Assembly (NCBI GenBank): GCA_963755915.1
Contig: CAVWLP010000002.1
Location: 3,648,001-3,712,000 of the forward strand
From: an uncultured Phycisphaerales bacterium
Lineage (GTDB): Bacteria > Planctomycetota > Phycisphaerae > Tepidisphaerales > Tepidisphaeraceae
Reading direction: 5' to 3'
Length of the DNA stretch: 64,000 nucleotides
In this document: positions 1-64,000 of the stretch, one piece after another
Numbering within the stretch: the first letter of the stretch is position 1
Layout: each line of letters begins with the position of its first letter
Program-made: the position numbers and the translations under genes
Notes under the pieces: generated by a model
Databases searched by the model: none
Seen by the model: only the letters and a program-made list of their open reading frames with translations
Told to the model about the DNA's origin: nothing

Positions 1-317
1 CGGGCGAGAATCGAGTCATCTTCGAGCTCTGGCGATTCTTCCCGCCGCGCTTCGGTCACTTCGCCGGGTGTGGCCATGCCCGGCATCGCGTAGTTCGTCG
101 GCTGAGCGATTGGCGAATCGGCCAACGGCAACGCGGCCCTCAGTTCAGCAAGCCCCTGACGGAAGTACCCCGACAAGGCCGTTGACCGTACTGGTAATGT
201 TGCTGCGCGTCCTTTCATTGAGCTTTGCAAAGGCCTTCCAAAACTTCACGGCGTTGTCCAAATCCGCGAGCCGCCGAGGGTCCCGTTCCAAACGCTCAGC
301 TTCCGTCAAACACGCCC

Positions 318-1109
318 AGCCTTGCCAAGGGCACTGCACTCAAAACCCTCAACGATATCGATGTCGCCTTCTACGTGAGTGCCGGCAAAACTCCCACTGC
401 CGAAGCCGACCTGCTCAAATGGCTCGCCGAACGACTCCGCGAAGCCTATCCCCAGATGAAGCCAGATCAGATTCAGCCAAATAATCATTCCGTGACGATC
501 AAGTTCGCGGTCAGCGGCTTGAATGTCGATGTGGTGCCGGTGCAATACGCCGGTGGTGCAGATGACCGCGGCTATCTCTTCGCGACCGACGGCGGCAAGC
601 CGGTACTCACTAGCATTCCGTTACACTTGAAGTTCATTCGCAAGCGGAAGGACCGGCAAAAGACGCATTTTGCCCAGATTGTGCGCCTGATCAAATGGTG
701 GGTGCGATTGCAGAAGACAAACGATGACGCGTTTCGCCTTAAGTCCTTCATGACCGAGATGATTGTCGCGCATGTTGCCGACGCGGGGGCGGACTACAGC
801 GACTATACGATCGCCATGGAGAAGGTGTTTACCTACATTGTGAAGTCACGGCTGAAGACGAGGATCTACTTCACAGACTATTACTCAGCCTCAAAACTGC
901 CCGGCCCGACCGGCAAGCCAATCGAAATCTTCGATCCGGTCAATGAGATCAACAATGTCGCGGCCATCTACGACGAGACGCATCGTCAAAAGATCGTTGC
1001 GGCAGCACAGCAGGCTCTGGAATCCATCTCCGAAGCGCGGTTTGCAACTACGCGTGGCCGTGCGGTCGAGTGCTGGCACGATGTTTTGGGGCCTTCTTTC
1101 CGAGGATAA
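318..1109 (+). pseudogene. CBASS cGAS/DncV-like nucleotidyltransferase (CD-NTase), apparently 5'-truncated
   Basis: SLAKGTALKTLNDIDV and VDVVPV pol-beta NTase motifs, followed by HORMA and TRIP13 genes. The Gly of the GS motif is replaced (TPSLAKGT) and no frame upstream of 318 resembles a CD-NTase N-terminus. Confidence 0.8.
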
Positions 1110-1113
1110 TCCG

Positions 1114-1623
1114 ATGAGTTACACGACGACCAAAACCACCACATTCACAATCACCAACGCACGCTACCTGGCGTCGAAGGTCGCCGCTGATATGCACCTT
1201 TGTGCGCAATATTACGGCAAGCCCTCCGAGCAAAATATCCGCGAATATGCCGAGGAACTGGCCCAATATATCAACGAGGGCTATCTCAGTGAGTACGAAT
1301 TCGGTTTTAAGAAGGACGACAAACGGCTCGTCACTTGGCGCTACAGAATAGACGCTAACGGACTGCTTACGACCGACGATCGGCCGGGAAAAATTGTCGC
1401 CTATGTCGATATCGCAGGAGCAACCTTTTTCAACTTCCTGACCCAGAGCAGCCGCTTCCTCAACCTGTCTTCCAACGACCAAGCCAAGTTCGAGGCGAGC
1501 CTGCCTGTCACGCGCACTTCCGGCCACGCGCCCTCTGATGGTAACGGCTACTGGACCAGTGACCGGAATTATTACTCGTCCGGCCAGGGACTTGGCCGGC
1601 AAACCTTTCAGCCACTGACATGA
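1114..1623 (+). CDS. cap7: Bacterial HORMA-domain protein (type III CBASS sensor)
   Basis: MSYTTTKTTTFTITNARYLASKVAADM N-terminus; position between CD-NTase and AAA ATPase; GAGG RBS upstream. Confidence 0.85.
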   Translation: MSYTTTKTTTFTITNARYLASKVAADMHLCAQYYGKPSEQNIREYAEELAQYINEGYLSEYEFGFKKDDKRLVTWRYRIDANGLLTTDDRPGKIVAYVDIAGATFFNFLTQSSRFLNLSSNDQAKFEASLPVTRTSGHAPSDGNGYWTSDRNYYSSGQGLGRQTFQPLT

Positions 1624-2960
1624 ATCAAGAACGCACAGGCATTTTCGAAGAGGTTCGCGAGTTTCCAGACCCCGCCGCGGCGCGACGTTTCGGGGCACTT
1701 GTCGGACTCAACCGCGTGAAGGACCGACTCCTCAAAGAGGCGAGGCTGTTGCTCGACCCGGAGAGTCTCACAGCGTGGAGCCAAAAGCACCACCACAAGA
1801 AAATCAGGATAACCGATTTCTTCTACGACAGACCGCCACTCTTTATCTTCGCCGGCGACGTTGGAACAGGGAAGACTGCATTGGCCGAGACATTCGGCGA
1901 TGCCGTCGCGCGTGAAGCCGACATTGGCGTCACCCTCTACGCCCTTAGCCTTAACGCTCGCGGGACCGGCGCGGTAGGTGAGATGACCAGTTTGATCTCC
2001 GCGGCGTTTACCGAAGTTCGCAATGCGGCAAGAAAAGCATCCGGTCGTGGAGGCAAGCATCGGTCTGGTATCGTGCTTCTTATCGATGAGGCCGATGGCG
2101 TGGCGCAGTCCCGCGAATCGGCGCAAATGCATCACGAGGATCGTGCTGGCGTGAACGCGCTCATCCGTGGCGTTGACGATCTTGCTAACGGCACCTTGCC
2201 CGCCATAGTTGTCTTGTGCACAAACCGCATCGAAGCCATCGACCCGGCGGTCCGCCGGCGAGCAGCCGCGACATTCATTTTCACCCGCCCCAATGACGAA
2301 CAGCGTCACGCCGTGCTCGACCCCGTCCTGGAAGAAGTTGGGTTTAGCAAGACGCAGATTCAGTCGATTGTGCACGCCACCGGCGCCACTATTCGAAGTC
2401 GCCATCAATACCCGTACTCCACTCATCTTCCGATGCTTGCCGACGTCCAACGGCTGGACGCGGCGCCAGTGTCGGACGAACGACGACTTCGCGAGTTCAA
2501 CCTTCGCGATGTCGAGGAATTCCGCAGCGCCTTGGATCTCGTAGGGGTCCTTTGCGCATCGGCGACGCACGTCGCCGCCTTTGCAATGGGCGGCTTGGCG
2601 TGCCTCGAATATATTACGAAAAAGGCAGGTGCCGATCACGCCACCGACCTAACTCCTTTTCGAAACAAGTTCCATGTTTTCGGGGGTCTGAATTGGAAGA
2701 CAGGGGGTACGGAAAACAAAGATCGCTTTGACACTTGGATCCGCAGCTTGTCACCCGGATCAACTGTCATCCTCTTCGATACCGGCCGGGTGGGAAACGC
2801 CGCAGGCCAGCTGTTAAATCGGATGTTCGCGCTGCGCAAGTCACCGAAGGGGCTACCCGATCAACTCACTGTGCACATTATCGTGCTTGGCGAGCGCAGC
2901 CGTCCTAATTGGCCCACCGTCTTTGCGTGCGAGGCCCGTTTGTTACACCTATATGCCTGA
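1620..2960 (+). CDS. cap6: TRIP13/Pch2-like AAA+ ATPase (CBASS); C-terminus replaced by unrelated sequence after about 2390
   Basis: Walker A GDVGTGKT, Walker B LLIDEAD, sensor TNR, DPAVRRR arginine finger; start overlaps the HORMA stop (ATGA). Confidence 0.8.
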   Translation: MNQERTGIFEEVREFPDPAAARRFGALVGLNRVKDRLLKEARLLLDPESLTAWSQKHHHKKIRITDFFYDRPPLFIFAGDVGTGKTALAETFGDAVAREADIGVTLYALSLNARGTGAVGEMTSLISAAFTEVRNAARKASGRGGKHRSGIVLLIDEADGVAQSRESAQMHHEDRAGVNALIRGVDDLANGTLPAIVVLCTNRIEAIDPAVRRRAAATFIFTRPNDEQRHAVLDPVLEEVGFSKTQIQSIVHATGATIRSRHQYPYSTHLPMLADVQRLDAAPVSDERRLREFNLRDVEEFRSALDLVGVLCASATHVAAFAMGGLACLEYITKKAGADHATDLTPFRNKFHVFGGLNWKTGGTENKDRFDTWIRSLSPGSTVILFDTGRVGNAAGQLLNRMFALRKSPKGLPDQLTVHIIVLGERSRPNWPTVFACEARLLHLYA

Positions 2961-3051
2961 TCAAACTTCCGTAAATCCGCCTTCTCACTGAACTAAGTGG
3001 TGTCCCACCTTTCCCGACTCATATTCGGGAAAATCGATAACAATTTTTTTC

Positions 3052-3114
3052 TTGCAAATCCACATACCGACGATAGTCTATAAACCGGTTTATTGATGAA
3101 ATAAATCGTTTTAT
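3052..3114 (+). promoter_or_regulatory. Putative sigma70 promoter with LacI-type operator palindrome
   Basis: TTGCAA (3052) -16 nt- TAGTCT (3074); perfect palindrome ATAAACCGGTTTAT at 3080-3093 and degenerate copy ATAAATCGTTTTAT at 3101-3114, directly before a LacI gene. Confidence 0.6.
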
Positions 3115-4134
3115 GAAAACGGCTGAAATTACCATCCGGCCCACCCTCGCAGATGTCGCAAGACGCCTGGGCGTCTCAAAATCAGCTGTCAGTCAGACCG
3201 TTAATTGGAAGCCGGGACGAACCACCACCATTAAAGAGGAGACCCGCCAGCGGATCCTTCGGACTGTTGAGGAAATGGGCTACCAGGCCAGTTGGCGCGG
3301 GCAAGTGCTCGCCATGCAGCGAAGTGAGGCCGTCGCGGTGGTCTATTCCGCGCCCCTCGGAGCCGTCCCGCGGGGCGTATATCTCGAGGTGGTTGATCAC
3401 ATCGAAATGCAGCTTGGCAAGTCCGGGCTTTGCCCGACCTTCGTTCACATCAAAGATCATTCCGAGCGATTCGATCGGCTCATGGGCGGCGCCCGTTTCG
3501 ACGGCTGCCTGAGCCTCGGTCTGCTTGCCCCTGAAGTGCTCGATGTGCTTCGCAAACATCAGGTCCCGACGGTTCTCATCAATTCCGAAGCCGACCAGAC
3601 TTGGACGCACGTCGATGTCGGGGACGAAAAGGGGACCGAGCTGGTGATGCAGCACTTTCTTTCGCTGGGTCACAAGCGTATCGCGTACAACGCCGGTCCC
3701 AATCCGCCGCTGCACCGCAGGCGCAAATCCGTTCGCAGACGTATCGCCGATGCATGCAGCGCGCCGGCCTGACGGCACGCGATCCATTCGTCGGCCCGGT
3801 CGACAAATTCGTGCAGCAGTTGATCAGCGATCCGAATCCGCCAACCGCCGTTTTGGTCTTCGACCATTGGGTGGCGGTTAAGCTCCTTCAGGAATTCTGG
3901 CGGAAGGGAATTCGCGTTCCCCACGACGTCAGCGTCGCGACATTCAACGATACATATCCCGTCAACGAAACGATTCCCCCATTGACGACCGTCGCACTTC
4001 CGGCGGAGCAGATGGCGCAGCATGCCGTTCGGCTATTGCTTGAGCGCATCGAGCTTCCGCAAACAGAGCCCGAGACGGTCGTCCTGGAGGAGAGCCTTAT
4101 CGTGCGCGAAAGCACGGCGAAACCCAAAGTGTAA
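3113..4134 (+). CDS. LacI-family transcriptional regulator (frameshift near 3710)
   Basis: PTLADVARRLGVSKSAVS HTH; GHKRIAY, VPHDVSVATFND, PPLTTV and LIVREST sugar-binding-domain motifs split over two frames. Confidence 0.9.
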
Positions 4135-4177
4135 GCGTTTCTCACCTCGGCAGAGGGTGTGAAACAGAGGAGGAAAA

Positions 4178-6079
4178 GTGCGTCTGAAAACAAAAATAGC
4201 GATCGCGAACGCAGCGACCCTGGCGATGGCCGCCGTCAGCAGGGGGCAGGTCATCGCCTCCTATAACTTTGGATCCGGCGGCACGTTCACCGCCGACGCG
4301 ACAACTTTGGCGGCGAACGTGACGGCCGGCGGGCTGGAGGACAGCGGCAATTTCGGAACGAACGATACGTTTTCCCCCGACACCGGCGTAGGCGGAGAAA
4401 GCGGGTGGTATTCCAACAATCCCAGCGGGAATTATCTCTCGGTCGCAAACGCGGGAAGCTCAACCGACAACGGCTATTGGGTGCAGGTGGACGTGACGGC
4501 GGCGGCGGGATACGTCATCAACCCGACAAGCTTTGAACTTTTCGGCGGGGCGGGGGGCAGCAGCGCGGTCCGAAGCGCGTACATCTTCGACAACGTTGAC
4601 GGCTACCCGACGAACATGGCGACGAGTGTTTCGAACAATTCTCCGCCGACGATCACCGGCGGCGATCTGCTGACGAGCGGAACTTTTACGGCCGTGCGCG
4701 GGACGGGCGGCACGCCGGCCATGAATGAAATCCAGGTCGCGAGCTTTCCGTCCGACGATCAGAATCTCACCTCCTTCACGGTTCGCGTCTATTTCGACAC
4801 GGAAGGGCTGGTGGGCAAGAACATTGATCTGGGGCAACTGGAGCTGGATGGTTCGGTCGTTTCTTCGGGGCCGGTGACACAGTCGACGTGGGTCACCAAT
4901 GGCTCGGGCGATTATAACAACCCGGCAAACTGGAGCAGCGGCGTTCCCAGCGGCGCCGGCGCGGAAGCCGATTTCCTCGGTGCGATCACGGCCAGTAACG
5001 TCGTCTACACAGACAGTTCCGTGACGCTGGGGAAGATCGTTTTCAATAATTCAAACTCGTATGAGCTTGACGGCGCGGTCGGGACGAATCTAACGCTTCA
5101 AAGTTCGTCGTCGGCCCTGGTGGATGTGCAGTCCGGCACACATGAGATCAATCTGCCGCTGGTTTTGGCCAGCAATACGACGTTCGAAACGGATTCCTCG
5201 ACGGCAAGTTTGGTCATCGCCAACCCGATGACCATTAATTCAGGCGTAACGCTGACGACCACCGGCAGCGGTACCGTGACGTATCAATCGATTGTCAACG
5301 TCGGGTCAAATGCTTCCATCGCATTCGCCAGCTCGACCTACGCGAACACGCTGAATCTGGCGGCCAATTCAACCGCCACGGTCAGCGCCCCGCTGGTGGA
5401 ATTAGACAATCTTTCCGACCTGGGAACGCTGAACGTCAAGAACAATGAGGTGCTGATCAACTACGCCGGCGGTTCCGACCCTATTGCCGCGGTCGCAGGC
5501 TATCTCAACAGTGGATTCAACAACGGCCACTGGAACGGCCCGGGCATTATTTCCACCAACGCGCAAACCCTCACCAACGGCCTGCGCTATGGCCTGGGTT
5601 GGGCCGACAGTGCGGATCATATTGTAGCCGGACTCAGCTCCGGTGAGATCGAGATCAAATACACGCTGCTCGGCGACGCCAACCTGGACGGAACCGTGAA
5701 CGGATCCGACTTCTCGATCCTTGCCGCGAACTTCGGACTGGGTCACACGAACTGGGACCAGGGGAATTTCCTTTACACTTCGTCCGTCAACGGATCTGAT
5801 TTTTCCGCCCTCGCCTCCAACTTCGGCCAGGGCGCATCCGGGGCGGGCGTGACGCCGGCGGACATCGCGGCCCTGGACGCATTCGCCGCGGCCAACGGCC
5901 TAACTGTCCCGACAGTCACGGCGGTTCCCGAACCCGTTTCGGGCGGGCTGCTTGCTCTGGGCGCCCTGGGCCTGCTGGGACGGCGGCGCCTGGGCGCGGC
6001 GCTTGCTCTGAATTCAAATCACACGGTTCACTTCCCACACAATGTTCAATTCACATCGGAGGAAAGAGTATGCGAGTGA
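4178..6079 (+). CDS. Secreted PEP-CTERM protein with dockerin-like domain
   Basis: Signal peptide; GDANLDGTVNGSDF dockerin-like repeats; VPEP + hydrophobic segment + RRR. Confidence 0.85.
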   Translation: MRLKTKIAIANAATLAMAAVSRGQVIASYNFGSGGTFTADATTLAANVTAGGLEDSGNFGTNDTFSPDTGVGGESGWYSNNPSGNYLSVANAGSSTDNGYWVQVDVTAAAGYVINPTSFELFGGAGGSSAVRSAYIFDNVDGYPTNMATSVSNNSPPTITGGDLLTSGTFTAVRGTGGTPAMNEIQVASFPSDDQNLTSFTVRVYFDTEGLVGKNIDLGQLELDGSVVSSGPVTQSTWVTNGSGDYNNPANWSSGVPSGAGAEADFLGAITASNVVYTDSSVTLGKIVFNNSNSYELDGAVGTNLTLQSSSSALVDVQSGTHEINLPLVLASNTTFETDSSTASLVIANPMTINSGVTLTTTGSGTVTYQSIVNVGSNASIAFASSTYANTLNLAANSTATVSAPLVELDNLSDLGTLNVKNNEVLINYAGGSDPIAAVAGYLNSGFNNGHWNGPGIISTNAQTLTNGLRYGLGWADSADHIVAGLSSGEIEIKYTLLGDANLDGTVNGSDFSILAANFGLGHTNWDQGNFLYTSSVNGSDFSALASNFGQGASGAGVTPADIAALDAFAAANGLTVPTVTAVPEPVSGGLLALGALGLLGRRRLGAALALNSNHTVHFPHNVQFTSEERVCE

Positions 6080-6855
6080 AATTGGCTTTAGCGCTGGTAT
6101 CGATCGTCGGCCTTGGAATGCCGCTGTGCACGAGAGGATCGGTTATCGCGGCGTACAACTTTGGCCCGAGCTCCACGAGCTTCACGTACGCCGCGACGAC
6201 GCTGGCGGCAAACGTGACGGCCAGCGGGCTTAATAGCGCCATAGGCGCCAACACGACCGAATCGACAAACGACGGCGTAAGTTTTTACGCGAGTCAACCG
6301 GGACCGAATGTTATGTCGGTCTCGCAATCGGGGAGCTCGACCGACAATGGATATTGGGTGCAGATGATCATCACCGCCGCGGCGGGCTACGTGATCGATC
6401 CATCAAGTTTTGAGCTGTTCGGCGGGGCGGGCGGAGGCACGACCGGCCAGCGCAGCGCGTACATTTTTGACGACAAGGACACGCCGGGATTTACGGGCGC
6501 ACCGAGCAATCTGAACCTGGCGACCAACGCCGGCGCCGGCCCGACGATCACGTCAAACGGCAATCCCTATTCACCGCTGGCCAGCGGAAGCTTCACGGCG
6601 ATCCGCAATACGAATGCAACGATGAATGAGATTCAGGTGGCCAGCTTTCCGTCGGACGACGTGAATCTGAGCGAGTTCACGGTTCGCGTCTATTTCGACA
6701 CGCAGGCGGGCGTAAGCAAAAACATCGACCTGGGGAAGCTCGAGCTGGATGGTTCGGTCGTGGCGGTGCCGGAGCCACAGTCGGTTGGGCTGGCGTTTCT
6801 GGCAGGGGCGATGGCGTGTGGAATTCGGCGCTGGCGGTCAACGCCGGTTGTCTGA
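6070..6855 (+). CDS. PEP-CTERM protein, paralog of the N-terminal domain of the upstream gene
   Basis: Signal peptide; C-terminal VPEP-TM-RR; shares STDNGYWVQ, SFELFGGAGG, MNEIQVASFPSDD and FTVRVYFDT with 4178..6079. Confidence 0.85.
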   Translation: MRVKLALALVSIVGLGMPLCTRGSVIAAYNFGPSSTSFTYAATTLAANVTASGLNSAIGANTTESTNDGVSFYASQPGPNVMSVSQSGSSTDNGYWVQMIITAAAGYVIDPSSFELFGGAGGGTTGQRSAYIFDDKDTPGFTGAPSNLNLATNAGAGPTITSNGNPYSPLASGSFTAIRNTNATMNEIQVASFPSDDVNLSEFTVRVYFDTQAGVSKNIDLGKLELDGSVVAVPEPQSVGLAFLAGAMACGIRRWRSTPVV

Positions 6856-6879
6856 GTCAAAGTTTTCACCCGGGACCTT

Positions 6880-7843
6880 ATGTCTTATCAAATTCCAATG
6901 AACGGCGATTCGCGCACGCAGTTTCCGGGGGCGCGTTTGACGCGTAGCGGATTCACGCTCGTCGAGCTTCTGGTTGTGATCGGAATCATCGCGGTTCTGG
7001 TCGGCATCCTGCTGCCGGCGCTGAGCCGCGCGGGAGCAGGCGAACACGACGCAGTGCCTGTCGAACCTGCGCCAGATCGGCACAGCCATCCAGAATTACG
7101 CCTCGGATTACCAGGCGTATCTCGTCCCCGGGCGATATGACTCACCGTCATACCCTGCCAGCAGTGTCGCCGAGCTGGAAAACTGGTGCACCATTCTGGT
7201 GAATGGAAAATATCTTCCCACACCCCCGCAGGCGCCTTCGCTGAACGGGGCATGGCAGGACACGTCGTATGGCGATTCGGTCTTCCGCTGCCCGGATGGT
7301 ATGAACAACCGCGGCGATATTTCCGGGATGAGTAACCCGCAGACGCCGATTGATCCGCTCGGCTCGCTTTTCACACGCCTGCAATCGGCGTCCACCGGCA
7401 CGCGCGTGGACACATGGTATGCCATCAACGGGTGGACCGCAACGTCAAACGCATCGGAAGTAAATGCATTCGCACGTTGGCCGTTTACGGACATGCCGGC
7501 GCCCATTTCCGGCTTGCAACAAAAGCTGCACAAGCTGACGGATTTCCGCAACAACGCGGAATTGGTGCTGGTGTTTGACGGCTACTACTGGGCCCAGCAG
7601 GACGCCGAAAACGTCAACTGCCGGCATAACAAATGGTCGCAGTGCAACCTGCTTATGGCCGACGGTCACGCGGCAACGATTGGCCTGGTCGATCTGACCG
7701 GCGGAATCACCGCGAACAAGATCACAACGGCGATGTACAATCCGGCCGGTAGCGCGCCAAGTGCGTATACCAGCGGTGTTGGCTCCTACCTCAAGACTTA
7801 TCAAAATGGCTTCCGTTTCATCCTCACGCCCAATGGTCCCTAG
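6880..7843 (+). CDS. Prepilin-type N-methylation / H-X9-DG (DUF1559-like) protein (frameshift near 7035)
   Basis: [26 protein letters not shown]-terminus; C-terminal [16 protein letters not shown] in the second frame. Confidence 0.85.
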
Positions 7844-9648
7844 CCGTAAAATCGCAGCGATGGTGGGGGGGGTGATGCTGTTGGCTGTTTGGGCCGCAGC
7901 ATTGCCCGCCGCCGCGATCTCATTGCCGCCGAATCAGCTTGTGTTGGGTCCGGGACTGGAGCTGTTTCATCTGGTCGGGCAAGACGCCGCCCAAACTCAG
8001 GCACAAATTGTCTTGGTGCAAGGGCAGCCATTTGATCGTGCCTGGAGGATAGAGGTTCGCGCACAGCCGCAGGCTGAATATCAAATCCAGCTTGTCGGGG
8101 CGATTCCAGAAAAGCTGAATCGCGGCGAAATCATCTGGCTGACGGCCTGGGCTCGATCGCCGCAAAATTCTCAGCCCGATCAACAGGGCCGAATCGGCCT
8201 CGTGCTGGAAGAACGTGTCGATCCATTCGACAAGATTCTGACCCGTCAATTCAGCGTCGGCGCCGACTGGCAGCGCCTGAGCGTCGCCGCCAGGCTCGCG
8301 CGCGATTTTCCCTCCGGCAGCCTGCACGTCTGTCTGCGCGTCGGATTCTTTCCGCAGACGATCGAGATCGGTGGCATCGAACTACGGCGTTTTGATCCCT
8401 CGATCGCCCTGTCGACTCTGCCTCAAACCCCGATGACCTATCCCGGCCGCGAGGTCGATGCCGCGTGGCGACGTCAGGCTCAAGAGCGGATCGATTCGAT
8501 TCGCAAATCGATGCTGAGCGTCCGAGTGACCGACGCCGCAGGCCAGCCCGTCAGCGGAGCGGCGGTCCACATCCGCATGCTCCGCCAGGCATTTGCCTTC
8601 GGAAGTGCTTACAGCGACGCGCGCTTCCCCGAAACCAGAGCCGAGACTTCCGACGACCTGGCATATCAGCAGCACTTCGCCGAACTTTTCAACACCGGCG
8701 TCGACGAGCAGGGCATGAAATGGCCGGATTGGGAAAACCCGGCGACGCGCGACGCGACGATGCGCGCTGCAATGGATGTGCGACCACGGCATCGACGTCC
8801 GAGGCCACAACCTGGTCTGGCCCGGCTGGCGACACCTTCCCGCCGATCTGCACGCGCAGGCCGGCGATCCCGGGGCGCTTCAGCTTCGCGTTGCCGCTCA
8901 TATTCGCGATATCGCCGGAAAACTTTCCGGCCAAGTGACCGAATGGGACGTTGTCAACGAGCCGTACCTGAACAACGACCTCCTGCATATTCTTGGCGTT
9001 AGCGCGATGGCCGACTGGTTTAAGTTCGCGCACCGGACCGACCCACTCGCCCAGCTCTACCTGAACGAAACCGACGTCCCCAATTCCCCGCCGCGCGATC
9101 GCCGTTACGATTTTCTCTACAACGAAATCCAGACACTCCAGCGCGAAGGCGCGCCCATCGGCGGAATCGGAATGCAGGCCCATTTCAGCGATGATTTGAT
9201 CGCACCGATGGACCTGCTGGCGATCTACGACCGTTTTGCGTCGCTGCAAATTCCAATCCGCATTACCGAACTCGACGTCGACAGCCAGGACGAACAATTG
9301 CAGGCCGACTATTTTCGCGATTTCCTGACGGCTTCCTTCAGCGATCCGGAAATCAACGGCATCATCCTCTGGGGATTCTGGCAAAAGCAGCATTGGCGGC
9401 CGGACGCGGCGCTATTCCGCAGCGACTGGAGCATCAAACCCAACGGCCAGGTCTGGAAGGACCTCGTCATGACCAAGTGGCGGACCAACACCGACGGCAC
9501 AAGCGGCGCTGACGGAGATTATGGCGTGCGGGCGTTTCTCGGCGAGTACTTGATTACGGTAACCGCCGAGGGGCGCACCTATTCGCAAAAAGTCCGGCTA
9601 CCCAGGGAAGGCTGCACGACTGACTTCAAGCTCGACAAAGCGGGTTGA
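7833..9648 (+). CDS. GH10 glycoside hydrolase (xylanase-like) with N-terminal CBM-like domain (frameshift near 8770)
   Basis: RGHNLVW, WDVVNEP (acid/base), GIGMQAH, ITELD (nucleophile), WGFW motifs. Confidence 0.88.
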
Positions 9649-9678
9649 TGGCGAGCTTCGCAGCGAGGGAGAGAATTT

Positions 9679-12374
9679 ATGTGGCGAAAATCTTCGAGCG
9701 AAAGTCGAGCCAAGCGGCGCACGGCGTCTTCTCTCGCCGAAATTCTCGAACCGCGCCTCCTTCTCTCCACGGTCACGGTGAACACCACAACGACCATACG
9801 AACTGTTCCGGCCGACATGATCGGGGTAAACACCGCCCCCTGGGATCCCGCCCTCAGTTCTTCGCAAACACTCAGCCTCTCCGAGGCAGCGGGATTAAAT
9901 GCCGTCCGCATCGGCGGAGGCTCAACCGCCGACAGGATCCATTTCAACTCAACCTCATATTACCTCGATCCAACTACCACCACTTCCAGCGCGACTCTGT
10001 CCAGTACTTCCATGTTCGGCCAGGGCGCGCTTTACGCGGCATCGCTGAACGCCACGGCAATCGTTACCGTCAATTACGGCGAAGGCAGCCCGCAGGAAGC
10101 CGCCGCACTTCTCTCCTATCTCGACGGCTCAACCACCAATACGACGAGCCTCGGCTCCGGCGAGCAATGGAACGTCAGCACCCAATCGTGGCAGATGGTG
10201 AATTGGCAAACCGTCGGTTACTGGGCAAGCCTGCGCGCCGCGGCGCCGTTGGCTCATGACGACGGTTTAAATTTTCTGCGCATCAACCACCCCGCTTCCT
10301 TCAACATTCAATATTGGGAGGTCGGCAACGAAGTTTACGGAAGCTGGGAAGCCGACGAGCACGGCGGAACCGGCGATTCGCTCCCTATGCCCGCCGGCGA
10401 AACGCCCAAGGCGCACGACCCGGCCACGCTCATCTCATTCGCCAAACAATTCGCAACACTGGCATCGCAGATCGCTCCCGGCATCCTGATCGGCTACGAC
10501 AGCCAGGCCGTCGACGGCAGCTATAACAACTGGATTGCCGCCACCCTTCAGCAGTGTGCTTCACAGGGATTTACCCCGGGCTTCATCGCTGACCATTACT
10601 ACACATCCGTCTCCCCCGGCAGCGAAAACGACGCGACTTTGCTGGGCATTTCCAACACGCCCACCAGCGGAAATACCTACGACTGGTCGCAGCGCGCCGA
10701 CGACTACGACAACCTGATAAACGAATATCTCGGCTCCGCCGGCAAAAACGTCCAGTTAATCGCCGACGAAGTAAACTCCATCCCCGACGACCCCGGCAAA
10801 CAAACCACCAGTCTCGTGAACGGCCTTTTCATCGCCGACGCCATCGGCAGCGCCCTGGAATCGACGGGTTCAAACGGCCTGCCAGGCTTTCAAGGCTTCT
10901 GGATCTGGGATCTGCACGACAGCGGATACAGCGGCAACGCCGGCTCCAGCCTCTATGGCTGGCGCAGCCAGGGCGATTACGGAATCATCGGCAGCGGAAC
11001 CGGCTACGCCCTCGGCGAACTCTCCCCCGATTACTTCGCCCTGCAACTGGCCTCAAAAATATTCAGCTCCGGCGGAACGCTGGTCTCCTCCAGCGAAGAC
11101 AACGAAACCGCCGTCGACACCTTCGCCGTCCTCGAACCCAATGGCCAGCTCGACCTGCTCGTGGTCAATAAGACCGATCCCCGCCTCAACGGCGACACCG
11201 CAACTCCGCCCAGCAATCTTCCCGATCCATCGCTGACCGAAACCTTCGATATCAACGGCTTCCTCGCCAATCCCCAGGCAACCATCTGGCAATACGGCGT
11301 CGCACAGGACGACGCGCAGGCAACGTCGCCAAATTTCACTTCTTCGCTGGCCAATTCGACGGTGACGCTCGCCCAGACCAACGGCAATTTCAGCCTGGTT
11401 CTGCCGGATTATTCCATGACCGTCATCCAGTTGACGCCTGTGGTCTTCGCCGCCCAGTCGGGCCCAACGCTCAACGTCAATTTGAACAATTTCTCGCCCA
11501 TAGCACTGGGGAGTTCCGGCAACAGCGTTACCGTCACCGAGGAGGGTCATCAACTCTCGTACACCGGGATCACGGCGATTGTTATCAACGGCTCAAGCAC
11601 GAACAACGTGCTCAATTTCAACGGCCCCCTCACCACTCCACTCACGTTCATCGGAAATGCGACGACGACGTTGAACGTCGTCAGCGGCGCCGTGAATTTC
11701 GCCAACACCACCTCGATCACGCTCGGAACATTGTCCATCGCGTCCGCCGCCAGCGCCGTCATGCCGACACAGACAGTTGCCGAGGCCCAGCTCGTGCTCA
11801 GCGCCTCTCGATTGCCCCCGGCGGCACGCTCGATCTGACGAACAACCAAATGTTGATCAATTACCCCAGCAGCGCCGACCCGATCGCCATCATCGTCGCC
11901 GATCTGGCGTCGGGGTACAACGCCGGGTCGTGGAACGGAACCGGCATCATTTCCTCAACCGCAGCCAATTCCAACTACGCCCTGGGTTATGCCGACTCTG
12001 CCGACGCCAACAATCCCGCGAATCTCCCCGCCAACCAGATCAAAGTCATGTTTACGCTTCTCGGCGACGCCAACCTCGACGGCGTGGTGAACGGCACCGA
12101 TTTCAGCATCCTCGCCGCCAATTTCGGTCTCGGCGTCACCAACTGGGACCAGGGCAACTTCCTCTACGGAAGTTCCGTCAACGGCTCCGATTTCAGCGCC
12201 CTTGCCGCCAACTTCGGCCAGGGCGACAGCATCGCGGCAACTTCCGCGGCCGCATCAACGTCCGCGACCACGACATTCTCAACCTCTTCCGATTCCACGC
12301 TCCTTGACGACCAAAGAGCCAACCCGCGCCCTGCTCATCGCGGGCACCAATCGATCGGACGGTTGGATAAGTGA
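9679..12374 (+). CDS. LEPR-XLL exported clan-A glycoside hydrolase (GH51/GH44-like) with dockerin-like tail (frameshift near 11800)
   Basis: EILEPRLLLS; YWEVGNEVYGSWE; C-terminal TLLGDANLDG..NGTDF..NWDQGNF in ORF 11850..12374. Confidence 0.7.
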
Positions 12375-12496
12375 AACGCTTTTTATCCACGTCGCTTTTG
12401 GCATCCCTGGTCTGCGCGGCCGCAGCGATTTTGATTTCCGATCCGTCCCGCGCGCATCTTCGCTTACACTTCGCACAAATTAATCGCGAGGAAACG

Positions 12497-13924
12497 ATGT
12501 CGCCCTCCACGCTTTCCAAATCGCCGGGAATTGCCCTCCTTTTGGCGGGCTTCGTGTTGCTCGGGACAGCGGCAGTACGCGCCCAGGAAGCAATGACGAT
12601 CACTCCAAAGCCCTCCTCTGCCCAAAGGCCAATATCCCCTGATTTTCTGGGCTTAAGCTTTGAAACCCAGCTCGTCCTCCCCACCTCCGACGGCATCCGA
12701 TACTTCCGCCCCGAGAACGAGACTCTGATCGCGCTCTTCAAAACCCTCGGCATCAAACACCTCCGCATCGGCGGCAACACCTCCGACAACCCCGCAATCG
12801 CGATCCCCGGAAACTCCGACATCGACAGCCTCTTCGCCTTCGCCCATGCGGCCGGCGTGAAAGTAATCTACACGGTTCGCCTAAAAGGCCAGACCGACGC
12901 AACCACCGACATTCCGATTGTCAAATACATTCAAGATCGCTACGCCCGCGATCTCGATTGCTTCGCCCTCGGCAATGAGCCGAGCATCTACTTCACGCAG
13001 TATCCCGATTACAAAAAGCTCTGGGCGAAGATGACCGACCAGATCATCGCCGCCGTTCCACAGGCCGTCTTCTGTGGGCCCAATACGGATCGACCTCACG
13101 AATGGGCCGCTCAATTCGCCCATGATTTTCGCGCCGGTGGCCGGGTGAAGGAGATCAACATGCACGCTTACGTAGGCCTCAGCGCCAGAGACGTGACGGA
13201 TGTCGCCGCCGCTCGCGACAAAATGCTTTCCCCCGCGTGGGTGAAGCTCTACCAGGGCATCTACGACGATTTCGTCCCGCAAGTCGCCGACGAAAAATTA
13301 TCCTACCGCATCGAGGAGACCAACAGTTTCTTCAATGGGGGCAGAGAAGGCGTGAGCGACACGTTTGCCGCGGCGTTGTGGGCGCTGGACTATCTGCATT
13401 GGTGGTCGCGCCACGGGGCGGCGGGAGTCAATTTCCATACCGGCGATAGAGTCGCCGCGGGGCAGGAGTCGACTCCGTGCCGCTATGCGGCGTATGTCTC
13501 CACCACGAAGGGCTACGACGTTCACCCCGTCGGCTACGCCATCAAGGCATTCGACTTGGCCGCCCACGGCTCAATGATCGATCTGGATTGCCAATGCGCG
13601 CCCGACCTCAACGTCACCGCCTACGGCGAGGTGGATTCCGACGGTACGTTGTTCTTAACGATCATCAACAAGGAGCATGGCGCCCAAGGGCGCGATGTGG
13701 CCGTCACCATCAACGCCGGCAATACCTACACGCACGGCGAAGTTCAGTTCCTCGCCAATGCCAGCCACGATATCGCAGACAAGACCGGAATCACGCTCGG
13801 TAGCGCGCCGATCGGCAAAGATGCCTCATGGGCAGGCATATGGTGCTCCTTACAAGCCCCCTCTCAAGCCGGACGGTTCCATATCACAGTTCCCGCGGCA
13901 ACCGCGGCCATCATAAAATATTGA
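12497..13924 (+). CDS. GH79-like glycoside hydrolase (beta-glucuronidase/heparanase family)
   Basis: FLGLSFE, LRIGGNTSD, LGNEP, IEETNS, GVSDTFAAALWALDY, GVNFH; signal peptide. Confidence 0.8.
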   Translation: MSPSTLSKSPGIALLLAGFVLLGTAAVRAQEAMTITPKPSSAQRPISPDFLGLSFETQLVLPTSDGIRYFRPENETLIALFKTLGIKHLRIGGNTSDNPAIAIPGNSDIDSLFAFAHAAGVKVIYTVRLKGQTDATTDIPIVKYIQDRYARDLDCFALGNEPSIYFTQYPDYKKLWAKMTDQIIAAVPQAVFCGPNTDRPHEWAAQFAHDFRAGGRVKEINMHAYVGLSARDVTDVAAARDKMLSPAWVKLYQGIYDDFVPQVADEKLSYRIEETNSFFNGGREGVSDTFAAALWALDYLHWWSRHGAAGVNFHTGDRVAAGQESTPCRYAAYVSTTKGYDVHPVGYAIKAFDLAAHGSMIDLDCQCAPDLNVTAYGEVDSDGTLFLTIINKEHGAQGRDVAVTINAGNTYTHGEVQFLANASHDIADKTGITLGSAPIGKDASWAGIWCSLQAPSQAGRFHITVPAATAAIIKY

Positions 13925-14779
13925 CTGGTCTCTGGAAGTCCACTTGGGGAAATCATCAGCCATTTCACAAAGGGCGTTGAGCAGCCAATCCAAACAATTG
14001 TTAAGGCCAGCGCCTCCCGAAGTTACAGGATCGCCCAGAAAACGCGATAGCGGCTTTGGCGCGTCATAGTTCGTCCCGCACGAAAGCACGAGCGGAACCC
14101 TATCTTTTTTTTCGCTGATTGACGGCTCTCGCAGACGAGTCATTCGTATAGACGAAATCATCGACGTGCTGCAGGCCAGGCATCTTCTGGCGGTTCTCGA
14201 TTTCACACGCGATGCTTCGATTGGTTCAGAATCCCGTATTCAGTATCTTTCAAACTGAGTATCGACGCCTCATATTGAGGGCTCACAAGGTCGAGAGGGT
14301 CAGCGTCTCGGCCATTATATGTTGGAACAACACGACAATTATTTGAACAACCGGCGACTCCGTTGGCAGGTCAACGATTTCGCGTTGGAACACTTAGCGC
14401 ACCAGGTCGCTTCCAATTGGAAGATCGAATCGCCGGTGATCGGGTTCATGAGGGGCGGGCGGCAAAGACCCTCGTCCCCATCTCGACGGCTTGAGATTGC
14501 GCGTTTTCCACTCCTCCGGCAGCCACCGGGGCGCGGCGCCTTTCGCTAGTTATCGGCACTGTAGTTTTTGAGCCGCACCATATTTCTCCGCACCGCAACC
14601 CCGCCTAACCAATCAAATCGCAGACGAATTAAGTCACGCTTCCACCTGGCCTTTACAGTTCCTGATCCACAGCAGATTTCGCAAGTTCATTCAAAAAAGG
14701 GACCAGCTCTTTTCGCCGATAGTTAAGTGGGCGTCTTTGGGAACGGGCCTCCGGCAGATTTCCGCGTCTTTTTTAAAAA

Positions 14780-17700
14780 ATGGCGTCTCCATTCAACGCA
14801 AGACAATCTCTCGCAACGCGCACCAGCGCGTCGAATGCTCCGCGCCAAGGCCTCCGAGGCGTGCCGCTTTGTAGAAAAATCCTTTGGTGGCAAGCCCAAT
14901 TTATATTTGAATGGCTTGAACCCAGGAATTTTCTAAGCGGCAGTGGAGTGGCCGGGGGCGATGCGCCCGCCTCCCAGAACCCCGCGTTTTTCCAGTCCAG
15001 CCCTTCGCCCACCGTCGCCGTTGCCGCCGCCGCCTTTCCGTCCACGGTTTCTGGTATCACCGCGAATCTCAGTGTCCTTGGCGCTGACGTCAATGGCGAA
15101 GCCAGCCTGACCTATACGTGGGCGACGACCGGCTCACCCCCGGCTCTCGTCGCCTTCAGCGCCAACGGCACCAACGCCTCCAAGGACGTCACAGCGACCT
15201 TCTCCCGCGCCGGTGATTACACTTTCCAAGTCACCATCACCGACACGCAAGGCGCTTCCACGACCTCCAGCGTGAACGTGACCGTTGATCAAACCGCCAA
15301 TTCCATTGCTATCGCGCCGACCACCTCCACGCTCAACGTGAATCAGCAGCAGCAGTTCTCCGCTTCCGAATACGACCAGTTCGGCCAACTGATGGCCCAG
15401 CAGCCCTCCTTCTCATGGACCCTGGCTTCCGGCGATGGTTCGATCACCACAGCCGGTCTCTACACTGCCCCCCTGACGGTCGGTTCGGCGCAAATCGTCG
15501 CCTCCGCGGGTTCGCTCAGTGCCTCGGCGTCAGTGACCATTCAAAACACCGGACCGCAGATCACTCAAGCCGCCGCCGCTTCCCCTTCCCCGGTCACCGG
15601 CACATCCACCACGCTGTCCGTCGCCGCGACCGACGACGCCGGCGCCGCAAATCTCATCTACCAATGGTCGGTCCTCTCAAAACCAACGGGTGTTCAATCG
15701 CCGCTGTTCAGCGTCAACGGCACCAACGCCGCCGTATCCACCGTCGCCATCTTCTTCGCAGCCGGGACATACGAACTCCAGGCCACCGTTACCGATTCCG
15801 TGGGCCTTTCGGCCACAAGCGACGTCACCATTCAGGTCGACCAGACCCTTACCAGCATCCACATCGCACCCCCCTCAACCATGTCCACGAGAAGCACCCA
15901 GCAACTCTCCGCCGCGGAACTCGATCAATTCGGCAACGCCATGGCCACCCAACCCACTCTCACCTGGTCTCTTTCCGGTGGAGGTTCTGTCTCTTCCTCC
16001 GGCCTGTATACGTCTTCATCCTCCACTGGCACCCCAACCGTCACCGTATCAGCCAGTGGAGTCAGCGGCTCGACGACGATATCCGTCGTCGGCTCCAAGG
16101 CCATCACCGCCTCGCCCGCAACCGTCACCGGCACGCAAACCTCACTCACGGCCGTCGGTGTCACCGGCCTCCTTGCCTCCTATTCCTGGACCGTCACCGC
16201 CAAGCCGGGCGGCGCCACCACTCCGACGCTCAATGTTGCCTCCGGAGGTGAGTCCGCGACCGCTACTTTCTTCCAGGCCGGAAACTACACGGTCGAATTC
16301 CAGTGCAGTTCGCTGTTGGGCCTTCTTGGTACCACCACCCTGACGATCAACATAACCGTTGACCAAACACTGACCGCGGTTCTGGTCACTCCTTCTTCCG
16401 CCACCATGAACGTCAGCGGCTCTCAGCAGTTCGCCGCTACGGCGTACGATCAATTCGGCAAGGTCATGGCTACGCAGCCGACGTTCCATTGGGGCCTGAC
16501 GGCTGGCTCCGGAACACTCTCCTCCACCGGCGACTACACCGCGCCCGCCGCCGCAACCAGCGCCACAATCACCGCCAGCGCCAGCGGTGTTTCCAGCTCC
16601 GCCGATGTTGTCGTCAACGCGGCCAGACCCACCGTGGCGAGCGCTGCCAACAGTTCTCCCACCTCGCCCGCCGCTCCGGGTTCAGTCAATCTCAATGTCC
16701 TGGGCTCCGACCCGGGCGGGGAAAGCAATCTCACCTACACCTGGTCCGTCATCGGCACGCCGCCCGGAGCCGTCGATTTCTCTGCCAACGGCGCTAACTC
16801 CGCCCAAAACACCATCGCCGGCGTTTCCGCGCCGGGAACCTACGATTTCCTTGCCACCATCACCAACGCCGCCGGAAATTCGGTCACAAGCTCTGTTGCC
16901 GTCACGTTTACCTCAGCCTCCAATCAGCCTCCGACGGTGTCCGTGCCGTCTGCGCAGCAGACGAATGAAAACGCGACGCTCACTTTCTCCCCCGCCAATT
17001 CAAACGCAATCACCATAAACAACATTGCAAACACAACCGAGCAAGTCACTCTCACCGCGGTCAACGGGCTGCTCACTCTTGGTTCCACCACAGGCCTGAC
17101 CTTCACGGTCGGCACAGGGTCTAACGATTCGGTGCTGACGTTCCAGGGCTCGCCCAGCGAAATCAACGCCGCGCTAAGCGGCCTTACCTTCGCTCCTACC
17201 CCAAACGATTTTGGATACGCGGGCATTCAAATCTCCGCCACCGCCGGCTCCAGCGCTGCGACGATCGCTAACATACCTATCAACATCGAACAAGTCGCCC
17301 AGCCGCCAACCGTCGCGACTGCCGCGCAGGCCTCCCCATCCCCGGTGACCGGAACGTCCACCACTCTCACCGCCCTCGGCGCGGACGCCGAATATGGACC
17401 CTCCGGCCTCACCTACGTCTGGTCGGTCCTCACTAAACCCGCCGGCGCCGCCAACCCCAGCTTCAGCCTCAACGGCTCCAACGATGCCCAGAGCACCGTC
17501 GCCACGTTCGGCGGCGCCGGCAATTACACATTGCAAGTGACGATTACCGACCCCGGCGGCCTCTCTGTCACCAGCTCCGTCTCCGTCACTGTGGATCAAA
17601 CCCTCACCGGCATTTCCGTCTCGCCCGCCAACACGGCCTCGGCCGTCGGCGGTACCCAGCAATACTTCGGCGTCGCACTCGACCAGTTCGGCAACGCGAT

Positions 17701-20647
17701 GGCCGCTCAGCCAACGCTGGACTGGTCCTGCGATGTCGGCTCGATCAGTTCGACGGGTTTATATACCGCCCCGGTAACCCCAACCACGGACACAATTTTC
17801 GCCAGCAGCAGCGGAGTGACCGGATCGACCACCGTTTCCGTCGTCTCCGCGGGAACGGCCGTGGCCTCACCGGGCGTTGTGACAGGAACCTACACGACGC
17901 TCTCCGTCCTCGGCGGCGCTACCAGCGGCGTTACCTACACCTGGTCCGCCATCACTCTGCCCTCCGGCGCCTTAAACCCATCCTACAGCGCAAACTTCTC
18001 GTCCGCCGCTCAAACTACGATCGCAACCTTCTCTCACGCCGGCGACTACACCTTCGAGGTCGCCATCAACGATGGTTCGATCACCTATCAAACGGTCTCG
18101 GTAATCGTTCAGCAGACCGTTACGTCGATCTCCGTCTCTCCCTCCATGGCGAGCCTCGACGAAAACGCGCAGCAGCACTTCTCCGCGGTCGCATACGATC
18201 AGTTCGGCAATCCCATCGCCTCGCCAGGACCGTTCGCCTGGAGGGTCTCATCCGGCGGCGGGGCCATCGACGGCTCCGGTCTCTACACCGCGCCCGGCGC
18301 GGGCGCGGGAAGCGTCACGATCGCCGCCGCCATCGGCACCGTCTCTGGCGGTGCTTCCATCACCGTCATCGACGCTCCGCCTACCGTTGCCACACCCGCG
18401 GCCGCATCAAGTTCCACCGTCACCACAACCTCCACCCTCCTTTCCGTTCTCGGCGCCGACGATGGAGGCGAATCCAATCTCACCTACACCTGGGCCACTG
18501 ACGGCACACCTCCTGCCCCCGTCACCTTCTCCCTCAACGGAAACAACTCTGCCAAAGACACCATCGCCACCTTCTCCAAGGCCGGCACATACGAATTTCG
18601 GGTGACCATCGCAGATATTGAAGGCCTTACGACGACGTCTTCTGTTACCGTCATTGTCAACCAAACCGTCACTACACTGGGAATCGCGCCTCCCCAGATC
18701 TCGCTGCATCTCAATGCCCAGAGCCAATTCTCCGCCACCGGTGAGGATCAATTCGGCAACCCAATGGCCACGATGCCCGCATTGAATTGGTCGGTCGCAT
18801 CGGGCGGCGGTTCCATCAACTCCGCCGGCCTTTACACCGCACCAAGCTCCCCCGGCATCGCCACCATATCCGTCAGCGGTGGTTCGGCTTCGCAAGTCGC
18901 TGATGTCACGATCTTCAACGCCCCTCCCTCCGTGGCCGTTGCCGCCGCCGCTTCTCCGACAATGGTGGACGGCACCACCACCAATCTGAGCGTCCTGGGC
19001 GCCGACGACGGTGGTCAAGCCAATCTCACCTATACCTGGACCACCGAAGGCAACCCACCAGCTCCCGTCCTCTTCTCACGGAACAGTACAAACGCCGCCC
19101 AAAGCGTCATGGCCACGTTCTCTGCCCCCGGCACCTACCAATTCCTGGTCACGATCGTTGACGCCGAGGGCGCGTCCACCATCAGCTCCGTCACGGTCCA
19201 GGTGATTCCGACGTATTCCGGAATTGACGTCTCACCGTCCGGCTCGGCCCTTCAGCGCGCTCAATCCGAACAGTTTTCCGCGGTTGCCGTTAACCAGTTT
19301 GGCAATCCCATGGCCACGCAGCCCATCTTCACGTGGTCGACGCTTGCCAACGTCGGCACAATTTCGGCCGCTGGGCTCTACACCGCCCCCAACGCCGGCG
19401 CGGGCAACGCCACCATCATCGCCACGGCCGGCAACATCAGCGGCTCCGCCTCCGCCAGCTTGCTTGATGATCTCGCTGTTTCCGTTCCCCCAAGCCAGTC
19501 GACCGCTCCCACCCTGCCCCTGGTCTTCTCCACCGCCGATCCGATTTTTGTTACCGACACCGACGCCGCCACCCAATCCGTTCCCCTTACGCTTACCCTT
19601 TCTGGAACCGGCGGCGTAATCTCTCTCTCAGAGCTCAACGGCCTTTCCCTCTCAGCCGGAACGGGGACTAACGATATTACCGTCAGCGTTACCGGCACGC
19701 TCGCGGCCATCAATGCCTCTCTCCAGGGCCTGAAATTCACGCCCGATCCCGGTTTCGCCGGCGACGCTACCCTCGCTGTCACCATTAACGAGATTTCCGT
19801 ATCCGCCTCGTCGCCGATGCGCTCGGTCAACATTTACGTCCAGGAGGCCGCGACTACCTCCACGTCAACAACCTCTTCCATCTTTTCACCAGGCGCCTCC
19901 TCCGACTCCGAAAACTCCATCCTCACTGGCATTCTTGACGGTCCGCTTACAACCACGGGCGATTCCACGCCCACGACCTCCCAGACAACTTCGACCGACT
20001 CCACCTCCGTTATTTCCCAGGATGCGATCACCGCGTCCGACACGATATTCCCCGATCCAACACCTTCCCCCGACGCACCATCTCCCGAAGCTGTCGCCCC
20101 GCCCGCAGCCCCGGCCGAATCTGCTGCCAAACCCGCTCCAACCGTCGCCGCTGTCGCCAGCGTCGTTACCGCGCCCAAACCCTCGGCTCCAGCCAATTCG
20201 GCTAGCGCCAACCCATTCGCTACCGCCTCTTCCATCCCCGATGAGCAGGTCCGAACCGTTCCCGATCAGGTTTTCACTTTCCTCGATCCGCAGAGTCCCA
20301 TGCTCAAAAACCTCGACGAAATGAAGACCGACATGGCTTCCGAGAAAGCCCTCAAGGTTACCGCCGGTTCCGCATCCGTCGTCTCTTTTAGCGCCTCCGC
20401 CGCCTATCTCATCTGGATGCTTCGCGGCGGATCGCTGCTCAGCAGCCTCCTTTCAGTTTTCCCAGCATGGAAATCGATGGACCCAATCCCCGTCCTCGAT
20501 AGCTTCGAAAAATCACGCAAAAAGCGCAAACCCCAGGCCGGCGACAATGATTCCATCGAATCCCTCGTCGAGAATTCTAACCAGGCCGCTCAAAACTCTG
20601 GCACTTTCAAACACTCCGACACCGATGACATGGAACCAACGTCATGA
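14780..20647 (+). CDS. Giant LEPR-XLL surface protein with tandem PKD/Ig-like repeats and C-terminal membrane anchor
   Basis: FEWLEPRNFLS; seven (D/N)QFG-marked Thr/Ser-rich repeat units; Pro/Ala/Ser linker; hydrophobic YLIWMLRGGSLLSSLLSVFPAWKSMDP tail. Confidence 0.8.
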   Translation: MASPFNARQSLATRTSASNAPRQGLRGVPLCRKILWWQAQFIFEWLEPRNFLSGSGVAGGDAPASQNPAFFQSSPSPTVAVAAAAFPSTVSGITANLSVLGADVNGEASLTYTWATTGSPPALVAFSANGTNASKDVTATFSRAGDYTFQVTITDTQGASTTSSVNVTVDQTANSIAIAPTTSTLNVNQQQQFSASEYDQFGQLMAQQPSFSWTLASGDGSITTAGLYTAPLTVGSAQIVASAGSLSASASVTIQNTGPQITQAAAASPSPVTGTSTTLSVAATDDAGAANLIYQWSVLSKPTGVQSPLFSVNGTNAAVSTVAIFFAAGTYELQATVTDSVGLSATSDVTIQVDQTLTSIHIAPPSTMSTRSTQQLSAAELDQFGNAMATQPTLTWSLSGGGSVSSSGLYTSSSSTGTPTVTVSASGVSGSTTISVVGSKAITASPATVTGTQTSLTAVGVTGLLASYSWTVTAKPGGATTPTLNVASGGESATATFFQAGNYTVEFQCSSLLGLLGTTTLTINITVDQTLTAVLVTPSSATMNVSGSQQFAATAYDQFGKVMATQPTFHWGLTAGSGTLSSTGDYTAPAAATSATITASASGVSSSADVVVNAARPTVASAANSSPTSPAAPGSVNLNVLGSDPGGESNLTYTWSVIGTPPGAVDFSANGANSAQNTIAGVSAPGTYDFLATITNAAGNSVTSSVAVTFTSASNQPPTVSVPSAQQTNENATLTFSPANSNAITINNIANTTEQVTLTAVNGLLTLGSTTGLTFTVGTGSNDSVLTFQGSPSEINAALSGLTFAPTPNDFGYAGIQISATAGSSAATIANIPINIEQVAQPPTVATAAQASPSPVTGTSTTLTALGADAEYGPSGLTYVWSVLTKPAGAANPSFSLNGSNDAQSTVATFGGAGNYTLQVTITDPGGLSVTSSVSVTVDQTLTGISVSPANTASAVGGTQQYFGVALDQFGNAMAAQPTLDWSCDVGSISSTGLYTAPVTPTTDTIFASSSGVTGSTTVSVVSAGTAVASPGVVTGTYTTLSVLGGATSGVTYTWSAITLPSGALNPSYSANFSSAAQTTIATFSHAGDYTFEVAINDGSITYQTVSVIVQQTVTSISVSPSMASLDENAQQHFSAVAYDQFGNPIASPGPFAWRVSSGGGAIDGSGLYTAPGAGAGSVTIAAAIGTVSGGASITVIDAPPTVATPAAASSSTVTTTSTLLSVLGADDGGESNLTYTWATDGTPPAPVTFSLNGNNSAKDTIATFSKAGTYEFRVTIADIEGLTTTSSVTVIVNQTVTTLGIAPPQISLHLNAQSQFSATGEDQFGNPMATMPALNWSVASGGGSINSAGLYTAPSSPGIATISVSGGSASQVADVTIFNAPPSVAVAAAASPTMVDGTTTNLSVLGADDGGQANLTYTWTTEGNPPAPVLFSRNSTNAAQSVMATFSAPGTYQFLVTIVDAEGASTISSVTVQVIPTYSGIDVSPSGSALQRAQSEQFSAVAVNQFGNPMATQPIFTWSTLANVGTISAAGLYTAPNAGAGNATIIATAGNISGSASASLLDDLAVSVPPSQSTAPTLPLVFSTADPIFVTDTDAATQSVPLTLTLSGTGGVISLSELNGLSLSAGTGTNDITVSVTGTLAAINASLQGLKFTPDPGFAGDATLAVTINEISVSASSPMRSVNIYVQEAATTSTSTTSSIFSPGASSDSENSILTGILDGPLTTTGDSTPTTSQTTSTDSTSVISQDAITASDTIFPDPTPSPDAPSPEAVAPPAAPAESAAKPAPTVAAVASVVTAPKPSAPANSASANPFATASSIPDEQVRTVPDQVFTFLDPQSPMLKNLDEMKTDMASEKALKVTAGSASVVSFSASAAYLIWMLRGGSLLSSLLSVFPAWKSMDPIPVLDSFEKSRKKRKPQAGDNDSIESLVENSNQAAQNSGTFKHSDTDDMEPTS

Positions 20648-23156
20648 ACCGAATACCTGTACGCATTAAAATCGTTTTCGGCCTTCAGTTGCTCCTCATT
20701 AGCGCCATCGCGCTGGCTATTGCGCTGGGCTTTGTTCCCAATCCGCAGGCCGCCACCATGGCAGGGCGCGCCACGCTTGCCGAAACCATCGCCGTCAACG
20801 CGTCCGCATTTGTCTCACGAAGGGACATGGCAGGTCTTGATGCCGTTCTCCGCGCCGTTGCTCAGCGCAATCCTGACATCCTTTCGCTGGGCCTGCGGAA
20901 ATCCGATGGCTTCCTCATCATTGACGTCGGCAATCACGCCGCCTACTGGCCGAAATCCTCCGACGAGGCCTCGCGCGTTTTGGTCCCCATCTTTGCCCAG
21001 AAGAGCCAGTGGGGATCCATGGAAATCCGCTTTCAGTCTCTGAAATATTCCGGCCCCTTTGGATTCATCTTCTCGCCCTATACGAAGATGATCCTCTTCA
21101 TCTCCGTCGCCAGCCTTGCCTCCTTCCTGATTTACCTCAAGCGCACGCTCCAGCATCTCGATCCCTCCAAGGTAGTTCCTCCCCATGTCCGCGCTGCGCT
21201 GGATACGCTCGCGGAGGGGCTTCTCATTGTCGATCAGCAGGGCCGGATCGCCCTGGCCAACCGAACTTTCGCCGCCGTGGTCGGCTCCGACGCCGACAAG
21301 CTCATGGGCGCTCGCGCCGCGCAGTTCGATTGGAAGCATAACATGCCGAGCGCCGACCCGTCCGCACCCATCGACCTCCCCTGGGCCGCCGCCGTCCGCG
21401 ACAACCAGGCCCAGCGCAACCAAACCCTCCGTCTCGTCGATGCCGCCGGCGTCAACCGCACCTTCATCGTCAACTGCTCCCCCGTCGCCGGCGCGCGCGG
21501 CAAGGCCCGCGGCGCACTCGCCAGCTTCGAGGATGTCACACCCCTCGTCGAAAAGGAAATTGAGCTGCGCAAATCCAAAGAGATGGCCGACGAAGCCAAC
21601 CGCGCAAAAAGCGAATTTCTCGCCCGCATGAGCCACGAAATCCGAACCCCCATGAATGCCATCCTCGGATTCACGGATGTGCTTCGACGCGGCTACGAAG
21701 ACAGCGAAGCCGAACGCCTCGAATTCCTCAACACCATTCACTCCAGCGGACAGCACCTCCTTGAGCTCATCAATGACATCCTCGATCTTTCCAAGATCGA
21801 ATCCGGCAAGCTCGAAATCGAACTTACGCGCTGCTCACCCAACCAGATCATCTCCGAGATCGTCGCCGTCCTGGGAATTCGCGCCCAGGACAAGGGCATC
21901 GACCTCTCCTTCGCCTGGGTTGGTCCCTCTCCCGCCACCGTCCTGACCGATCCCACACGCTTCCGCCAGGTTCTCACCAACCTCGTCGGAAATTCCATCA
22001 AATTCACCGAAAAAGGCGGCGTACGTCTGCTCGCGCGGCTCGACCGCTCGAACCCGCGCCCATGCCTAGTCGTCGACGTGATCGACACCGGCATCGGCAT
22101 GAAGCCCGAATCCCTGAAACGTATTTTCGACCCCTTCACACAGGCCGACAACTCCATCACCCGCCGATTCGGCGGCACCGGGCTGGGCCTCTCTATTAGT
22201 CGTCAGTGTGCCACCGCGCTTGGCGGTGGGCTCACCGTGCAAAGTGAGTATGGCAAGGGCAGCACGTTCACGCTAACCATCGACGCCGGTCTGCTCGAAC
22301 CCATTGAATTTTTCGACCCCGTGGAAGAAAAATCCGCCAAGGCCAAATCCGCCCCCGCGCCGGCGGTCGTTCGTCTCAATCCCGCGCGGATCCTCGTCGT
22401 CGAGGACGGCACAAGCAACCAGAGGCTCATCACTATCGTCCTTCAACGCGCCGGGGTCACTGTCGAACTCGCCAATAATGGTCAAATCGGCTACGACAAA
22501 GCCACCACCGGTCAATATGACGTCATCCTCATGGACATGCAGATGTCCGTGATGGACGGCTTCACCGCAGCCCGCCGTCTGCGCGAAAACGGCTGCAAAC
22601 TCCCCATTATCGCCCTGACGGCCAATGCCATGAAAGGTGAAGAGGAAAATGCCGCGCCGCCGGATGCTCCGGTTATCTCAGCAAACCGATCGACGTCGAC
22701 CTCCTTTTGCGAACCCTGGCCAATCTGGTCGGCACCGCCTCTTCCGATGCCCCCGCTCCACAGCCCAGGCCCATCGCTTCAGCACCTTCAGCCGCGCCGC
22801 AAACAACTCCTCCCAACCTCCTGGTTCTTCAGTCCACCCTTCCCATCGAAGATCCCGATTTTCTCGAAATCGTGCAGGAATTCGCCGACCGCCTTCGCGA
22901 TCAGATCGCCGAAATGCAAAAGGCCTGGGAAAAAAAGGAATTGTCCCAGCTTGCCTCGCTGGCGCACTGGCTTAAAGGCTCCGGCGGCACCGCCGGATTC
23001 AATGCCTTCACCAATCCCGCGGCCAGGCTCGAAAAGCTCGCAAAGGAAAATCGCGTCGATCAAATCCCCGCCGCTCTCGCCGACGTCCAGGACCTCGGCC
23101 GCCGCGTCGTTCGGCCCCAGCCCAAACCCGTCACCGCCGGCGGAGCACAGTCATGA
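20644..23156 (+). CDS. Membrane hybrid histidine kinase (TM-PAS-HisKA-HATPase-REC-HPt; frameshift near 22655)
   Basis: FLARMSHEIRTPMNAI, GNSIKFT, GGTGLGL, ILMDMQM; HPt AHWLKGSGG in ORF 22707..23156. Confidence 0.9.
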
Positions 23157-24345
23157 ACTTTATCCCCGCTTCGATTAGCTCCACCTTGCTTTCCCGTTCG
23201 GAGTCCAGTCCACCCGAGGTCGCCCGCGAGCACGCACGCTTCCTCGACGCCCGGCTCATGATCGTCGACGACGAGCCGATCAACGTCAAGGTAGTCCGCA
23301 AGTATCTCCAAGGCGCCGGCTATAAGAATTTCGTCTCCACCTCCGACTCCACTCAGGCCATGAACCTCCTCCGTAGCGAGCAGCCCGACGCCGTCCTGCT
23401 CGACATCATGATGCCCCAGGTCAATGGCCTGGAGATCCTCAAATGGATCCGCGAAGACGCGACCTTTCGCCATACGCCGGTGCTCATTCTCACCGCCTCC
23501 ACTGACGCCCCAACCAAGCTCGCCGCTCTCGAATCCGGCGCCACCGACTTTCTCGCCAAGCCCGTCGATCCCCACGAGCTTCTTCCTCGCCTCCGCAACG
23601 TCCTGACCGTAAAGGCCCATCAGGACTATCTCGCCGGCTATTCCGTCAAGCTGGAACGCGAAGTCCAGAAACGCACGGCTGAAGTCGAAATGTCGCGACT
23701 GCGCGTCATTCAATGCCTCGCGGCGCCGGCGAATATCGCGACGACACGACCGGCCGTCACGTCATCCGCGTCGGACGCTGTGCCGCCGTCGTCGCGTCTG
23801 AGCTCGGCTACTCCAATCAGCAATCCGCTATGCTCGAACTTGCCGCCCAGCTTCACGACATCGGTAAAATCGGCATCCCCGACGCGATCCTCCTCAAGCC
23901 GGCAAAACTCACCCCCGAAGAAACCGCCGTCATGCGCAAGCATTGCGAGTATGGCAAAGCCATCATCGAACCCACCAGCGCCAGCGAAGCCGAGCTTGCG
24001 CGAAAATACGCCGACCTCGGCGTCATCGCAAATCAGTCCGTCGATTCCCCCGTCCTTCGCATGGCCGCCGATATCGCCATCAGTCATCACGAACGAGTCG
24101 ACGGCTCCGGCTATCCCTTCGGACTCCGCGGCGATTCCATTCCCCTGGAAGGTCGCATCACCGCCCTGGTTGACGTGTTCGACGCTCTGCACAGTCCCCG
24201 ACCCTACAAACCTGCCTACCACACAGAAAAATGCCTGGAAATCATTAACTCGGGCCGAGGCAAAGAATTCGACGAAGCCGTCCTTGACGTCTTCTTTACC
24301 CGAATTGATGACATCGAATCTGTATACAAAGAGAACGCCGACTGA
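23153..24345 (+). CDS. Response regulator with HD-GYP phosphodiesterase domain (RpfG-like; frameshift near 23725)
   Basis: REC motifs IVDDE and LLDIMMP; LHDIGKIG, HHERVDGSGYP, DVFDAL, RPYK. Confidence 0.9.
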
Positions 24346-24609
24346 AAAGGCCCCGGTGCCTTCGGGCTCGCTCTGACCATCCTCCGACCCCGGGGAAATT
24401 GATGGGCGATACCGGATTCGCGCATGACGAAAACATCCCGAAAAACCAATAGACGCGCACCGAGGCGACGCAGAATCCCGTGCATTTTTGCCTACGGCGC
24501 CGGGACCAGCACCTCCGGCGTTAATTCTGGTTCTGACCCCTTCAGTACAAAAGGTTACAGTCCGCAACAAGCTGGGGGGGTTTGGGTGGGATGAGGTACG
24601 GGTTCGCGC

Positions 24610-24636
24610 GATATCAATGATATCAATGATATCAAA
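24610..24636. repeat. Three tandem 9-mers GATATCAAT
   Basis: gatatcaat-gatatcaat-gatatcaaa in the intergenic region. Confidence 0.8.
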
Positions 24637-24720
24637 ACGGGAAGGGGACAATCGAAATTTGAGCCGTCGATATTGCGACATACAACAGTCGTGGGGCAGA
24701 CCCGTCCCGGATCGGAGCGT

Positions 24721-27700
24721 CTAGGCCGGCGCGAGGGTGTCGAAGGTTTCGAGGATTAGGGAGGCGGCCGAGGATTCCGTCAGCGTTGGGGAATCGTCTT
24801 CGACCATTCCGCTGAAAGTTGAGAGGATGTAGGCGGCTTCGTCGCGGGAGATTCCGTAGAGGTGGAAATAGGCGGCGTCGAGTTCGGCGCGAAGCTGGGC
24901 AGCTCGGGGTCTTTCCATTTGTGGACCCCTTCCTTGAAGCCGGCGGCTTCGGCGAGGGGCCGCATGTCGTCGGCAGTGCAGGTCATTTTCAAAACGCGAT
25001 CGGAAATCCATTTTTCGAGGGTTTGTTTCTTGTCCCAGGGGCAGCGGTCTTCATAGGCGTCGGGAGGGAAAATCGGGAGCTGCTCGACAATAAAAAAATT
25101 CATGTGGATGTGTGGGATCTTCCGTTTGGCAACGAAATCCAATGGGATACTGTTTAGGTTAGCCAGCAAGCAGCATTGCAGCCTTATCCGGATTACAGGA
25201 TCGAACCTAATGAACGGTGCGGTGTTAGTCACTGCTACGGTCGGGATGAACGTAGCCAGCATTGTGCGGTCGTCGGTTGCACGGGTGACGTCTCGAAACG
25301 CCAGAAGTGCCGGCGGTTTCAAATCGCCGAGGCGATCATAAACGATGCCAGATTGGACCCACCAGCGGGGCTGGGCAACAAACTCAGGGTTCTGATGCTC
25401 AACCAGGGTGCTCTGATCAGTTTGTCCTTGGTTGACCCAATTTTCCTTCCGGATAAACACACTTCCGAAACGGTGGTCATAAGGGCGAAACATTTTCGCC
25501 TCGTAGAGTGGAAGGTAGTCGACTTTGCCCTTTTTCCAATGGTTCCCAATGGGTTTTGCGCCGCGCTTTTTGAGATCGGCCGGTGATAGAAAATGCTCGG
25601 CATCGTTGGTCTGGTGAAACATTGCAAGAAATCGCACTCCCCACGGATTTCCGCCGGATTTTCTCCTTTCGTCTATCAGAATCGGGACGCGTTTATATAT
25701 CGCTTTGGTCATTTCGGCGTCACGCCCGTTGCTGAAAATGGGACAAGTCATCGTGTTAGGATTCAGTAGGGCCAGATCCTTGCGCGAGAGCCGCACATGA
25801 CGGTGTTTCTCGGTCAGATCCGTAATATCGTGCGCGAAGAAAACAAAATCGGCATCAGGTGTTTTGTGATTGGCGCCTCCAAGAAGGAGTATCGAGAATT
25901 TGAAGGAGCGGTGTACGTCGCGAAAGATGGGTTTCGTGTTTTCGAAATCGTAAAGGGCAATAAGGGATTCCGTCTCGGTCAGATTATTGAAAAAGAATTT
26001 CGTCGTGTCCTCGGTGGCAATTCCGGACGGGACGAGTAACCCGACGCGGCCGGTAGCACGAACGATTTTTCTAGCGAGTTCCGCGAAGACCATGTAGGTG
26101 TTTATGTCGCCGCGGCCGGTAAGGGGGAAATGGCCGCTGGTTCGGACGTGGTCGAGGGTGCGATCGGCGGAGTCCTTGGCCTGAACATAGCTCTGATAGA
26201 GGGTTGGATTTTCCGATTCGAGGGTTGTGATGAGTTTTCGGCGTTCTGCGGCGCTGACGGCGCTGGCGATTTGAGGGGCGGCGAAGGCGAAGAATTCCCG
26301 CTCCTGCAGTTTCATTCGCTCCCATGGAGGGTTACCGATGACGCAGTCGAAGCCGCTTCCACCGGGGCGTTTGAAGATCAGGGGGAACGCTTTTTCCCAC
26401 TCCATGGCACGGGGATGGACGGCAGGGTCGGTAACGAGGCTGTTGCCGCAAACGATGTTGCCGGCGAGGTTGGCGAGCGTTCTGCCGCGGCGGGCGGAGC
26501 GAATCCACAGGGCGAGTTGGGTAATCTCGACGGCTTCGGGCGACACGTCAACGCCGAACAGGTTTTCGCTCAATATCATTTCGGAAACAGCGTCGGCCCA
26601 GGTGGATGCCGGCTGGCCGGTGTGATGGACAAGATTCTTCACGACGGCGCCATACTGCTCGTAGGCGGCAATAAGGAATGCTCCGCTGCCGCAGGCAGGA
26701 TCGACAACCGCAATTTGGCGAAGGGCGGCGAGGCATTGACGCCAATATTCAGCAAAGACGCCTGAGGGCGGCGTGCGGAGGGATTCATTGGGATCGACGC
26801 CTTGCTCTTTAGCGAGGGCGGCAAAGCGCTCGTCGATAAGCGGCTGGATGGTGTGGGCGGCGATGAAGGACGTAAATTCGGGCGGGGTATAATAGATGCC
26901 GAAGCGTTTTCGCTCGGCGCTTTTGGGCATGACGGGGAAGCGATCGGGGTCGGGGGTGAAGAAGGCCTTTGTGGCACGGAGCTTTTCGATTTCGCTGACG
27001 GATTTTTCGAAGATATGCCCGAGCACGTCGACGTTTACGTCGTCGCGAAAATCATATTTGCCGATTTCCTGGAAGATAGAGGTCCAGCTATCTTCGAGGT
27101 TGAGGTCGTCCACGTCCGGGTCGTGGGCGAAAAGGCCGCCGTTGTATCCGGTGGTCAGGTCGAGGTTGGGATGCCCCTTGTCGATGGCGTAGAAGGTGTC
27201 GAGGAAAGCGCGCCAGCGGGGGTTTGTCGCTCTGGCCAGAGGGGGTGCGCTTTTCCAGGTGGAGTCAATAAGCTTGGCGGGAAGAAGGCCGCGGTCTTGG
27301 CAGAAGGCTATGAAGATGATGCGGTCAAGAAGTTTCTGAGCGGCGCAGGGCCTGGTCGTGGGATTTGCCATGGTTGGCGATGAGTTCCTGGATGAGGCGG
27401 ATGCGCTGCTCGTTGTAATAGTTGTAAAGCTGGTCGCCGACTTCGCGCTGGCGCGTGTCTGTCCGCTGGATGAGTTCGAGTGCGCGTGGGATTTTGACAA
27501 TATGGTTGGCGAGCAGCCCACCGCGTTCGAACAGGACGTAGAAGCGGGCGAATTCTTGCGGGTCTCGAAGCTTCTGTAGCTCAAACTGCTCGAATACGCG
27601 CTGGGTTTTGTCGCGGTGGTAGAGCCGGATGGAGACAAAGTTGGAGACGATTCCCCACGGACAATCAGGAAGATTATACAGGTAGTCCCAGCACTGCTGG

Positions 27701-28158
27701 ACTGGGGTACGGCCATTGAATTTGTCGTGGTCAAGATCGGTGGAAGAGTCCTTTAATTCGATGACGGCGCGGATGGTTCGGGGCTCTACGGGGGGAAATC
27801 CGCCGAGTACCCCATCGGGGGTGCCGATTCCTGCGATGAAGAAGCTCTTTTCATATTGGTAGGATGAGGGGCTGGTTGTGCTGCTGGAATAGCGCAAGGC
27901 TTGCCCGAAGACCTCCTGTCGAAAGGCCTCGTCGAGGGAAGTTTCTTTTTTGGCGAGGTGCCCATTCGATTCAAGATCGGCCCACCGGAGGAGGATTTTA
28001 TGCGCGGCCTCGACACTGGGACCCTGGTTGATCGGTTTTGCCGCCTCTTCGTTGAGGTAGAGAGGGAGGATCAGCGGACGGTGGCTGGTTGGGGCAGTTC
28101 TCCGGAAGAGTTGTCCGGAATCCTGCTTCGGTGGGGCTTGCGGTTTGGGATTCTTCAT
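24721..28158 (-). CDS. Type IIG (Eco57I-like) fused restriction endonuclease / N6-adenine methyltransferase (frameshifts near 27350 and 24900)
   Basis: N-terminal PDGVLG...VIELK nuclease motif; GIYYTP, DPACGSGAFL (motif I), GNPPW (motif IV); C-terminal LRAELDAAYFHLYG. Confidence 0.88.
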
Positions 28159-28370
28159 CGCCGTTGCCCAGCGGGTGCCGGGCGGGAGCATCTTGGCGGA
28201 TTTTGAGTGAGGTTACAACCCTCGGTACGAGCGCAGCTTTGGGGCTGTGTTTTGCAGAAGAAGGAGAGGGGCGCTGCGCGAGAGAGTAGAGCAGTGGTAA
28301 GTAGAGCAGTAGAGGAATATGGGGGGGCTTTGCGGGGGGCGCTTTGCGAGGAAGCTGAAGTTATGTCTAA

Positions 28371-28405
28371 CGTGTCCGGCAGGACTCGAACCTGCAACCC
28401 TCGGT
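28371..28405 (-). other. Orphan tRNA 3' half (Arg/Lys-like); possible attachment-site remnant
   Basis: Minus strand ACCGA-GGGTT-GCAGG TTCGAGT CCTGC-CGGACAC-G = anticodon 3' strand, variable loop, T arm and acceptor 3' strand; no D arm or 5' half upstream. Confidence 0.7.
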
Positions 28406-28442
28406 ACTCATTCCGAGGGAGTGCCAGGGTACGATCATGGGA

Positions 28443-28955
28443 TCACCCCATCATCTTTCGAGCCAGGGTCGATTGAATCAGATTGGCGCGTTCGAGGTCC
28501 ACGTTGGTTTTGAGAATTGTGCCGCCCAGGCCCTGCAAGTGGTCGAAGATCGCGCTGGGGTTTTCGGCGACTTCCAGGACCAGCAGGGCTGAAGTTCCTG
28601 GCCGGATCATGGAGGCGATATCCTGCTTGAACGTCTCATCAATGCCCAGAGAGTTCGAACCATCCGGGGCGACGGAATCCATCATCCGGGTCAGGGCGTC
28701 ATCGCTCAACATCGGCACGGCCAGCGCGAAACCAGCCAAAAGGCCCAGCGTTCCGTTGCCCAGAAGATGATGGCGGGCCGAGAATGGGTTGCCGTTGAAG
28801 GTTAGGGAGCCGTCCGGCGACCTGACGATGATTGCGATGTCGAGCAGCCGCAGGTATTGCTGCGGACCGGCGAGAGCGACGATGACGTCGCGGGTGCGCT
28901 GGGCGCGAGTGACATCGTCATATCCAACTGCCCAAAGGTGTGCCGAGGTTGCCAT
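28443..28955 (-). CDS. DUF1269-like membrane protein
   Basis: GIDETFKQDIASMIRPGTSALLVL...GGTILKTN motif; central hydrophobic Gly-rich segment. Confidence 0.7.
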   Translation of the reverse strand: MATSAHLWAVGYDDVTRAQRTRDVIVALAGPQQYLRLLDIAIIVRSPDGSLTFNGNPFSARHHLLGNGTLGLLAGFALAVPMLSDDALTRMMDSVAPDGSNSLGIDETFKQDIASMIRPGTSALLVLEVAENPSAIFDHLQGLGGTILKTNVDLERANLIQSTLARKMMG

Positions 28956-28991
28956 GGTGATGCCCTGGCTGGTGACTCCTACTGCGGACTT

Positions 28992-30344
28992 CTAATTGTG
29001 TGACCCGACTGCCGCGGCCGTGGGTTGGGGTGGGGCGGGTAAATCGGGCGGATGTTCGGGTGATGCCTGGACCGGTTCGACTGGGCACTGGTTTATGATA
29101 AGCCGCGAGCCGCGGCCGTTTGTGAAGTAGGACCATATCCACTGCACAAATACGCTGTATCGCAGGTTTCGCTGGGCGAGATAGAGGATGTGGATGGTGG
29201 CCCAGGCCTGCCAGGCGAGGAAGCCGCTGAGCTGGACTTTGCCGGATTGGAGGACGGCATATCCCTTGCCGATGACGGCCATGTTTCCTTTGTCGAAATA
29301 GCGGAATGGTTTTGGGGCGGGTTTGCCGTCCAGGCGTCGGCGAATGAGCTTGCCGACGTATTTTCCCTGCTGCATGGCGACCTGGGCGACGCCGGGGAGG
29401 GGTTTGCCGTCCTGCATCATGGAGGCGGTGTCGCCGATGACGAAAATTTCTGGATGACCGGGAACGGAGACATCTTCGTTGACGAGTACGCGGCCGGCGC
29501 GGTCGGTGGGGACGCCGAGCCATTTTCCCGCGGGGGAAGGGGTGACGCCGGCGGTCCAGATGACGGTTTTGCCGGAGATCCGCTCGCCGGCGGTGACGAT
29601 GCCATCGGCATCGATCTGATCGACGCTTTGGCCAAGGCGGACGTCGACGCCGAGGTTTTCCAGCCGCTTTTTCGCCTTGGCGGACAAGTGCTCGGAAAAG
29701 GTGCCCAGAACGCGGGTGCCCCTGTCGACCAGGACGATTCGTGTGCTCGTGGGATCGACACGGCGGAATTCCGATTTCAGCGTGCTGCGGACCAGAGCGG
29801 CGATGGCGGCCGCCATTTCAACGCCGGTGGGTCCGGCACCGACGAGAATGAAGGTGAGAAGTTCCTGGTGCCGCTTGGGGTCCTCCTCTGCCTCGGCTTG
29901 TTCGAATGCTTTGAGGATTCGATTGTGCACCGATTCTGCATCGGCAAGGGTTTTCAATCCGGGGGCGAATTGGGCGAACTCGTTATGGCCGAAGTAACTG
30001 TGGCTGGCGCCGGTGGCGAGGATGAGATAGTCGTAGCTCACGCGAACGCCCTCGCGGTCGGAGGAATTGGCGATGATGCAGCGCTGCTGCGTGTCTACGC
30101 CGGTCACTTCGCCCAGGATAACGGTGGTGTTCGGCTGCTTGCCGAGGATGACGCGAAGGGGCGATCCGATCTGAGTCGGGGCCAATATGGATGTGGCGAC
30201 CTGGTAGAGGAGGGGTTGAAACACGTGATGGTTGTTTTGATCGAACAAGGCGATTTTGGCCGGTGCTTTGCGCAGGGCCTTGGCGGCCTCGAGTCCGCCG
30301 AAGCCTCCGCCGACGATGACGATTTCTGGTATGCGATCAGTCAT
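28992..30344 (-). CDS. ndh: Type II NADH:quinone oxidoreductase
   Basis: IVGGGFGG, FQPLLYQVAT, VGAGPTGVEMA, WTAGV, IGD, AQVAMQQG, DKGNMAVIG. Confidence 0.9.
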   Translation of the reverse strand: MTDRIPEIVIVGGGFGGLEAAKALRKAPAKIALFDQNNHHVFQPLLYQVATSILAPTQIGSPLRVILGKQPNTTVILGEVTGVDTQQRCIIANSSDREGVRVSYDYLILATGASHSYFGHNEFAQFAPGLKTLADAESVHNRILKAFEQAEAEEDPKRHQELLTFILVGAGPTGVEMAAAIAALVRSTLKSEFRRVDPTSTRIVLVDRGTRVLGTFSEHLSAKAKKRLENLGVDVRLGQSVDQIDADGIVTAGERISGKTVIWTAGVTPSPAGKWLGVPTDRAGRVLVNEDVSVPGHPEIFVIGDTASMMQDGKPLPGVAQVAMQQGKYVGKLIRRRLDGKPAPKPFRYFDKGNMAVIGKGYAVLQSGKVQLSGFLAWQAWATIHILYLAQRNLRYSVFVQWIWSYFTNGRGSRLIINQCPVEPVQASPEHPPDLPAPPQPTAAAVGSHN

Positions 30345-30527
30345 GTTTCTCCTCGTTTGGTAAGCGGGAGATGGTGGACTTGCTCAGGTTGCTTAGATCG
30401 GTGGCAATTTCGCGCAGAGCGCTTTGGATGCCTTTGACTGCGGCGGTAATGACCCATTTGGGAATATGATCGAGCCGAGTATTTGTGCCGCGAGAATGGG
30501 TTGCATGCTGTTGCATCGAACACCGCG

Positions 30528-32141
30528 TCAACGAGTGCTTTGCACCACCCAGCGAATCCCGGAGGCGATGGCGCGGCCGCGGGCAAAGAAAATCACCATA
30601 AACAGGGCGGCTGCACCGATGAGTGCCTGGTAGGCAAAAGTGTCGGCGAAGGAGTTTACTACTGATTGCATCAGGAGCCGGCCGTGGAGGATTCCCATCG
30701 AGGCGGCTTCGGCTTGAGCATGAGGGAAGCCGGTCGATTGAAAGGCGGCGGCGCCTTGTCGAAGAGCATCCTGGGCGGTGAGGTTATATAGATTAATGTT
30801 CTCTCCCAATCGGCCCGACCAGAAGCTGCGGCGCTGATCGACGAGGATGGTGAGGATGGCGATTCCCCAGCTTCCGCCAAGCTGGCGCTGGCATAAATAC
30901 AATTCCATTCCTTCGCCGATCAGGACATTTGGAACTTGGCTGTTGATGAGGGTTGAGATGGGTCCGATCTGCCAGCCGCCGCCGAAACCGGTGAGAGCGA
31001 GCGGGAGATACATCTCCTCGTCGGAGAGGTTGGTTGTGAGGCGGAAAGTCCAGACGAGCATTCCGGCCATAAAAATTGCCGCCCCGACGCCGAGCGCGGC
31101 TCGGAAGCCAAGTCGCTTCATGAGCAGAGCGCCGGCGACCAGGCCAACGGTGAACCAGATCGCGTTGACCGTCTGGAGCTTGCCGGTTCCGTAGGCGGAG
31201 TGATGTTGAACATTGCGAAGAAATTGCGGAACGAAATACATCTGGCCGAAAAGCATCATTCCGAGCATGAGCACGTAGATGGATCCCAGGACGAAGTTGC
31301 GGCTGCCGTAGGTTTTGAGGCTGATGATCGGATCGTGATTAGACGGGTGACGTTCCCACCAGATGAAAAGGGGCAGACATGTGGCGGCGAGAATGGTTAG
31401 CGTGACGATCAGCGGATCGGAAAACCAGTCGTCGCGTTCGCCGCGGCTGAGGACAATCTGCATCGATGCGAGCCAGCCGACGAGAAGCAGGAGGCCCGGA
31501 ATATCCAGGGGCACGCGGGATCGGGCTGCCTTAACGTCAGGAAAAAAGGCGATGGCCATGACCAGCGCGGCCAGCGCGAGGGGCACGTTCAGGAAAAAGA
31601 TATATCGCCAGCTATACCATTCGGTCAGGAAGCCGCCGATAAAAGCCCCGGAGGTTCGGGCAAGAATAATCACGCCGAAGGCTAGGACGAAAAGAGCTTT
31701 CAGGCGAGCCTTGCCGTCGTAGACTCGGGTGATTGCCGTCTGGGCTCGGGTCAGGAAGTTTCCACCGGCGAAGCCCATGAATCCACGGAACACCAGCATC
31801 TGGGCCAGCGTGTGGCTCATTCCGCAGCCGATCGACGAGCACATGAAGAGGACGATGGCGCCGATCATCCAGCGTCGATATCCGATCTTGTCCGCGGTCC
31901 AGTTGCTGAGAACCAGGCCGATCAGGAAGCAGACGGTATAGGTTGTGATGATCCAGCCTCCCTCGTCGAACGAGGCGGCGAGATCGCCCTGGATGTCAGG
32001 CAGCGCAACGCCGACGGCGTAGCTGGTGAGAAATTCCATCGAAGTAACGAGGGTGACGACCAAGACGATCGCCAGTTTGACGGTGCGGTCGATTGCGGGC
32101 GAGTAGGTCGTCGGAAAGAGTGGGGAGCTTACGGCAGTCAT
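30528..32141 (-). CDS. emrB: DHA2 (EmrB/QacA) MFS efflux transporter
   Basis: About 14 TM segments; VALPDIQGDL, WRYIFFLNVP, SRGERDDWFSD. Confidence 0.85.
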   Translation of the reverse strand: MTAVSSPLFPTTYSPAIDRTVKLAIVLVVTLVTSMEFLTSYAVGVALPDIQGDLAASFDEGGWIITTYTVCFLIGLVLSNWTADKIGYRRWMIGAIVLFMCSSIGCGMSHTLAQMLVFRGFMGFAGGNFLTRAQTAITRVYDGKARLKALFVLAFGVIILARTSGAFIGGFLTEWYSWRYIFFLNVPLALAALVMAIAFFPDVKAARSRVPLDIPGLLLLVGWLASMQIVLSRGERDDWFSDPLIVTLTILAATCLPLFIWWERHPSNHDPIISLKTYGSRNFVLGSIYVLMLGMMLFGQMYFVPQFLRNVQHHSAYGTGKLQTVNAIWFTVGLVAGALLMKRLGFRAALGVGAAIFMAGMLVWTFRLTTNLSDEEMYLPLALTGFGGGWQIGPISTLINSQVPNVLIGEGMELYLCQRQLGGSWGIAILTILVDQRRSFWSGRLGENINLYNLTAQDALRQGAAAFQSTGFPHAQAEAASMGILHGRLLMQSVVNSFADTFAYQALIGAAALFMVIFFARGRAIASGIRWVVQSTR

Positions 32142-33598
32142 GTCTGGGAGTTCTCCCAACCGCCGCCCAGGGCTTTGTAGAGCGCGACCAGGTCGGTTGA
32201 GACGGTTTGTGTCGCCTGGGCGAGCGCGTCTTGAGACGCATAAAGATTCCGCTGCACCTCGAGGACATCGAGGAGATCAATGATTCCATTGGAATATTCA
32301 GCCTGGGCGATCCGTAGTGCGCGCTGGTTTTCCGCGACCAGGGTGCTCAGGGAATCGCGCCGCGCCTGATCCTGCGAATAGGCGACCAGAGCGCTATCGA
32401 CGTCCTGAAGCGCTTGCAGGATCGTGGCCTCATACGCGTTGATTGCCGCCAGAACCTGTGCCTTGGCGCGATCGACGTTGGCGCGGCGTTTCCCGCCGTC
32501 GAAGATCGTCCAGTCGGCGAATGGCCCGGCATCGTAGAAACCGCTGCTGGGATCGTGCTGGCTGAAAAGCTGGCTGGCCTTGCGGCTTTCGACACCGGCG
32601 GCCCCGCCGAGAACCAGGTGCGGAAACATATCGCTCGTTGCGACGCCTTGCACGGCGGTCGCGGCGGCCAAAAGACGCTCGGCTTCCATAACATCGGGAC
32701 GGCGCTTCAGCAATTCGGAAGGCAATCCAACCGGCACTTCCGGGGGGACAGGTGGAATCGGCGCGGCGGTTAGAAGTTCGGAGGTCAATGCCGGCGGATC
32801 TTCGCCCATCAGAACCGATAGAGCGTAAATCGTCTGGCGGATGCCGGCTTCCAGCGGAGGGATGCCCGATTCGGTGGCGTCGACCTGAGCGCTGGCGCGA
32901 ACGAGATCGAAAGTCGGCGTCAGGCCGTTTTTGAGGCGTTTTTGTACGATAGCGAGCGTTCGCTGCTGGTCGGCGAGATTCTCATTGGCAATTTCGAGCC
33001 GGGCCTGCAATGCCCGCAGCGAAATATATTGATTCGCGACCTCTCCAAGGAGTATCACCTGGACGCCCCGGCGCTCGTCTTCGGTCGCTTCGGCGGTGGC
33101 TCCGGCGGCTTCAATTGTTCTGCGAACCCCTCCGAAGAGATCGACTTCGTAATTTGCGGTGAGTCCAAGGTGATAGAAGCTGCTGTCGATGCCGGGCAAT
33201 TCCCAGGGAACGCCAAAGCCGGCGCCGGGTCCATGAGTCTGGAAAAAGGCTGCGCTGAGGTCAATCGTGGGGTAAAGCTCTGATTGCGCGACACGTTCCA
33301 CGGCGCGGGCTTCGAGCACTCTAGCGGCGGCAATCTTCAATTCGTGATTCGCACCGAGCGACCGGGAGACCAGGGAGGTCAATTCCGCATCGTTGAACTT
33401 TGTCCACCAGTCGACCCAGGCCGCGTGCTGCATATCGGCGACAGAGCTTGGATTGGTCGTCGGGCGGGTCGTGGTTTCGAATTTCTCTGGAACGGGGGTG
33501 TTGGGAGCATGATATTTCGGCCCCACTTCGCAGCCCGTGCCGAGAAGAAGAGGCAGCGCCATAAAGAAACAATGGCGAATGCGAATCAGGAGCTTCAT
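32138..33598 (-). CDS. Outer-membrane efflux lipoprotein (NodT/OprM family)
   Basis: Lipobox LGTGC; WWTKFND, YEVDLFG, GLPSELLKRRPDV, LYKALGGGW. Confidence 0.9.
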   Translation of the reverse strand: MKLLIRIRHCFFMALPLLLGTGCEVGPKYHAPNTPVPEKFETTTRPTTNPSSVADMQHAAWVDWWTKFNDAELTSLVSRSLGANHELKIAAARVLEARAVERVAQSELYPTIDLSAAFFQTHGPGAGFGVPWELPGIDSSFYHLGLTANYEVDLFGGVRRTIEAAGATAEATEDERRGVQVILLGEVANQYISLRALQARLEIANENLADQQRTLAIVQKRLKNGLTPTFDLVRASAQVDATESGIPPLEAGIRQTIYALSVLMGEDPPALTSELLTAAPIPPVPPEVPVGLPSELLKRRPDVMEAERLLAAATAVQGVATSDMFPHLVLGGAAGVESRKASQLFSQHDPSSGFYDAGPFADWTIFDGGKRRANVDRAKAQVLAAINAYEATILQALQDVDSALVAYSQDQARRDSLSTLVAENQRALRIAQAEYSNGIIDLLDVLEVQRNLYASQDALAQATQTVSTDLVALYKALGGGWENSQT

Positions 33599-34737
33599 GG
33601 ATGCTCCGGCTGGCCCGACGTATCGACTGTGGCTTCGACCGACATTCCCTGAGCCAGGCTATTTAGACCCGGTTGTTGCGGCTCGAACACGATTTTCACC
33701 GGCAAGCGCTGGACGACTTTCACCCAGTTCCCGGTCGCGTTCTCCGGAGGCAGCAATTCAAATCGCGAGCCGGTGCCGGCCTGCAGGCTTTGGACTTGCG
33801 CCCGGAGTCGCAGATCGGGAAAGGCATCGACGTGCACATCAACATTCTGCCCCACCACCATGTGCTGCAATTGCACTTCCTTGAAATTGGCGATCACCCA
33901 CACATCGTCCGGAACGATCGAGAGGAGCGGCTGTCCCGCCGACACAAAATCACCCGCCTCCACATTCCTGTTGGTGACACGGCCTGAATAGGGGGCGATC
34001 ACCTTTGTGTATTGGAGTTGAAGCTGGGCGAAATGAAGTTCCGCCACCGCGGCGGCAACGCCGGATTCCGCCGTCCCGACGTTGGTTCCGGCGACATTGA
34101 ATTGCGCCTTGGCCGCAGCGAGTTTTTTCGCAGCGGCCTCGACCTGATCATTGGCGGCGTCGGCCGAGTCTTTGGAAGTTTCCAACTGCTGCTCCGAGAC
34201 ACCGTCGGTTCCCATGGCCGCATAGCGGCGATAGTCGGACTGGGTGCGATTTGCATCTGTTCGAGCGGCGTCGAGGGCGGCTTGAGCTTCGCCGACGGCG
34301 GCGTCGGCGCTCAGCACGGCGGCCCTGGCTTCCTCCACGTCGCTCTTTGCCGCCGCCAGCGCGGCCGCGGCCTGATCGACTTTCGCCTGGAAGTCCGCGG
34401 GGTCGATTTCAAGCAAAGTGTCGCCGGCCTTTACGGGCGTGTTGTCGTCGACATAGAGGTGCAGCACGGGGCCTGAAACGCGCGGGCTGATTCGAATGAC
34501 TCGCCCCTCGATGTAAGCGTCACTCGTCGACTGAAGACTGCCGCCGTATACGACGAAGGAAACGGTCGCCGCCGCGATGATCGCCAGCAGGACGATGACA
34601 ACGATTAAAATCCAGGGACGGCGGCCTTTGGGAGCGCTCACCACTTCCTGGGCCTGAGGCCCGATACGAGAGACGTGAGCCCCAGGCTGCGTATTGACGG
34701 CTTCGTTGGAATGGGATTGATCTGGCGGGGTAGTCAT
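33595..34737 (-). CDS. emrA: HlyD/EmrA membrane fusion protein
   Basis: N-terminal TM; STSDAYIEG, ANFKE, LLPPENATGNWVKVVQRLPV. Confidence 0.88.
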   Translation of the reverse strand: MTTPPDQSHSNEAVNTQPGAHVSRIGPQAQEVVSAPKGRRPWILIVVIVLLAIIAAATVSFVVYGGSLQSTSDAYIEGRVIRISPRVSGPVLHLYVDDNTPVKAGDTLLEIDPADFQAKVDQAAAALAAAKSDVEEARAAVLSADAAVGEAQAALDAARTDANRTQSDYRRYAAMGTDGVSEQQLETSKDSADAANDQVEAAAKKLAAAKAQFNVAGTNVGTAESGVAAAVAELHFAQLQLQYTKVIAPYSGRVTNRNVEAGDFVSAGQPLLSIVPDDVWVIANFKEVQLQHMVVGQNVDVHVDAFPDLRLRAQVQSLQAGTGSRFELLPPENATGNWVKVVQRLPVKIVFEPQQPGLNSLAQGMSVEATVDTSGQPEHP

Positions 34738-34781
34738 TTTTAAACGCGAGCTCCTTGCCAAGGCGCTGATAACCTCACAGT

Positions 34782-34992
34782 TCAGGTAAGCGGCGGCAGC
34801 TTCCGCAGCTTTCGTTGCAGTGTCCGCCGATGCAGGCCCAGACGACGCGCAGGATTCGGAAACATTTCCTCGACAGTCCTGCAAGATCAGTTGGATGTAA
34901 CCCCACTCGAGGCGCCCAAGGGAACAAAAATGCGAGCCCTTGGGCTTTGACACGCTCTTCAACCACAACAAAGATTCGTCGTCGATTGGCAT
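34782..34992 (-). pseudogene. Stand-alone RegA/PrrA-type Fis HTH ORF (no receiver domain; one frameshift)
   Basis: SLGRLEWGYIQLILQDCRGNVSES, then after one extra T, ARRLGLHRRTLQRKLRK-stop, matching the RegA C-terminal signature. Confidence 0.7.
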
Positions 34993-35265
34993 TTGATAAA
35001 TCCTTTCCTGAACGGAACAACGAGCCACTCACTAAGCGGAGGGCGCTCCCAATCTCATAGGCACGAGTTTGCAGTGGGGCCACACGGCTTTGGAACAATT
35101 TTGAGAGATTGTTTGAGATGACAACGTGTTTGAAATGCCAACATATTTGCATTTCCGGTGGTGCGTCTGTTAGCAATGCCAACGATTTGTTTGGCTGTCC
35201 GCACTGTCCGCTTATTGGGTGTGGATAGACGATTCCGCGCTTGCCTCGCGCCAGGAGTTTTGCTT

Positions 35266-36258
35266 ATGCCGTGGGACTTGTGCACACCGCCCGGAAGCAA
35301 GGCCATCCTGGCCTCTGTGCTGGTCCCCGTCTTGGAGCCGGCGTCGCCCAACGCAGCGACGATTCGCAGCATCTTCTTCGTCGTTCTGCTGATTTCCCTC
35401 GCGATATTTGTAATCGTGGTCACCCTGATCGGCACGTCGCTGGTGCGTTTTCGTTCCACCGGCGGAGAGTTGCCCAAACAGGCGTTCGGAAGCCATATCG
35501 CCGAAATATTCTGGACGCTGCCCCCGATAATCATCGTTTTGAGCCTCGGCGTGGCGTCGGCGAAGCTCATCTATTCGATCAGCGTCACGCCCCTCCAACT
35601 GGCATCCCCATCAATGCCGGCTGATCTTGTCGTAGTGGGCCACCAGTGGTGGTGGGAAGTTCGCTATCCCCGGGCGGGGGCGGTCACGGCAAACGAAATT
35701 CATGTCCCGATCGGCAAAAAGCTCTGCGTGCAGGTCGACTCGGCCGACGTGATTCACTCCTTCTGGTTGCCACAGCTCGGACCCAAAATCGACATGGTGC
35801 CGGGCCAGCACAATTTTCTATGGCTCGAAGCCGATCAGGCGGGAACTTACGACGGCGCCTGCTCTGAATTCTGCGGGGACCAGCACGCATGGATGCGATT
35901 CATTGTCGTTGCCGAGCCCGAGGCCCAGTATCAGGCCTGGCTCGACCAGCAGGCCAGGCCGGCCCAAATACCCGGGGACGCGCTCGCTCTGGCCGGGAGA
36001 AGCTTTGTCGTCTCCCAGACGTGCCTGAACTGCCACGAAATCCGTGGGACCAATGGCGGGGTCGCAGCCGGTCCGGACCTCACGCATGTTGCCTCGCGCC
36101 GTCAACTGGGCGGCGGCGTGTTGGAAAACACGCCACAGACTCTGGAGCAGTGGCTATCAAACCCTCAGCAATTTAAGCCGGGGTGCTTGATGCCAAATTT
36201 CACCATGAATGAAGAAGAGCTCCGGCAAGTGACCGCATATCTGGAGACCCTGCGATGA
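35266..36258 (+). CDS. ctaC: Cytochrome c oxidase subunit II with fused cytochrome c (caa3 type)
   Basis: GHQWWW, DVIHSFW, CuA site CSEFCGDQHAWM, heme c CLNCH; CCAGGAG RBS. Confidence 0.92.
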   Translation: MPWDLCTPPGSKAILASVLVPVLEPASPNAATIRSIFFVVLLISLAIFVIVVTLIGTSLVRFRSTGGELPKQAFGSHIAEIFWTLPPIIIVLSLGVASAKLIYSISVTPLQLASPSMPADLVVVGHQWWWEVRYPRAGAVTANEIHVPIGKKLCVQVDSADVIHSFWLPQLGPKIDMVPGQHNFLWLEADQAGTYDGACSEFCGDQHAWMRFIVVAEPEAQYQAWLDQQARPAQIPGDALALAGRSFVVSQTCLNCHEIRGTNGGVAAGPDLTHVASRRQLGGGVLENTPQTLEQWLSNPQQFKPGCLMPNFTMNEEELRQVTAYLETLR

Positions 36259-38476
36259 GCATCGAATCTTTACCCCAGTCAGGGCTCCTCGACGAGGAAG
36301 ATAAGGATCGTTCACCCCTGCTCGAGTGGTTCAGCTCCGTGGACCACAAGCAGATTGGAATCCTCTACATCTGCACGGCCCTGTTTTTCCTTCTGACCGG
36401 CGGCCTCGAAGCCGTCGTGATGCGGATACAGCTCATCATACCGAACAACACCTTCGTCGGCCCTCAACTGTTCAACCAGCTTTTCACAATGCACGGCACC
36501 ACGATGGTCTTCCTCGTCGGAATGCCCCTGATCACAGGTTTTGCCAACTACCTGGTTCCGCTCATGATCGGCGCGTCAGATGTCGCATTCCCCCGACTTA
36601 ACGCCTTCGGATTCTGGCTCGTTCCCCTCGGCGGCATCCTCTTGCATTACAGCTTTCTGACCGGCTCCGCGCCCAACGCGGGGTGGTTCAGCTACGCCCC
36701 GCTCAGCGAGAAAGCCTACACGTCGCTTCAAGGCGTCGATTACTGGCTGATTGCCCTTCTTGTGCTGGGGATTGGGTCGGTCAGCTCGGCAATCAATCTG
36801 ATCGCCACAATCATTGTCTGCCGCGCCCGGGGATGAGCATCCAGCGAGTGCCGCTCTTCGTCTGGATGATGCTCATCACCTCGATCCTGATCATCCTGGC
36901 GATTCCGGCGCTGAACAGCGGTCTGGTTCTGTTGCTGATCGATCGAACCCTCGGGGCGGCGTTTTTTGAGCCCAGCCGCGGCGGAAACAGCCTGCTCTGG
37001 CAGCATTTCTTCTGGATTTTCGGGCACCCCGAGGTTTACATCCTGGCGATCCCGGCCTTCGGGATGATCTCGGAAGTCATTCCCGTCTTTGCCCGCAGGC
37101 CGATCTACGGCTACGAATTTGTGGCGGCATCCACGATTGCGATCGGAATCCTTAGCATGGGCGTTTGGGCACACCACATGTTCGTCGTGGGAATGTCCCC
37201 CATCTACAACACATTCTTCTCCATTGGGTCTCTCATGATAGCGGTTCCAACCGGCGTCAAAGTGCTCAACTGGACGGCAACTCTGTGGCGAGGATCAATC
37301 GTTTTGACGACCTCCATGTGCTTCGCTATCGCCTTCCTCATCCAATTTGTGATTGGCGGACTGACCGGCGTCATGTTCGCCGTCGCTCCCATCGACTGGC
37401 AGCTTACCCAGACCTATTTCGTCGTCGCCCATTTCCATTATGTCCTGTTCGGTGGAACCATATTCGGCCTCTTTGCCGGTGGTTTTTACTGGTTTCCAAA
37501 AATGACCGGCCGAATGCTCGACGAGCGGCTCGGGAAAATCACCTTCTGGTTGATGGTGGTTGGTTTCAACATGACGTTTTTCGTGCAGCATTTTCTGGGA
37601 ATGATGGGGATGCCGCGGCGAACCTACACCTACGGCGATCACCCCGGCTGGCAACTGCTGAACGCGATCTCCACCGTCGGCGCGTTCATCATGAGCCTGG
37701 GCGTGTTTGTCTTTCTCTGGAATGTCGTCCGAAGCCTGCGGGACGGAAAAGTGGCTGGAGACAATCCCTGGGACGCCTTCACGCTCGAATGGGCCACTAC
37801 ATCGCCGCCGAGTAAGGAAAACTTCGAGTACATTCCACCGATCAAAAGCCGCCGCCCGGTGTGGGATTTCAATCATCCCGAATTGGCCGATTGGAAGACA
37901 TCAAAAACGCCCGAAGATCACCGCGCTCCCCACAGCACCGCGAAATTGGCCGCGGGGACTTTCATTGTTTCGGAAGCGATGTTCTTTCTGCTGCTGATCG
38001 CGGCATTCATCACGTTCAATCATTTGACGGGGGCCACATCGAGGAAGGCACTCGACGTCGGACGTAGCGCCCTCTTCACCTTTTTCCTCCTGGCCAGCAG
38101 CGTAACGCTTTCGCAAGCCGAGCACGCTCTGCGAAACTCGCAAAGGCGGCAATTTCTCGGCTGGCTGGGCATCACGCTTTCGCTGGGCTTCATCTTCCTG
38201 GTGAATCAGGCGTGCGAATATGCAAGCCTGCTGCACAATGGCATCACCATCAGCAGCAGTCTTTTCGGCTCGACATTCTTTACCCTCACCGGTTTCCACG
38301 GCCTTCACGTTTTCGGCGGGCTGATCGTGCTCGCAGCCATGTTCATTCTGGGAAAAACGGATCGCCTCACCGCCCGCCAGGCTGATGTCTTCACAGCGGT
38401 CGGATACTACTGGCATTTCGTCGATCTCGTCTGGATCGTCGTATTCAGCGTCGTTTATCTAGGGGTGCTGACATGA
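36255..38476 (+). CDS. ctaD: Heme-copper oxidase A1 subunit I fused to a subunit III-like domain (frameshift near 36830)
   Basis: DHKQIG, TMHGT, FGHPEVY, WAHHM, VAHFHY; in-frame continuation into SEAMFF, FFTLTGFHGLHV, YWHFVD. Confidence 0.9.
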
Positions 38477-39279
38477 TGACAACTCTCGATCTGCTCACCC
38501 AGCTCTGGATTTGGCGATCGCCCGCGTGGTGGATCGCAATCGCAGCCGCCGGTATCTATGGCATCGCCGTCGCTCGGAATCACATTTCGATCGGGCATAT
38601 CACTATTTTCGTCGCATCGCTCCTGACGTTTTTGATCGCCATGGTCTCCCCCATTGCCGGCCTCGCGACTCGATATCTCTTCTCCGCCCACATGGCCCAG
38701 CATCTGCTGCTGCTGTTGATCGTTCCCCTTTTCGCCGTGTTGGCTTTGCCAAAATCCCGCGGCCAAAGCTCTCTGGCGCCCGCGATCCAGCGAGTTATCC
38801 CGGCCGCCTGGCTGGCAGGCGTCGGCGCCATGTGGTTCTGGCACATCCCCGCGATGTGTTCGGCATCCATGCGCAGCCCGACGATCTTTGGCCTCGAGCA
38901 AGCTTCTTTGCTGGTCGCCGGCACCGCGTTCTGGTGGCCGATTTTTTCGCCAAACATTCAGCATCGATTGCAAACGCCCCAGGCGGCGATCTATCTCTTC
39001 AGCGGCTGCCTCGGATGCACGCTCCTCGGCATTTACATCACCTTCTCGCCGATCTCGGTCTGTCCCCTCTATAACTCGCCGACAGGCTCACTCCAGATTC
39101 TGCAACTGATCCATAACCAGTGGGGAATCAATCACGAAATGGATCAACAGCTCGGCGGCCTGCTGATGTGGGTGCCGGCTTGCATGGTCTACCTCTGCGC
39201 GATCCTGGCCAGGCTTTCGTCGTGGTATCGACCCTCGGACCAGGCCCACCCTGATTCGCCGCCCCTTGTTACGGAGTAA
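38473..39279 (+). CDS. ctaG: caa3 oxidase assembly factor (CtaG family)
   Basis: LFSAHMAQHLLL, WFWHIP, DQQLGGLLMWVP. Confidence 0.85.
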   Translation: MMTTLDLLTQLWIWRSPAWWIAIAAAGIYGIAVARNHISIGHITIFVASLLTFLIAMVSPIAGLATRYLFSAHMAQHLLLLLIVPLFAVLALPKSRGQSSLAPAIQRVIPAAWLAGVGAMWFWHIPAMCSASMRSPTIFGLEQASLLVAGTAFWWPIFSPNIQHRLQTPQAAIYLFSGCLGCTLLGIYITFSPISVCPLYNSPTGSLQILQLIHNQWGINHEMDQQLGGLLMWVPACMVYLCAILARLSSWYRPSDQAHPDSPPLVTE

Positions 39280-39284
39280 AACGC

Positions 39285-39506
39285 ATGACGTCCGAATCAA
39301 ATCTGGAGAAACAGGCTGAGTCGCGAGCGCCGCATAAGCCAAAAGCGCCGCAGCCGACTTACGCCCCCTTCATGCTCGCCCTCGGTGTCACCATGGTCTT
39401 CTGGGGTCTGGCTACTTCGCCCATCATGTCCGCTGTCGGCTTCGTTGTATTGGCCTGCGCGCTCGGGACCTGGATCAGCGAAATCGCCGCCGATTGGAGA
39501 ACCTGA
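39285..39506 (+). CDS. Small two-TM protein, probable oxidase accessory subunit
   Basis: PQPTYAP followed by two hydrophobic helices and WISE; within the operon. Confidence 0.6.
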   Translation: MTSESNLEKQAESRAPHKPKAPQPTYAPFMLALGVTMVFWGLATSPIMSAVGFVVLACALGTWISEIAADWRT

Positions 39507-39508
39507 AT

Positions 39509-40045
39509 ATGGATGAGGAATCAAACAACCCTGCGAATGGATCCGAGGCCGATCCGGAAATCAATCGGCGGAAGTTTTTCTTGTCCGTCACCGCCGCCGC
39601 CGGAAGCGCCATGGCTCTTCTGATCAGTGTCCCGGTCGTTGGATTTGTGCTGGCCCCGATGGTCCTTAGTCCCAGGGAGGACTGGCGAGGTGTCGGGAGC
39701 CTGGACTCCTTCAAAATTGGAGAAACGGTGAAGGTTGATTTCACCGATCCTTCGCCACTCCCTTGGTCCGGAATCACCGCGAAGACTGCGGCATGGCTCC
39801 GACGCACGGGGGACACCGAATTTGTCGCCTTCAGCATGAATTGCCGGCATCTCGGTTGCCCGGTGCGCTGGGTTCCTGGAGCTAAACTTTTCATGTGCCC
39901 CTGCCATGGCGGCGTTTACTACGAAGACGGATCCGTCGCCGCCGGCCCGCCCCCCGAGCCGCTCGCACGCTACCAGGTTCGAGTAAACAACGGTCAGGTC
40001 GAAATCGAAACCAGCGCGATTCCGCTGACAACGTTCAAGTCGTAA
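39509..40045 (+). CDS. Rieske iron-sulfur subunit of a quinol:cytochrome c reductase
   Basis: Tat-like NRRKFF + TM; CRHLGC and CPCHG. Confidence 0.92.
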   Translation: MDEESNNPANGSEADPEINRRKFFLSVTAAAGSAMALLISVPVVGFVLAPMVLSPREDWRGVGSLDSFKIGETVKVDFTDPSPLPWSGITAKTAAWLRRTGDTEFVAFSMNCRHLGCPVRWVPGAKLFMCPCHGGVYYEDGSVAAGPPPEPLARYQVRVNNGQVEIETSAIPLTTFKS

Positions 40046-40064
40046 CTTTTGGAGGCGCCCCGAC

Positions 40065-41519
40065 GTGTTCAAATTTCTTGCCGCATCATGGCGATACATC
40101 GACGACAGAATCGGTGTATCCGAGTTGGTCGGCCCGATGATGAAGCACCTCGCCCCCCGCGACGCACGCTGGTGGTACGTCTTCGGCAGCGCCGCACTCT
40201 GCTGCTTCATCCTTCAAGTCATCACCGGAATCGGCCTGGCACTTTCCTATGTCCCGTCCGGCGGACAGGCCTTCCAAAGCCTTAAATACATCACCGATCA
40301 GGCCCCCCTTGGCAGCGTGCTCCGCGGAATGCATTTCTTCGGCGCATCCGCCATGATCCTGATCATCGGCATGCACATGGTCCAGGTCTACCTTCACGGC
40401 GCGTACAAATATCCGCGCGAGATGAACTGGATGAGCGGCGTGGTTTTGCTCCTGTTCACGCTGGCGATGGGCTTCACAGGCCAACTTTTGAGATGGGACG
40501 CCAACGGCGTCTGGTCCGCAGTTGTCGGCGCCGAGCAGGCGGCACGCGTGCCCGTCATCGGCCCATTCATCGCCCATGCGATTCTCGCCGGCGATACCAT
40601 CGGCGGCGCTACCCTTACGCGCTTCTTCGTGCTGCACGTCTTCATCTTTCCCGCTTTCCTGTTTGCCGGCGTTGGCCTCCACATGTGGCTCATTCTTCGC
40701 CACGGGATCAGCGAAATGCCCAAGCCGGGCGAACCGGTGGTTCCCGCGACCTACAAGAAAGATTACGAAGCCCGGCTGCAGAAGTCCGGCGTGCCGTTCT
40801 TCCCAAATGCGATTTGGCGCGATGCCGTCGCTTCCCTGGTGGTCGTGGTGGGGATTGTCGCCTGCGCTGTCATTTTGGGCCCCCCAACCCTGGTTACCCC
40901 TCCCGATCCGACCACTCTCAATGTGAATCCCGCGCCGGACTGGTATTTCCTCTTTTACTTTGCAATTCTGTCCATGCTGCCCGCGAACCTGGAAACCTGG
41001 GTCATCCTCGGCGGTCCGCCGGTCGTGCTCCTCATCCTGATGTTTTTCCCCTTATTCTTCAACAAGGGAGAGCGCACCCCATCCCGGCGGCCCTGGGCGA
41101 TCGCCATCGTCTTTTTCGTAGTTACGTCCATCATGATTCTGACGATTTACGGTGCGAAATCCCCCTGGTCGCCTGATTTCGCCGCGATTCCATTGGGTCA
41201 GAACATACCCGCCGTGCCCAAGTCGCACTCATTAGGCGCCCAAGTCTTTTTCGACAAGGGATGTATTTATTGCCACGAAGTGGACGGCGACGGCGGCCAT
41301 AGAGGGCCGGATCTTTCCACCGTCGGAGAACGCCTGACAGACGATGAATTGATCATCCGCATAAACAACGGCGGACACAACATGCCGGCATTTGCCGGAA
41401 GAATAACGCATGATGAACTATCGGCCCTTGTCGCCTTCCTCGCAGCGCAGGGAAGGAAACCCTCGCTACCGCCCTCGCAAACCCAAAACATTACCGCGGC
41501 AGGCAGTGTTCATGACTGA
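40065..41519 (+). CDS. Cytochrome b with fused C-terminal cytochrome c
   Basis: WYVFGS, RGMHFFGAS, YKYPREMNW, TRFFVLH, PDWY (PEWY variant), CIYCH. Confidence 0.92.
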   Translation: MFKFLAASWRYIDDRIGVSELVGPMMKHLAPRDARWWYVFGSAALCCFILQVITGIGLALSYVPSGGQAFQSLKYITDQAPLGSVLRGMHFFGASAMILIIGMHMVQVYLHGAYKYPREMNWMSGVVLLLFTLAMGFTGQLLRWDANGVWSAVVGAEQAARVPVIGPFIAHAILAGDTIGGATLTRFFVLHVFIFPAFLFAGVGLHMWLILRHGISEMPKPGEPVVPATYKKDYEARLQKSGVPFFPNAIWRDAVASLVVVVGIVACAVILGPPTLVTPPDPTTLNVNPAPDWYFLFYFAILSMLPANLETWVILGGPPVVLLILMFFPLFFNKGERTPSRRPWAIAIVFFVVTSIMILTIYGAKSPWSPDFAAIPLGQNIPAVPKSHSLGAQVFFDKGCIYCHEVDGDGGHRGPDLSTVGERLTDDELIIRINNGGHNMPAFAGRITHDELSALVAFLAAQGRKPSLPPSQTQNITAAGSVHD

Positions 41520-42169
41520 GCCACGCGAATATCGCAGCCCAATGAACCCAGCCCCGCAAAACAGGCCGGAGACCGTCCCCAACTTCTCCCCGTGTAGCCG
41601 CCGTGCTTGCACGGCGCTTTCCCGCCAACACCTCAAGGCCGCACCGAACGTCACCAGGGAAGCCATGTGCTACAGCAGCGGAACCGCCTGTGACATACGA
41701 GTCGCCGCATCCTCTCGTCACACAAACCATTACCGAAAATACTCATCCTTCTTTGTTCGATGTAAATCGGGTCGTTTCCCTGCAATAGATGTGCCCAAAC
41801 GCAAGGCATAGCCCTCGACCTTCGTCCGCTCCACCCCCAAATTATTTTTTAAAAAAATCCGCCGATTTCCTAAAATAGGTACAAAACGTACACCTTTTGG
41901 ACCTATATATAGATGCACCTTATCACCAGTCCATTTTCTCCAGCACTCTTGCCCGAATGTTCAAACTCGGCGAGGGGAAAAAAAATTCCATCGTTGAATC
42001 CCGGGCGTTTCCGGGCATTTTCGGACATGCCCTCCGCAAAACGACCCCTAAGGGGTCGCCGAAGGCGACGCAGACGCTACATCTGAAGTGAAACTGCTCT
42101 AGATCTTCTCGTCCTGGCTTTTTTCGATGATTTCGACGAACCGCTTGCATCATCGGCAGCGCCACCGCC

Positions 42170-43903
42170 TTAAACCATTCCGCGAATGTTGTCCTTGGCC
42201 AGCTCCAGAACCTGGTCCGTGCGGTGGTCCAAAACCATCCGAGTCATAGCCAACGCGAATCCTTTTGCTTCTTCGTAGGTTGCCTTCGGCGGTTTCGCCA
42301 TCGCATCCGGATCGGTGGTGATGTCCAGCAGCGCTGGTCCCGGATGTGCAAAGGCACGTTCAATTGCCGGGGCGACGTCTGCCTTCTTCTCAACCCGTTG
42401 CGCGTGGAAACCAATGGCTTTTGCGATGGCGCTGAAATCCGGATTGTGCATTTCCGTGCCCCAGAAAGGATATCCGCCGACCATCTGTTCCAGTCGAACC
42501 ATCCCCAGCGTCGAGTTGTTGAACACAATGATCTTGATGGGGAGTTTTTGGGAAACGATGGTCAGCAGATCGCCCATGAGCATGGAAAGACCGCCGTCGC
42601 CGCAGAAGGCGACGACCTGGCGCTTCGGGAAAGCCATCTGCGCGCCGATCGCGTCGGGCATCGCGTTGGCCATCGTCCCGTGATTGAACGAAAGCAATAC
42701 TCGTTGCCCGCGTTTCATCCGCAGATGTTGCGCTGCCCAGACGGTGGACATTCCGGTGTCCACGGTAACGATCGCGTCGGGCGCGCAAAGGCGGTTTACG
42801 CAATCCGCCACCTGCTCAGGACGGAGTTTGCCTTCGGATCCTCCATGCTCGACATAGGCGTTGATGTGCTCCATGGCACTCGCGTGGCTGGCGAGCACTT
42901 CATCCAGAAAGGCTCGATCTCCGCCGCGCGGTTTAATCCGCGGAATCAGCGCATCCAGCGTCTCGGCGGTGTGGCCACAAAGCCCCAGTGTTGCCGGGAC
43001 GCGCCGCCCCAAGTGCGTAGGGTCGCTGTCGACCTGGACGATTTTCGGCTTCTTTGGCATGAAATCGACGTACGGAAAATCCGTTCCGAGCATGATCAAA
43101 ACGTCGCATCGATCCAGTCCATGCTGCAAACCTCCCCAACCCAGCAGGCCGGTCATTCCGACGCAATTGGGATTCTCGGCCTCAAGCACGTCCTTTCCAC
43201 GATAGGAAAATCCGATGGGGGCATTGAGCTTTTGTGAAAGTGCCAAAACCTGATCGCGCGCCCCGGCACCCATCGCCGCCGAAAATCAAAGGACGCTTCG
43301 CTGAGTTGATGATTTGGGCCAGCTTGTCGAGGTCGCTGTCCGTCGGTCGAATCCGCGGAAGCTCGGTGCAAAACGGATGCGCCGGTATATCGACTGCCGC
43401 GGATTGCGCCAGCGTATCTCCGGGAATGCAAACCAAACCAACGCCGCGCTTGGTGATTGCAAACTGAATCGCCAGCCTGCTCATGGTCGCGGCCTGGACC
43501 GCCGTATACGCCGCTTCGCAATAGTGGCTGCAATCCCGGAAAATTCTCTCCGGATGCGTTTCCTGAAAATACTCCGTGCCGAGAAATCGCGACGGCACCT
43601 GCCCGGCGATCGCAAAAACCGACGCCCTGTTCCGATGGGAATTGTATAGCCCCTGGATCAGGTGCAGGTTCCCGGGCCGCACGATCCGGCACACGCCGCG
43701 ATTTGCCCGCTCAAAAGGGAATCGGCGCCGGCCGCGAACGCGGCGACTTCCTCGTTTCGACAATGCACCCAGCGAAGTTTTCCCTCGGTCCTGCGAATCG
43801 CGTCCACGATCGGATTGATCGAATCACCGACCACGCCATAAACGCGCTGAATGCCGGCATCGATCATCATTTCCGCGACCTGGTCTGCTGCTGTCGTTGG
43901 CAT
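42170..43903 (-). CDS. poxB: Pyruvate:quinone oxidoreductase / pyruvate oxidase (TPP enzyme; frameshifts near 43270 and 43700)
   Basis: YGVVGDSINP, RNEEVAAFAAGA, GSCGPG, YFQETHP, SFNHGTMANAMP, GDGGLSMLMGD...NN. Confidence 0.88.
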
Positions 43904-43980
43904 GAGGTCTCCTTGGGTGAACATCCTCTAAGCGGAGCATGGGGACAAACTGCTTGTCGCAACGCCCGCGGTCATACTTT

Positions 43981-44967
43981 TCAAAGCGCAAGCTGGGGGA
44001 CAAATTCGGTGGGAATGTTGGCACTGGCAACGGCCTCCCCGTCCCATCCATCTTGCGAGTCCAGTTGCTCCAGGAGGCTGTCGACCAGCTCTTCAACCTG
44101 CTCGGCGCTGGGGCGATCGCGCACGCCGAACCCCGCTGCGCGCTTCAGTTTGATCAGAGACTCGCGGGAAACATTGACTGCGCCGGGGGCGTCATCCCAA
44201 TCAATTCGCAGGTCCTTATGAAAACGAATCTGCATTTCCCGCCCCAGCACCGACAACACGATATTGCCCGACAGTTCCAGCCGAACGTCCGGATCAAGCA
44301 TCGAATCCTCCACCGCAATAATTCTCATCCCGCGTTTGCGCACCCATTCCTTTTTCAGGTTCAGCAGAAGTTCAACGATCTCCTCGCTCGAAAACCCCTG
44401 GTAAGGCGTCAGCCGCCTCGGCAGCCGAAGCAGATCACCCATCGGCATCAGATAGTCGATATTTTCACACCCATCGCTGAGCATTTGGTCCCGCTCGCGC
44501 TCGATGGCTTCGTGCCACTGTTCCGCGACGATCTCGCTGGCCCCATTTACCATCGAATTGACGAGATTCGCCACCAGCGCACCGTCCGGCAAAGCTTGAA
44601 ACGGCAGGATGGACGTCAGCGAAAGCGAATGAAGCTTGCGCCGCCGAAATTCGTCGCACTTTTCCACGATCGTTTCCGCCTCATCGAATCGCGGATCCCA
44701 GATGTTTCGCGGACGCGCTTCCAGTCGGGCGCCGTCGATCAGATAGTCCATGGGCACCCCCAGCACGCCGGCGATCCGCGGGATGAAGTGAGCGGCAATT
44801 CCTTTATCGATCCGGTTGATGAAATTGCAGAGGCTCGGCCGGTTCCATCCGATTCGCTTTGCCAGACTGCTCTGGGTCAGAGAACAGGATGGGCTGCCGA
44901 GCAGACCGCTGATTCGTTCAGCCACGCAATCGTAAAATGCAACGTCTTCGTCGGTAATGCGTCTCAT
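43981..44967 (-). CDS. XRE-type HTH protein with uncharacterised C-terminal domain
   Basis: TQSSLAKRIGWNRPSLCNFIN...IAGVLGVPMDYL; GGAGG RBS. Confidence 0.65.
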   Translation of the reverse strand: MRRITDEDVAFYDCVAERISGLLGSPSCSLTQSSLAKRIGWNRPSLCNFINRIDKGIAAHFIPRIAGVLGVPMDYLIDGARLEARPRNIWDPRFDEAETIVEKCDEFRRRKLHSLSLTSILPFQALPDGALVANLVNSMVNGASEIVAEQWHEAIERERDQMLSDGCENIDYLMPMGDLLRLPRRLTPYQGFSSEEIVELLLNLKKEWVRKRGMRIIAVEDSMLDPDVRLELSGNIVLSVLGREMQIRFHKDLRIDWDDAPGAVNVSRESLIKLKRAAGFGVRDRPSAEQVEELVDSLLEQLDSQDGWDGEAVASANIPTEFVPQLAL

Positions 44968-45012
44968 AGAACCTCCCGGTTCATTTGGAACAGGGTTTTT
45001 GAGGATTTAACG

Positions 45013-45450
45013 TCACGACTTTCGCAGTTCTCCCTCTGCCAGCACGCGAGCGCTCAGCGATTCCATCGCCGCGATCAGTGCATCGTCGATCGCCTCGTTG
45101 GCATCCAGGATCGCCGCCAGCGCGTAGTTCTCCGCTTCCGTCGCATATTGCCGAAGTTTTTCTCTCTGTCCGGTTTTCTTCCAATCCTCAACCCTCTCCT
45201 TCGCATTCGCCAGCGCACGTTTAACTTTCGAATTCACGCGTTCGCGTTCCTTCTGGAATTGGCTGCTGCGAGCCGCTGTACGAGTCCGAACCTGCTCCAA
45301 CTTCGCCTCGACGGCCCAATTGGCGTGCTGGCCGCCACTGGTAAACGCATTGCGCGCGTCCGTGATCTGACGGATCATCTCCGCCAGCCGATCGTCGATG
45401 CATCGGCCAAGCTGTTCGGGTCTCTCATTCATCGTGGCTCCCGTGGGCAT
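45013..45450 (-). CDS. Hypothetical alpha-helical / coiled-coil protein
   Basis: Ala/Glu/Arg-rich ORF co-oriented with its neighbours. Confidence 0.55.
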   Translation of the reverse strand: MPTGATMNERPEQLGRCIDDRLAEMIRQITDARNAFTSGGQHANWAVEAKLEQVRTRTAARSSQFQKERERVNSKVKRALANAKERVEDWKKTGQREKLRQYATEAENYALAAILDANEAIDDALIAAMESLSARVLAEGELRKS

Positions 45451-45476
45451 AGCTTGCAGACTCCGCGGTTCCTAAA

Positions 45477-45491
45477 ACAATTGCGGTGCCA
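45477..45491 (-). promoter_or_regulatory. Candidate sigma54 -24/-12 promoter
   Basis: Minus strand TGGCAC-CGCAA-TTGT (consensus TGGCAC-N5-TTGC, one mismatch), just downstream of a GAFTGA activator gene. Confidence 0.5.
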
Positions 45492-45629
45492 ATGACCTCT
45501 CGCCCGTCGCGGGATCGCGTAAATCACGTTTACAAAAGGAGCTAAGCTCTTATCCGGTTGAGGGAGGTACGATCTGGTGGGAAGTCCCTGCTGCCGCGAT
45601 ATGGGCATATTGCCCAAATATGGGCAGCA

Positions 45630-48581
45630 TCATCCGGGGCGATCGATGCTCAGCTTGCGCATGCGCCCCTGAAGTGTGGTGCGATTCATCCCCAATCGCT
45701 CGGCCGCTCCACCCTTGCCGCTGATTTTCCACTTTGTCTGTTCCAGGACGTTCAGAATATGCCGGCGTTCCACGTCGGCCAAAGTCGTTTCGCCGCTCTC
45801 CCCCGGCTTCGACGCTTGAGCAGTGCCCGCGACAGCCATCGGCAATTCAACTTCCAACGATCTGCCCCGGCTGATGATCATCCCGCGCTCGATCACATTG
45901 CGCAGCTCGCGAATATTTCCCGGCCAGTCATACTGCTGAAGCGCCGTCATCGTCTTCTGGGGAATCGAACTGATTTTTTTCGCCATCAATTTTGAGAATT
46001 CCCGAACAAATGCTTCGACCAGGCGCGGAATATCCTCGCGCCGATTTCGCAGCGGCGGGACCGCGATGGGAAATACGTTCAAGCGGTAAAAAAGATCGCT
46101 CCGGAATTTGCCCGCTCTGATCGCTTCTTCCAGATTCCGATTGGTTGCAGCTACAACCCGCACGTCTGAACGAAGTGTCTTGTTTCCTCCCACGCGTTCG
46201 AACTCCCGCTCCTGAAGCACGCGCAGAAGCGCGACTTGCGTCTCTTCCGGAAGCTCCCCGATCTCATCCAGAAAGAGCGTTCCGCCCGCGGCCATCTCAA
46301 AGCGCCCCTCGCGCCTTTGCGTGGCCCCCGTAAACGCCCCTTTTTCATGTCCGAACAATTCCGATGCGATCAGCGACGGCGCGATCGCCGCGCAGTTCAC
46401 TCGTATAAACGCGCGACCCGCCCGGCGAGACCTTTTGTGTATCGCCCGCGCAACCAGCTCCTTTCCCGTTCCGGTTTCACCCGTAATCAGCACCGTGGAA
46501 TCGGTCGGCGCAACCTTCACCACGCCTTCAAGGACCTTCTTCAAAGACTTCGATGAGCCGACGATCTCTTCAAACATCGATGCCTGATCGATCTCTTCTT
46601 TCAACGCCACGTTTTCGCGATACAACTCATCCTTGAGCTTCTTGATTTCTTCGTACGCTTCCTCCATCGCCTTCCTGGCGCGGTGCTGCTCCGTTACGTC
46701 CATGAGTGACCCAACGCATTCCAAGTCTTTGGTAGGACTCTCCTCCAAAACCTGCATGACTACGTGAAGGTTCTTGATTGACCCATCCGGCAGAACAATT
46801 CGGTATTCGAGATCCGGAGCGATTCGCTCTTGCGTTATACGAGCAAGCGCCCGGTTTGTGATCTCAAGATCCTCGGGATGCATGCGCTGCATAATCCAGG
46901 CTATCGTGGGTTTGAAGCTGAATGGTTCATATCCGTAAATCCTGAACATCTCCTCCGACCAGATGATCTCCCCGGTCGTGAGATTTAACGCGAAGCTACC
47001 GGTGTGGTTGAGCGACTGAGCCGTCGCCAGGTATGCTTGCCGGCGGCGCAATGCCTCCTCGGCGGCCTTCCGCTTGGTGATGTCAACCACGATGGCCGCA
47101 TACAAAGAACCGGACTCTCCTGCCGACGGAAGCCGCGTCGCATAGCATTCGACCCAGACATCGCTGCCGTTCCTGCGGCGATATCGTTTCTCGTAATAAG
47201 CAGACTCCCGGCGATTTTCGCGAATGTCCCTGTAAATCGCTTCCGACGTCTGAACGTCTTCCGGATGCGTGTACTCGCGCGGATGCATCGTTCGAAGTTC
47301 GCTCTCCGTATATCCCACCATTTTCTGATACGCCTCGTTCGCCGAGACGAAGCGAATGTTCTCGTCGATCAAAACGATACCCACAGCCGAATTCGCAAAC
47401 ACCGCTCGCCACTGCGATTCGCTCTTGCGCAGTGCCGTCGTTAACTGCTCTTGCTCAGTCACATCTATCCCGGTTCCCACAAATCCCCGGCCGCTGGGTC
47501 CCCGGACACCGACGCACCGAACATGCCGAATCGCTCCATCCGGCCGCACAATCCGCTTCGTAAAGTCAAATCCCCGTGGCTCGGACAGCATCTTTTGAAT
47601 TGTTTGCGCCACGAAATCCCGGTCTTCAGGATGCACAAGCGCCAGGTATTCCGCGATATTCGGCGCCTTACGGCCCGGATCCAGTCCGTGTATCTCAAAC
47701 AATTGCGACGACCAATACTCAAAGCCGGTAGAGTTGAAAGCCCAGCTCCCGCTGTGTGCCAGTCGTTGCCCCTGCGAAAGGTAGAACTCGGCCTGCCGGC
47801 GCTCTTCAATGTCGATGCTCGAACCGAACCATTTCACGATCCGGCCGGCCTCGTCGCGAAGCGGCAGTTTCCGATGCAAAACCCAGCGATATTGCCCGTC
47901 AAAACGGCGCACTCGAGATTCGCACTCAAGCGCATTCCCCGACGCGAGGCTCGACCGCCACAGCCTTACCAGTTCGTCGACATCGTCGGGATGGATCTTC
48001 GACATCCAATTCCAACCCTCGATTTCTTGCAGTTGAACCCCCAGATAATCCAGCCAGCCCCGGTTGAAGTAATCCAGGTGTCCGTCAGGCCTGCCGGTAT
48101 GGAGCAGAGCGGGCGTGGTATCGGCCACCAGGCGAATGCTTCGCTCCGCTCGCTTTTGGTCCTCGATGTCGATGGCGGACCCATACCACCTGGTGATTCT
48201 TCCCTTACCATCGCGAATCGGGGCTTCACGGTGCAGTAAAACGCGATATTCGCCATCGGTGCGCCGTACGCGCCCTTCGCTCTCGAAAGGCTCACCGCTG
48301 GCAATTGCCGCGCGCCATTTCGCCAGAAAAACGCCGGCGTCGTCCGGATGAATTCTTTGCGTCCATTTCCATCCGCACACCTCTTCATACGGCGCCCCGA
48401 GAAACGTCAGCCAGCCCTGATTGAAGTAATCGATATACCCATCCGCCCTGGCGCTGTGCAGAAGTGCCGGTGCAGCTTCCACTAAGGCGCGGAAAGAGTC
48501 TTCCTCATTCGAACGAACCTGATCCATGCCGGGCGGCGGTGGTTCGAATGACGGGTATGGTTGTAAGTCGCTTGTGGCCAC
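45630..48581 (-). CDS. Sigma54-dependent activator with multiple PAS domains (FhlA/NtrC-like)
   Basis: About five PAS/PAC repeats (IHPDD, VHPED); GETGTGKE, GAFTGA, LFLDEIGE, WPGNIREL; Fis HTH. Confidence 0.92.
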   Translation of the reverse strand: MATSDLQPYPSFEPPPPGMDQVRSNEEDSFRALVEAAPALLHSARADGYIDYFNQGWLTFLGAPYEEVCGWKWTQRIHPDDAGVFLAKWRAAIASGEPFESEGRVRRTDGEYRVLLHREAPIRDGKGRITRWYGSAIDIEDQKRAERSIRLVADTTPALLHTGRPDGHLDYFNRGWLDYLGVQLQEIEGWNWMSKIHPDDVDELVRLWRSSLASGNALECESRVRRFDGQYRWVLHRKLPLRDEAGRIVKWFGSSIDIEERRQAEFYLSQGQRLAHSGSWAFNSTGFEYWSSQLFEIHGLDPGRKAPNIAEYLALVHPEDRDFVAQTIQKMLSEPRGFDFTKRIVRPDGAIRHVRCVGVRGPSGRGFVGTGIDVTEQEQLTTALRKSESQWRAVFANSAVGIVLIDENIRFVSANEAYQKMVGYTESELRTMHPREYTHPEDVQTSEAIYRDIRENRRESAYYEKRYRRRNGSDVWVECYATRLPSAGESGSLYAAIVVDITKRKAAEEALRRRQAYLATAQSLNHTGSFALNLTTGEIIWSEEMFRIYGYEPFSFKPTIAWIMQRMHPEDLEITNRALARITQERIAPDLEYRIVLPDGSIKNLHVVMQVLEESPTKDLECVGSLMDVTEQHRARKAMEEAYEEIKKLKDELYRENVALKEEIDQASMFEEIVGSSKSLKKVLEGVVKVAPTDSTVLITGETGTGKELVARAIHKRSRRAGRAFIRVNCAAIAPSLIASELFGHEKGAFTGATQRREGRFEMAAGGTLFLDEIGELPEETQVALLRVLQEREFERVGGNKTLRSDVRVVAATNRNLEEAIRAGKFRSDLFYRLNVFPIAVPPLRNRREDIPRLVEAFVREFSKLMAKKISSIPQKTMTALQQYDWPGNIRELRNVIERGMIISRGRSLEVELPMAVAGTAQASKPGESGETTLADVERRHILNVLEQTKWKISGKGGAAERLGMNRTTLQGRMRKLSIDRPG

Positions 48582-48648
48582 GTTCGATCCCGCGCTACGA
48601 TTTCGACATCATCCGGCTTCATCGACTAAAGTCAATTTGTTGTCGTTA

Positions 48649-48891
48649 TTAGTCCCCAATCATCAAATAGCTGGCGGGCACCTTGAGTGATTTTGCCGCT
48701 CTTACCAGCAAATGGGTCGGAATCGTCTGCGTCTTCCGATTGAGAAAATTGAGCAGGCTTGAACGACCCCAGCCGATATCCCCAGCCAGTGTAGCGATGG
48801 TGGAGCCCCGATGTGAATCTTCAATGAGATCGCGGATGCGCTCCGCGATTCCGTCGTAGAAAGCAAGGTCCTCTTTGCTTAGCCGTCCCAA
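48649..48891 (-). CDS. Small XRE-type HTH protein, paralog of the N-terminus of 43981..44967
   Basis: EDLAFYDGIAERI...IGWGRSSLLNFLNR versus EDVAFYDCVAERI...IGWNRPSLCNFINR; start uncertain. Confidence 0.6.
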   Translation of the reverse strand: MGRLSKEDLAFYDGIAERIRDLIEDSHRGSTIATLAGDIGWGRSSLLNFLNRKTQTIPTHLLVRAAKSLKVPASYLMIGD

Positions 48892-49113
48892 GATGCCGTC
48901 TTGATTGAAGTGACTTCTTATGCACTGAAACGATTGGGCACCCAAGCCGGACATGGCGAATGTTGGCAATCCCAACTCGATTCCTTCCCACCTGTTCACT
49001 CTTTTTTCGATCGCAATCTCAATGGCAAGCAACCGAACAAGAATTGTTGTCAATGCCATCATTTTTGAAGGTCGGCAAGCTTGGTCGCTCAATCCGAACT
49101 ATGGTTGATTGAA

Positions 49114-49602
49114 ATGACATCGGACATATTCAGCTTTATCAGCGCTTCCACGGCGCTGATCGCCACGATCGCGGGCCCATATGTGGCGGTGAAAACCGCC
49201 CGCAACCAGATCAAAGCCAGCCTGATTTCCACGAACCGCGCAAGATGGATCGAATCGATGCGAGATCTCGTGGCTTGCGCCATTTCACATTGGACCGGGG
49301 TCATGTATTTGCGCGCAGGCTTGCATAACCGCGACGCCGTTACAATTGCCACAAACTCGGCCCTTTTAAGCCGCATTGAAGGCGGACTTCTAACCAACAG
49401 CAAAATCCGTCTCATGCTCAATCCGAACGAAGCGGAAAGCCAACACTTAATGAAAACCCTCGACGCCGTCGTCGCCTGCCTGCGCTCGGCAGAGGATCAG
49501 GCCACCGTTGAATCGCAGATGCGCGCTCATCTCGACGAAGTCATTCGAATTAGTCAGGCGATTCTCAAAGTCGAATGGATTCGCGTTAAGCTGGGAGATT
49601 GA
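49114..49602 (+). CDS. Hypothetical protein with N-terminal TM
   Basis: Hydrophobic N-terminus followed by a helical body (NRARWIESMRDL, IRLMLNPNE). Confidence 0.55.
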   Translation: MTSDIFSFISASTALIATIAGPYVAVKTARNQIKASLISTNRARWIESMRDLVACAISHWTGVMYLRAGLHNRDAVTIATNSALLSRIEGGLLTNSKIRLMLNPNEAESQHLMKTLDAVVACLRSAEDQATVESQMRAHLDEVIRISQAILKVEWIRVKLGD

Positions 49603-49747
49603 GCCAGTCCCCGATCCCGCTTCCCGGTCAGCGTAACACACATCAAACCCCACCCGAAAAACCGGGCATTCGGCGGCCGATTATGATAAATACTTGCTGG
49701 GCGCTGGGTCGCCGGTTGGCGCACCCTAAAAACGCTAGGAGCAGGCG

Positions 49748-50767
49748 ATGGTTACGAGCGGCAGTTCTGCAACGTCTAAACCCCCCTATCAAGGGAAGCC
49801 CGTTGGGTTTACGCTTGTAGAGCTTCTGGTTGTTATTGGAATCATTGCGATTCTTCTCGGCCTGTTGCTGCCCGTTATTGCCAAGGCCCGCGAGCAGGCC
49901 AACCAGGTCAAATGCATGGCCAATTTGCGCACAATTGGACACGCCATAGCGATGTATGCCTCAGACAACGGCGGTTATCTGCCGTTTGGATTTGTACAGG
50001 TCGGAGAGACCATCGGAAATGGCGGCGTCACCTACTCCGATGTCAGCAATCCAACCGGTGACAAGTCAGATTACGTAGACTGGACCATCCTCATCACCCA
50101 CGAGCTTAGCTCAATAGCGGGCACCAGCAGTCTGAACAACCAGACGACCAGCTCCACCAATCCGGGAGTTCGAGGCTATTTCATTTGTCCCACCGCGCCC
50201 GTCTCGACAGTGAACTGCGATTTTTCAGACTACTCCTGTCACCCCAGGCTTATGCCGGATTTGGGAACGCCCGATTACCTGAATCAGGTCCCCGTCAGCA
50301 GGACCAACCCCGGCTATCTCCCTTATCTAAAGCCCTACAAGCTGGCGCAAATACAACGATCGACCGAAATCGCATTGATCTTCGATGCCTCGGTGGCGTC
50401 TCAATACGGGGCCTTTAACGTCGCGTCGGTTGCCTTTGCGATTGATAATGGAAACGTCTACAACACCCATACAACCTGTCTTTCGGATCAATACGGTTCA
50501 ACGTACAACTCCCAGATGATCGATTCCGGCCAGCCGATTGACCCCTACGCCGGGAAAGAGCCGGCAACGCCCGTCCCCAGCGACTTGAACGCCGACACCA
50601 CCGACAACTGGGGAAACATCCGCTTTCGGCATCTCGGAGAAACCGCGGCCAACGCCCTGATGGTCGACGGCCACGTCGAGGTGTTCCATTTCAATCCGCA
50701 TGAGCCCGCGACGAGCATGACCGACCTGTTGCGAAAGAACATCAACGTCAACCTTTCGACCCCGTAA
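49748..50767 (+). CDS. Prepilin-type N-methylation / H-X9-DG (DUF1559-like) protein
   Basis: [49 protein letters not shown]. Confidence 0.9.
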
Positions 50768-50912
50768 CATGCTCCCGCCGGTTAGCGAATCCCGGCAAGC
50801 GTCTTTCGCTACAAAACCAGCCCATCGGTAGAAATCTCGATTTTTCGCTTGATTTTTCGAATTTATGTGAAACAATTCATGGTCTCAAGACGTTTAGTCG
50901 ATGGAGAAAGCT

Positions 50913-50996
50913 ATGCGGCAACATTGGTATCCAGAAAATATGAGTGAGACAGCCAAACGATGCGGGTCATTCCGCCTCGATTTGGCCAATTTATAA
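50913..50996 (+). CDS. Putative leader peptide MRQHWYPENMSETAKRCGSFRLDLANL
   Basis: GGAG at 50903-50906, ATG 50913, TAA 50994-50996; followed directly by alternative hairpins and the tRNA array. Confidence 0.5.
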   Translation: MRQHWYPENMSETAKRCGSFRLDLANL

Positions 50997-51095
50997 ACTC
51001 CCTGCCGCGTCGGCCGGGAGTTCTTCCCGGCTGAAAGTAATCAACACTTAAATCCGGGACGCAATTGGAAATACAGCCGGGCGCTTGTTGCGTCC
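50996..51095 (+). promoter_or_regulatory. Attenuator-like set of mutually exclusive hairpins
   Basis: 50996-51007/51011-51022 competes with 51011-51020/51024-51033; CCCGGCTG (51026) also matches CAGCCGGG (51074), which lies inside GGACGCAA/TTGCGTCC (51057/51088). Confidence 0.5.
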
Positions 51096-51151
51096 TGCTG
51101 CCAAACAAGAGAGGTCCGCGGAATAACCCCGCGCTGATCCAATCTCGGTTC

Positions 51152-51226
51152 GCGCCTGTAGCTCAATTGGCAAGCAGCGCCGCGCTTACATCGCGGAGGT
51201 TGCTGGTTCAAGTCCAGCCTGGCGCA
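51152..51226 (+). tRNA. tRNA-Val(TAC)
   Basis: Anticodon arm CCGCG-CT TAC AT-CGCGG; T loop TTCAAGT; one acceptor mismatch. Confidence 0.85.
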
Positions 51227-51271
51227 TGAAAGGACAAAGGCCGTGAAAACGCCTGGAAAATCAGGCCTTTT

Positions 51272-51343
51272 ACGCTGTTAGCTCAGAGGCAGAGCACCCG
51301 CCCGATAAGCGGGAGGCCGGAGAGTCGAGACCTCCACGGCGTA
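51272..51343 (+). tRNA. tRNA-Ile(GAT), degenerate T arm
   Basis: CCCGC-CC GAT AA-GCGGG; T arm reads GGAGAGTCGAGACCTCC. Confidence 0.7.
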
Positions 51344-51354
51344 CTGAAAATCTC

Positions 51355-51429
51355 GCACTGGTAGCTCAATCGGATCAGAGCTCCGGTCTACGAAACCGGA
51401 GGTTGAAGGTTCGAATCCTTCCCAGTGCA
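51355..51429 (+). tRNA. tRNA-Arg(ACG)
   Basis: CCGGT-CT ACG AA-ACCGG; canonical arms. Confidence 0.95.
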
Positions 51430-51488
51430 CTGGTGTCGTAAGTGATTGTATCTAATTACGATGTATTTGTGGTTGCTGATAAGGTTTC

Positions 51489-51560
51489 GCACTCGTAGCT
51501 CAACGGCGGAGCCACCGGCTCTTAACCGGTGGGTTGCAGGTTCGAATCCTGCCGGGTGCA
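51489..51560 (+). tRNA. tRNA-Lys(CTT)
   Basis: ACCGG-CT CTT AA-CCGGT. Confidence 0.93.
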
Positions 51561-51614
51561 TGAAAGGAGAATGTCAGATGAATCGGTTCAGGAGAAAACG
51601 GTGCAAATAATTCC

Positions 51615-51689
51615 GCACCGGTAGCTCAACGGAATCAGAGCAACCCTCTTCTAAAGGGTCGGCTGGGGGTTCGAATCCCTCCCGGTGCA
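51615..51689 (+). tRNA. tRNA-Arg(TCT)
   Basis: ACCCT-CT TCT AA-AGGGT. Confidence 0.93.
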
Positions 51690-51701
51690 TGCGGACAGTG
51701 C

Positions 51702-51773
51702 GCACCGGTAGCTCAATGGCAGAGCCGCCGCCTTTTAAGCGGAACCATGCAGGTTCGATTCCTGCCCGGTGCA
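51702..51773 (+). tRNA. tRNA-Lys(TTT)
   Basis: CCGC-CT TTT AA-GCGG. Confidence 0.9.
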
Positions 51774-51789
51774 TGAAGAGAAAAGTTTC

Positions 51790-51864
51790 GGTTCAGTAGC
51801 CCAACCGGCAGAGGCGCCTGACTCAGAATCAGACTTAGTGCAGGTTCGAATCCTGCCTGGACCA
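51790..51864 (+). tRNA. tRNA-Leu(CAG), short variable loop
   Basis: CTGA-CT CAG AA-TCAG; only about 6 nt before the T arm. Confidence 0.85.
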
Positions 51865-51873
51865 TAGAAAAAA

Positions 51874-52111
51874 GTTGCGGTAGCTCAATCGGATTGGCTC
51901 TGTCTCATGAATCATCGCGCGGCCAGACGAAGTGGATTTCGTCCTCGGGCAAGGAGCGACGACGAGCAGTATTGAACGGAAATACGGCGAGGAGGAGCGA
52001 CGCCGGCCGAGGACGAAAGACACGAGTCGGGCCCGCGAGGATTCATGAGACAGAGCCGAGAGCGCGGCTCTCCGAAGGCCGAGGTTGAAGGTTCGATCCC
52101 TTCCCGCGACG
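51874..52111 (+). tRNA. tRNA-Arg(CCG) with ~164-nt hairpin inserted in the D loop
   Basis: GTTGCGG-TA-GCTC-AATCGGAT [51895-52058] A-GAGC-G-CGGCT-CT CCG AA-GGCCG-AGGTT-GAAGG TTCGATC CCTTC-CCGCGAC-G. Confidence 0.85.
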
Positions 52112-52126
52112 TGAAAGAAAAACATT

Positions 52127-52198
52127 GGGCCCGTCGTCTAACGGGAAGACTCCTGGCCTGCAACCAGGAAATGAGGGTTCGATTCCCTCCGGCGTCCA
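52127..52198 (+). tRNA. tRNA-Ala(TGC)
   Basis: CCTGG-CC TGC AA-CCAGG; G3:U70 present; one bulged C in the acceptor stem. Confidence 0.85.
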
Positions 52199-52205
52199 TC
52201 GGATT

Positions 52206-52279
52206 GCTTCGGTAGCCCAACCGGAAGAGGCGCGTGATCGAGGTTCACGTCAGTGCAGGTTCGAGTCCTGCCCGGAGCA
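52206..52279 (+). tRNA. tRNA-Leu(GAG), short variable loop
   Basis: CGTGA-TC GAG GT-TCACG; variable loop TCAGT. Confidence 0.85.
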
Positions 52280-52292
52280 CTGAAAGCGTTTC

Positions 52293-52366
52293 GCCGCGGT
52301 AGCCCAATGGCAGAGGCGGTGGTCTCAAGAACCGTTTGTGTGTGGGTTCAAATCCCACCCGCGGCA
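52293..52366 (+). tRNA. tRNA-Leu(CAA), short variable loop
   Basis: GTGGT-CT CAA GA-ACCGT; variable loop about 6 nt. Confidence 0.85.
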
Positions 52367-52426
52367 TGAAAGGAGAATCCGATGAGTAGCGGCTCATCAC
52401 AAAAAAATAGCGAAGACTCCGATTGC

Positions 52427-52510
52427 GGAGGGTTGGCCGAACGGTAAGGCATCCGTCTCGAAAACGGACATGGCGCACGCGCCTTGGGGGTTCGAATCCC
52501 TCACCCTCCT
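52427..52510 (+). tRNA. tRNA-Ser(CGA)
   Basis: TCCGT-CT CGA AA-ACGGA; long variable arm. Confidence 0.9.
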
Positions 52511-52563
52511 TCCGACTCGCGCAGAGCGCTCGGCCTGCCGTGAGCGAGCGCAGCGAGTCGAAC

Positions 52564-52652
52564 GGAGGGTTGGCAGAGTGGCCTAACGCGCCGGGTTGCT
52601 AACTCGGAAGGCTTTGAAAAGGGCCTCGAAGGTTCGAATCCTTCACCCTCCG
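52564..52652 (+). tRNA. tRNA-Ser(GCT)
   Basis: CCGGG-TT GCT AA-CTCGG; long variable arm. Confidence 0.92.
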
Positions 52653-52719
52653 CTGGATTTTGGGCGGTACGAAAATGGTTCGTCCCGCGAAGTGTTCTTT
52701 GACAATCAGGTGGCGTATT

Positions 52720-52792
52720 GCCGTCATAGCTCAGCGGAATGAGCGTCCGGTTGTCAACCGGAAGGCCATGGGTTCAACCCCCATTGACGGCG
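52720..52792 (+). tRNA. tRNA-Asp(GTC)
   Basis: TCCGG-TT GTC AA-CCGGA. Confidence 0.88.
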
Positions 52793-52797
52793 TTTTT

Positions 52798-52868
52798 GTG
52801 GATTCAGCTCCAAGGTAGAGCGGGGGCCTGAAGAGCCCCAGGGCTTGGTTCGATTCCAGGAGTCCACA
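52798..52868 (+). tRNA. tRNA-Phe(GAA)
   Basis: GGGGC-CT GAA GA-GCCCC. Confidence 0.88.
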
Positions 52869-52878
52869 TTGAAGCGAT

Positions 52879-52949
52879 GCGTCGGTAGTTCAGCGGTCGA
52901 ACACCGCTATGCCAATGCGGAGGCCCGGGTTCTATTCCCGGCCGGCGCA
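52879..52949 (+). tRNA. tRNA-Gly(GCC)
   Basis: CCGC-TAT GCC AAT-GCGG; T loop TTCTATT. Confidence 0.8.
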
Positions 52950-52962
52950 CTGAGATTGACGA

Positions 52963-53034
52963 GCAGTGATAACTCAGCCGGGAGAGTGCCGGTCTTCCAA
53001 ACCGGAGACGTGGGTTCGAATCCCGCTCACTGCA
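52963..53034 (+). tRNA. tRNA-Gly(TCC)
   Basis: CCGGT-CT TCC AA-ACCGG. Confidence 0.9.
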
Positions 53035-53049
53035 TAATGCGAGTTTGAT

Positions 53050-53122
53050 GCCGTGGTAGCTCAAAGGGTAGAGCGGTCGTCTCGTAAACGACAGATCGCC
53101 GGTTCGATCCCGGCCCGCGGCT
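53050..53122 (+). tRNA. tRNA-Thr(CGT)
   Basis: GTCGT-CT CGT AA-ACGAC. Confidence 0.93.
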
Positions 53123-53136
53123 CTTAGGGATATTCT

Positions 53137-53210
53137 GGGTGCGTAGCTCAATGGCGGAGCAGGGGCCTCATAAGCCCAAGGTTGTTGGTTCGAATCCAAC
53201 CGTTCACCCA
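53137..53210 (+). tRNA. tRNA-Met or Ile2 (CAT)
   Basis: GGGC-CT CAT AA-GCCC; two extra nt in the acceptor 3' strand. Confidence 0.8.
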
Positions 53211-53227
53211 TTTTTAGAAACTTTTAT

Positions 53228-53300
53228 ACAGGGATAGTTCAATCGGTAGAACGCTCGGCTCTGAACCGGGTTGCTGGAGGTTCGAATCCTTCTCCCTGAA
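53228..53300 (+). tRNA. tRNA-Gln(CTG)
   Basis: CTCGG-CT CTG AA-CCGGG; unpaired 1:72. Confidence 0.88.
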
Positions 53301-53301
53301 C

Positions 53302-53374
53302 TGAGCCGTAGTTCAATCGGTAGCAATGCCGGTCTTTGAATCCGGCGATCGTGGTTCGAATCCACGCGGCTCAA
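53302..53374 (+). tRNA. tRNA-Gln(TTG)
   Basis: CCGG-TCT TTG AAT-CCGG; U1:A72. Confidence 0.85.
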
Positions 53375-53384
53375 ATACCTTAAT

Positions 53385-53458
53385 ACCTTCGTGGTGGAAT
53401 TGGTACCACACTCGGTTGTTACCCGATGAGATTGCAGGTTCGAATCCTGCCGAAGGTG
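53385..53458 (+). tRNA. tRNA-Asn(GTT)
   Basis: TCGG-TT GTT AC-CCGA; G73. Confidence 0.85.
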
Positions 53459-53460
53459 TT

Positions 53461-53570
53461 AGCGGAGCGAGACGCTCCGCTAGAAGGTAGAAAGTAGAGA
53501 GTAGAAAGTAGACTGAAATCCCGTCTTCCCTACTTTGTACTTTCTACTCTCAACTTTCTCGCGCAGCGCC
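53461..53570. repeat. Palindromic intergenic element with AGTAGA-type repeats
   Basis: AGCGGAGCG-AGA-CGCTCCGCT, then purine-rich arm 53482-53511 complementary to pyrimidine arm 53530-53559; right end matches 28270-28289 in reverse complement. Confidence 0.6.
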
Positions 53571-53642
53571 GCTCTCGTCGTCTAATGGTCAGGATAACCG
53601 GCCTTCAACCGGAGAGTGTGGGTTCGATTCCCTCCGGGAGCA
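53571..53642 (+). tRNA. tRNA-Glu(TTC)
   Basis: CCGG-CC TTC AA-CCGG; D arm GTCT AATGGTC AGGAT. Confidence 0.82.
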
Positions 53643-53656
53643 CTGCAAGTTCAATT

Positions 53657-53730
53657 CAGCGTGTGGCGAAGCTTGGCATCGCGCGTGCCTCGGGCGCACG
53701 AGATCGAAGGTTCGAATCCTTCCACGCTGA
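53657..53730 (+). tRNA. tRNA-Pro(CGG)
   Basis: CGTGC-CT CGG GC-GCACG; C1:G72, A73. Confidence 0.93.
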
Positions 53731-53740
53731 CTGTTTTAGC

Positions 53741-53825
53741 GCGTAGGTCGCATAACTGGCATTGCAGCGGGCTGTAACCCCGCCGACCCAACGGGTTTTT
53801 GGGGGTTCAAATCCCTCCCTACGCA
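53741..53825 (+). tRNA. tRNA-Tyr(GTA)
   Basis: GCGGG-CT GTA AC-CCCGC; long variable arm. Confidence 0.92.
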
Positions 53826-53846
53826 TTGCGGCCAGAGGCCGCGAAC

Positions 53847-53919
53847 GCGCCGGCTGTTCCAGCGGTGGAACGCCCGCCTCCAAATCGGGAAACGGCAGGT
53901 TCGATCCCTGCCCGGCGCT
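53847..53919 (+). tRNA. tRNA-Trp(CCA)
   Basis: CCCG-CCT CCA AAT-CGGG; atypical positions 8-9 and discriminator. Confidence 0.78.
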
Positions 53920-53929
53920 GAAACTTTTT

Positions 53930-54001
53930 GAGGATGTGGCCGAATGGCAAGGCGCGGGTCTGCAAAGCCTGCTGATGCTGGTTCGAATCCAGTCATCCTC
54001 T
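53930..54001 (+). tRNA. tRNA-Cys(GCA)
   Basis: CGGGT-CT GCA AA-GCCTG; U73. Confidence 0.9.
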
Positions 54002-54003
54002 TT

Positions 54004-54078
54004 GTGGCCGTAGCTCAACTGGATCAGAGCACCGGGATGTGGCCCCGGTCGTTGTGAGTTCAAATCTCACCGGTCACC
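54004..54078 (+). tRNA. tRNA-His(GTG), no encoded G-1
   Basis: CCGGG-AT GTG GC-CCCGG; C73; T at position -1. Confidence 0.9.
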
Positions 54079-54124
54079 CTGAAAAAATACGCCCCCTGTT
54101 GTCGGTTTGTGAAAGGAGTTTGAG

Positions 54125-54385
54125 ATGACGCGTGCAACGCAATTTGACGTTTTGCCGGCCGATGTCGGCGCCGCAAGCGTTGCGGTGATTCACGTTCGGT
54201 TTGCCGGACAAAGCTTTGACGTTCCGCTGGCGAGCCTGGATGTCGGCGTCCAAAGCGCTGACGGCGCCATCAGGGCAGCCGTGGCCAACTGGCTGAGAGT
54301 GTCGCCGGCCCGTCTGGAGGCCTATGTGATCGACCGCCATGCCAACGGCAATCTGACGATTCGTCCCGAAGCGGTTTTCGGATGA
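54125..54385 (+). CDS. Small Gly-terminated protein, candidate ubiquitin/ThiS-like modifier
   Basis: AAGGAG RBS; 86 aa; strand-strand-helix-strand pattern (VIHVRFAGQSFDVPL...IRAAVANWL...NLTIRPEAVFG-stop); ThiF gene in the same unit. Confidence 0.7.
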   Translation: MTRATQFDVLPADVGAASVAVIHVRFAGQSFDVPLASLDVGVQSADGAIRAAVANWLRVSPARLEAYVIDRHANGNLTIRPEAVFG

Positions 54386-54397
54386 ATCGTGTTGCCG

Positions 54398-54564
54398 TGC
54401 CGCGGCCGGGACGCCGGGATCGCACCCAACGCCAGAAGCTTACAAACAAGGTTGGCACGGCGGGCAACCGCTGTGCCAGGGGTGCGAATCCCCCCAGAGG
54501 TCCTGGTTAGGACCGCAACAGATGCTTTTGTGACTCGTGCGATCGCGGCGTCCCGGCCGCGGCA
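54398..54564 (+). ncRNA. Y-RNA-like ncRNA unit 1
   Basis: Long closing stem TGCCGCGGCCGGGACGCCG..GATCGCAC / GTGCGATC..CGGCGTCCCGGCCGCGGCA; CCAACG-N4-AAGC-TTACAAAC ... GCTT-TTGTGACTC; T-arm-like GGGG TGCGAAT CCCC. Confidence 0.75.
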
Positions 54565-54589
54565 AAATTCAGGAGTTTTATGGATCGAG

Positions 54590-54772
54590 ATCGGCCGCCT
54601 GCGAATTGCGGCCCGCGCCCAACGATTGGAGCATACAAACTGGTTGCTTGTGGGGATCATTTTCCCGCAATGAAGGTTCGAATCCTTCCACCCCGTCTTT
54701 GAAGAACTGTGCGGGGTGCGAAAATATTTGCTCCCGCAACTTGCGCGAACCGCAATTCGCCGGCGATCCGAT
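54590..54772 (+). ncRNA. Y-RNA-like ncRNA unit 2
   Basis: Stem GCGAATTGCGG / CCGCAATTCGC; CCAACG-N4-GAGC-ATACAAAC ... GCTC-CCGCAACTT; T arm GAAGG TTCGAAT CCTTC followed by closed acceptor-like stem CACCCCG/CGGGGTG. Confidence 0.78.
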
Positions 54773-54805
54773 TGGAACTTAATCACGGAGACGCCGCCAA
54801 AACAT

Positions 54806-54969
54806 TCTGCAGTACACGCCGTACCCAACGGCGCGAGCATACAAACGTTGCTAACGTAGAGGTTACGGGTTCGAGTCCCGTCAGGCCAGCTTTCAATCAT
54901 TCGGGCCTGTAGCTCAATGGTAGAGCGCTAAAAAGTGGCTCATGCGACTTGTATGGCGTGTTCTGCGGA
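54806..54969 (+). ncRNA. Y-RNA-like (YrlA-architecture) ncRNA unit 3
   Basis: Closing stem and shared motif; T arm ACGGG TTCGAGT CCCGT, closed acceptor CAGGCC..GGCCTG, TA, D arm GCTC AATGGTA GAGC (T arm before D arm). Confidence 0.85.
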
Positions 54970-54987
54970 TTTTATGAAAGGAAGAGA

Positions 54988-55163
54988 TCGATTCGCCGAT
55001 GCCGCGCCTGCACCCAACGGCAGGAGCATACAAACTTGCGGGTTCGAATCCCGCCATTTGCGAATGCAAATGACGTCCATTTGGAAGGACACCTGACTCA
55101 CAATCAGGCGTTTAACAACGCACAGCTCGTGTGACTTGTGCGGGCGCGGCGCCGGTGAATCGA
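54988..55163 (+). ncRNA. Y-RNA-like ncRNA unit 4 containing a complete permuted cloverleaf (anticodon-like CAC)
   Basis: Closing stem and shared motif; T arm GCGGG TTCGAAT CCCGC, acceptor CATTTGC-GAAT-GCAAATG, D arm GTCC ATTTGGAA GGAC, anticodon arm CCTGA-CT CAC AA-TCAGG. Confidence 0.85.
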
Positions 55164-55185
55164 CTTGACGGAAAGGAGCAGCACC

Positions 55186-56835
55186 ATGACGAACATGAAC
55201 GCACACCTCACGACCGAACAGGACGCACGTCTCCGGCTGCTGAACACGCTGCTGACGACGCCGCACCGCAAGCTCCAGAAAGTTCACCCGGTGCATGAAG
55301 AAATCGCGGCCAACGATCCGCGCTTCTACGTGCGCCTCGCTTCCTGGTACTTCGACCACGGCGACGTTCGCGACCACAAGGAAATGTTCGTGGTTTCGCT
55401 GGTTTTGAGCGATTTCGAAGGACACCGCGACGTTGGATTGGCCCTGCTGCGCCAGCTCCCGCCGTACGAAGTGGGGCGGGTGCTGGACTTCATCAACGGC
55501 CGCAAGACAACCCGTAAGGTGATCGTGCGCACTCGCAAGGCGCGCAAGGACCGCGCGGCTGCGAAGGCTCAGCCGGGCCTGATCAATCGAATCGCGCGCC
55601 TGGTGACGGGAAACGCCGCGGAATCGGCGGAAGCCGGGCCGACCGAAGCAGCGCCGGCGCCGGAAATCAAGCTGGTGACGGAAACCTTCGGGCTCTTCCG
55701 CAACCCGCCGCGCTCGCTACGGACGGAAATCGTCCGCTACCTGCGTGAACGCGAAGCCGACGGCGAATGGTTCGACAGCACCGTGCTCGTTGCCCGCAAG
55801 GCGATCAAGCGGCTGTACGCGCTGAACCACGTGAAGCCGGGTGATCGCGCCCAGCGGATCCTCTTCGACGAAGATCCGCCGGCCGGCAGCCGGATTTACG
55901 CTTTGCGCAAGCTCGCCGCCGCAACCACGCCGGCGGAGCAGGCGCAGGCGATTATCGACAACGCGATTCCGTATCGAGTCGCCCAGTCGGTCGTCAAGCA
56001 GATGACGCCGACGATTCTGCTGGCCCTGATCGAGCGGATGAGCCCTCAGGAACTGATTAACAACGTCGCCTCGCTGACGAAGCGCGGCGCGATGGACAAT
56101 CCGGACCTGAAGGCGTTGATCGACCAGAAGCTTGAGCAGGCCCAAACGGCCCAGCGGGTTAGCGGGCTCAAGGCGCAGAAGGCGATTGAGTCGGCCGGCG
56201 CAACGGTGTCGCCGGACGTGAAGGCGAAGCTCGAAAGCGTCGCCGACGCGCAGATCAAGGCTAAGGGCCGGATCGACCGTCCCACGGCGCTGCTCATCGA
56301 CAAGTCGGGCTCGATGTCGCTGGCGATTGAACTCGGCAAGCGCATCGGCGCCCTGATTTCCGCGATCTGCCGCGCGGAGCTCTTCGTCTACGCGTTCGAC
56401 ACGATGGCTTACCCCATCGAGCGCGGCGGCGACGACCTTGCTTCGTGGGAAAAGGCGCTGGTTGGCATCAAGGCCGGCGGCGGAACGAGCTGCGGAGTCG
56501 CCGTCGAGGCGATGCGCATCCGCAAGCAGTACGTCGAGCAGATCATTCTCGTCACCGACGAGGGTGAAAACACGGCGCCGCTGTTTGTGCCCACGCTGCA
56601 GAAGTACCGGGAAACGGTCAAGGCCGTTCCCAACATCTGCATCGTTCGCGTCCCGCGCAGCGTGACGACGGTTGAGTCGAATTGCCGCGCGGCTGGTTTG
56701 ATGGTCGATGTGTTCCAGTTCGCCGGCGACTACTACTCGCTGCCGAACCTGGCGCCGCTCCTGAGCAAGCCGAGCAAGCTCGAATTGCTCATGGAGATCC
56801 TGGAGTACCCTCTGCCGAAGCGGAGGTCGGCGTAA
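55186..56835 (+). CDS. Ro60/TROVE-like helical protein with C-terminal vWA domain
   Basis: AAAGGAG RBS; basic helical N-terminal region (DPRFYVRLASWY, MSPQELINNVASL); MIDAS residues LLIDKSGSM, GGTS, ILVTDEGEN; adjacent to Y-like RNAs. Confidence 0.75.
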   Translation: MTNMNAHLTTEQDARLRLLNTLLTTPHRKLQKVHPVHEEIAANDPRFYVRLASWYFDHGDVRDHKEMFVVSLVLSDFEGHRDVGLALLRQLPPYEVGRVLDFINGRKTTRKVIVRTRKARKDRAAAKAQPGLINRIARLVTGNAAESAEAGPTEAAPAPEIKLVTETFGLFRNPPRSLRTEIVRYLREREADGEWFDSTVLVARKAIKRLYALNHVKPGDRAQRILFDEDPPAGSRIYALRKLAAATTPAEQAQAIIDNAIPYRVAQSVVKQMTPTILLALIERMSPQELINNVASLTKRGAMDNPDLKALIDQKLEQAQTAQRVSGLKAQKAIESAGATVSPDVKAKLESVADAQIKAKGRIDRPTALLIDKSGSMSLAIELGKRIGALISAICRAELFVYAFDTMAYPIERGGDDLASWEKALVGIKAGGGTSCGVAVEAMRIRKQYVEQIILVTDEGENTAPLFVPTLQKYRETVKAVPNICIVRVPRSVTTVESNCRAAGLMVDVFQFAGDYYSLPNLAPLLSKPSKLELLMEILEYPLPKRRSA

Positions 56836-56838
56836 TTC

Positions 56839-56871
56839 AGCGGCGCGGCTCAAAAAGCCCGCGCCGCTTTT
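56839..56871 (+). terminator. Intrinsic-terminator-like hairpin
   Basis: AGCGGCGCGGCT-CAAAA-AGCCCGCGCCGCT-TTT right after the vWA stop; U tract is short. Confidence 0.5.
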
Positions 56872-56884
56872 GGAAGGTCGTTAT

Positions 56885-57586
56885 ATGCGCTCGGACATGG
56901 CCAAAGTAATCGTGGAACGGCCCCGCAGAGGCGGCGGAATCCGTTATCCGCGCAGTCACCCGGATTCCCATCGATTGGACATCGAGGATTTCCGCAGTCG
57001 CCAGGGCATGCGCCGGCCGTGGCTCAGTTCCCACGCAAAGGGATTGAATGAAAACCTCGCGCCCCTGGAGCGCTATCTGCGAACCCACGTGGGCCGCCCG
57101 TGGGATGACATTTACAGCGAGATTTGCGAGCACATGAATCGCAATTCCGCCGTTCAACTGCACATCTGGCAGCACCTAATGCAATTTGTCTGCAGAGATG
57201 TTTATGTCACGCTCGGTTTGGTCAAGCCGTCATGGTGGCACGGCGCGGGAAGGTTTTATGTCGACCCGAGCACGGGAATATTGCGCGAAAATCTGTTCAG
57301 GTGGCGCTACCGGCGGCCCGAACCGAAGCCCGATCCAAACCGCGTTCCAGCGAGCGAGGATATCGAATATCGGCGAATTGAGGGCATCTGGTATGAATTG
57401 CGCTTGGCGCCGATTCCGAAGTTTCGCATCGGCTACGACTTCGCGATCAGAAAACATCTGACCGAAATCAGCGACGATCTCCTTCACAAGTTTTACGACC
57501 GACAGGTTTACGCCGCGAGGAAACGCCAATTGAACAAGAAAGAAATCAGAAAACTTGGACTGACAACGGCAGGGACAAAATCTTGA
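56885..57586 (+). CDS. Arg/aromatic-rich hypothetical protein
   Basis: MRSDMAKVIVERPR...LNENLAPLERYL..VGRPWDDIYSEIC...FYVDPSTGIL...KRQLNKKE; overlaps the next start codon. Confidence 0.7.
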   Translation: MRSDMAKVIVERPRRGGGIRYPRSHPDSHRLDIEDFRSRQGMRRPWLSSHAKGLNENLAPLERYLRTHVGRPWDDIYSEICEHMNRNSAVQLHIWQHLMQFVCRDVYVTLGLVKPSWWHGAGRFYVDPSTGILRENLFRWRYRRPEPKPDPNRVPASEDIEYRRIEGIWYELRLAPIPKFRIGYDFAIRKHLTEISDDLLHKFYDRQVYAARKRQLNKKEIRKLGLTTAGTKS

Positions 57587-58440
57587 AAAAGGAACTTCTT
57601 CAAACTCTTAAGAATCTTGCTGCCGCGGAGAATGCGTTCGTCGACATCGAATTCCTCGCCCCGGTCCTGCGCGGCTCCGGCGTCGCGGTAAAAATTGCCG
57701 GGGTCCGCTGCAACGTCGCGATTGATCCGCCCGATTTCCAGGGCTGGGGTGTCTTTCGCGCCGATTCCCTGACGAGCGCCGCTTTGCTTCGCGAAGCGAC
57801 CCCCACGCAGCGGCGAAACTATCTGCGTCTGCTTCCCTCGGTCCGCCTAATCGTTTGTGGCGGAAAGGCGAGCACTGCGATGGCCCTTCCCGCCAATCCC
57901 TCGGACACGCGCTTCTATTTTGCGGGACCGGTCTTTGTGCAGCTTTGCCCGAAAATCGATTTGTTCACGACGATAATGTGCCGGTTCTATGCCGCTCAAT
58001 TTTGGTTCGACAGTCTGGATTCGCGCACTGATCCCGCCGCCGCAGCGTACTTGCGGCGTGAACTGACGAACATGACCGAACCGAAAAATCTTTCCCGTAG
58101 GGGCGTAACCCGTGGCGAGCGATTCGCCTACGCCTTTGAATTTTCGCGCCGCGCCAGCGCAATTCTCGCCGACCGGCGGCATCGCGCCGACGTCCGCCTA
58201 AAGCAGGCGCTGGCCCATGCCGGCGCCATCCTGACCGATTTTTCCGAAGACCACGATTTGTTTCGCGTCGCTTATTTGGTCGACGGCCGCCGTCATCTGA
58301 GCAACGTGCGCAAGGACGATCTCACAGTTCAATCCGCCGGCATTTGCCTCGCCGGCCAGGACCGGAATTTCGATCTCGCGAGCCTGGTAGGAGTCCTTCG
58401 CGAGGGCGATTCCATGTCCAGATTTCCCCGCCGGCGGTAA
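57583..58440 (+). CDS. Hypothetical protein with C-terminal GICL motif (candidate divergent E2/UBC-like)
   Basis: DLTVQSAGICLAGQDRNFDLASLVGVLRE immediately upstream of the ThiF gene. Confidence 0.6.
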   Translation: MKKELLQTLKNLAAAENAFVDIEFLAPVLRGSGVAVKIAGVRCNVAIDPPDFQGWGVFRADSLTSAALLREATPTQRRNYLRLLPSVRLIVCGGKASTAMALPANPSDTRFYFAGPVFVQLCPKIDLFTTIMCRFYAAQFWFDSLDSRTDPAAAAYLRRELTNMTEPKNLSRRGVTRGERFAYAFEFSRRASAILADRRHRADVRLKQALAHAGAILTDFSEDHDLFRVAYLVDGRRHLSNVRKDDLTVQSAGICLAGQDRNFDLASLVGVLREGDSMSRFPRRR

Positions 58441-58460
58441 TCTGATTTCGAGGACGCTAC

Positions 58461-59114
58461 ATGCCCGGAGCCTTCCATCACGAATCCCTCTACCGCGGCC
58501 CCGAAGCGCTTGCGCGGCTGGCGTCGCTGCGCATCACCCTCTGCGGCGCCGGCGCGATCGGTTCGAACCTGGCCGACAACCTCGTCCGCCAGGGCGCGGC
58601 GAAACTGCGCGTCATCGACGACGACCGCGTCGAGCAGCACAACATTTCCACGCAAATCTACGGCGAATCAGATGTAGGCGTCTGGAAGGTCGAAGCCTTG
58701 CGGAACCATCTTTTCCGCGCCTGCGGCATCGAAATTGACGCCGTGCGGAAAAGACTCACCGCGCAAAACGCCGGATCGCTTCTGAAAGATGCCGATCTGG
58801 TTATCGATGCGCTCGACAATTCGCAGTCGCGCCAGATCGTGCAAGACCATGCGCGAGCAACCAATGTCCCGTGCATTCACATCGGCCTGTACGAAGACTA
58901 CTGCGAATCGATTTGGGACGAGCAATACCGCGTGCCCGCGGATCGTGCGAATCAGCATGACGTTTGCGATTATCCGCTGGCCCGGAACCTGGTACTGCTC
59001 GCTGTCGCGATTGCGTCAGAAACGATCGTGAAATGGCCCGCCACCGGCGAGCGTGCGAATCTCTCCGCGACGCTCAAAGATTTTGCGGTCAGGCCCCTGG
59101 TGCAGCGGGTTTGA
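58461..59114 (+). CDS. ThiF/MoeB/E1-family adenylyltransferase
   Basis: LCGAGAIGS, IDDDRVEQHNISTQ, KVEAL, VIDALDN; no CxxC zinc pairs; lone Cys in DVCDYP. Confidence 0.9.
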   Translation: MPGAFHHESLYRGPEALARLASLRITLCGAGAIGSNLADNLVRQGAAKLRVIDDDRVEQHNISTQIYGESDVGVWKVEALRNHLFRACGIEIDAVRKRLTAQNAGSLLKDADLVIDALDNSQSRQIVQDHARATNVPCIHIGLYEDYCESIWDEQYRVPADRANQHDVCDYPLARNLVLLAVAIASETIVKWPATGERANLSATLKDFAVRPLVQRV

Positions 59115-59123
59115 AACTGCTGA

Positions 59124-61207
59124 TCACTTCCCCGCCAATTGCGCAACCGCAGCGATAAGCTGCTGCGGCTCCACAGGCTTCGTGAGGTGCATCTGAAATC
59201 CCGCAGTGAGCGCGAATCCGGTCCTCCTCGCGCATAAGCAGTCAGCGCGATCGCCGGCGTATTCCCTCCGCTGGCGGCCGGAAGCTGCCGAAGCATCTGG
59301 ATCATCTGAAATCCATCTTCTCCCGGCATTGCGATATCGCTCACCAGCACGTGCGGCATGCATTTCCCCATGCATTCCATCGCTTCGCGAACCGAACTCG
59401 CCGCCGTGACCATCGCCTCCGCACGCGACAGAATTTCGCGAACCAGCTCGAGCGCATCGGGCTCATCATCGATAACGAGAACCTTCTTTCCCGATAGCTT
59501 GATGCCATTGACGGTATGAGGGGCATTGTTTTTCGGTGCGACGGCCGGCACGGAAGGCGCTTTGTGAAATGGCGACGTCGGCAGTGTCACGGTAAATGTG
59601 GCCCCACTTCCCAGCCCCGAACTGTGCGCCGCCACGCTTCCGCCATGCAGCTCGACGATATGCCGCACGATCGTCAGCCCGATGCCAAGCCCCCCGTGCG
59701 ATCGGGTCATCGTATTGTCCGCCTGGCGAAACCGGTCGAACACAAACGGCAGAAACGCGCCGTCAATTCCCTGCCCCGTATCCGCGATCTGAATCTGCGC
59801 GTGATGATTCACGGACTCGAGGCTCACGTGCACCTGCCCCTGCGGCGGCGTAAACTTCACCGCGTTCGCCAGCAGGTTCCACACCACCTGCTGGAGCCGG
59901 TCAGGGTCGCCGGAAATCTTCGCGCTTGCGCCCAATTCCACTTCCAGTTGGATATTCTTCGCGTCGGCCGCGGGCCGGATCGCGTCAACCGCCGACTGAA
60001 CGATCAGCTCCAGCGGCACATCCGCCATTTGCAGCCGCATCTTCCCCGAGCTGACGCGCGAAACGTCCAGCAAATCCTCAATCAATTTCGTCTGCGCCTT
60101 CACGTTCCGCTCGATGACGTCCAGGCCATGCGCGGCGTCATCAGGCAGTTTCTCGGTGCGCAAAATCTGAGTCCACCCGACGATCGCATTCAGCGGCGTC
60201 CGCAATTCGTGCGACAACGTCGCCAGAAATTCGTCCTTAATGCGATTGGCTTCGCGCTCTTGCGCAAAAATAATGTTCTGAATCGCGATCGAGGTGATCT
60301 GGGCAAGCTGCACAAGGATCGCCTCATCGTCGCTGGAAAACGAGTCCTTGCCGCGGTCCATCAGCAGAATCAGGCCGAGATTCTTGCCGTCGCGACCGCT
60401 CAGCGGCGCCGCCAGCAGCCCGCCCCGCGTCGTCGGCAGCTCCAGCTTGCGAATTATCTCCCAGTCCGGATGCTCGCGCAGCTCCGATTCGCTGAGCCGT
60501 ATCGCGATCGGCGATTGTGCGATGATCGTACCGGCCACGGGCTCAAGCTTGATCGGCCGGTTGCGCCACTGCGAGAAACGGTCCGAAAATGCCGCCGCCG
60601 CGCGGATCGGAGACGGCCGGTGCGTTTGCAATGGATCGGCCAGTATCAGCGAGCCGCAGAAATGGCTCCCGATCAGTTCCCGCGCATAGTCGGTAACCGC
60701 CCGGATCATCTGCTCCACCGACGGTGCGCTGTTAATGGCGATCGACGCGGTCGAGAGCATCTGAAGCTGCCCCGCTCGCCGGCGCAATGCTTCGCTCTGC
60801 CGCCGGGTTTGCGCCGTCATCTGGTAAAGCGAAACGAAAACCCCCACCTTGCTTCGCAAAACTTCCGGCGCAAACGGCGCGGTGAGGTAGTCGACCGCGC
60901 CGAGGCTGTATCCCTTGGCCACCAGCGGGTCATCCCCGAACGCCGTGATAAAGATGATCGGAATGTGCTGCGAGCTTGGGCGTTGCCGAATCAGCTCCGC
61001 GGTTTCAAACCCATCCATCCCCGGCATGTTCACGTCGAGAAGGATGACCGCAAAGTCTTCGTTGAGCAGGCATCGCAGCGCATCACGCCCGGTGTAGGCC
61101 CGAACGATCCGCTGGTCCAGGTCCTGTAGAACCGCTTCCAGCGCCAGGAGATTCTCAGGCTTGTCATCCACGATCAGGATGTTCGCCGGTGCGCCCGCTT
61201 CAGTCAT
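59124..61207 (-). CDS. Hybrid kinase REC-GAF-HisKA-HATPase-REC (frameshift near 59228)
   Basis: [41 protein letters not shown]-terminal AGFQMHLTKPV in a second frame. Confidence 0.9.
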
Positions 61208-61228
61208 GATCTTCTTCCGTTGTTCTGA

Positions 61229-64000
61229 CTAACGGTGCAGCCACAGCCTCAGCAAACCGAGCAGATGCGGCGTATCGACGGGCTTGGAAATATAATCCGA
61301 AGCCCCGGCTTCGATGCATTTCTCCCGGTCACCTTTCATCGCCTTCGCCGTCAGCGCGATGATCGGCAGGGCCCTGAATTTCGAAAGCTTCCGGATCGCA
61401 CGCATTGTGTCATATCCGTCCATGTCCGGCATCATAATGTCCATCAACACCAAGTCTATGTCGGGCGTGTGCTGCAAAAGCTCAATCGCCGCCCGGCCCG
61501 TCTCCGCCGAAACCACCTGCACCTGGTAGGGCTCAAGGATGCTGGTCATCGCGAAGATGTTTCGCACGTCGTCGTCGACCACAAGAACCTTCTTCCCCGC
61601 CAAAACCGATTCCGCCTGATGGAGATTGTTCAGAACCTGTCGGCGCTGATCGGTCATCTGCGCTACCGGCCTGTGCAGGAAGAGCGACACCGCGTCAAAC
61701 AACCGCTCCGGTGATCGCACGTCGCGCACCGCGCTCGTCTGCGCAAGCCGCTTGATGTGCAATTCCTCTTTACGCGTGTGCGACGCGGCCGAGTAAAGCA
61801 GGATCGGCAGATCCGCAAGTTTCGTCTGCTCGCGAATATCGTCGATCAGATCGAGCGATTTCGCGTCGGGCAGGTTCCATCCAAGCACCATCAGGTCGTA
61901 TTGGCCTTCGTTCAGTTCTTTGAGAGCGGCCGCACCATCGCCGACGGTGGCAACCTGCACATCCGGCCCGCCGATCAGCTCCATCAGTCCAGGGACTTCC
62001 GATTCTTCAGAAATCGCCAGGAGAAGCCGGCGGGTTGTTCCGGCCTGTCCGGCGCGGGAAATGTGCGCGAAAGCGTCGTCGAGCGATTCCTTGTTGCGGA
62101 TCGGCTTGGTCAGCACGCCAATCGCCCCCATGCGGAGCCCGCGGCCGCGTTCCTCATCTGTTGTGATGATGTGCACGGGAATGTGCCGTGTCACCAGATC
62201 ATCCTTCAGGCGGTCGAGCACGCGCCACCCGTCGATGTCAGGAAGGTTGATGTCGAGAGTGATGGCATGGGGCGAGATTTCCCGGGCCAGCGAAATCGCC
62301 GAGGCGCCGCGCGATGTCACCACGGCTTTCATTTGCCGTTCGTGGGCCATTTCAACCAGGATTCGCGCAAAGCTCGGATCGTTCTCGACAACCAGCAGCA
62401 CCTGGTCTCCGAGTCCAATCGATCCCGCGTCGTCGCCAAACTCCTCGACTTGCTGTGCCGGAGCCGATTCCACCGGCGCCAGCACGTCCGATTGCGCCGG
62501 CTCCGGTAGGGCGGTCGGCGCCGTTTCGCGCGGCGGGGCTTCCGCCGTCCGGCGAGCCGGTTTGAGCGGAACATACGCCTGCGGCAGGTAGAGCGTGAAC
62601 GTGCTCCCCACTCCCGGAACGCTGGTGAGCCGAATCTCGCCACCCAGCAACTGCGCCAGCTCGCGGCTGATCGCCAGACCCAATCCGGTCCCGCCGTATT
62701 TTCGGCTCGTGCTTCCGTCCGCCTGCTGGAAGGCCTCGAAAATAATCGCCTGCTTCTCCGCCGGAATACCGATTCCCGTATCCTTGACCGAGAACGTGAC
62801 GACCGACTTGGCCCGGTTGAGACTCTGGTTCTCCGAATTCCAGCCGCTCGTGGCCGTGCCGATTTCGAGCGTAACCGCGCCCTTTTCCGTGAACTTGAAC
62901 GCGTTGGACAGAAGATTCTTGAGAATCTGCTGCAGCCGCTTGGCGTCGGTATGCACGCCGCGCGGCAGCGCCGCGTCCGTTGCCACCCCAAACTCCAGTT
63001 TCTTCGCCTCGGCCACGTGGCGGAACGTGCGGTCGACGAAATCCTGAATGTCACGGAAGTTGGCGTCCCCGATATCGAGGATGACCGTCCCCGATTCGAT
63101 CTTCGAGAGATCCAGAATATCGTTGATCAGCCCCAGCAGATCGTTGCCGGCCGAATGAATCGTCCGCGAGAATTCCACCTGCCGGTCCGTCAGGTTCCCT
63201 TCCGAATTCTTTGATAGCTGGTCGGAAAGGATGAGCAAACTGTTCAGCGGCGTACGCAGCTCGTGCGACATGTTCGCCAAAAATTCGCTCTTATATTTCG
63301 AAGTCAGGGCAAGCTGCTTCGCCTTTTCTTCCAGCGCCTGCCTGGCCTGCTCCACTTCCTTGTTCTTCCGTTCCACTTCCACGTTCTGCTGCGCCAGCAG
63401 CTTGGCCTTGTCTTCCAGCTCGGCGTTGGTCTGCTGCAACTCTTCCTGCTGGCTCTGAAGCTCGCGCCAGAGACTGAGACTGCTTCAGCAGGTCTTCGGT
63501 TCTCATGTTCGCTTCGATGGTATTGAGCACGATGCCGATCGATTCCGTGAGCTGATCGAGGAATGTTTCGTGCGTCGGATTAAACCGGTCGAAGCTGGCA
63601 AGCTCCATGACCGCTTTCACATCCCCTTCGAACACGATCGGCAGCACGATAATGTTCAGCGGCCTTGCTTCACCGAGGCCCGACGTAATCTGGATATAGT
63701 TGCTCGGCACATTGGAGAGCAGAATCTTCTGCTTTTCTAACGCACACTGCCCGACCAGTCCTTCGCCCAGCTTGAATCGGTTGTCGATGTTCTTGCGTTC
63801 TTTGTACGCGTAGCTCGCCAGCAATTTGAGATACGGCTCGTCCGCCTTCTGCGAGCTGTCCATCATGTAAAACACCGCCTGCTGCGCCGAAACCACTGGT
63901 GCAAGCTCCGACAGAATCAGCCTGCCGACGGTCAGCAGATCCTTCTGCCCCTGAAGCATTCGGCTGAACTTGGCGAGATTCGTCTTGAGCCAGTCCTGCT
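61229..64000 (-). CDS. Large hybrid histidine kinase (GAF-HisKA-HATPase-3xREC); 5' end outside window; frameshift near 63465
   Basis: [43 protein letters not shown]; three receiver domains. Confidence 0.9.

Follow-up and report, generated by a model that had tools for sequence, protein, structure and literature searches.

Known bacterial Ro60 (Rsr) systems include the rsr-yrlBA-rtcBA operon for RNA repair in Salmonella and the complex of Ro60, Y RNA, and PNPase in Deinococcus. In these systems, a ring-shaped protein with TROVE and vWA domains is encoded beside several Y RNAs, and the bacterial YrlA and YrlB RNAs combine a long protein-binding stem with a tRNA-like domain. YrlA RNAs are reported beside Ro60 in over 250 bacteria and phages, including some cyanobacteria (PMC4201824). 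Thermus phage phiLo also encodes a Ro60, with Y-like RNAs (Yrl1 and Yrl2) just upstream of the gene. The phiLo Ro60 was reported to recruit the host's PNPase, and hijacking of host RNases was proposed for the Thermus phage Ro60 (PMC12135203).

Two other kinds of systems are relevant. L-arrays are long, co-oriented, supernumerary, and horizontally acquired sets of tRNA genes; they are reported from Planctomycetes and Cyanobacteria, and induction under translational stress was reported in Anabaena (PMC8421152). And in ubiquitin-like conjugation systems of bacteria (Bil, Bub/6E, type II CBASS Cap2) and in sulfur-carrier pairs (ThiS-ThiF, MoaD-MoeB, TtuB-TtuC), a small protein with a free C-terminal glycine is paired with an adenylating enzyme of the ThiF family. 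A preprint on Asgard archaeal 'Nidhogg' viruses describes a Ro60 (TROVE+vWA), an RNA ligase, and three ThiF/E1-like proteins within the same viral genomes, but its accessible text does not describe these genes as neighbors or as a unit (10.1101/2021.07.29.454249).

A mobile Ro60 module

We analyzed a window of 64,000 nucleotides from the genome of an uncultured planctomycete (the whole stretch of DNA, to which all positions refer). The module that it contains is real, conserved, and horizontally mobile, and huge phages have it as well. The core of the module is a divergent Ro60 (TROVE+vWA), 1–6 YrlA-type Y RNAs, and a small Gly-ended protein that is a ubiquitin-like candidate (Table 1). The usual companion of this core is a tightly linked pair of genes, which encode a protein that we call OB-Cys and a minimal ThiF-type E1. 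In the planctomycete, a foreign and complete L-type tRNA array of 27 genes lies upstream of the module and is fused to it, and the array, the small protein, the Y RNAs, and the enzymes look like one co-oriented unit. Seven of the eight features listed by an initial annotation of this DNA are where it placed them, all on the + strand; the other was a leader ORF (see below). We found no published description of this combination as a unit.

Table 1. Features of the locus, with positions in the window.
Feature	Positions	Strand	Basis or remark
Untranslated region, probable promoter/leader	50768..51151	+	No ORF of at least 50 aa
L-type tRNA array, 27 genes	51152..54079	+	ARAGORN and Rfam
Pseudo-tRNA, remnant of tRNA-Arg(CCG) slot	52054..52125	+	Rfam and similarity to locus L005
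Small ubiquitin-like candidate, 86 aa	54125..54385	+	Ends ...RPEAVFG-stop
Y-like RNA U1	54398..54565	+	Fold z = -4.0; model R1 35.2 bits at 54413-54552 (whole-genome search)
Y-like RNA U2	54588..54772	+	Fold z = -3.1; R1 48.6 bits at 54606-54758
Y-like RNA U3	54806..54972	+	R1 117.1 bits; Rfam YrlA RF02553
Y-like RNA U4	54998..55155	+	Fold z = -3.2; R1 57.9 bits at 55001-55153
Divergent Ro60 homolog, 549 aa, ATG start	55186..56835	+	Fold match
Arg-rich accessory protein, 233 aa	56885..57586	+	Homologs only
OB-Cys ("GICL") protein, 285 aa, TTG start	57583..58440	+	Predicted model
Minimal ThiF/E1-type adenylating enzyme, 217 aa	58461..59114	+	Pfam ThiF

The tRNA array

The genes of the array are co-oriented, cover all 20 amino acids, and lack encoded CCA ends. 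The count of 27 is the union of 26 genes from ARAGORN and 26 from Rfam: the Ile slot (51272-51343) was matched by Rfam but missed by ARAGORN, and the Trp gene was called by ARAGORN but lies below Rfam's threshold. The genome has 83 tRNA genes, and the 57 outside the array have 45 anticodons. For every one of the 26 ARAGORN genes in the array, the genome has another gene with the same anticodon outside the array, and the two share just 54–79% identity. Each array tRNA is a divergent duplicate and the array is a supernumerary complete set, which matches the definition of an L-array as given in PMC8421152. The initial annotation had recognized such a set, but it counted 28 tRNAs, where we find 27 genes and one remnant. 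The remnant has a weak Rfam tRNA match (52054-52103, 22 bits, positions 9–63 of 71), and another locus with an array (L005) has a tRNA-Arg(CCG) region that 52059-52125 matches at 90% identity. The order of the array's genes is the same in L005 and in a third locus, L006.

The region upstream of the array probably holds a promoter or leader. A leader ORF had been suggested near 50849, but the sole + strand ORF that we saw in the region has 22 amino acids and is not a credible leader ORF. Similarity to the corresponding upstream region of L005 is confined to 50998-51036 (87% over 39 nt). We found no sigma-70-like site on the + strand upstream of the array.

Contrary to what had been supposed, the unit can do without the array: among 58 genome loci with at least 8 kb of upstream DNA, it is upstream in 17 and absent in 41. 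Furthermore, the delta plasmid of Nostoc PCC 7120, which is the one L-array plasmid that has been studied experimentally, has no Ro60-like match. The link between the function of the array and that of the module is therefore loose. The main text of one paper on arrays does not describe a ThiF, von Willebrand, or Ro-type protein beside them (PMC8421152), and the main text of another does not describe ubiquitin beside them (PMC10272220).

The Ro60-like protein and its Y-like RNAs

By its predicted fold, the vWA protein is Ro60-like, as first suggested. The model (pLDDT 83.3) has a helical TROVE-like ring and a vWA domain. The MIDAS-type motif of this domain is intact, and its residues (D372, S374, S376, T434, and D458) do not vary among 36 sequences. 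When we compared the model to known structures with Foldseek, the top 11 matches listed were all Ro60, Rsr, or TROVE proteins (E = 2.5e-11 to 3.5e-8, TM = 0.54–0.62), and the matches include the phage structures 9kop and 9l5y. Unlike the bacterial Ro60/Rsr proteins, the protein is too divergent for Pfam's TROVE model, which does not match it. Our profile of the family (A1) has a sole match among PDB sequences, to the TROVE protein of phage phiLo (E = 0.0024), which is the closest solved structure by sequence.

The four RNAs lie between 54398 and 55155; this 780-nt stretch folds into four long-stem domains (z = -12.2). From their relatives, we built a covariance model (R1) whose consensus structure has compensatory changes in 23 of 34 pairs. 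In the alignment, 94.8% of cells are paired, versus 76.2% in shuffles (0 of 500 reach the actual value) and 34–45% when slid. A search of the whole 6.6-Mb genome with R1 gives matches at the module's locus only. U3 has a full-length match to Rfam's YrlA (RF02553; 54838-54958, 50.7 bits, E = 2.5e-10), although below the gathering score of 69, and it has the permuted tRNA-like domain of the YrlA type (T arm, acceptor-like stem, D arm). U4 has a partial YrlA match (24.6 bits), with a T arm, an acceptor-like stem, a D-arm-like hairpin, and an anticodon-arm-like hairpin. U1 has a long terminal stem, a CCCAAC...ACAAAC / GACUCG motif, and a T-arm-like hairpin. The initial annotation's Y-like RNAs are indeed similar to Y RNAs and of the YrlA type, with a tRNA-like domain. 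As in bacterial YrlA and YrlB, a long stem is joined to a tRNA-like domain in the YrlA arrangement, but some of the module's RNA units embed a whole tRNA-order domain.

The module also differs from the bacterial Ro60/Rsr systems in having a Gly-ended small protein, OB-Cys, and an E1 instead of a linked RtcB or RtcA. RtcB is absent from the window, as had been noted, and the genome's single RtcB match is about 1.5 Mb from the locus. As in phiLo, the Y-like RNAs are just upstream of the Ro60 gene, but the accessible text of the phiLo report mentions no ubiquitin-like protein (Ubl), E1, or tRNA array (PMC12135203).

The Gly-ended protein, ThiF, and OB-Cys

The small protein has no match in Pfam, NCBIfam, or the PDB sequences, but its C-terminus is AV[FY]G-stop in all 68 of the homologous ORFs listed. 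ThiF matches Pfam's ThiF with 106.7 bits (cut-off 28.1, E = 1.4e-30); its Cys169 is invariant, its CGAGALG loop is conserved, and PADLOC's E1-E2 models match it in their E1 part only. As the initial annotation proposed, the two look like an E1-Ubl pair. Their predicted complex has a score of 0.87, versus 0.25 for the best of three controls. (Among solved complexes, 116 of 157 attained this mark, as did 2 of 215 mismatched pairs.) Contacts agree by at least 87% between runs, with a partner pLDDT of at least 92, and link residues 80–86 of the small protein to residues 29–34, 117–124, 141–149, and 168–173 of ThiF, beside the invariant Cys169. The C-terminal glycine is thus predicted to dock in ThiF's adenylation site, as in Ubl and sulfur-carrier systems. 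Because E1-Ubl complexes of other families are already solved, the score may reflect a general likeness to them rather than binding by this pair.

Unlike Bil, Bub/6E, and Cap2, the module has neither a UBC-type E2 nor a peptidase (JAB or other), and its E1 is not an E1-E2 fusion. Neither a deconjugating peptidase nor an E3 is present. The small protein has a single C-terminal glycine, versus the GG of ThiS, MoaD, and ubiquitin. Its other partner, OB-Cys, is from a new family, and the set is linked to an RNP instead of to known defense genes. The accessible text of the Bub preprint mentions no vWA or Ro60 (10.1101/2024.11.21.623953).

OB-Cys was labelled "E2-like" by the initial annotation. However, its model (pLDDT 83.5) starts with a helix, followed by two beta-barrels, of which the second is OB-like; a long helix and a beta-meander come next, and the tail is disordered. 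The fold matches listed are S1/CSD/S17/IF1/PAN-type barrels only. We rejected OB-Cys as a recognizable E2, as no UBC fold is among these matches. The tail (residues 250–285, pLDDT below 50) is highly conserved and contains an invariant G253-I254-C255-L256. OB-Cys belongs to a large, unannotated new family, with 1176 representatives at E ≤ 1e-3; 10 of the 11 members scanned have no Pfam family.

Conservation of the module

Co-occurrence in other genomes was set beforehand as a test, and the result was strongly positive, in Planctomycetes, filamentous Cyanobacteria, Abditibacteriota, and huge-phage contigs. With the Ro60-like protein, we located 80 genome loci. Of these, 72 have at least 2.5 kb of upstream DNA, and in 67 of the 72 the gene for the small protein precedes the Ro60-like gene on the same strand. 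Where at least 8 kb of downstream DNA is available (60 loci), OB-Cys is downstream of the Ro60-like gene in 45 and ThiF in 42. OB-Cys is not within 10 kb in 15 of the 60; five of five genomes of this kind have one copy elsewhere, which adjoins ThiF in three. Y-like RNA matches are present in at least 75 of the 80 loci, all on the gene strand among the 300 matches listed. (In Abditibacteriota, these RNAs are downstream of ThiF instead, so the position shifts but the linkage is kept.) In a sample of 61 genomes from the window's family, four have both the Ro60-like gene and OB-Cys, and the remaining 57 have neither. Viral contigs show the same linkage: the small protein comes before the Ro60-like gene in 10 of 11, and OB-Cys and ThiF come after it in 11 of 12. 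The megaplasmid of a cultured cyanobacterium, Kovacikia minuta CCNUW1, has an array (33 ARAGORN tRNA calls), the candidate Ubl, Y-like RNAs, the Ro60-like gene, OB-Cys, and ThiF in the same order. Contigs from the only RNA-library run match a relative at 90–99% identity and may derive from DNA.

Proposed role

From the parts that we observed, with their folds or families, the RNA covariation, the co-occurrence, and the predicted E1-Ubl docking, we infer RNP formation, a cysteine relay, a target, and a physiological trigger. We propose that the Ro60-like ring and the Y RNAs form an RNP that would handle tRNAs, tRNA-like RNAs, or misfolded RNAs when translation is under attack (by phage-host conflict, tRNA damage, or ribosome inhibitors). 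The copies of the set in huge phages shift the likely setting towards phage-host conflict. ThiF would adenylate the C-terminal glycine of the small protein, which would then pass to Cys169 of ThiF and/or Cys255 of OB-Cys. OB-Cys would stand in for an E2, and might reach the RNP via its nucleic-acid-binding-type barrels. The last step would be the tagging of some target. The relay via OB-Cys is a guess, since OB-Cys has no UBC fold among the matches listed and Cys255 is in a region that the model cannot place. Taken whole, a mobile Ro60/Y RNA/Ubl module that uses OB-Cys and ThiF for tagging when translation is attacked is our best explanation, and we believe it somewhat more than we doubt it.

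We also considered that the module might be takeover or counter-defense cargo of large phages, for which it would shield translation, reprogram it, or hijack the RNases of the host; chromosomal copies would be remnants or morons that travel with phage-derived tRNA arrays and have little or no host-directed function. The presence of the full set on viral contigs of 84–572 kb, and on a phage record of 595 kb, would fit with this, as would a quick, unrooted tree in which the planctomycete proteins adjoin eight viral ones (support 93). It would also fit with the match of A1 to phiLo, the published phage Ro60 with Y-like RNAs and PNPase binding (PMC12135203), and the patchy distribution, with 4 carriers among the 61 genomes of the window's family. 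However, in the part of the window that we covered, no phage structural or integrase genes adjoin the module, which lies between a DUF1559 gene and the gene of a hybrid histidine kinase, and GC content shows no break. Furthermore, the module's proteins are 66–80% identical across many planctomycete metagenome copies and all of its reading frames are intact, which speaks for selection in cellular hosts. We consider this account unlikely, but it is compatible with our proposal, not opposed to it.

Another possibility is that the small protein is a sulfur carrier of the ThiS/MoaD/TtuB type, adenylated by ThiF without any protein tagging. The cysteine of OB-Cys would deliver persulfide sulfur, and the thiocarboxylate would thiolate the array's tRNAs or the tRNA-like Y RNAs. 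Ubl-dependent thiolation of tRNA is established (TtuB/TtuC, Urm1/Uba4), and the setting is rich in tRNA and tRNA-like RNA. In NCBIfam, ThiF comes closest to adenylyltransferases for ThiS and MoaD, with every match below its cut-off, and the cyanobacterial small protein has 66 amino acids, similar to ThiS (about 66). But the conserved parts include no PP-loop thiolase (TtuA/NcsA/ThiI type), rhodanese, or cysteine desulfurase; the C-terminal glycine follows an aromatic residue instead of another glycine; and OB-Cys has no sulfurtransferase fold among the matches listed. We think it quite unlikely that the module works this way.

It is very improbable that chance alone made neighbors of three independent things: the array, the Ro60-like gene and its RNAs, and the ThiF pair. 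Most loci have no array upstream, and in a quarter of the loci OB-Cys and ThiF are not linked, but gene order and strand stay constant in four phyla and on viral contigs, the Ro60-like gene is present or absent together with OB-Cys in all 61 genomes, and the RNA family is in nearly all of the 80 loci. For the core of the module, chance is already contradicted.

The Arg-rich protein, whose stop codon overlaps the TTG start of OB-Cys, is in a variable position in about 20 of the 80 genome loci. None of its 586 homologs has a Pfam domain or a name, and its nearest Atlas clusters are largely viral.

A conserved neighborhood around the Ro60-like gene

Between 51152 and 59114 (+), the window contains an unbroken run of features, all in the same orientation: a tRNA array, a small protein with a C-terminal glycine (a candidate ubiquitin-like protein, or Ubl), four Y-like RNAs (U1 to U4), a Ro60-like protein, an Arg-rich protein, a protein with an invariant cysteine (Cys255) that we call OB-Cys, and an E1-type adenylating enzyme (ThiF).

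Features of the locus, with coordinates relative to the window
Feature	Coordinates	Strand	Description
tRNA array	51152-54079	+	27 genes (union of ARAGORN and Rfam)
Small protein ORF	54125-54385	+	86 aa, ends ...RPEAVFG-stop
ORF-free spacer between the small protein and the 549-aa ORF			780 nt
Y-like RNAs U1-U4	54398-55155	+	
Ro60-like ORF	55186-56835	+	549 aa
Arg-rich ORF	56885-57586	+	233 aa
OB-Cys ORF	57583-58440	+	285 aa, TTG start overlaps the stop of the Arg-rich ORF
ThiF gene	58461-59114	+	217 aa, 20 nt after the OB-Cys ORF

The initial annotation treated this run as a single system, and named beforehand a test of that idea: the genes should co-occur in other genomes. They do. We fetched 80 genome loci with the Ro60-like protein; their sources are Planctomycetes, a large number of filamentous Cyanobacteria, Abditibacteriota, and a single Acidobacteriota bin. 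Of the 72 loci with enough upstream DNA, 67 have the small protein upstream, on the same strand. Downstream of the Ro60-like gene, OB-Cys is found in 45 of 60 loci, ThiF in 42, and both in 42. We checked five genomes without OB-Cys within 10 kb, and each has exactly one copy elsewhere, with ThiF directly after it in three. Y-like RNAs matched in 75 of the 80 loci (among the 300 matches listed), always on the strand of the gene. Of the five loci that have none, three lack upstream DNA. In a sample of 61 genomes from the window's family, four have the Ro60-like gene. The same four, and none of the remaining 57, have OB-Cys, which is a pattern rather than a statistic because these genomes are kin. 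This is very probably a real conserved module.

The tRNA array is a looser partner of the module. Of the 58 loci with at least 8 kb of upstream DNA, 17 have 10 or more tRNA genes upstream on the same strand, and this count is a lower bound because several arrays run past the fetched DNA. The Arg-rich protein has 586 homologs, none of them named, and is an occasional member of the module with a variable position.

The layout differs in Abditibacteriota. There, the small protein abuts the Ro60-like gene (37–111 nt), and the Y-like RNAs, up to six in tandem, come after ThiF (L046 14193-15132, L017 13467-14055, L079 13508-13823, L052 13361-13514). Genes for tRNA-Tyr and tRNA-Ser are just upstream of the small protein. 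One complete genome (AP024152.1) has two copies of the module (L046 and L079).

A divergent Ro60-like protein

The 549-aa protein had been described as a Ro60-like vWA protein, and its predicted structure bears this out. In the AlphaFold model (pLDDT 83.3, pTM 0.75, from a 36-row alignment), helical repeats form a ring, and a vWA domain comes after it. The top 11 matches listed by Foldseek are all Ro60, Rsr, or TROVE proteins (E = 2.5e-11 to 3.5e-8, TM 0.54–0.62, about 550–600 columns). The best matches include Ro60 from Xenopus and human, Rsr from Deinococcus, and Ro60 from Thermus phage phiLo; isolated vWA domains come next. MIDAS-type metal sites have the motif DxSxS...T...D, and the corresponding residues (D372, S374, S376, T434, and D458) are invariant in 36 sequences.

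Pfam's TROVE family (PF05731) has no matches in the whole genome, and a Pfam scan of the Ro60-like protein at E ≤ 10 gave nothing but MgtE_N at 0.027. No NCBIfam, PHROG, or PADLOC family matched the protein either. Three of the four close homologs that we scanned match vWA_Ro60 (PF25045) near its cut-off (25.4–28.7 vs. 27.7 bits), and the sole solved relative found by a profile search is the TROVE protein of phage phiLo (E = 0.0024). By its modeled fold, the 549-aa protein is a member of a divergent Ro60 clade, which family-based surveys would overlook. The Ro60-like gene is adjacent to the Y-like RNAs, and the protein is a putative RNA-binding protein.

A Lys/Arg-rich insertion of about 70 residues (residues ~105–170) sets the planctomycete and Abditibacteriota copies apart. 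It is modeled as a β-hairpin with low-confidence loops and is missing from the 477-aa cyanobacterial copies.

Y-like RNAs with the YrlA arrangement

The spacer before the Ro60-like gene has a fold z-score of −12.2 (0 of 20 shuffles were as good) and forms four domains, each with a long closing stem. The z-scores of the single cores are −4.0 for U1, −3.1 for U2, −1.9 for U3, and −3.2 for U4. U1–U4 share a 5' CCCAAC...GAGCAUACAAAC, a T-arm-like hairpin, and a 3' GACU(U/C)G(U/C)GCG. U3 aligns to the full length of Rfam's YrlA model (RF02553) at 50.7 bits (E = 2.5e-10), which is under the gathering score of 69; U4 has a partial match (24.6 bits), and the YrlA search returned nothing for U1 or U2.

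Related loci carry units of the same kind, and we aligned 25 units from 21 sources. The RNAalifold consensus has a terminal stem, an internal loop, and a second stem, followed by a T arm, an acceptor-like stem, and a D arm. YrlA RNAs have this arrangement, and covariation supports it: 23 of the 34 consensus pairs have compensatory changes, and 94.8% of cells are paired vs. 76.2% in 500 shuffles (none of which reach the observed value). If the partner is slid by 1–3 columns, then the paired cells fall to 34–45%.

A covariance model built from the relatives' units (R1) gives 117.1 bits for U3, 57.9 for U4, 48.6 for U2, and 35.2 for U1. Across the whole genome, it has no match beyond the locus, except for partial cross-matches to tRNAs of the array. 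R1 also gives about 50 bits on pairs of true tRNAs (at 51611-51779, for instance). Because of these cross-matches, R1 matches of under about 55 bits inside arrays, and some of the viral matches, are ambiguous.

Two variants of these RNAs resemble tRNAs further. U4-type units have one more hairpin, whose stem is 5 bp long and whose 7-nt loop is shaped like an anticodon loop (window 55090-55108; L005 9751-9929; L006 9590-9733). The loop is CUCACAA in the window and CUUUAAU or CUGAUAA in relatives. This hairpin might mimic an anticodon arm, for example as a decoy or sensor for anticodon nucleases. In a second class of units, a complete domain in tRNA order (D arm, anticodon-like arm, T arm, and a 6–7-bp acceptor-like stem) lies inside a Ro60-type stem (L019 8682-8879, L044 8725-8861, L038 8764-9011, and many Microcoleus loci). 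ARAGORN annotates these units as tRNAs and gives them odd anticodons or ones of only two letters (tt, tta "stop", ctt, or att).

The small protein and ThiF as a putative Ubl and E1

ThiF matches PF00899 at 106.7 bits (cut-off 28.1). Its CGAGALG loop and residues D116, D119, N120, R124, and Cys169 are invariant. E1 enzymes adenylate a C-terminal glycine, and Ubl and ThiS/MoaD proteins have a free C-terminal glycine, usually as a diglycine. In all 68 homologous ORFs of the small protein, a single terminal glycine precedes the stop, after RPEAV[FY]. So the small protein has the free glycine but not the diglycine: its penultimate residue is F or Y. The small protein has no sequence match in Pfam, NCBIfam, or PDB, and a profile search of PDB gave only chance-level results.

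When two ThiF chains and the small protein were modeled together, the complex score was 0.87, vs. 0.25 for the best of three controls; because E1–Ubl complexes have already been solved, this indicates likeness to E1–Ubl pairs rather than binding. Of 157 solved complexes, 116 reached the mark that we used for this score, as did 2 of 215 mismatched pairs. Contact agreement across the runs was at least 87%, and the partner's pLDDT was at least 92. In the predicted placement, residues 80–86 of the small protein lie against residues 29–34 (the nucleotide-binding loop), 117–124, 141–149, and 168–173 of ThiF, and adjoin Cys169.

Known bacterial systems of this kind look different. In Bil, Bub/6E, CBASS type II, and 6A-MBL, the E1 is accompanied by an E2 of the UBC type, often fused to it, and by a peptidase (JAB or another), parts that were not recognized in the module in the window. 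Only the E1 part of PADLOC's E1-E2 fusion models matched ThiF. Across the module's proteins, PADLOC and NCBIfam matched only ThiF; the other four have no significant PADLOC family (there is a weak Cas6b match, E = 0.034).

OB-Cys is not recognizable as an E2

The initial annotation listed OB-Cys as a GICL protein and as E2-like. The catalytic cysteine of E2 enzymes is preceded by an HPN-type motif, and the OB-Cys alignment has no such motif before Cys255. No E2/UBC chain is among the matches listed for OB-Cys by Foldseek or VIA-align wide (a statement about the families listed). Because of these two results, we dropped the E2 label. That OB-Cys is a functional stand-in for an E2 is a guess.

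The model of OB-Cys (pLDDT 83.5) has an N-terminal helix, two small β-barrels, a long helix, and a β-meander. Cys255 (...QSAGICLAGQD...) and the best-conserved stretch (G253–V271) are in a tail with pLDDT under 50. Foldseek's single match at E ≤ 0.001 is a cap subunit of the exosome (TM 0.16), followed by S1, cold-shock, and Mpa/Arc barrels. For residues 84–156, VIA-align wide found OB barrels of the ribosomal S17, IF1, eIF5A, and PAN-N types, with a best Z of 7.3, which is within the range of common arrangements. A profile search of PDB gave only chance-level results, and the ESM Atlas scores (0.83) were uninformative. The family has 1176 representatives at E ≤ 1e-3 and 411 at E ≤ 1e-30; the best 150 listed have 195–405 amino acids. 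Ten of the 11 members that we scanned have no Pfam family, and the other has an added zinc ribbon.

A spare set of tRNAs of foreign origin

ARAGORN and Rfam each find 26 tRNA genes in the array. The Rfam-only gene is at 51272-51343, and ARAGORN's tRNA-Trp is under Rfam's threshold. The initial annotation counted 28 tRNAs, of which 27 stand. The 28th slot (52059-52125) is merely a remnant, with 90% identity to the tRNA-Arg(CCG) region of a related locus (L005) and a partial Rfam tRNA match of 22 bits. A leader ORF had been placed before the array as well, and we found no ORF of 50 amino acids or more on the + strand of 50768-51151. Just 39 nt of that region resemble the sequence 5' of the array in L005.

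All 20 amino acids are represented in the array. We counted 83 tRNA genes in the whole assembly (6.6 Mb, 81% complete). The 57 genes outside the array, with 45 anticodons, are a full housekeeping set. Each of the 26 ARAGORN genes in the array has a non-array gene with the same anticodon, at only 54–79% identity. None of the array genes encode CCA. The array is a foreign spare set, a divergent duplicate of a complete housekeeping set.

The array matches the definition of the L-array class of long supernumerary tRNA arrays, as given in the available text of Santamaria-Gomez et al. (PMC8421152). It is long and co-oriented, it duplicates a complete housekeeping set, and its distribution is patchy and horizontally acquired: the Ro60-like gene to which the array is linked in the window is present in 4 of 61 genomes of the family and is absent from the same-genus genome that we searched. 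The order of the array is identical in the window and in related loci L005 and L006. The same source lists Planctomycetes and Cyanobacteria among the carriers of L-arrays, and describes the L-array of Anabaena as silent until translation is impaired (such induction is known only for Anabaena).

The array's three tRNA-Leu genes (51790-51864, 52206-52280, and 52293-52366) are 74–75 nt, vs. 82 nt for the closest-matching non-array tRNA-Leu. Because they are so short, they do not have the long variable arm. Short "Leu" genes are also found in the related arrays of L005, L006, and cyanobacteria, and their identity and function are uncertain. In contigs of related strains from soil and peat metagenomes (runs X5 and X6), single slots are dropped or swapped (regions 51865-52126 and 53460-53570, with skips such as 51893 to 52059 and 53458 to 53571). 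The array thus gains and loses single tRNA genes between close relatives.

Copies of the module in phages and on a plasmid

The record for a 595-kb uncultured phage has the full set, with 17 tRNA genes nearby. In the IMG/VR set (contigs of mostly 84–572 kb), 10 of 11 have the small protein upstream, and 11 of 12 have both OB-Cys and ThiF downstream. Y-like RNAs match in 9 of 14 viral loci (E ≤ 1e-5), some of which are perhaps cross-matches to tRNAs. In a quick unrooted tree, the planctomycete Ro60-like proteins adjoin eight viral ones (support 93), the sequences from the window, L005, and L006 are closest to each other (98), and the cyanobacterial proteins, together with that of the Acidobacteriota bin, make up a group apart (97). 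That bin's protein (L059) is nested within the cyanobacterial clade and reflects either a recent transfer or a mis-binned contig.

In the cultured cyanobacterium Kovacikia minuta CCNUW1, a 1.2-Mb plasmid carries the array (33 tRNA calls at the locus), the small protein, Y-like RNAs, the Ro60-like gene, OB-Cys, and ThiF, in that order. The delta plasmid of Nostoc PCC 7120, which bears the only L-array that has been studied, is part of the collection that was searched and has no match to the Ro60-like protein.

The proposed role of the module

Ro60 rings bind the stems of Y RNAs and the ends of misfolded RNAs, and Y RNAs serve as tethers between Ro60 and an effector, for example PNPase (via its S1/KH domains); YrlA-type RNAs are tRNA mimics (available portions of PMC4201824 and PMC12135203). 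We propose that the Ro60-like protein and U1–U4 form RNPs that would handle tRNA-like RNAs when translation is under attack. The small protein would be activated by ThiF, and Cys255 of OB-Cys would accept the activated small protein. OB-Cys, through its barrels, may be the effector that is tethered by the Y RNAs. Some target would then be tagged, and in lineages with an array, replacement tRNAs would come from it. Because copies of the module are found in phages, we suggest that its original setting was a conflict between large phages and their hosts over tRNAs.

This mechanism (the RNP, activation by ThiF, transfer to Cys255, and tagging) is tentative, and we would put it at somewhat less than an even bet. 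Taken as a whole, from the parts, the two folds, the covariation of the RNAs, the tight linkage, and the predicted E1–Ubl docking through to the steps that we have worded conditionally, our account is somewhat more likely than not to be right.

We also considered that the module might be phage cargo with little or no host function. This fits with the viral copies and is compatible with much of our proposal. However, the genes are intact, and they are conserved at 66–80% across many planctomycete copies, so we consider cargo unlikely. Or, the small protein and ThiF might be a sulfur-carrier pathway that serves RNA thiolation. But the conserved parts include no thiolase, rhodanese, or desulfurase, and the small protein does not end in a diglycine; we consider this explanation unlikely, too. 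Chance adjacency of the parts is contradicted, for the core, by the linkage data and is very improbable.

In a more novel reading, the small protein is not, or not solely, a tag for proteins: ThiF would make its acyl-adenylate, and OB-Cys, bound via barrels of an RNA-binding type, would transfer the small protein to a tRNA or a processed tRNA-like Y RNA in the Ro60-like ring. (The formation of an acyl-adenylate is the same chemistry as the activation of amino acids by tRNA synthetases.) This is a long shot. If true, RNA itself would carry a ubiquitin-like modification, with which huge phages and L-array bacteria would mark, protect, or decoy tRNAs in conflicts over translation.

Relation to known systems

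Ro60–Y RNA particles are conserved from bacteria to humans. To our knowledge, their roles in bacteria are known only via RNases and the RtcB repair operon. In the divergent clade, the constant partners of Ro60 are a putative ubiquitin-like activation arm and a new Cys-bearing family. This suggests that, in prokaryotes and their viruses, RNA quality control is tied to Ubl chemistry. The clade (over 2600 database relatives of the Ro60-like protein) and the OB-Cys family (at least 1176 representatives) escape surveys that are based on Pfam's TROVE family. The module is also a first gene context for the enigmatic L-arrays, with a recurrent neighborhood and a possible origin in huge phages. The system is open to testing: the module is on a megaplasmid of the cultured K. 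minuta CCNUW1, and its five small components are expressible in E. coli.

Several of the parts are already described, as far as the available text of each source goes: bacterial and phage Ro60 accompanied by YrlA RNAs (PMC4201824; PMC12135203), TROVE proteins of certain jumbo phages (PMC7824862), L-arrays (PMC8421152; PMC10272220), and bacterial Ubl systems (preprint 10.1101/2024.11.21.623953). The nearest hint that we found is a preprint on Asgard viruses (10.1101/2021.07.29.454249), which reports, in the portion available, Ro60 and three ThiF homologs in the same genomes, unconnected. Within the main texts and excerpts that our literature search covered, we found nothing that connects Ro60-type RNPs with a Ubl and its E1, with the OB-Cys family, or with L-arrays. 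We regard this as a Ro60–Y RNA system whose enzymatic arm is new; one of its protein families is also new, as is the gene context that it gives to L-arrays.

Surroundings of the locus

The GC content is 0.53–0.63 over 44–64 kb, with no sharp island boundary. Synteny with a genome of the same genus (G018) showed no empty insertion site, and the flanking histidine kinase and sigma-54 activator genes have only paralog-level matches there (≤50% identity). Predicted promoters and terminators were not above shuffles, and none on the + strand were useful. We considered the HTH protein at 48649-49092 (−) as a conserved regulator and rejected it, as it has no relative in any of the loci. Neither a 173-aa ORF nor a DUF1559 gene is conserved alongside the module. 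In contigs from a metatranscriptome (X10), 25 pieces match the array and U3 at 90–99% identity, with the uncovered parts being uninformative; because the source is a relative and DNA carry-over is possible, we draw no conclusion about expression.

The convergent gene for a hybrid histidine kinase (59100-59420, −) appears to have a frameshift near 59200. Its receiver domain has its canonical end (...KPVEPQQLIAAVAQLAGK-stop) in another frame, at 59124, 10 nt from the stop of ThiF. The long ORF instead reads on and shares 145 nt with ThiF. Either the assembly is in error here or the gene is a pseudogene.

Cyanobacterial loci have additional genes within the unit. At L044, a RibD_C/DHFR-like protein and a GNAT acetyltransferase lie between the array and the small protein (5721-7719). 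Between its Ro60-like and OB-Cys genes (11309-14179) are a 397-aa protein (with a weak match to NucS_C) and DUF433 and DUF4189 proteins. The TrcR regulon of Anabaena, as described in the available part of PMC10272220, also holds GNAT genes.

Follow-up and report, generated by a model that had tools for sequence, protein, structure and literature searches.

A probable ribosome-transit sensor in the leader of a spare tRNA array from a Phycisphaerales bacterium

Leader switches and the control of tRNA genes

The regulation of bacterial tRNA genes is generally viewed as promoter control through ppGpp and growth rate. Control through a translated leader is well known from other operons: leader-peptide attenuators, such as those of trp, his, leu, thr and ilv, contain a short ORF with codons that match the operon, and 1:2, 2:3 or 3:4 pairing of the RNA that follows is set by the position of the ribosome. 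In the related case of pyrBI, a closely trailing ribosome prevents the formation of the terminator hairpin. To our knowledge, the repressor-controlled array of Anabaena is the only long tRNA array that has been studied. According to two reports, this array, the trn operon, is bound by the ribbon-helix-helix repressor TrcR at direct repeats that cover the -10 element together with the start, and is induced by translational stress (PMC8421152; PMC10272220). The former, a survey of L-arrays, lists Planctomycetes among the carrier phyla, and the words 'leader' and 'attenuat' have 0 occurrences in the two papers. A literature search that excluded the supplementary tables of array surveys, which possibly list planctomycete arrays, found no ribosome-based leader switch for tRNA genes.

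In this study, a leader unit upstream of a tRNA array was analyzed in a stretch of 64,000 nucleotides from an uncultured Phycisphaerales bacterium, hereafter the window, and in related genomes. The order of the unit is promoter, small 5' hairpin, Shine-Dalgarno (SD) sequence, ORF of 21-43 codons, four-segment switch and tRNAs. Segments 1 and 2 would form hairpin 1, segments 2 and 3 hairpin 2, and segments 3 and 4 hairpin 3, and hairpin 2 would exclude both others. We consider, with a probability of about 0.85, that the unit senses the transit of ribosomes and thereby gates a spare tRNA operon.

The unit resembles trp-type attenuators in its short ORF, its matched codons and the alternative pairings that the ribosome would choose between. 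However, trp-type attenuators control enzymes, whereas the unit of the window precedes tRNA genes, and trp-type leaders contain a run of one or a few amino acids, whereas the leaders of this family list up to all 20. The trp-type stop codon lies between segments 1 and 2; here it lies ahead of segment 1, and therefore a terminating rather than a stalled ribosome would mask segment 1. Two further differences are that the matched codons lie mostly 4-15 codons before the stop and that hairpin 3 has no U tract. The unit is similar to pyrBI in that the timely arrival of a ribosome would matter at a hairpin that starts at the end of the ORF, and hairpin 1 has a pyrimidine tail. The timing in pyrBI is given by polymerase pausing for UTP, whereas here it is proposed to be given by the speed of decoding at many codons, and the two segments beyond those of pyrBI would allow a three-way choice. 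T-box riboswitches, which control translation-related genes, likewise sense tRNA charging, but they bind uncharged tRNA directly and, unlike the present unit, without an ORF. The L-arrays and the Anabaena trn operon resemble the window array in being long and supernumerary; one promoter, a patchy distribution and a tie to the state of translation are probably further features in common. The place that TrcR takes in Anabaena appears to be occupied here by an RNA switch and a presumably translated leader.

The leader unit, its array and its relatives

The unit of the window lies on the + strand and begins with a promoter-like element at 50849-50876, which was predicted by eye with a -35-like hexamer at 50849-50854 and a -10-like hexamer at 50871-50876; a T-rich run lies directly 5' of it. 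This element was recognized solely through comparison between loci, its place and letters (read by eye) being kept 5' of the leaders in most of the 63 loci described below. A consensus promoter scan of the + strand gave nothing at the leader and did not list 50849-50876. Between the -10 element and the SD sequence is a small hairpin or palindrome, P0 (50889-50899), the loop of which is conserved; its stem letters vary among loci yet remain complementary by eye, and it may be either an RNA hairpin or a protein operator. Control at the DNA level, in which a protein binds the palindrome and the leader is secondary, would be in keeping with its conserved centre near the expected transcript start in most loci and with the Anabaena repressor site, which spans the -10 element and the start (PMC8421152; PMC10272220). 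A candidate helix-turn-helix gene is a divergently placed 147-residue ORF (48649-49092) with a weak match to HTH_19. However, this match (23.3 bits) is under the Pfam threshold (cut-off 30.2), and binding at the palindrome would leave the ORF, the stop position, the switch and the tracking of the tRNAs by the leader unaccounted for. This explanation is very improbable, and such a protein may add to the leader rather than replace it.

The SD sequence GGAG (50903-50906) is followed by the ATG 6 bases further on, and in other leaders a purine-rich stretch has equal spacing to the start in most of the 63 places. The leader ORF (50913-50996; ATG at 50913, TAA at 50994-50996) comprises 27 codons plus the stop and is contained in a 31-codon frame. 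A preliminary description of the window had correctly reported 18 amino-acid types in this GGAG-preceded ORF, with the first nine residues all different and Val and Ile missing. It had also noted that the first two tRNAs of the array are those for Val and Ile, which agrees with tRNA-Val(TAC) at 51152-51226 followed by a gene at 51272-51343. The latter was found by the Rfam tRNA model alone (51.2 bits) and is missed by ARAGORN; its probable assignment to Ile rests on the GAT anticodon and on the homologue Ile(gat) in another locus (L003). The chance of at least 18 types in 27 codons, a calculation suggested in that description, is 0.0074 for independent residues at proteome composition and 0.0055 when segments are taken from real long ORFs; among ORFs of equal length in the genome, 1 of 1014 reaches this diversity. 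The diversity of this leader alone is a modest signal; it is the family-wide signal that counts. The absence of Val and Ile fits the rule that leaders tend to omit amino acids for which the tRNA is absent or decayed in the array, but the match is imperfect because tRNA-Val is detected in this window. The sequence at 51109-51141 (+ strand) may be what is left of the 3' half of a former first tRNA; recognized by eye only, it resembles the tRNA 3' half at the same place in L003 and the intact tRNA-Val of L004.

The array is a dense, supernumerary set of 27 tRNA genes for all 20 amino acids in 2.9 kb (51152-54079, + strand), of which 26 were found by ARAGORN and the one at 51272-51343 by Rfam. Each of its anticodons also occurs among a further 57 tRNAs that are scattered over the genome, and the likeness between array copies and scattered copies is 0.44-0.84: the array is a divergent extra tRNA set. 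Across 49500-55500, Rfam at permissive thresholds gave no known cis-regulatory family over the leader, no match covering the leader from any family other than tRNA-like models, and no match to the T-box model at E up to 1. The ORFs beside Y-RNA-like matches gave no Ro/Rsr or RNA-repair family.

Contigs from RNA libraries cover part of the unit. One of 405 bases spans 50904-51307 and thus contains the ORF, the switch, tRNA-Val and the start of tRNA-Ile, and three further contigs, from three runs that each belong to another study, cover the ORF or the switch. These contigs join the ORF to the first tRNAs, which argues against a transcription start of the array downstream of the ORF, with the limit that RNA-library contigs can derive from DNA and show no ends. 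The contigs of the four runs do not cover 50780-50903, and this lack of cover proves nothing. Two contigs from two studies start at 50904 and 50905 without loose ends and one stops at 51074; as RNA ends, these boundaries are at most a weak hint.

Of 141 genomes from the order to which the window belongs, 49, with records titled Tepidisphaeraceae, carry the unit according to a covariance model, at 63 places in total (strong matches of 26-88 bits); these counts are drawn from related genomes and are not independent samples. The leader element is present at 2-4 places per genome in 10 genomes. An exact 14-base core occurs in 44 of the 141 genomes, with 58 matches compared with 15 for a reversed control. 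The preliminary description had proposed a search for amino-acid-diverse short ORFs upstream of homologous arrays, and the ORF (21-43 codons), the SD sequence, the stop position and the switch segments are kept at all 63 places, despite drift of the peptide sequence. The gap from the stop to segment 1 is 0 bases in 45 cases, 1 in 11, 2 in three and 3 in two, and in the remaining two the stop lies within segment 1. The other two reading frames are open across the ORF span in 26 of 126 cases, and in groups of like leaders the ORF lengths differ by whole codons, for example 30 versus 34 in L080 and L081.

In 150 other genomes of the phylum, solely matches of 21-25 bits were found, in 8 genomes, and the 5 that were examined have no nearby tRNA. 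An exact 19-base core was found in 83 contigs, 38 of which are titled Tepidisphaeraceae, Tepidisphaerales or Phycisphaerales. The covariance model was run on 44 of the 83, namely 42 that bear other titles plus two from the 38; it gave one strong match (L195, with an array in the usual order) and eight weak matches, and no match in the two titled contigs (L227 and L229). One contig binned to another phylum carries the leader element. At six elements no tRNA was detected in the 4.0-5.5 kb downstream; they precede ordinary genes, such as those for a GNAT acetyltransferase, a histidine kinase and aconitase, and are taken as likely relics.

Predicted alternative pairings of the four segments

Segment 1, the 5' arm of hairpin 1 (50996-51006, + strand, as are the other segments), begins on the last base of the stop codon. 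From folding and the alignment of 63 sequences, segment 2 (51012-51022) provides both the 3' arm of hairpin 1 and the 5' arm of hairpin 2, segment 3 (51024-51031) provides the 3' arm of hairpin 2 and the 5' arm of hairpin 3, and segment 4 (51054-51060) completes hairpin 3 as its 3' arm. A variable small A/U-rich hairpin, located by folding at 51035-51049, lies within the loop of hairpin 3.

The first two hairpins had already been named in the preliminary description and are well founded: hairpin 1 (50996-51022) has an energy of -17.6 kcal/mol (z -4.4) and hairpin 2 (51011-51033) one of -16.4 kcal/mol (z -4.1), and in both cases 0 of 200 shuffles are as stable. Both use 51012-51020 and are therefore mutually exclusive. 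The further partner that had been proposed for the 3' arm (51024-51030), at 51074, has to be replaced, as the conserved partner is 51054-51060; the 51074 segment and the stem at 51057-51095 are changed in the closest relative and were not seen in other loci. The resulting hairpin 3 (51025-51059) has an energy of -11.5 kcal/mol (z -2.45), with 3 of 200 shuffles as stable. Its loop spacer also beats shuffles across loci (mean z -1.44; 38 of 61 below -1).

Across the 63 sequences, 99.2% of the cells of hairpin 1, which shows hardly any variation, and 99.4% of those of hairpin 2 are paired. The value for hairpin 3 is 84.7% over the 10 pairs counted, and each of its seven core pairs is paired in 47 to 63 of the 63 sequences. 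Covarying hairpins, which the preliminary description had proposed to look for upstream of homologous arrays, were not found: no helix shows covariation, since there is so little variation in the segments, and shuffles match the observed measures in 103-488 of 500 and in 500 of 500 cases. The support for the pairings is therefore that complementarity is maintained, rather than any compensatory change.

Fold preferences were obtained from the energy model for 61 rows, two of the 63 having been dropped for gaps. In the free RNA, 59 of 61 rows form hairpin 1, all 61 form hairpin 3 and none forms hairpin 2. Masking of segment 1 allows hairpin 2 in 40 of 61, and in all 61 when, in addition, the RNA is cut ahead of segment 4.

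The absence of a visible U-tract terminator, as previously described, was confirmed. T accounts for 45% and C for 51% of the eight bases that follow hairpin 1, and those after hairpin 2 are A-rich; after the core arm of segment 4 the composition is A 31, C 14, G 31 and T 24%, with just 2-3 U a few bases on. There is no real U tract after any hairpin, and the 3:4 hairpin is thus without the hallmark of an intrinsic terminator. A terminator scan gave 5 terminator-like sites versus 5.9 expected, and few long ORFs of this genome have a canonical terminator at all (23-38 of 1648, with a T threshold of 6 or 5).

Leader composition and the sign of the response

The composition of the leaders follows the tRNAs downstream. 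Nineteen of the 63 leaders contain 19-20 amino-acid types, and seven contain all 20; among ORFs of 27-35 codons in the genome, 16 of 8144 reach 19-20 types. At the other end, 12 of the 63 leaders have low diversity (8-14 types). Full arrays go together with near-pangram leaders, and the more amino acids an array serves, the more types its leader tends to contain (Spearman 0.58, p 3.9e-6, n=55 untruncated loci). For 28 partial arrays, the fraction of leader residues with a downstream tRNA is 0.317, compared with 0.224 +/- 0.012 after permutation (z 7.5; reached in 0 of 100000 permutations; z 7.1 after dereplication to 26 loci). For 21 large arrays, the leader includes the amino acid in 308 of 323 cases with the tRNA present versus 57 of 76 with the tRNA absent, and the cells in which both are absent number 19 versus 8.7 +/- 2.4 (0 of 20000 permutations). 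When the array is split, the change is reciprocal: in two genomes (G073 and G095) the main array has no Gln tRNAs and its leader no Gln, and a separate cluster of Gln tRNAs has a leader in which 9 of 29 or 10 of 21 residues are Gln.

This correspondence does not extend from codon to anticodon, since 364 of 572 leader codons are readable by array tRNAs versus 368.5 expected. Arg is the exception: CGA makes up 67 of 217 leader Arg codons versus 13% in the genome's long ORFs, and is read only by Arg(ACG), the most retained tRNA of the array. Sensing would thus concern amino acids rather than the anticodons of the array itself. The enrichment of matched residues peaks at 1.6-1.9 fold between 4 and 15 codons from the stop and is 1.44 fold in the last 3 codons. 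The entire ORF is upstream of segment 1, and the positions of the peak are too far 5' for a ribosome there to mask it.

The ORF could instead be an independent small gene, or the role of the structured leader could be only to stabilize the precursor or help in its processing, with the hairpins as a terminator or processing platform and no sensing of translation. The N-terminal part of the leader is a recognizable motif in many leaders across genera, segment 4 ends close to the RNase P site (5-6 bases before the start of tRNA-Val as first tRNA in two loci), and neither covariation nor a canonical terminator was found, all of which would suit such a role. However, it would leave unexplained why the leader composition tracks the downstream tRNA set, why the two change reciprocally upon a split of the array, why all 63 leaders end right at segment 1 and why three mutually exclusive pairings are kept, and we consider it improbable. 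The conserved anatomy, the tracking and the divergent nature of the extra set together mean that a ribosome-sensing leader is well supported, and the earlier claim of a translated leader with mutually exclusive hairpins belonging to the array is supported by the ORF and switch kept at 63 of 63 places and by leader content that follows the tRNAs.

For such a sensor, we infer translation of the leader, the footprint of the ribosome at the stop and the output as follows. The strong promoter-like element would yield a transcript that opens with a well-initiated ORF of about 30 codons, carrying at least one codon for nearly every amino acid that has a downstream tRNA. A ribosome at the stop would mask segment 1, segment 2 would take segment 3, and neither hairpin 1 nor hairpin 3 would form. 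With a ribosome delayed at an earlier codon, or with none, hairpins 1 and 3 would form and cause the polymerase to pause or terminate before it reaches the first tRNA. Transcription of the array would then require prompt decoding of all listed amino acids and would be shut off by a shortage of any of them or by inhibition of translation. This would be an AND gate over all amino acids that limits the supply of extra tRNA to times when charging is possible. Granted the sensor itself, this assignment of hairpins 1 and 3 to the blocking state and of hairpin 2 to read-through is slightly favoured; the explanation as a whole, sensor and read-through upon arrival together, has a little under an even chance.

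The preliminary description had proposed a general sensor that opens the array when almost any tRNA is depleted or the ribosome is inhibited. The sensing leader is supported, but the opening of the array upon depletion is not supported as stated. The anatomy is somewhat more in keeping with the opposite sign: segment 1 directly follows the stop, hairpins 1 and 3 are the fold of the free RNA, hairpin 2 needs masking of segment 1, and the tails after hairpins 1 and 3 are pyrimidine or partly U-rich. Counted on the same side are the distance of the matched residues from segment 1, the lack of a match to the array's own anticodons, and the conservation of segment 4, which a terminator formed by hairpin 2 alone would not need. 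Counted against opening upon arrival are that every leader-peptide attenuator that we know of turns on upon ribosome stalling, that Gln-rich leaders before Gln tRNAs resemble a homeostatic loop and that arrays with a divergent EF-Tu copy look like a backup kit.

With the same sensor and the sign reversed, the fold that a delayed ribosome allows, with hairpins 1 and 3, would be permissive, and prompt arrival at the stop with hairpin 2 would shut the array off, for example by a termination factor or an unrecognized terminator, with segments 1 and 4 freed. The spare tRNAs, with EF-Tu in some genomes, would then be induced by a shortage of aminoacyl-tRNA or by inhibition of the ribosome. This is a possible reading to which we give distinctly less than an even chance. 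It would share the homeostatic logic of leader-peptide attenuators and agrees with an array that is redundant and divergent, with the divergent EF-Tu genes inside or after arrays at four places, with Gln-rich leaders ahead of Gln-only clusters and with the excess of CGA, read only by Arg(ACG). The Anabaena array, induced by translational stress, likewise counts for it and against opening upon arrival; that array is silent and is induced by translation inhibitors through TrcR (PMC8421152; PMC10272220). However, the tail of hairpin 2 is A-rich and not U, and the leader ORFs are not C-rich and G-poor like the Rho loading site of tnaC-like leader control, which was considered in the leader and rejected (mean (C-G)/length 0.006; more C than G in 34 of 63). 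Segments 1 and 3 do form short tracts rich in C, but the default fold has them paired. Furthermore, the leader codons are not enriched for those readable by the array, and induction therefore could not relieve about one third of the stalls. The conserved segment 4 would also be unexplained unless hairpin 3 protects.

In a broader reading, the pangram leader would be a 20-input gate on a mobile spare translation kit, comprising a full tRNA set and sometimes EF-Tu. One transit of a ribosome would sample the decoding speed for each amino acid and set a three-way RNA switch, and evolution would rewrite the list of inputs when the downstream tRNA set splits or shrinks. In its boldest form, with extra tRNA made only under prompt decoding, the sign would be the reverse of that of all known leader attenuators. 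We advance this reading as a whole tentatively, at somewhat less than even odds.

If the sensor is real, a ribosome-read leader would add direct feedback or feed-forward from decoding to tRNA supply, and the near-pangram leaders would be the first multivalent attenuator to span the whole amino-acid alphabet. If the array is opened by arrival, stable RNA genes would be under a form of stringent control that is amino-acid-specific and does not depend on ppGpp. Natural variants, such as split arrays with rewritten leaders, Gln-only units and EF-Tu units, act as mutants. The unit is a compact part of about 190 bases that might report the general status of translation, and the finding bears on the purpose of supernumerary tRNA arrays.

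Leader and switch upstream of the tRNA array

The leader ORF of 27 codons (ATG at 50913, TAA at 50994-50996, forward strand) is preceded on the same strand by a promoter-like element with a -35-like hexamer (50849-50854) and a -10-like hexamer (50871-50876), a small palindrome (50889-50899) and a GGAG SD sequence (50903-50906). The encoded peptide is the one given in the preliminary description, with 18 amino-acid types and without Val and Ile. Depending on the null model, at least 18 types would arise in 27 random codons with a probability of 0.0074, 0.0055 or 1 in 1014; the diversity is thus beyond chance, but only mildly so for this leader alone, and the case for the leader is carried by comparative evidence. 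Farther upstream lie an ORF with a weak helix-turn-helix match (48649-49092, reverse strand; HTH_19, 23.3 bits, below threshold), an ORF of unknown family (49081-49602, forward strand) that also precedes the leader in the closest relative, and a DUF1559 gene (49748-50767) that is absent from that relative.

Directly 3' of the leader, on the forward strand, are four segments: segment 1 (50996-51006), which starts at the last base of the stop codon, segment 2 (51012-51022), segment 3 (51024-51031) and segment 4 (51054-51060). Pairing of segments 1 and 2 (hairpin 1) has a fold energy of -17.6 kcal/mol (z -4.4), that of segments 2 and 3 (hairpin 2) -16.4 kcal/mol (z -4.1) and that of segments 3 and 4 (hairpin 3) -11.5 kcal/mol (z -2.45). 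Hairpin 2 excludes the other two. The free 73-base switch stretch is predicted to form hairpin 1 along with hairpin 3 (-29.1 kcal/mol, z -4.2), and hairpin 2 is adopted once segment 1 is removed (-22.4 kcal/mol). A third pairing partner had previously been placed at 51074; comparison of homologous loci identifies that site as a local accident and 51054-51060 as the conserved partner.

The tRNA array (51152-54079, forward strand) comprises 26 tRNAs called by ARAGORN and one found solely by the Rfam tRNA model (51272-51343, 51.2 bits), which together represent all 20 amino acids. Since the 57 further, dispersed tRNAs of the genome include every array anticodon and the array copies are just 0.44-0.84 alike to them, the array is a supernumerary, divergent tRNA set. 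It fits the description of long tRNA arrays in the available part of PMC8421152. Where relatives have tRNA-Arg(CCG), a tRNA-like gene (51876-52107) that is not called by ARAGORN is split after the D-arm by ∼170 inserted bases with a 16-base inverted repeat on either side, and a similar insert splits a tRNA-Ile gene of the closest relative (locus L002, about 1320-1500). An 86-codon ORF with a good SD (54127-54387) begins 48 bases past the last array tRNA with no terminator between, and may be co-transcribed with the array. Just 3' of the array, 54420-55060 holds four repeats of a module consisting of a conserved motif and then a tRNA T-arm-like hairpin; a match to YrlA, the Y RNA-like family of Rfam (54838-54958), scores 50.7 bits, below the threshold of 69, and the ORFs neighbouring these repeats include no Ro/Rsr or RtcB families.

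Conservation of the element in Tepidisphaerales

A close relative carries the entire leader at 94% identity, and more distant relatives have only the switch in common with the window. The four homologous loci that were read share one layout, in which an SD, an ATG and a short ORF with its stop at the foot of segment 1 are followed by the same switch; their leader peptides differ. An exact 14-base core was found in 44 of 141 genomes of the order (58 matches, against 15 for the reversed control), with 7 of 30 fetched core loci being chance matches within coding sequence; 38 of 83 contigs that bear an exact 19-base core are named as Tepidisphaeraceae, Tepidisphaerales or Phycisphaerales MAGs. A covariance model built from 27 elements located 63 places in 49 genomes at 26-88 bits, and 150 other genomes of the phylum gave just weak matches (21-25 bits, in 8 genomes), with no tRNA close to the five that were fetched. 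L195, a 2.7-kb contig assigned to an alphaproteobacterial MAG, carries the element at 61.9 bits with nine tRNAs in the usual order, through either mis-binning or transfer.

All 63 places have an open frame of 21-43 codons (median 30), which stops 0-3 bases short of segment 1 at 61 places and within segment 1 at two; the other two frames are open across the same span in 26 of 126 cases. Within groups of like leaders, ORF lengths differ by whole codons. The base after the stop is C in 51 of the 63, and a T-rich stretch, the -35 and -10 elements, the small palindrome and a purine-rich SD are common to most loci upstream of the ORF.

In the switch, the proportion of paired cells is 99.2% for hairpin 1, 99.4% for hairpin 2 and 84.7% for hairpin 3 (ten pairs counted for the last), and nearly all sequences could form any of the three hairpins. 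No covariation was detected in hairpins 1-3 across the family alignment because the segments show almost no variation; loops and spacers are free to differ in both length and sequence. Energy models were applied to 61 of the 63 sequences, two rows being left out for alignment gaps. As free RNA, hairpin 1 formed in 59, hairpin 2 in none and hairpin 3 in all 61. With segment 1 masked, hairpin 2 formed in 40 and hairpin 3 in 18; when the RNA was also cut before segment 4, so that hairpin 3 is not possible, hairpin 2 formed in all 61.

Matching of leaders to downstream tRNAs

All 20 amino-acid types are present in seven leaders and 19-20 in 19 of 63, compared with 19 or 20 in 16 of 8144 ORFs of 27-35 codons from the genome of the window. 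Cys, Met, His and Trp are enriched 1.7-3.2 fold in leaders, and Gly and Val are halved. Listing the tRNAs within the 5.8 kb fetched per place gave arrays of 0 to 29 genes. Across these related genomes, which are not independent samples, arrays with more amino-acid types have more diverse leaders (Spearman 0.58, p 3.9e-6, n = 55), the mean going from 15.4 types for arrays with 1-3 amino acids to 19.0 for those with 16-20. For 28 untruncated arrays with 1-10 types, residues with a downstream tRNA make up 0.317 of the leader, against 0.224 ± 0.012 when leaders and arrays were re-paired; none of 100000 permutations attained the fraction of 0.317 (z 7.1 after dereplication to 26 loci). In 21 large arrays, the amino acid occurs in the leader in 308 of 323 cases with the tRNA present and in 57 of 76 with it undetected; cells in which both are absent number 19 against 8.7 ± 2.4 (0 of 20000 permutations). 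A tRNA counts here as absent when ARAGORN did not call it, and the program overlooks some genes.

Lineage composition cannot explain this tracking, because leaders match their own tRNAs within single genomes. The main array of genome G073 has the usual order without its two Gln tRNAs, and its leader has no Gln, which is present in the leaders of its two nearest relatives; a second copy of the element elsewhere in this genome precedes exactly Gln(CTG) and Gln(TTG), with nine Gln in a leader of 29 residues. The same pattern recurs in genome G095, there with leaders from an unrelated family and seven consecutive Gln, and other split units (Thr/Tyr/Trp, Ala/Met/Asn and Arg/Lys/Glu/Pro) likewise have matching leaders. 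At another locus (L113, G051:C9), with element copies at ∼291 and ∼4566, the second leader and switch cut the array into two units, and the amino acids of the six tRNAs behind this leader are overrepresented in it.

The matching is by amino acid and not by array anticodons: in families of more than two codons, array tRNAs can read 364 of 572 leader codons, where genomic usage predicts 368.5, and synonymous codons look spread out. Arg is an exception (135 of 153 codons readable, 112.6 expected); CGA accounts for 67 of its 217 codons in leaders and for 13% in the genome. Leader codons are rarer than those of long ORFs (relative adaptiveness 0.70 versus 0.81). The enrichment of matched residues varies with distance from the stop: it is 1.6-1.9 fold between 4 and 15 codons ahead of it, 1.44 fold within the final three codons and 1.13 fold at more than 20 codons.

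Sign of control and precedent

A ribosome with a stop codon in the A site should cover about 9-10 bases past the stop, as judged from toeprint distances. Its footprint beyond the leader stop should therefore equal the length of segment 1, so that the signal would be the timely arrival of a ribosome at the stop and not the position of a stall. The element is very probably (about 85%) a ribosome-transit sensor that gates a spare tRNA operon. Given such a sensor, arrival is slightly favoured as the on signal: hairpins 1 and 3 would be the blocking state, hairpin 2 the anti-blocking state and prompt, complete translation of the leader the on condition, which would explain why all four segments are kept.

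The opposite sign, put forward in the preliminary description, in which the same sensor opens the array upon ribosome delay, is possible rather than probable. It follows the logic of known attenuators and agrees with the induction of a long tRNA array by translational stress in Anabaena, as described in the available parts of PMC8421152 and PMC10272220, with the Gln-rich leaders, and with divergent EF-Tu genes within or after arrays at four places. These genes (L124, G127:C5; L142, G060:C25; L134, G094:C25; L135, G101:C7) are 62-74% identical to one another and lie directly after or within leader-headed arrays, one following a single leader-headed tRNA-Val. The genome of the window has only one EF-Tu match, far from the array.

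None of hairpins 1-3 of the window leader is followed by a proper U tract. The lack of a canonical terminator is weak evidence, since this genome has few of them (23-38 of 1648 long ORFs versus 1-13 inside ORFs). T and C make up 45% and 51% of the tail behind hairpin 1; the tail of hairpin 2 is A-rich, and hairpin 3 has a mixed tail in which two or three U occur a few bases downstream. The composition of the leader ORFs is not C-rich.

RNA libraries from soil or leaf litter, four in all and from four studies, yielded contigs with 95-99% likeness over the leader; such contigs can contain DNA and give no ends or levels. One of 405 bases bridges 50904-51307 and joins the ORF and the switch to tRNA-Val and the first part of tRNA-Ile; the others span 50905-51074, 50935-51166 and 50952-51161. 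Arrays in Planctomycetes are mentioned in PMC4758250, the available part of which describes no regulation, and a search of the literature on tRNA arrays, leader peptides, attenuation, ribosome stalling and translational stress found no leader peptide before tRNA genes. The leader element is real and conserved, with a functional link to the array, and very probably represents leader-peptide control that acts on tRNA genes and takes in all 20 amino acids.

Follow-up and report, generated by a model that had tools for sequence, protein, structure and literature searches.

Introns of bacterial tRNA genes typically belong to group I and are located in the anticodon loop; those of archaea are of the bulge-helix-bulge type (a 4-bp helix with a 3-nt bulge on either side where exon meets intron), and some of them reside in the D loop. 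Among the mobile elements, a type II MITE has sequence in common with its parent IS in the terminal inverted repeats only, as described in an excerpt of PMC10969869, and the same excerpt states that the paired ends of Correia elements in Neisseria transcripts are cut by RNase III (PMC10969869). Long tRNA arrays are characterised in extracts of two further reports as horizontally spread and supernumerary, with pseudogenes among their members and with Planctomycetes among the phyla that harbour them (PMC8421152, PMC4758250). In the Anabaena array, according to the extract of one of these reports, 3 of the 26 genes were undetected and were counted as pseudogenes (PMC8421152).

The window analysed here (the whole stretch of 64,000 nt, G000:C2:3648001-3712000, from a Tepidisphaeraceae-like soil planctomycete) harbours a tRNA-Arg(CCG) gene whose D loop is interrupted by a long hairpin. 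At a rough probability of 0.8, the insert represents a type II MITE that interrupts the tRNA gene and has an IS5-family element as its partner. The interruption of a gene by a MITE is a known kind of event; a report of this element, or of a MITE in the D loop of a bacterial tRNA, was not found by title or abstract start in the open-access full-text literature. On this reading, the locus holds no bacterial D-loop intron and represents a recent MITE insertion in a redundant array gene.

The insert shares with type II MITEs its small size, non-coding nature, multiple copies, IS-matching ends and the short direct repeats at most copies, as well as presence/absence polymorphism and the interruption of a gene. 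It differs from them in that the interior is better conserved than the ends and is common to subfamilies matching two IS5-family elements, in its nearly fixed length and in the missing duplication at the tRNA copy. The IS5-family ISs (~0.9 kb) have the same 18-19-nt ends and the same TAA/TTA or TA flanks as the MITE family, whereas the tRNA insert is devoid of a transposase gene. Correia elements of Neisseria, as far as their excerpted description goes, are likewise MITEs of ~150 nt which form a long double-stranded stem when co-transcribed, but their sequence and host phylum are unrelated, and we know of no counterpart of the G.A-tandem helix (described below) in them. Similar to the long tRNA arrays of the extracts cited above, the array studied here contains supernumerary genes, among which a dead member is expected; those arrays are of spotty occurrence, whereas this one keeps its synteny in many genomes of a single family and the probable cause of gene death, a MITE, is visible in it. 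With tRNA introns, the insert has in common that its removal restores a canonical tRNA and that its position in the D loop resembles some archaeal cases; in contrast to them, it has neither a ribozyme fold nor a bulge-helix-bulge, is mobile in intergenic DNA and is absent from the orthologues.

The interrupted tRNA-Arg(CCG) gene and its array

The genome that contains the window (6.63 Mb in 3 contigs, 59% G+C) is 81% complete, and the neighbouring genes are those of a chromosome: they encode cytochrome b, a sigma-54 activator and a DUF1559/N-methyl protein of a type common in Planctomycetota. The long tRNA gene array occupies 51152..54079 on the forward strand, where ARAGORN called 26 tRNAs and skipped the interrupted tRNA-Arg(CCG). 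Along with one more tRNA recognised by Rfam only (51272-51343), the array comprises 28 tRNA genes within 2.9 kb, which duplicate the housekeeping set dispersed over the genome, and its gene order is the same in related genomes.

The two halves of the tRNA-Arg(CCG) lie on the forward strand at 51874-52111, and the D loop between them is interrupted by a perfect-stemmed hairpin of 162-164 nt. The 5' part (51874..51894) consists of GTTGCGG, TA (positions 8-9), the D-stem strand GCTC and the D-loop segment AATCGGAT, and is the same as in the orthologues except for a polymorphic C/T in the D loop. The 3' part (52059..52111) proceeds from A21 and GAGC through the CCG anticodon arm, variable loop, T arm and acceptor to the discriminator G; a single base, at position 26, separates it from the orthologue in the related genome G001. 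Each half carries one difference from G001, at a site which is polymorphic among the orthologues, with no decay otherwise; G18, G19, A20 and A21 as well as every stem are intact.

The sequence-only reading, made from the letters of the window, had proposed that removal of 51895-52058 restores the tRNA, and in-silico excision of this segment indeed gave a 74-nt tRNA-Arg(CCG) accepted by ARAGORN. Since removal of 162 or 165 nt (yielding a 76- or 73-nt tRNA) was accepted as well, the tRNA by itself does not define the exact border of the insert. A contiguous cloverleaf of tRNA-Arg(CCG) is recognised by the tRNA finder after in-silico removal of the insert only. Left in its interrupted state, the gene receives no call from ARAGORN and a sub-threshold partial match from Rfam (52054-52103; 22 bits against a gathering score of 29), in line with the earlier expectation that standard finders may miss it. 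As tRNA finders lose MITE-interrupted genes, inventories of arrays can be one gene short. Scanning of 50600-54500 for promoters and terminators was uninformative, the counts being at shuffle expectation (2 vs 1.1 and 5 vs 5.0).

Family alignments delimit the insert as a 162-nt, rod-like hairpin of subfamily A, the probable type II MITE, at 51896..52057 of the forward strand. Its left terminal inverted repeat, GGCTCTGTCTCATGAATC (51896..51913), matches the pattern GGSYCTGTCTSATGAATC, which is common to this repeat and an 887-bp IS5-family element of the genome G155; the right repeat, GATTCATGAGACAGAGCC (52040..52057), is the exact reverse complement of the left one. An inner stem is formed by TTTCGTCCTCGG and CCGAGGACGAAA (51937-51948 and 52007-52018), and AGGAGCGACG occurs twice, with starts at 51952 and 51993. 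All these features (the 18-bp inverted repeat, the inner stem and the repeated motif) had been pointed out beforehand and were recovered at the same positions. Among the consensus pairs of the 162-nt element, 54 of 56 are Watson-Crick. The 238-nt stretch of tRNA halves and insert folds at -132.9 kcal/mol, compared with -87.9 +/- 5.3 in 200 shuffles (z = -8.5, with 0/200 shuffles as stable); in the predicted fold, the acceptor stem and the insert appear as separate domains, the latter being a single unbranched hairpin. No family of Rfam 15, including group I, group II and ribozymes, matched the insert (51895-52058) at E<=1. The window copy has an ATG-started frame, which is not conserved in subfamily B.

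The dispersed family and its IS5-family relatives

The family to which the insert belongs is dispersed and mobile. In its own genome, a BLAST search with the 164-nt sequence retrieved, besides fragments, two copies located at C2:1293537 (86%) and at C2:4944187 (77%), and an HMM built from three full copies led to eight more of ~165 nt, which are nearly identical mutually (subfamily B). With BLAST, nhmmer and the covariance model, the genome yields 3 subfamily-A and 8 near-identical subfamily-B copies plus fragments, hence at least 11 full copies of the family; the covariance model gives 23 matches at E<=0.01. A BLAST search for dispersed copies had been recommended as a check, and the many copies found point to an insertion-interrupted gene. 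The sequence of the tRNA copy is unique in the assembly, the nearest other copy being 86% identical. Other copies examined are intergenic (none in tRNAs), several of them 0-60 nt from a stop codon, and the element is present at at least 10 intergenic sites of the genome with transposon-type flanks. Comparison of the 10 non-tRNA copies with neighbouring long ORFs (crude stop-to-stop frames, GC3-filtered) showed no clear bias of orientation: ~6 copies point the same way as the neighbouring ORF, 3 point the opposite way and 1 lies between convergent genes.

At the family level, copies were detected by BLAST (E<=1e-8) in 3 of 61 genomes, including the one studied here, and the terminal-repeat pattern was found in 19 of 141 family genomes, a patchy distribution. 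Within the genus, G001, G006 and G011 have several copies each. One unpublished genome (G014) is among those of the 41-, 61- and 141-genome searches, and no claim is based on it. The length of the element is nearly fixed, with exactly 162 nt in 28 of the 41 distinct copies. A metagenome scan with the inner stem of the window copy (30 nt, exact) gave 0 matches and thus no donor or second site.

The subfamily-A end pattern (<=1 mismatch) occurs in G155 29 times in forward and 28 times in reverse orientation, paired 887 bp apart. The 887-bp element so delimited encodes orfA (DUF4096, 3.5e-26) and orfB (DDE_Tnp_1, 3.4e-17), an IS5-family architecture which we take to be typical of the IS427/IS1031 groups. 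Elements of the IS427/IS1031 subgroups generate 2-4-bp TA/TNA duplications. The genome of the window carries two identical 888-bp IS5-family relatives (33% identity over the DDE part), whose ends match the subfamily-B repeat and whose flanks are TAA/TAA and TTA/TTA. With either IS, similarity of the MITE is confined to the terminal 17-19 nt (blastn-short). The end of the G155 element and a MITE copy of G011 are 100% identical over 19 nt, and the window copy agrees with the G155 element at 13/14 and 14/15 aligned bases. Assignment to the type II MITEs follows from these terminal repeats, which match the IS, together with an interior unrelated to it. An IS with subfamily-A ends was not found in the window's own genome by a fuzzy end search and the terminal-repeat pattern; the fuzzy end search (<=4 mismatches) returned MITE copies, the two subfamily-B-type ISs and one 271-nt composite element only.

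Flanks of the form TA..TA surround 22 of 46 copies and identical TNA a further 8, together 30/46; neither a TA nor a TNA repeat is present at the other 16, among which is the tRNA copy. As many copies are TA-flanked, DDE_3 transposases were also examined, and 8 DDE_3 matches as well as two IS630-family element types with TA flanks were detected in the genome.

An IS630/Tc1-mariner MITE was rejected as a candidate, the IS630-family (DDE_3) elements of the genome ending in GAGCATTTCC, unlike the MITE ends. The end-like match in L057 was weak, did not form an inverted repeat and was likewise discarded.

Empty and filled alleles, the junction and the fate of the gene

The insertion is lineage-specific and still polymorphic. 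When 51600-52400 was compared by BLAST with 41 related genomes, the flanks of the insert were seen to adjoin each other in G001 (95-96% identity), G010 and G015, and in all three an intact 75-nt tRNA-Arg(CCG) is called by ARAGORN between tRNA-Leu(CAG) and tRNA-Ala(UGC). An exact-pattern scan of species-representative genomes with the 20-nt 5' half of the tRNA gave 18 loci, 13 of which are the same array in Tepidisphaeraceae/Phycisphaerales MAGs; the remaining 5 match by chance and lie outside tRNA genes in other phyla. The comparison of orthologous arrays suggested by the sequence-only reading gave a uniform result, with an uninterrupted tRNA-Arg of 73-76 nt (12 CCG, 1 GCG) in 13/13 orthologous arrays, at least one of which (L082) is the G001 locus and is thus counted in both comparisons. 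The orthologues have D loops of 8 to 11 bases and carry ACC, ATC, AATC, ATTC, ATA or A between G19 and A21; since this stretch varies among them, the insert occupies the segment of the D loop that is most tolerant of length changes.

Contigs of one metagenome run (X1) represent both alleles. The filled allele is seen in a short-read-derived contig that spans the 5' junction (51600-51972, 2 differences and 1 gap) and connects tRNA-Leu(CAG) and the 5' half of the tRNA-Arg with 77 nt of the insert; X1 may be the source sample of the genome, and this contig is hence not independent support. The empty allele is seen in a second X1 contig, which joins 51893 to 52059 via CC and on its 3' side aligns over 122 nt without gaps and with a single difference, in a stretch where the G001 orthologue has an indel. 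As the empty-allele contig is closer to the genome of the window than G001 is, the insertion is recent.

The tRNA copy is flanked by ..GGATT and GAGAGC.. with no direct repeat between them, which agrees with the earlier remark that a target-site duplication is not evident. Two junction bases are of uncertain origin, namely T51895 (from the target or the element) and G52058, with which it can wobble-pair. At the junction point before A21, the orthologues have CC, TC, ATC, TTC or TA, and none has a G before A21. Comparison of the empty (..GGA CC AGAGC..) with the filled allele (..GGA TT + element + G AGAGC..) shows CC replaced, which is not the outcome expected of simple IS5-type transposition, and a simple TA/TNA duplication of any orthologue D-loop variant fails to yield the observed flanks. 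Since the tRNA copy has no TA/TNA duplication, the insertion step was atypical or small changes took place later. An atypical integration, for example capture at a break, would have lost two bases and gained three; alternatively, small changes after the insertion may have produced the present flanks.

ARAGORN reports 83 tRNAs in the genome, with a dispersed set besides the array. Two standard tRNA-Arg(CCG) genes of 75 nt each are located elsewhere (C3:142725 and C3:153314), and the array copy is therefore redundant and dispensable. Judged from its sequence, the interrupted tRNA-Arg(CCG) gene is probably inactivated. An IS5-family transposase supplied in trans would have moved the 162-nt MITE, which would have entered a supernumerary array gene between position 20 and A21, where the D loop is variable. 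The array transcript would then carry a near-continuous helix of ~75 pairs beside A20, the base that abuts the insert and that we take to be a main ArgRS identity element in E. coli. Such a helix would be of the RNase III substrate type, and bacteria are presumed to have no pathway rejoining halves of this kind; an RNase III domain is present in the genome. Cleavage of the array transcript by RNase III may be expected because Correia-element transcripts are likewise long-stemmed. The cell would be unharmed owing to the two standard genes elsewhere. The locus would provide a dated example of a long-array tRNA gene becoming a pseudogene, with empty and filled alleles in one metagenome run.

Other explanations of the insert concern the gene product. 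The hairpin might be tolerated at the outer elbow of the tRNA, or be trimmed by RNase III, with the two halves kept together by what is left of the stem and by the helices of the tRNA itself, so as to leave a split or enlarged but usable tRNA-Arg; this would fit with its position in a D loop that varies from 8 to 11 bases in the orthologues, with the separate domains of acceptor stem and hairpin in the predicted fold, and with the intact G18, G19, A20, A21 and stems of two halves that are free of decay. However, the insert is recent and lack of decay in the halves therefore says little, and tolerance is rendered improbable by the empty allele in a near-identical strain, the 13/13 uninterrupted orthologues, the intact tRNA-Arg(CCG) genes elsewhere that make the function unneeded, and a hairpin that abuts A20. 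To our knowledge, there is no precedent for a functional bacterial tRNA with a 160-nt D-loop insert. The earlier suggestion of a hairpin MITE/REP-like element tolerated because it folds out thus survives in its first half, which the dispersed copies, empty orthologous sites and IS5-family ends favour; its second half is improbable, the gene being dispensable. Its other suggestion, a novel excisable intron of 164 nt (self-spliced or removed by an enzyme, with ligation of the exons), was abandoned as highly implausible. A strongly structured insert and a canonical tRNA after in-silico removal are what an intron would offer, but Rfam detects neither a group I or group II intron nor a ribozyme in the insert at E<=1, and in place of a bulge-helix-bulge the junction shows an uninterrupted 18-bp helix, extended by a T.G pair, with a blunt base. 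Furthermore, the tRNA splicing endonuclease domain (tRNA_int_endo, PF01974) had 0 matches in this 81% complete genome, the control matching 4 archaeal genomes, and the same element is present at at least 10 intergenic sites and absent from 13/13 orthologous genes.

With regard to the origin of the insert, a REP/REPIN-like palindrome moved by a Y1 (RAYT-type) transposase would explain the missing duplication; the palindrome is long and near-perfect, and two Y1_Tnp matches exist in the genome (C3:1125127 and C3:576500). We regard this origin as unlikely, since the family shares terminal stretches of 18-19 identical nt with IS5-family elements and TA/TNA direct repeats like those of the ISs accompany 30/46 copies. 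A further candidate is an assembly artefact, with a repeat copy misplaced inside the tRNA gene; the element is a multi-copy repeat, and copies do lie at contig ends in some draft genomes (G186). Such misplacement is very hard to reconcile with a genome of 3 contigs in which the site is 3.7 Mb from the start of a contig of 5.0 Mb, with a copy that is unique in the genome (next best 86% identical) and with the X1 contig bridging the 5' junction, although X1 and the genome may stem from one sample. The reading as a type II MITE with an IS5-family partner is preferred over these explanations.

Six RNA runs contained at most 7% of the sampled words. Contigs of RNA run X15 covered neighbouring conserved tRNAs only and are uninformative on expression of the insert either way. 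In addition, a low-depth contig of run X3, from another study, joins 51865 to 52125 and skips the whole tRNA-Arg; it probably derives from another organism and was left out of account.

The conserved 92-nt core

The family alignment comprises 37 distinct copies from six genomes in 177 columns, and its best-conserved part is the centre, not the ends. The fold predicted by RNAalifold is a single hairpin with 56 pairs and no branches, and compensatory double changes occur in 37 of the pairs. In the conserved 92-nt core (51932..52023, forward strand), which scores 103.8 bits with the covariance model R1, an inner stem that covaries is joined by a G.A-tandem helix to an apical stem-loop. In the G.A-tandem helix, two purine-rich strands, GGAGCGACGACGAGC on the left (51953..51967; columns invariant or nearly so) and GCGAGGAGGAGCGAC on the right (51987..52001; from the family alignment and covariation), pair in register, with G-C or C-G pairs between tandem G.A/A.G mismatches. 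The repeated AGGAGCGACG of the sequence-only reading corresponds to these two strands paired in register. The apical stem-loop (51968..51986) has an AGTATT / AATAC stem, and double changes are found in all 7 pairs of this third helix.

A distant set of 40 core copies from 19 genomes, re-aligned by fitting to the model, pairs in 91.8% of cells compared with 63.2% in shuffles. It reaches a covariation score of 0.657, compared with 0.170 for shuffles (0/500 attain the observed value) and 0.08-0.15 with slid partners, and 27 of 29 pairs contain double changes. The isolated central C-G pairs are flipped to G-C in 6-8 of these 41 copies, a change seen across distant families, and the G.A steps stay. 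At the paired positions of the close set, G.U outnumbers A.C by 65 to 16 cells (31 vs 16 pairs); the distant set has 52 G.U and 15 A.C cells (18 vs 10 pairs), of which one pair holds 15 G.U cells, and such cells are not independent events. The excess of G.U could reflect selection on the RNA form of this strand (the tRNA sense strand in the window), a hint qualified by the fitting of the distant alignment to the model and by the lack of a clear orientation bias relative to neighbouring genes; the constraint may act on RNA or on single-stranded DNA.

The 92-nt interior could tentatively be viewed as a functional structured module, most likely RNA (strand GCGACGACGAG...GAGGAGGAGCGACG), hitch-hiking in IS5-type MITEs across Planctomycetota, a view that we hold to be doubtful. 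If it were RNA (for example, a protein-binding or RNase-resistant 3' UTR module), it would constitute a new phylum-wide class of mobile structured RNA. The core is, at any rate, a candidate structured mobile RNA or DNA element of Planctomycetota that is absent from Rfam. The MITE family, with an interior better conserved than its ends, a near-fixed length and a G.A-tandem helix that covaries phylum-wide, may outweigh the tRNA interruption in worth. A study of MITEs in Planctomycetota was not found by title in the open-access full-text literature.

A covariance model of the core, built from 41 sequences, gave no match in six listed genomes from other families of the same class. Across Planctomycetota, it matches 43 of 151 genomes (42 of 137 genera), and several genomes contain at least 28 scored core candidates each.

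Variant architectures of the MITE family

The conserved 92-nt core of the MITE that interrupts tRNA-Arg(CCG) is found in more than one arrangement. A 271-nt element of the genome under study, L096 (G000:C2:524170-524440), has ends of the family type (GGCTCTGTCTGAAAACTC) and contains two core modules in mutually opposite orientation, both of which are matched by the covariance model of the core (R1). In some other members, left end and core are present, and the right half is a different one that ends ..CCCTCCGGG.. in place of the right terminal repeat. This variant layout around the core occurs at the loci L098 and L100 (in the genomes G183 and G292) as well as at G000:C3:1330098 and C2:725292. 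Among the eight near-identical subfamily-B copies of G000, several (for example, C3:1173705-1173866 and C2:4862911-4863072) have in common a right-hand flank beyond the element, in which a GC-rich stem precedes a run of T, resembling a terminator. The repeated unit at these copies may be larger than the MITE.

Many of the core matches in the draft genome G186 fall no more than ~100 nt from the end of a contig. Short-read assemblies evidently break at the repeat, and copy numbers in draft genomes are therefore underestimates.

Other insertions and mobile elements

In a relative (L012, G015:C278), the spacer between tRNA-Leu(CAG) and tRNA-Arg(CCG) measures ~98 nt, as against ~9, and is palindromic with many GTCAGTGG / CCACTGAC repeats. 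Since its sequence is distinct from that of the window MITE, it represents a second, unrelated hairpin insertion adjoining the same tRNA-Arg gene. Apart from the MITEs, G000 harbours an IS630-family element of ~1020 bp with ends GAGCATTTCC.. and flanking TA, present in four copies outside the window (G000:C2:290107, 957584, 2161018 and 4234721), and a second IS630-family type in three copies.

Gene content of the tRNA array

The tRNA at window positions 51272-51343 was called by Rfam (51.2 bits) and is absent from the ARAGORN list, bringing the array total to 28 genes, with the interrupted tRNA-Arg(CCG) included. Three putative leucine tRNAs of the array, with the leucine anticodons CAG (51790-51864), GAG (52206-52280) and CAA (52293-52366), are only 74-75 nt long and thus, unlike normal bacterial tRNA-Leu, lack the long variable arm, whereas the dispersed tRNA-Leu genes elsewhere in G000 are 82-86 nt (ARAGORN). 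These short forms are kept in the arrays of related genomes.

ARAGORN also called several oversized tRNAs of 88-95 nt in G000 (for example, C2:4763011-4763104, C2:2378556-2378649 and C3:165275-165369), whose anticodons are those of tRNAs that are normally short (Arg CCG, Cys, Pro, Gly, His and Asn); these calls may be either false calls or insert-bearing genes.

Follow-up and report, generated by a model that had tools for sequence, protein, structure and literature searches.

Gene organization of the locus

The window, a stretch of 64,000 nucleotides from the genome of an uncultured Phycisphaerales bacterium, carries a series of RNA and protein genes that are all read from the plus strand. 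The series starts with an array of 27 tRNAs covering all 20 amino acids (51152..54079), of which 26 were found by ARAGORN and one more (51272-51343) by Rfam. A gene for a small protein of 86 amino acids, a candidate ubiquitin-like modifier (54125..54385), is followed by four tandem Y-RNA-like units, which mimic tRNA and are spaced by ~190 nt (54400..55100), and by the gene for a Ro60-like protein (55186..56835). The remaining genes encode an accessory protein of 233 aa (56885..57586), a 285-aa protein with a conserved cysteine that is a candidate E2-like thioester carrier (57583..58440; hereafter the Cys protein) and a short adenylating enzyme of the ThiF/E1 type with 217 aa (58461..59114). 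In an earlier note on this DNA, the small protein, the Cys protein and the ThiF-type enzyme were taken for a minimal ubiquitin-like cascade. All of the sequence features described there are present in the window, and all three genes are conserved. Its remark that thiamine, Moco or sulfur-relay genes are missing from the vicinity also holds: the neighbours in the window are the tRNA array, the Ro60-like TROVE/vWA protein, a DUF1559 pilin-like protein and two-component kinases.

Of 83 tRNAs counted in the genome, 26 belong to the array and 57 lie outside it. No anticodon is unique to the array; because each recurs elsewhere in the genome, the array is a spare set. Of 83 related loci, 8 have 10-27 tRNAs arrayed ahead of the small protein gene and on its strand. 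The accessory protein has 586 homologues and no Pfam domain. The stop codon of its gene overlaps the start of the Cys-protein gene (TTGA), an adjacency found in only 3 of 83 loci.

Conservation of the cassette in bacteria and phages

Relatives of the cassette were found in the genomes of 323 bacterial species, in 19 viral contigs and in one 595-kb phage record. The order is Gly-ended small protein, Y-RNA-like RNAs, Ro60-like TROVE/vWA protein, OB-fold and Cys-domain protein, an optional JAB peptidase, and short ThiF-type E1. The host taxa include Planctomycetota, Chloroflexota, Cyanobacteria/Obscuribacterales, Desulfobacterota, Spirochaetota, and Abditibacteriota. Among loci with both flanks available (43 from genomes and 16 viral), the full core of small protein, TROVE/vWA protein, Cys protein and ThiF is found in 36 and 11, respectively, and the Cys protein stands without any of the other three core genes in 3 of the 43. 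The genes stay linked in Obscuribacterales even where their order is rearranged (small protein, Cys protein, JAB, ThiF, with TROVE downstream). Thus the three genes that the earlier note had grouped as one unit are a conserved functional unit. When the ORFs of 99 loci were clustered, no widely shared family was found beyond the five of the cassette, the next-largest cluster being a 262-aa vWA protein from 10 loci. No E3, CD-NTase or other known effector is found in the cassette.

JAB is a classic companion of prokaryotic Ubl/E1/E2 sets, and JAB peptidases act as isopeptidases or peptidases. In 54 of 90 related loci, a gene for a JAB/MPN+ peptidase separates those of the Cys protein and the E1; the intervening ORFs of these relatives retain the metal site HxHx7Sx2D in the form HTHPxGxxxPSxRD, and one of them (L010:1798-2232) matches the PADLOC JAB profile with an E-value of 6.7e-6. 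The Cys-protein gene immediately precedes JAB and E1 in almost all loci. In the window, only 20 nt (58441-58460) separate the stop codon of the Cys-protein gene from the ATG of the ThiF gene, so there is no JAB gene there. The description of the cascade as minimal and free of JAB is therefore accurate for the window and does not extend to the family.

Three ThiS/MoaD-family genes and other ThiF-family genes are present elsewhere in the genome, and the cassette set is for this reason an additional one.

The small protein and the ThiF-type E1

The small protein gene has an AGGAG Shine-Dalgarno sequence 8 nt before its ATG, and its product ends in RPEAVFG-stop, as had been noted. A search returned 130 homologues (E<=1e-3). 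Among the aligned homologues, 29 of 30 retain FG at the C-terminus; at the level of related loci, [F/Y]G-stop is found in 49 of 51, and the C-terminus is never extended past the glycine. A free C-terminal glycine, as in β-grasp Ubl proteins, is thus kept in nearly all relatives, and the penultimate residue is Phe or Tyr, not Gly. The 86-aa protein has no match in Pfam, NCBIfam, PADLOC, PHROGs or PDB, and none of 30 members of its family matches a Pfam Ubl family even at E<=10. Searching PDB with the family profile gave a best E-value of only 1.1, and hhalign comparison with 28 ThiS/MoaD sequences gave probabilities of just 0.03-0.28%.

The E1 gene is preceded by GAGGA 8 nt before its ATG. Its product matches Pfam ThiF (PF00899) with 106.7 bits (cut-off 28.1; E 1.4e-30) over profile positions 11-145 of 238. 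Cysteines are located at positions 28, 88, 138, 148, and 169, and do not form a Zn-binding CxxC pair. The adenylation motifs, the missing CxxC and the cysteine in DVCDYP that had been reported for this ORF are all seen, and this cysteine, Cys169 of DVCDYPLARN, does not vary among the 41 sequences aligned. Equally invariant (41/41) are G29xG31A32xG34, D55, N61, Q65, K76, D119, N120, and R124, which we take to serve in ATP and Mg binding by analogy with MoeB and ThiF. The best PDB sequence match is Uba4 (E 1.2e-12), and the CBASS Cap2/Cap3 structures 7TO3 and 7TSQ are also among the PDB matches. Its NCBIfam matches include adenyl_thiF (E 8.1e-27) and SAMP-activating E1 (E 6.8e-22). It stays under the cut-offs of all 25 families listed, among them the equivalogs for ThiF, MoeB, and UbaA, the best being TIGR02356 with 93.9 bits vs 275. 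The PADLOC profiles for E1-E2 fusions (Cap2) match it over their E1 half only.

The Cys protein

The Cys protein has 275 homologues, and its C-terminal domain alone retrieves 998 cluster representatives. The C-terminus reads SAGICLAGQDRNFDLASLVGVLREGDSMSRFPRRR. Cys255, situated in the sequence GICL(S/A)G to which the earlier note had drawn attention, is invariant in two alignments (24/24 and 41/41), and Cys43 is likewise invariant (24/24). After Cys255, the residues G258, D260, F263, D264, L265, S267, and L268 are invariant as well. The best-conserved stretch of the whole protein consists of the Cys255 loop and the next helix, from G253 to E274.

AF2 models of the whole protein (pLDDT 87.9) and of its C-terminal domain (91.4) place two OB-like β-barrels at residues ~23-145, a long helix at 177-212, a meander at 216-251, and a final helix at 265-280. 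The OB-like double barrel had been missed in the earlier note. Its OB-type structural matches include S17 (Z 7.0) and IF1 and PAN/Mpa (Z 5.8-6.1).

In its model, the C-terminal domain runs from a helix through a four-stranded meander and the Cys loop to a second helix, an order like that of UBC cores. Its structural matches to E2/UEV/RWD folds are weak (Z 3.3-4.7 over 76-88 residues), and unrelated folds score equally or higher. They include Ubc9 (Z 4.5 over 76 residues), Tsg101 UEV (4.3), FANCL (4.5-4.7), Ctf19-Mcm21 (4.7), a Toxoplasma gondii E2 (3.8), Rad6 (3.5), Ube2T (3.5), and UBE2S (3.3); all are outscored by Sec3, an unrelated fold (5.8). Foldseek gave no significant match to this domain (best E 0.17), and the best PDB match of its profile (E 0.058) is to an unrelated protein. 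None of 41 members matches the Pfam E2 families (UQ_con, Prok-E2_A to E), even at E<=10. UBC enzymes carry an HPN motif, which is missing here, the consensus being DLTVQSAGICLSG, and no more than three residues lie between strand 4 and Cys255. As to the earlier proposal that the GICL domain is E2-like, the predicted order of helices and strands fits a UBC core, and the UBC fold itself is only suggested, given Z-scores to E2s of no more than 4.7 and the lack of Foldseek or Pfam E2 matches.

The Ro60-like protein and Y-like RNAs

The Ro60-like protein is composed of a helical TROVE-like N-terminus and a C-terminal vWA domain with the MIDAS motif DKSGS...T...D, whose residues D372, S374, S376, T434, and D458 are invariant in the family. 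Its gene is present in a single copy in the genome. The sole PDB sequence matches are to a Thermus phage Ro60 homologue (9KOP/9L5Y), with E-values of 0.006 (single sequence) and 0.008 (profile), and they are collinear over ~150-250 residues. Of 33 proteins in the family, 17 are hit by Pfam vWA_Ro60 (PF25045), with a best E-value of 6.8e-5, and 22 by VWA_2. The protein in the window itself has no Pfam match at E<=0.01, and Pfam TROVE matches neither it nor its 33-member family.

The best of the four RNA units (54838-54958) resembles YrlA and is situated on the same strand, ~230 nt upstream of the Ro60-like gene; its Rfam score of 50.7 bits (E 2.5e-10) falls short of the gathering score (69). 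Another match to YrlA, a partial one, lies at 55036-55090. All four units share CCCAACG...AGC(A/T)TACAAAC and the T-arm-like sequence GGGTTCGAATCC. In 2 of 4 other loci scanned, partial YrlA matches were also found between the small protein gene and the TROVE gene. An involvement of the Ro-like neighbour had been suspected before, and it is in fact a fixed member of the cassette in related loci.

A proposed conjugation relay

The best reading of these findings, to which we attach moderate confidence, is a ubiquitin-like conjugation system, with a relay of adenylation, thioester formation and conjugation, whose genes are linked with those of a Ro60-like/Y-RNA ribonucleoprotein. The short E1 would adenylate the free C-terminal Gly86 of the small protein with ATP, as suggested by the chemistry of its family and by its intact ATP/Mg motifs. 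The acyl group would then pass to Cys169 of the E1 as a thioester, a role to which the invariance and position of this residue point, and from there to Cys255 of the Cys protein, whose C-terminal domain may be a minimal E2. The two N-terminal OB-like barrels may recruit substrate or RNA. Finally, the modifier would be joined to a lysine of the target, probably the Ro60-like TROVE/vWA protein, the only other universally linked gene product, or else a protein on the Ro/Y-RNA particle. In the loci that encode a JAB metallopeptidase this enzyme would remove the tag; the copy in the window lacks it. Of the relay put forward in the earlier note, the linkage of the genes, the conserved Gly and Cys residues and the JAB of related loci are in favor, and the assignment of the E2 step is weakened by a UBC fold that is only suggested. 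Further points against the relay are the missing resemblance of the small protein to Ubl families, its penultimate Phe/Tyr, the sulfur-carrier activators as nearest sequence relatives of the E1, and the 3 of 43 genome loci in which the Cys protein stands alone.

The same gene set could in principle serve sulfur transfer. The small protein, once adenylated, would be converted to a thiocarboxylate, Cys255 or Cys43 would carry a persulfide, and sulfur would be delivered to tRNA or Y-like RNA held by the OB barrels or by Ro, in a pathway resembling Urm1-Uba4 or TtuB-TtuC in which JAB performs trimming of the Mec+/CysO kind. ThiF, MoeB, and Uba4 are the top sequence matches of the E1, the surroundings are rich in tRNAs and tRNA-like RNAs, and the Cys protein combines OB-like barrels with two invariant cysteines; moreover, triads of Ubl, E1, and JAB are also known from sulfur pathways of the CysO/Mec+ type. 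However, the clustering of ORFs from 99 loci showed no conserved rhodanese, cysteine desulfurase or PP-loop thiolase, the NCBIfam ThiF/MoeB matches are all far under their cut-offs, the tail of the small protein is F/Y-G rather than G-G, and housekeeping ThiS/MoaD and ThiF-family genes are located elsewhere in the genome. A sulfur-carrier function is thus rather improbable.

We also think it unlikely that the E1 conjugates the modifier alone, as in archaeal SAMP/UbaA or TtuB, with the Cys protein as an adaptor, a substrate or an RNA-binding partner of Ro and its cysteines being structural or redox-active. The fold searches gave no clear E2 match for the Cys domain, SAMP-activating E1 is among the NCBIfam matches, and the N-terminal half resembles OB-type RNA- or protein-binding barrels, all in line with such a role. 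Nevertheless, conservation peaks in the Cys255 loop and the following helix, as is usual for active sites and less so for scaffolds, and the Cys-protein gene lies directly ahead of JAB and E1 in almost all loci. Transfer of the activated Gly carboxylate by the OB/Cys protein to a hydroxyl of RNA, for instance at the 3' end of a damaged tRNA or a tRNA-like Y RNA, or to some other acceptor that is not a protein, is very improbable: in aminoacylation, too, a carboxylate is adenylated and then passed to ribose, and the tRNA arrays, tRNA-mimic RNAs, Ro60-like protein, and OB-like barrels provide a suitable context, but JAB enzymes, found in more than half of the loci, are isopeptidases or peptidases.

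Comparison with known systems

Operons of the prokaryotic Ubl-E2-JAB-E1 type were reportedly described by Iyer, Burroughs and Aravind in 2006, and the Bil antiphage operons and CBASS Cap2/Cap3 are said to belong to the same group. The conjugation system proposed here shares with them a ThiF-type E1 (free or fused), a Gly-ended small partner, a Cys partner beside the E1, JAB/MPN+ in most members, the absence of an E3 and occurrence in phages and accessory islands. On the other hand, its Cys domain and small protein fit none of their Pfam, NCBIfam or PADLOC models, its Cys protein bears an N-terminal OB-like double barrel, there is no CD-NTase, and it is obligatorily linked to the Ro60-like TROVE/vWA protein together with Y-like RNAs, often with tRNA arrays as well. 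The ThiS-ThiF, MoaD-MoeB, and Urm1-Uba4 pairs likewise consist of a Gly-ended small protein and a short E1 with a cysteine after the adenylation domain. The cassette differs from these pairs in that its E1 lacks the CxxC zinc site and a rhodanese domain, genes for sulfur transfer or cofactor synthesis are not linked to it, and its small protein does not resemble ThiS/MoaD in profile comparison.

The Bub pathways, as far as the accessible part of the preprint describes them, use oxyester intermediates, an E1 without a catalytic cysteine and a serine protease (Ye et al., 2024; PMC11601596). As described in that part, they resemble the cassette as diverged bacterial E1/E2/Ubl sets with an unusual deconjugating enzyme, found through genomic context. 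In contrast, both candidate cysteines are invariant in the cassette, which has JAB in place of the Bub serine protease.

Bacterial and phage Ro60 (Rsr) proteins that occur with YrlA share with the cassette a Ro60-type vWA domain, and the TROVE-like part of the cassette protein and the candidate tRNA-mimic RNAs just upstream on the same strand resemble theirs. The cassette protein differs from known Ro60 in its very weak similarity, without a Pfam TROVE match, and its YrlA-like RNA stays below the gathering score. According to the accessible part of Chen et al. (2014; PMC4201824), YrlA is called if it lies on the same strand within 4 kb. The known partners of bacterial and phage Ro60 named in the accessible parts of the Ro60 accounts are PNPase and RtcB-type RNA repair, and the Ro60 of Thermus phage phiLo (PMC12135203) is the protein of PDB 9KOP and 9L5Y. 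A Ubl, E1, or JAB partner or a tRNA array is not mentioned in the accessible parts of these two accounts (PMC4201824, PMC12135203). In the literature open to search, no link between Ro60/TROVE and an E1/Ubl/JAB system was found.

In bacteria and in very large phages, the cassette often accompanies spare tRNA sets, and its role is therefore read as upkeep of RNA or translation, in phage-host conflict or under stress. The conserved grouping of a Gly-ended protein, a ThiF-type E1 and a Cys partner with a Ro60-like protein, Y-like RNAs and often a spare tRNA set, in many bacteria as well as such phages, suggests a tagging system that is tied to RNA quality control and has not been described before.

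Gene order and linkage

The cassette region of the window (51.1-59.1 kb) consists of closely spaced genes on the + strand. An array of 27 tRNA genes (51152-54079; 26 called by ARAGORN and one more, at 51272-51343, by Rfam) is followed by the 86-aa open reading frame (ORF) at 54125-54385, which has an AGGAG ribosome-binding site and encodes the C-terminus RPEAVFG-stop. Four repeated tRNA-like units, seen as repeats in the sequence, lie on the same strand within the ~700 nt 3' of this ORF, and the best of them (54838-54958) matches the Rfam YrlA model with 50.7 bits (E 2.5e-10), under that model's gathering score of 69. Next come the ORFs of a 549-aa Ro60-like TROVE/vWA protein (55186-56835), a 233-aa protein (56885-57586), the 285-aa GICL protein (57583-58440), whose TTG start overlaps the stop of the 233-aa gene, and the 217-aa ThiF-type protein (58461-59114), whose ATG is preceded by 20 intergenic nt containing GAGGA. 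The sequence features first noticed here, namely the FG-stop tail, ThiF motifs without CxxC, the Cys in DVCDYP and the ending AGICLAG...FDLASLVGVL, are each present. A promoter and terminator scan gave sites no more numerous than in shuffled sequence; a GC-rich hairpin followed by TTTT, absent from the terminator list, can be seen by eye at ~56839-56874, 5' of the 233-aa gene. The genes flanking the island encode a PAS-rich sigma-54 activator (45630-48581, - strand) and two large hybrid histidine kinases/response regulators (58970-63439, - strand); the 3' end of the kinase gene at 58970-61207 (- strand) runs ~145 nt into the end of the ThiF gene.

When prokaryotic species were scanned with one genome each, relatives of the 285-aa protein were found in 323 genomes, and the best 80 loci belong to Planctomycetota, Chloroflexota, Cyanobacteria/Obscuribacterales, Desulfobacterota, Spirochaetota, Abditibacteriota and others. 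When the window's proteins were used as queries against the best loci, a ThiF gene was present in 56 of the 61 loci with at least 2.5 kb of downstream sequence, and the TROVE/vWA gene and the small gene were each present in 43 of the 51 with at least 6 kb of upstream sequence. All four genes occur together in 36 of 43 loci with both flanks, and the 285-aa gene stands by itself in three. The three genes of the earlier note are genuine and form a conserved unit, with the TROVE/vWA gene as a fourth member. In Obscuribacterales the order is small protein, 285-aa protein, JAB/MPN+ peptidase (JAB) and ThiF; the TROVE gene is found a few kb farther downstream, so that linkage is intact. Clustering of all same-strand ORFs in 99 loci revealed no widely shared partner past these five genes; the next cluster, in 10 loci, is a 262-aa vWA protein. 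This second vWA protein (~262 aa, MIDAS motif DTTGSM) is encoded between the TROVE and Cys-protein genes (e.g., L052:4012-4800). The 233-aa gene is an occasional insert at the same place (3/83 loci); its product has 586 homologues and no domain match.

Of 41 genomes close to that of the window's organism, 3 have the cassette, a tally that counts the unpublished genome G014. Such patchy occurrence is typical of accessory DNA. Five cyanobacterial loci (L055, L062, L068, L071 and L081) carry the Cys protein without a match to ThiF, TROVE or the small protein, with flanking sequence short on one side in L062, L068 and L081. The neighbours in L071, where the Cys protein stands alone, are all unrelated to the cassette (ATP synthase epsilon, a HAD hydrolase, a TPR protein, orange carotenoid protein and a MoxR-like AAA protein). 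In these loci the Cys protein may be an orphan or repurposed form.

In many loci, a gap of 400-550 nt separates the 285-aa gene from the ThiF gene. It holds an ORF of ~135 aa with the JAB/MPN+ metal site GFxHTHPxGxxxPSxRDxxTMxAW, which matches PADLOC JAB profiles at E 6.7e-6. By tblastn, this JAB gene was detected in 54 of 90 loci bearing both flanking genes, and it is present in 15 of the 18 viral loci with enough downstream sequence. A cascade free of JAB had been proposed; this describes the window, where there is no space for the gene between the two ORFs, but not the family. With its small protein, Cys protein, JAB and E1, the family is of the same type as the known prokaryotic ubiquitin-like operons; the form in the window lacks JAB. 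Because nothing follows the terminal glycine of the small protein, JAB would strip tags and not mature the modifier.

The ThiF-type protein and its Gly-ended partner

In ThiF/E1 chemistry, a C-terminal glycine is adenylated using ATP and often then captured on a cysteine. The 217-aa protein matches Pfam ThiF at E 1.4e-30, and G29xG31A32xG34, D55, N61, Q65, K76, D119, N120, R124 and Cys169 are invariant in 41 relatives; the invariant cysteine sits 50 residues past the Mg-binding Asp. The second-best distinct PDB match (E 2.5e-10) is a 264-aa "THIF-type NAD/FAD binding fold domain-containing protein" with 7-14 chains per entry (9EGB, 9EGC and 9EGD); a literature search for these entries found no paper that names them.

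The 86-aa protein has 130 homologues. Its last third, RH(A)NGNLTIRPEAVFG, is nearly invariant in the 30 that were aligned, 29 of which have an FG C-terminus. [F/Y]G-stop closes the reading frame in 49 of 51 related loci, and residues beyond the glycine were never seen in related loci, so the terminal glycine, on which the modifier proposal had been staked, is conserved. Pfam finds no domain in either the 86-aa or the 285-aa protein, and PHROGs and PADLOC have no match for the small protein, the TROVE protein, a 238-aa protein or the 285-aa protein. Profile methods gave no link of the small protein to ThiS, MoaD or ubiquitin: comparison with 28 ThiS/MoaD sequences of relatives, from which the locus of genome G014 was excluded, yielded a probability of at most 0.3%. 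Its feature neighbours are unnamed clusters. In the alignment, inspected by eye, one can discern a pair of N-terminal strands, then a helix and then a second pair of strands that leads into the C-terminal tail, an order that would fit a β-grasp fold.

The nearest sequence relatives of the E1 are activators of sulfur carriers. A sulfur-carrier pathway for RNA thiolation of the Urm1-Uba4 or TtuB-TtuC type would fit these relatives and the RNA-rich context of the cassette; however, neither a sulfurtransferase nor a PP-loop enzyme emerged from the ORF clustering as a linked partner, and the small protein ends in F/Y-G, not G-G. We regard this pathway as unlikely.

The 285-aa cysteine protein

A word-indexed search returned 275 homologues of the 285-aa protein, and its C-terminal 116 residues match 998 cluster representatives at E<=1e-3 (563 at E<=1e-10). 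G253, I254, C255, L256, G258, D260, F263, D264, L265, S267, L268, G270, V271 and R273 are invariant in all 24 sequences compared. Cys255, whose loss would have spoken against a carrier role, is kept there and in 41/41 aligned relatives; a second invariant cysteine is Cys43. Many homologues (e.g., L010, L017 and L022) carry a conserved C-terminal tail, VRVGxxNxGMxEExYWRVHPPR, which is missing from the window copy; a rough count of the motif puts it in 29 of 90 loci, independent of JAB presence.

In the full-length structure model, which is of high confidence (pLDDT 87.9), residues 23-145 form two small β-barrels whose closest matches are OB-fold proteins. VIA-align pairs them with S17 (Z 7.0) and with IF1, eIF1A, PAN/Mpa and exosome cap proteins (Z 5.7-6.4), and Foldseek with Mpa (probability 0.97) and S17 (0.96). 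From these scores only a common fold can be claimed for the modelled barrels.

The C-terminal domain modelled alone from 41 sequences (pLDDT 91.4) runs from a long helix through an antiparallel meander of four strands and the Cys loop to a final helix, an order that it shares with the UBC core. The UBC fold expected for this domain is suggested by that order and is not confirmed by database searches: the best Foldseek hit has E 0.17, and 0/41 family members match Pfam E2 models, even at E<=10. With either model of the 285-aa protein, Foldseek gave nothing at E<=0.001 and VIA-align no Z of 8 or more. Against 48,161 chains, the top VIA-align match of the C-terminal domain is Sec3 (Z 5.8), and among the mixed matches below it UBC-superfold proteins turn up repeatedly: Ctf19-Mcm21 RWD (Z 4.7), FANCL (4.7 and 4.5), Ubc9 (4.5 over 76 residues, rmsd 3.9), Tsg101 UEV (4.3) and other RWD proteins. 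Re-examination of the Foldseek top 1000 added FANCL (Z 4.6), VPS37A (4.0), a T. gondii E2 (3.8), Rad6 (3.5), Ube2T (3.5), Ube2e2 (3.4) and UBE2S (3.3). The HPN motif is missing from the Cys domain. A Pfam Prok-E2_B search for true bacterial E2s matched 1 of 301 phylum genomes, and the PADLOC Cap2 profile matched in 14 of 401, by E1 halves only. An E2 fold for the modelled C-terminal domain is plausible but unproven. Tagging could also proceed independently of an E2, with the 285-aa protein as an adaptor; the weak fold evidence would suit this arrangement, to which we give little credence.

The Ro60-like protein, Y-like RNAs and tRNA arrays

The vWA MIDAS residues D372, S374, S376, T434 and D458 of the 549-aa protein are invariant, and the Pfam Ro60-specific vWA model and VWA_2 match 17 and 22 of 33 family members, respectively. 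The sole PDB sequence matches of the protein or its family profile are to the Thermus phage phiLo Ro60 homologue (9KOP/9L5Y; E 0.006-0.008). The YrlA-like RNA of the window lies just upstream of the gene on the same strand, an arrangement that served to identify bacterial Y RNAs (Chen et al., 2014; PMC4201824). Because of these vWA and phage Ro60 matches and this upstream RNA, the label "Ro60-like" is accepted; the putative TROVE ring itself is weakly shown.

The cassette is also present in 19 IMG/VR viral contigs, several of them 340-424 kb long, with the TROVE gene in 18, ThiF in 18, JAB in 15 and a recognisable small protein in 12. tRNA genes lie within 10 kb of the cassette in 16 of the 19, and in LR756511.1 ("uncultured phage", 595 kb) a stretch of 19 kb contains all five genes together with 11 tRNAs. 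In 8 of 83 bacterial loci, the small gene is directly preceded, on its own strand, by an array of 10-27 tRNAs. The arrays of the window's relatives (related Phycisphaerae MAGs) have in common the gene order Val-Ile-Arg-Lys...Cys-His; in Pirellulales, tRNA arrays precede the cassette too, in other gene order. All 20 amino acids are represented in the window's 27-tRNA array. Its genome has 83 tRNAs, 26 in the array and 57 dispersed, and every array anticodon is also in the dispersed set; the array is redundant.

Proposed mechanism and relation to known systems

A relay from a ubiquitin-like modifier (Ubl) through Cys169 of the E1 and Cys255 of the 285-aa protein to a target is the best explanation, and one that we hold to be moderately probable. 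It is suggested by the intact adenylation site, the invariant Cys169 and the always-linked Gly-ended partner, and also by the Cys loop, which in a UBC-like arrangement is the top-conserved feature, and by JAB in most relatives. The C-terminal glycine of the small protein would be adenylated by the E1 and then held on Cys169; the modifier would pass to Cys255 and on to the target, and the tag would be taken off by JAB where the gene is present. The Ro60-like protein is the leading candidate for target or platform, since it is the sole other gene product travelling with the set, and the OB-like barrels may serve to hold RNA or the target. From the recurrence of tRNA arrays and the occurrence in huge phages, one may speculate that the cassette has a role in the upkeep of RNA or translation in phage-host conflict or stress. 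Conservation, linkage and the family assignment of the E1 are what the analysis shows, and we infer the transfer steps; the cascade of the earlier note is partly supported, with the folds of its Cys domain and small protein unconfirmed. Transfer of the activated small protein to RNA, possible in principle and unsupported, is very improbable.

The relay could be part of a tagging machine for the Ro60/Y-RNA particle that huge phages and bacteria share, comprising a new Ubl family, a zinc-less E1 and a likewise new OB-fused, HPN-less E2-like family. Such a machine would mark Ro, proteins captured by Ro/Y-RNA or RNA ends, and would switch RNA quality control or tRNA salvage in phage-host conflict. 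This extension is tentative, and we find it rather doubtful as a whole.

Bil and CBASS (Cap2/Cap3) are known prokaryotic Ubl/E1/E2/JAB clusters, and clusters of this type were reportedly described by Iyer et al. in 2006. Bacterial ubiquitin-like conjugation has recently been recognised as an immune mechanism in CBASS Cap2/Cap3, Bil and the bacterial ubiquitination-like (Bub) pathways, each first noticed as an E1/E2/JAB gene cluster. Bub is presented as a further bacterial cluster of Ubl/E1/E2 type (Ye et al., 2024; PMC11601596). The cassette has its logic in common with all of these. Unlike Bil, CBASS and Bub-type clusters, it has E2-like and Ubl-like proteins outside all family models scanned, an OB-like N-terminal half in the E2-like protein, and hard-wired links to a Ro60-like protein, Y-like RNAs and often tRNA arrays. 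A full-text search of the accessible literature found no paper tying TROVE/Ro60 to E1, ThiF, Ubl or JAB, and an earlier description may exist. In the relevant passages of an Asgard-virus preprint, a Ro60 gene and three ThiF genes of one virus are left unconnected by the authors, and those of a jumbo-phage survey mention TROVE proteins and not a Ubl system.

Of most interest is the context that the earlier note barely touched on: a Ro60-like protein with Y-like RNAs, a spare tRNA set, a JAB that is optional, and occurrence in huge phages. The cluster, present in 323 species' genomes as well as in 19 viral contigs and a phage record of 595 kb, is as widespread as those of CBASS, Bil or Bub type. 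A tagging machine for the Ro60/Y-RNA particle, if true, would be the first tie of ubiquitin-like modification to Ro ribonucleoproteins outside eukaryotes and would give the tRNA islands of large phages a new function. Were the sulfur-carrier pathway right instead, the cassette would represent a new RNA-thiolation route. If the relay through Cys169 and Cys255 is real, it would offer a tractable bacterial or phage model of the coupling between protein tagging and Ro/Y-RNA quality control, and a hint at what protects or regulates the tRNA islands of very large phages.
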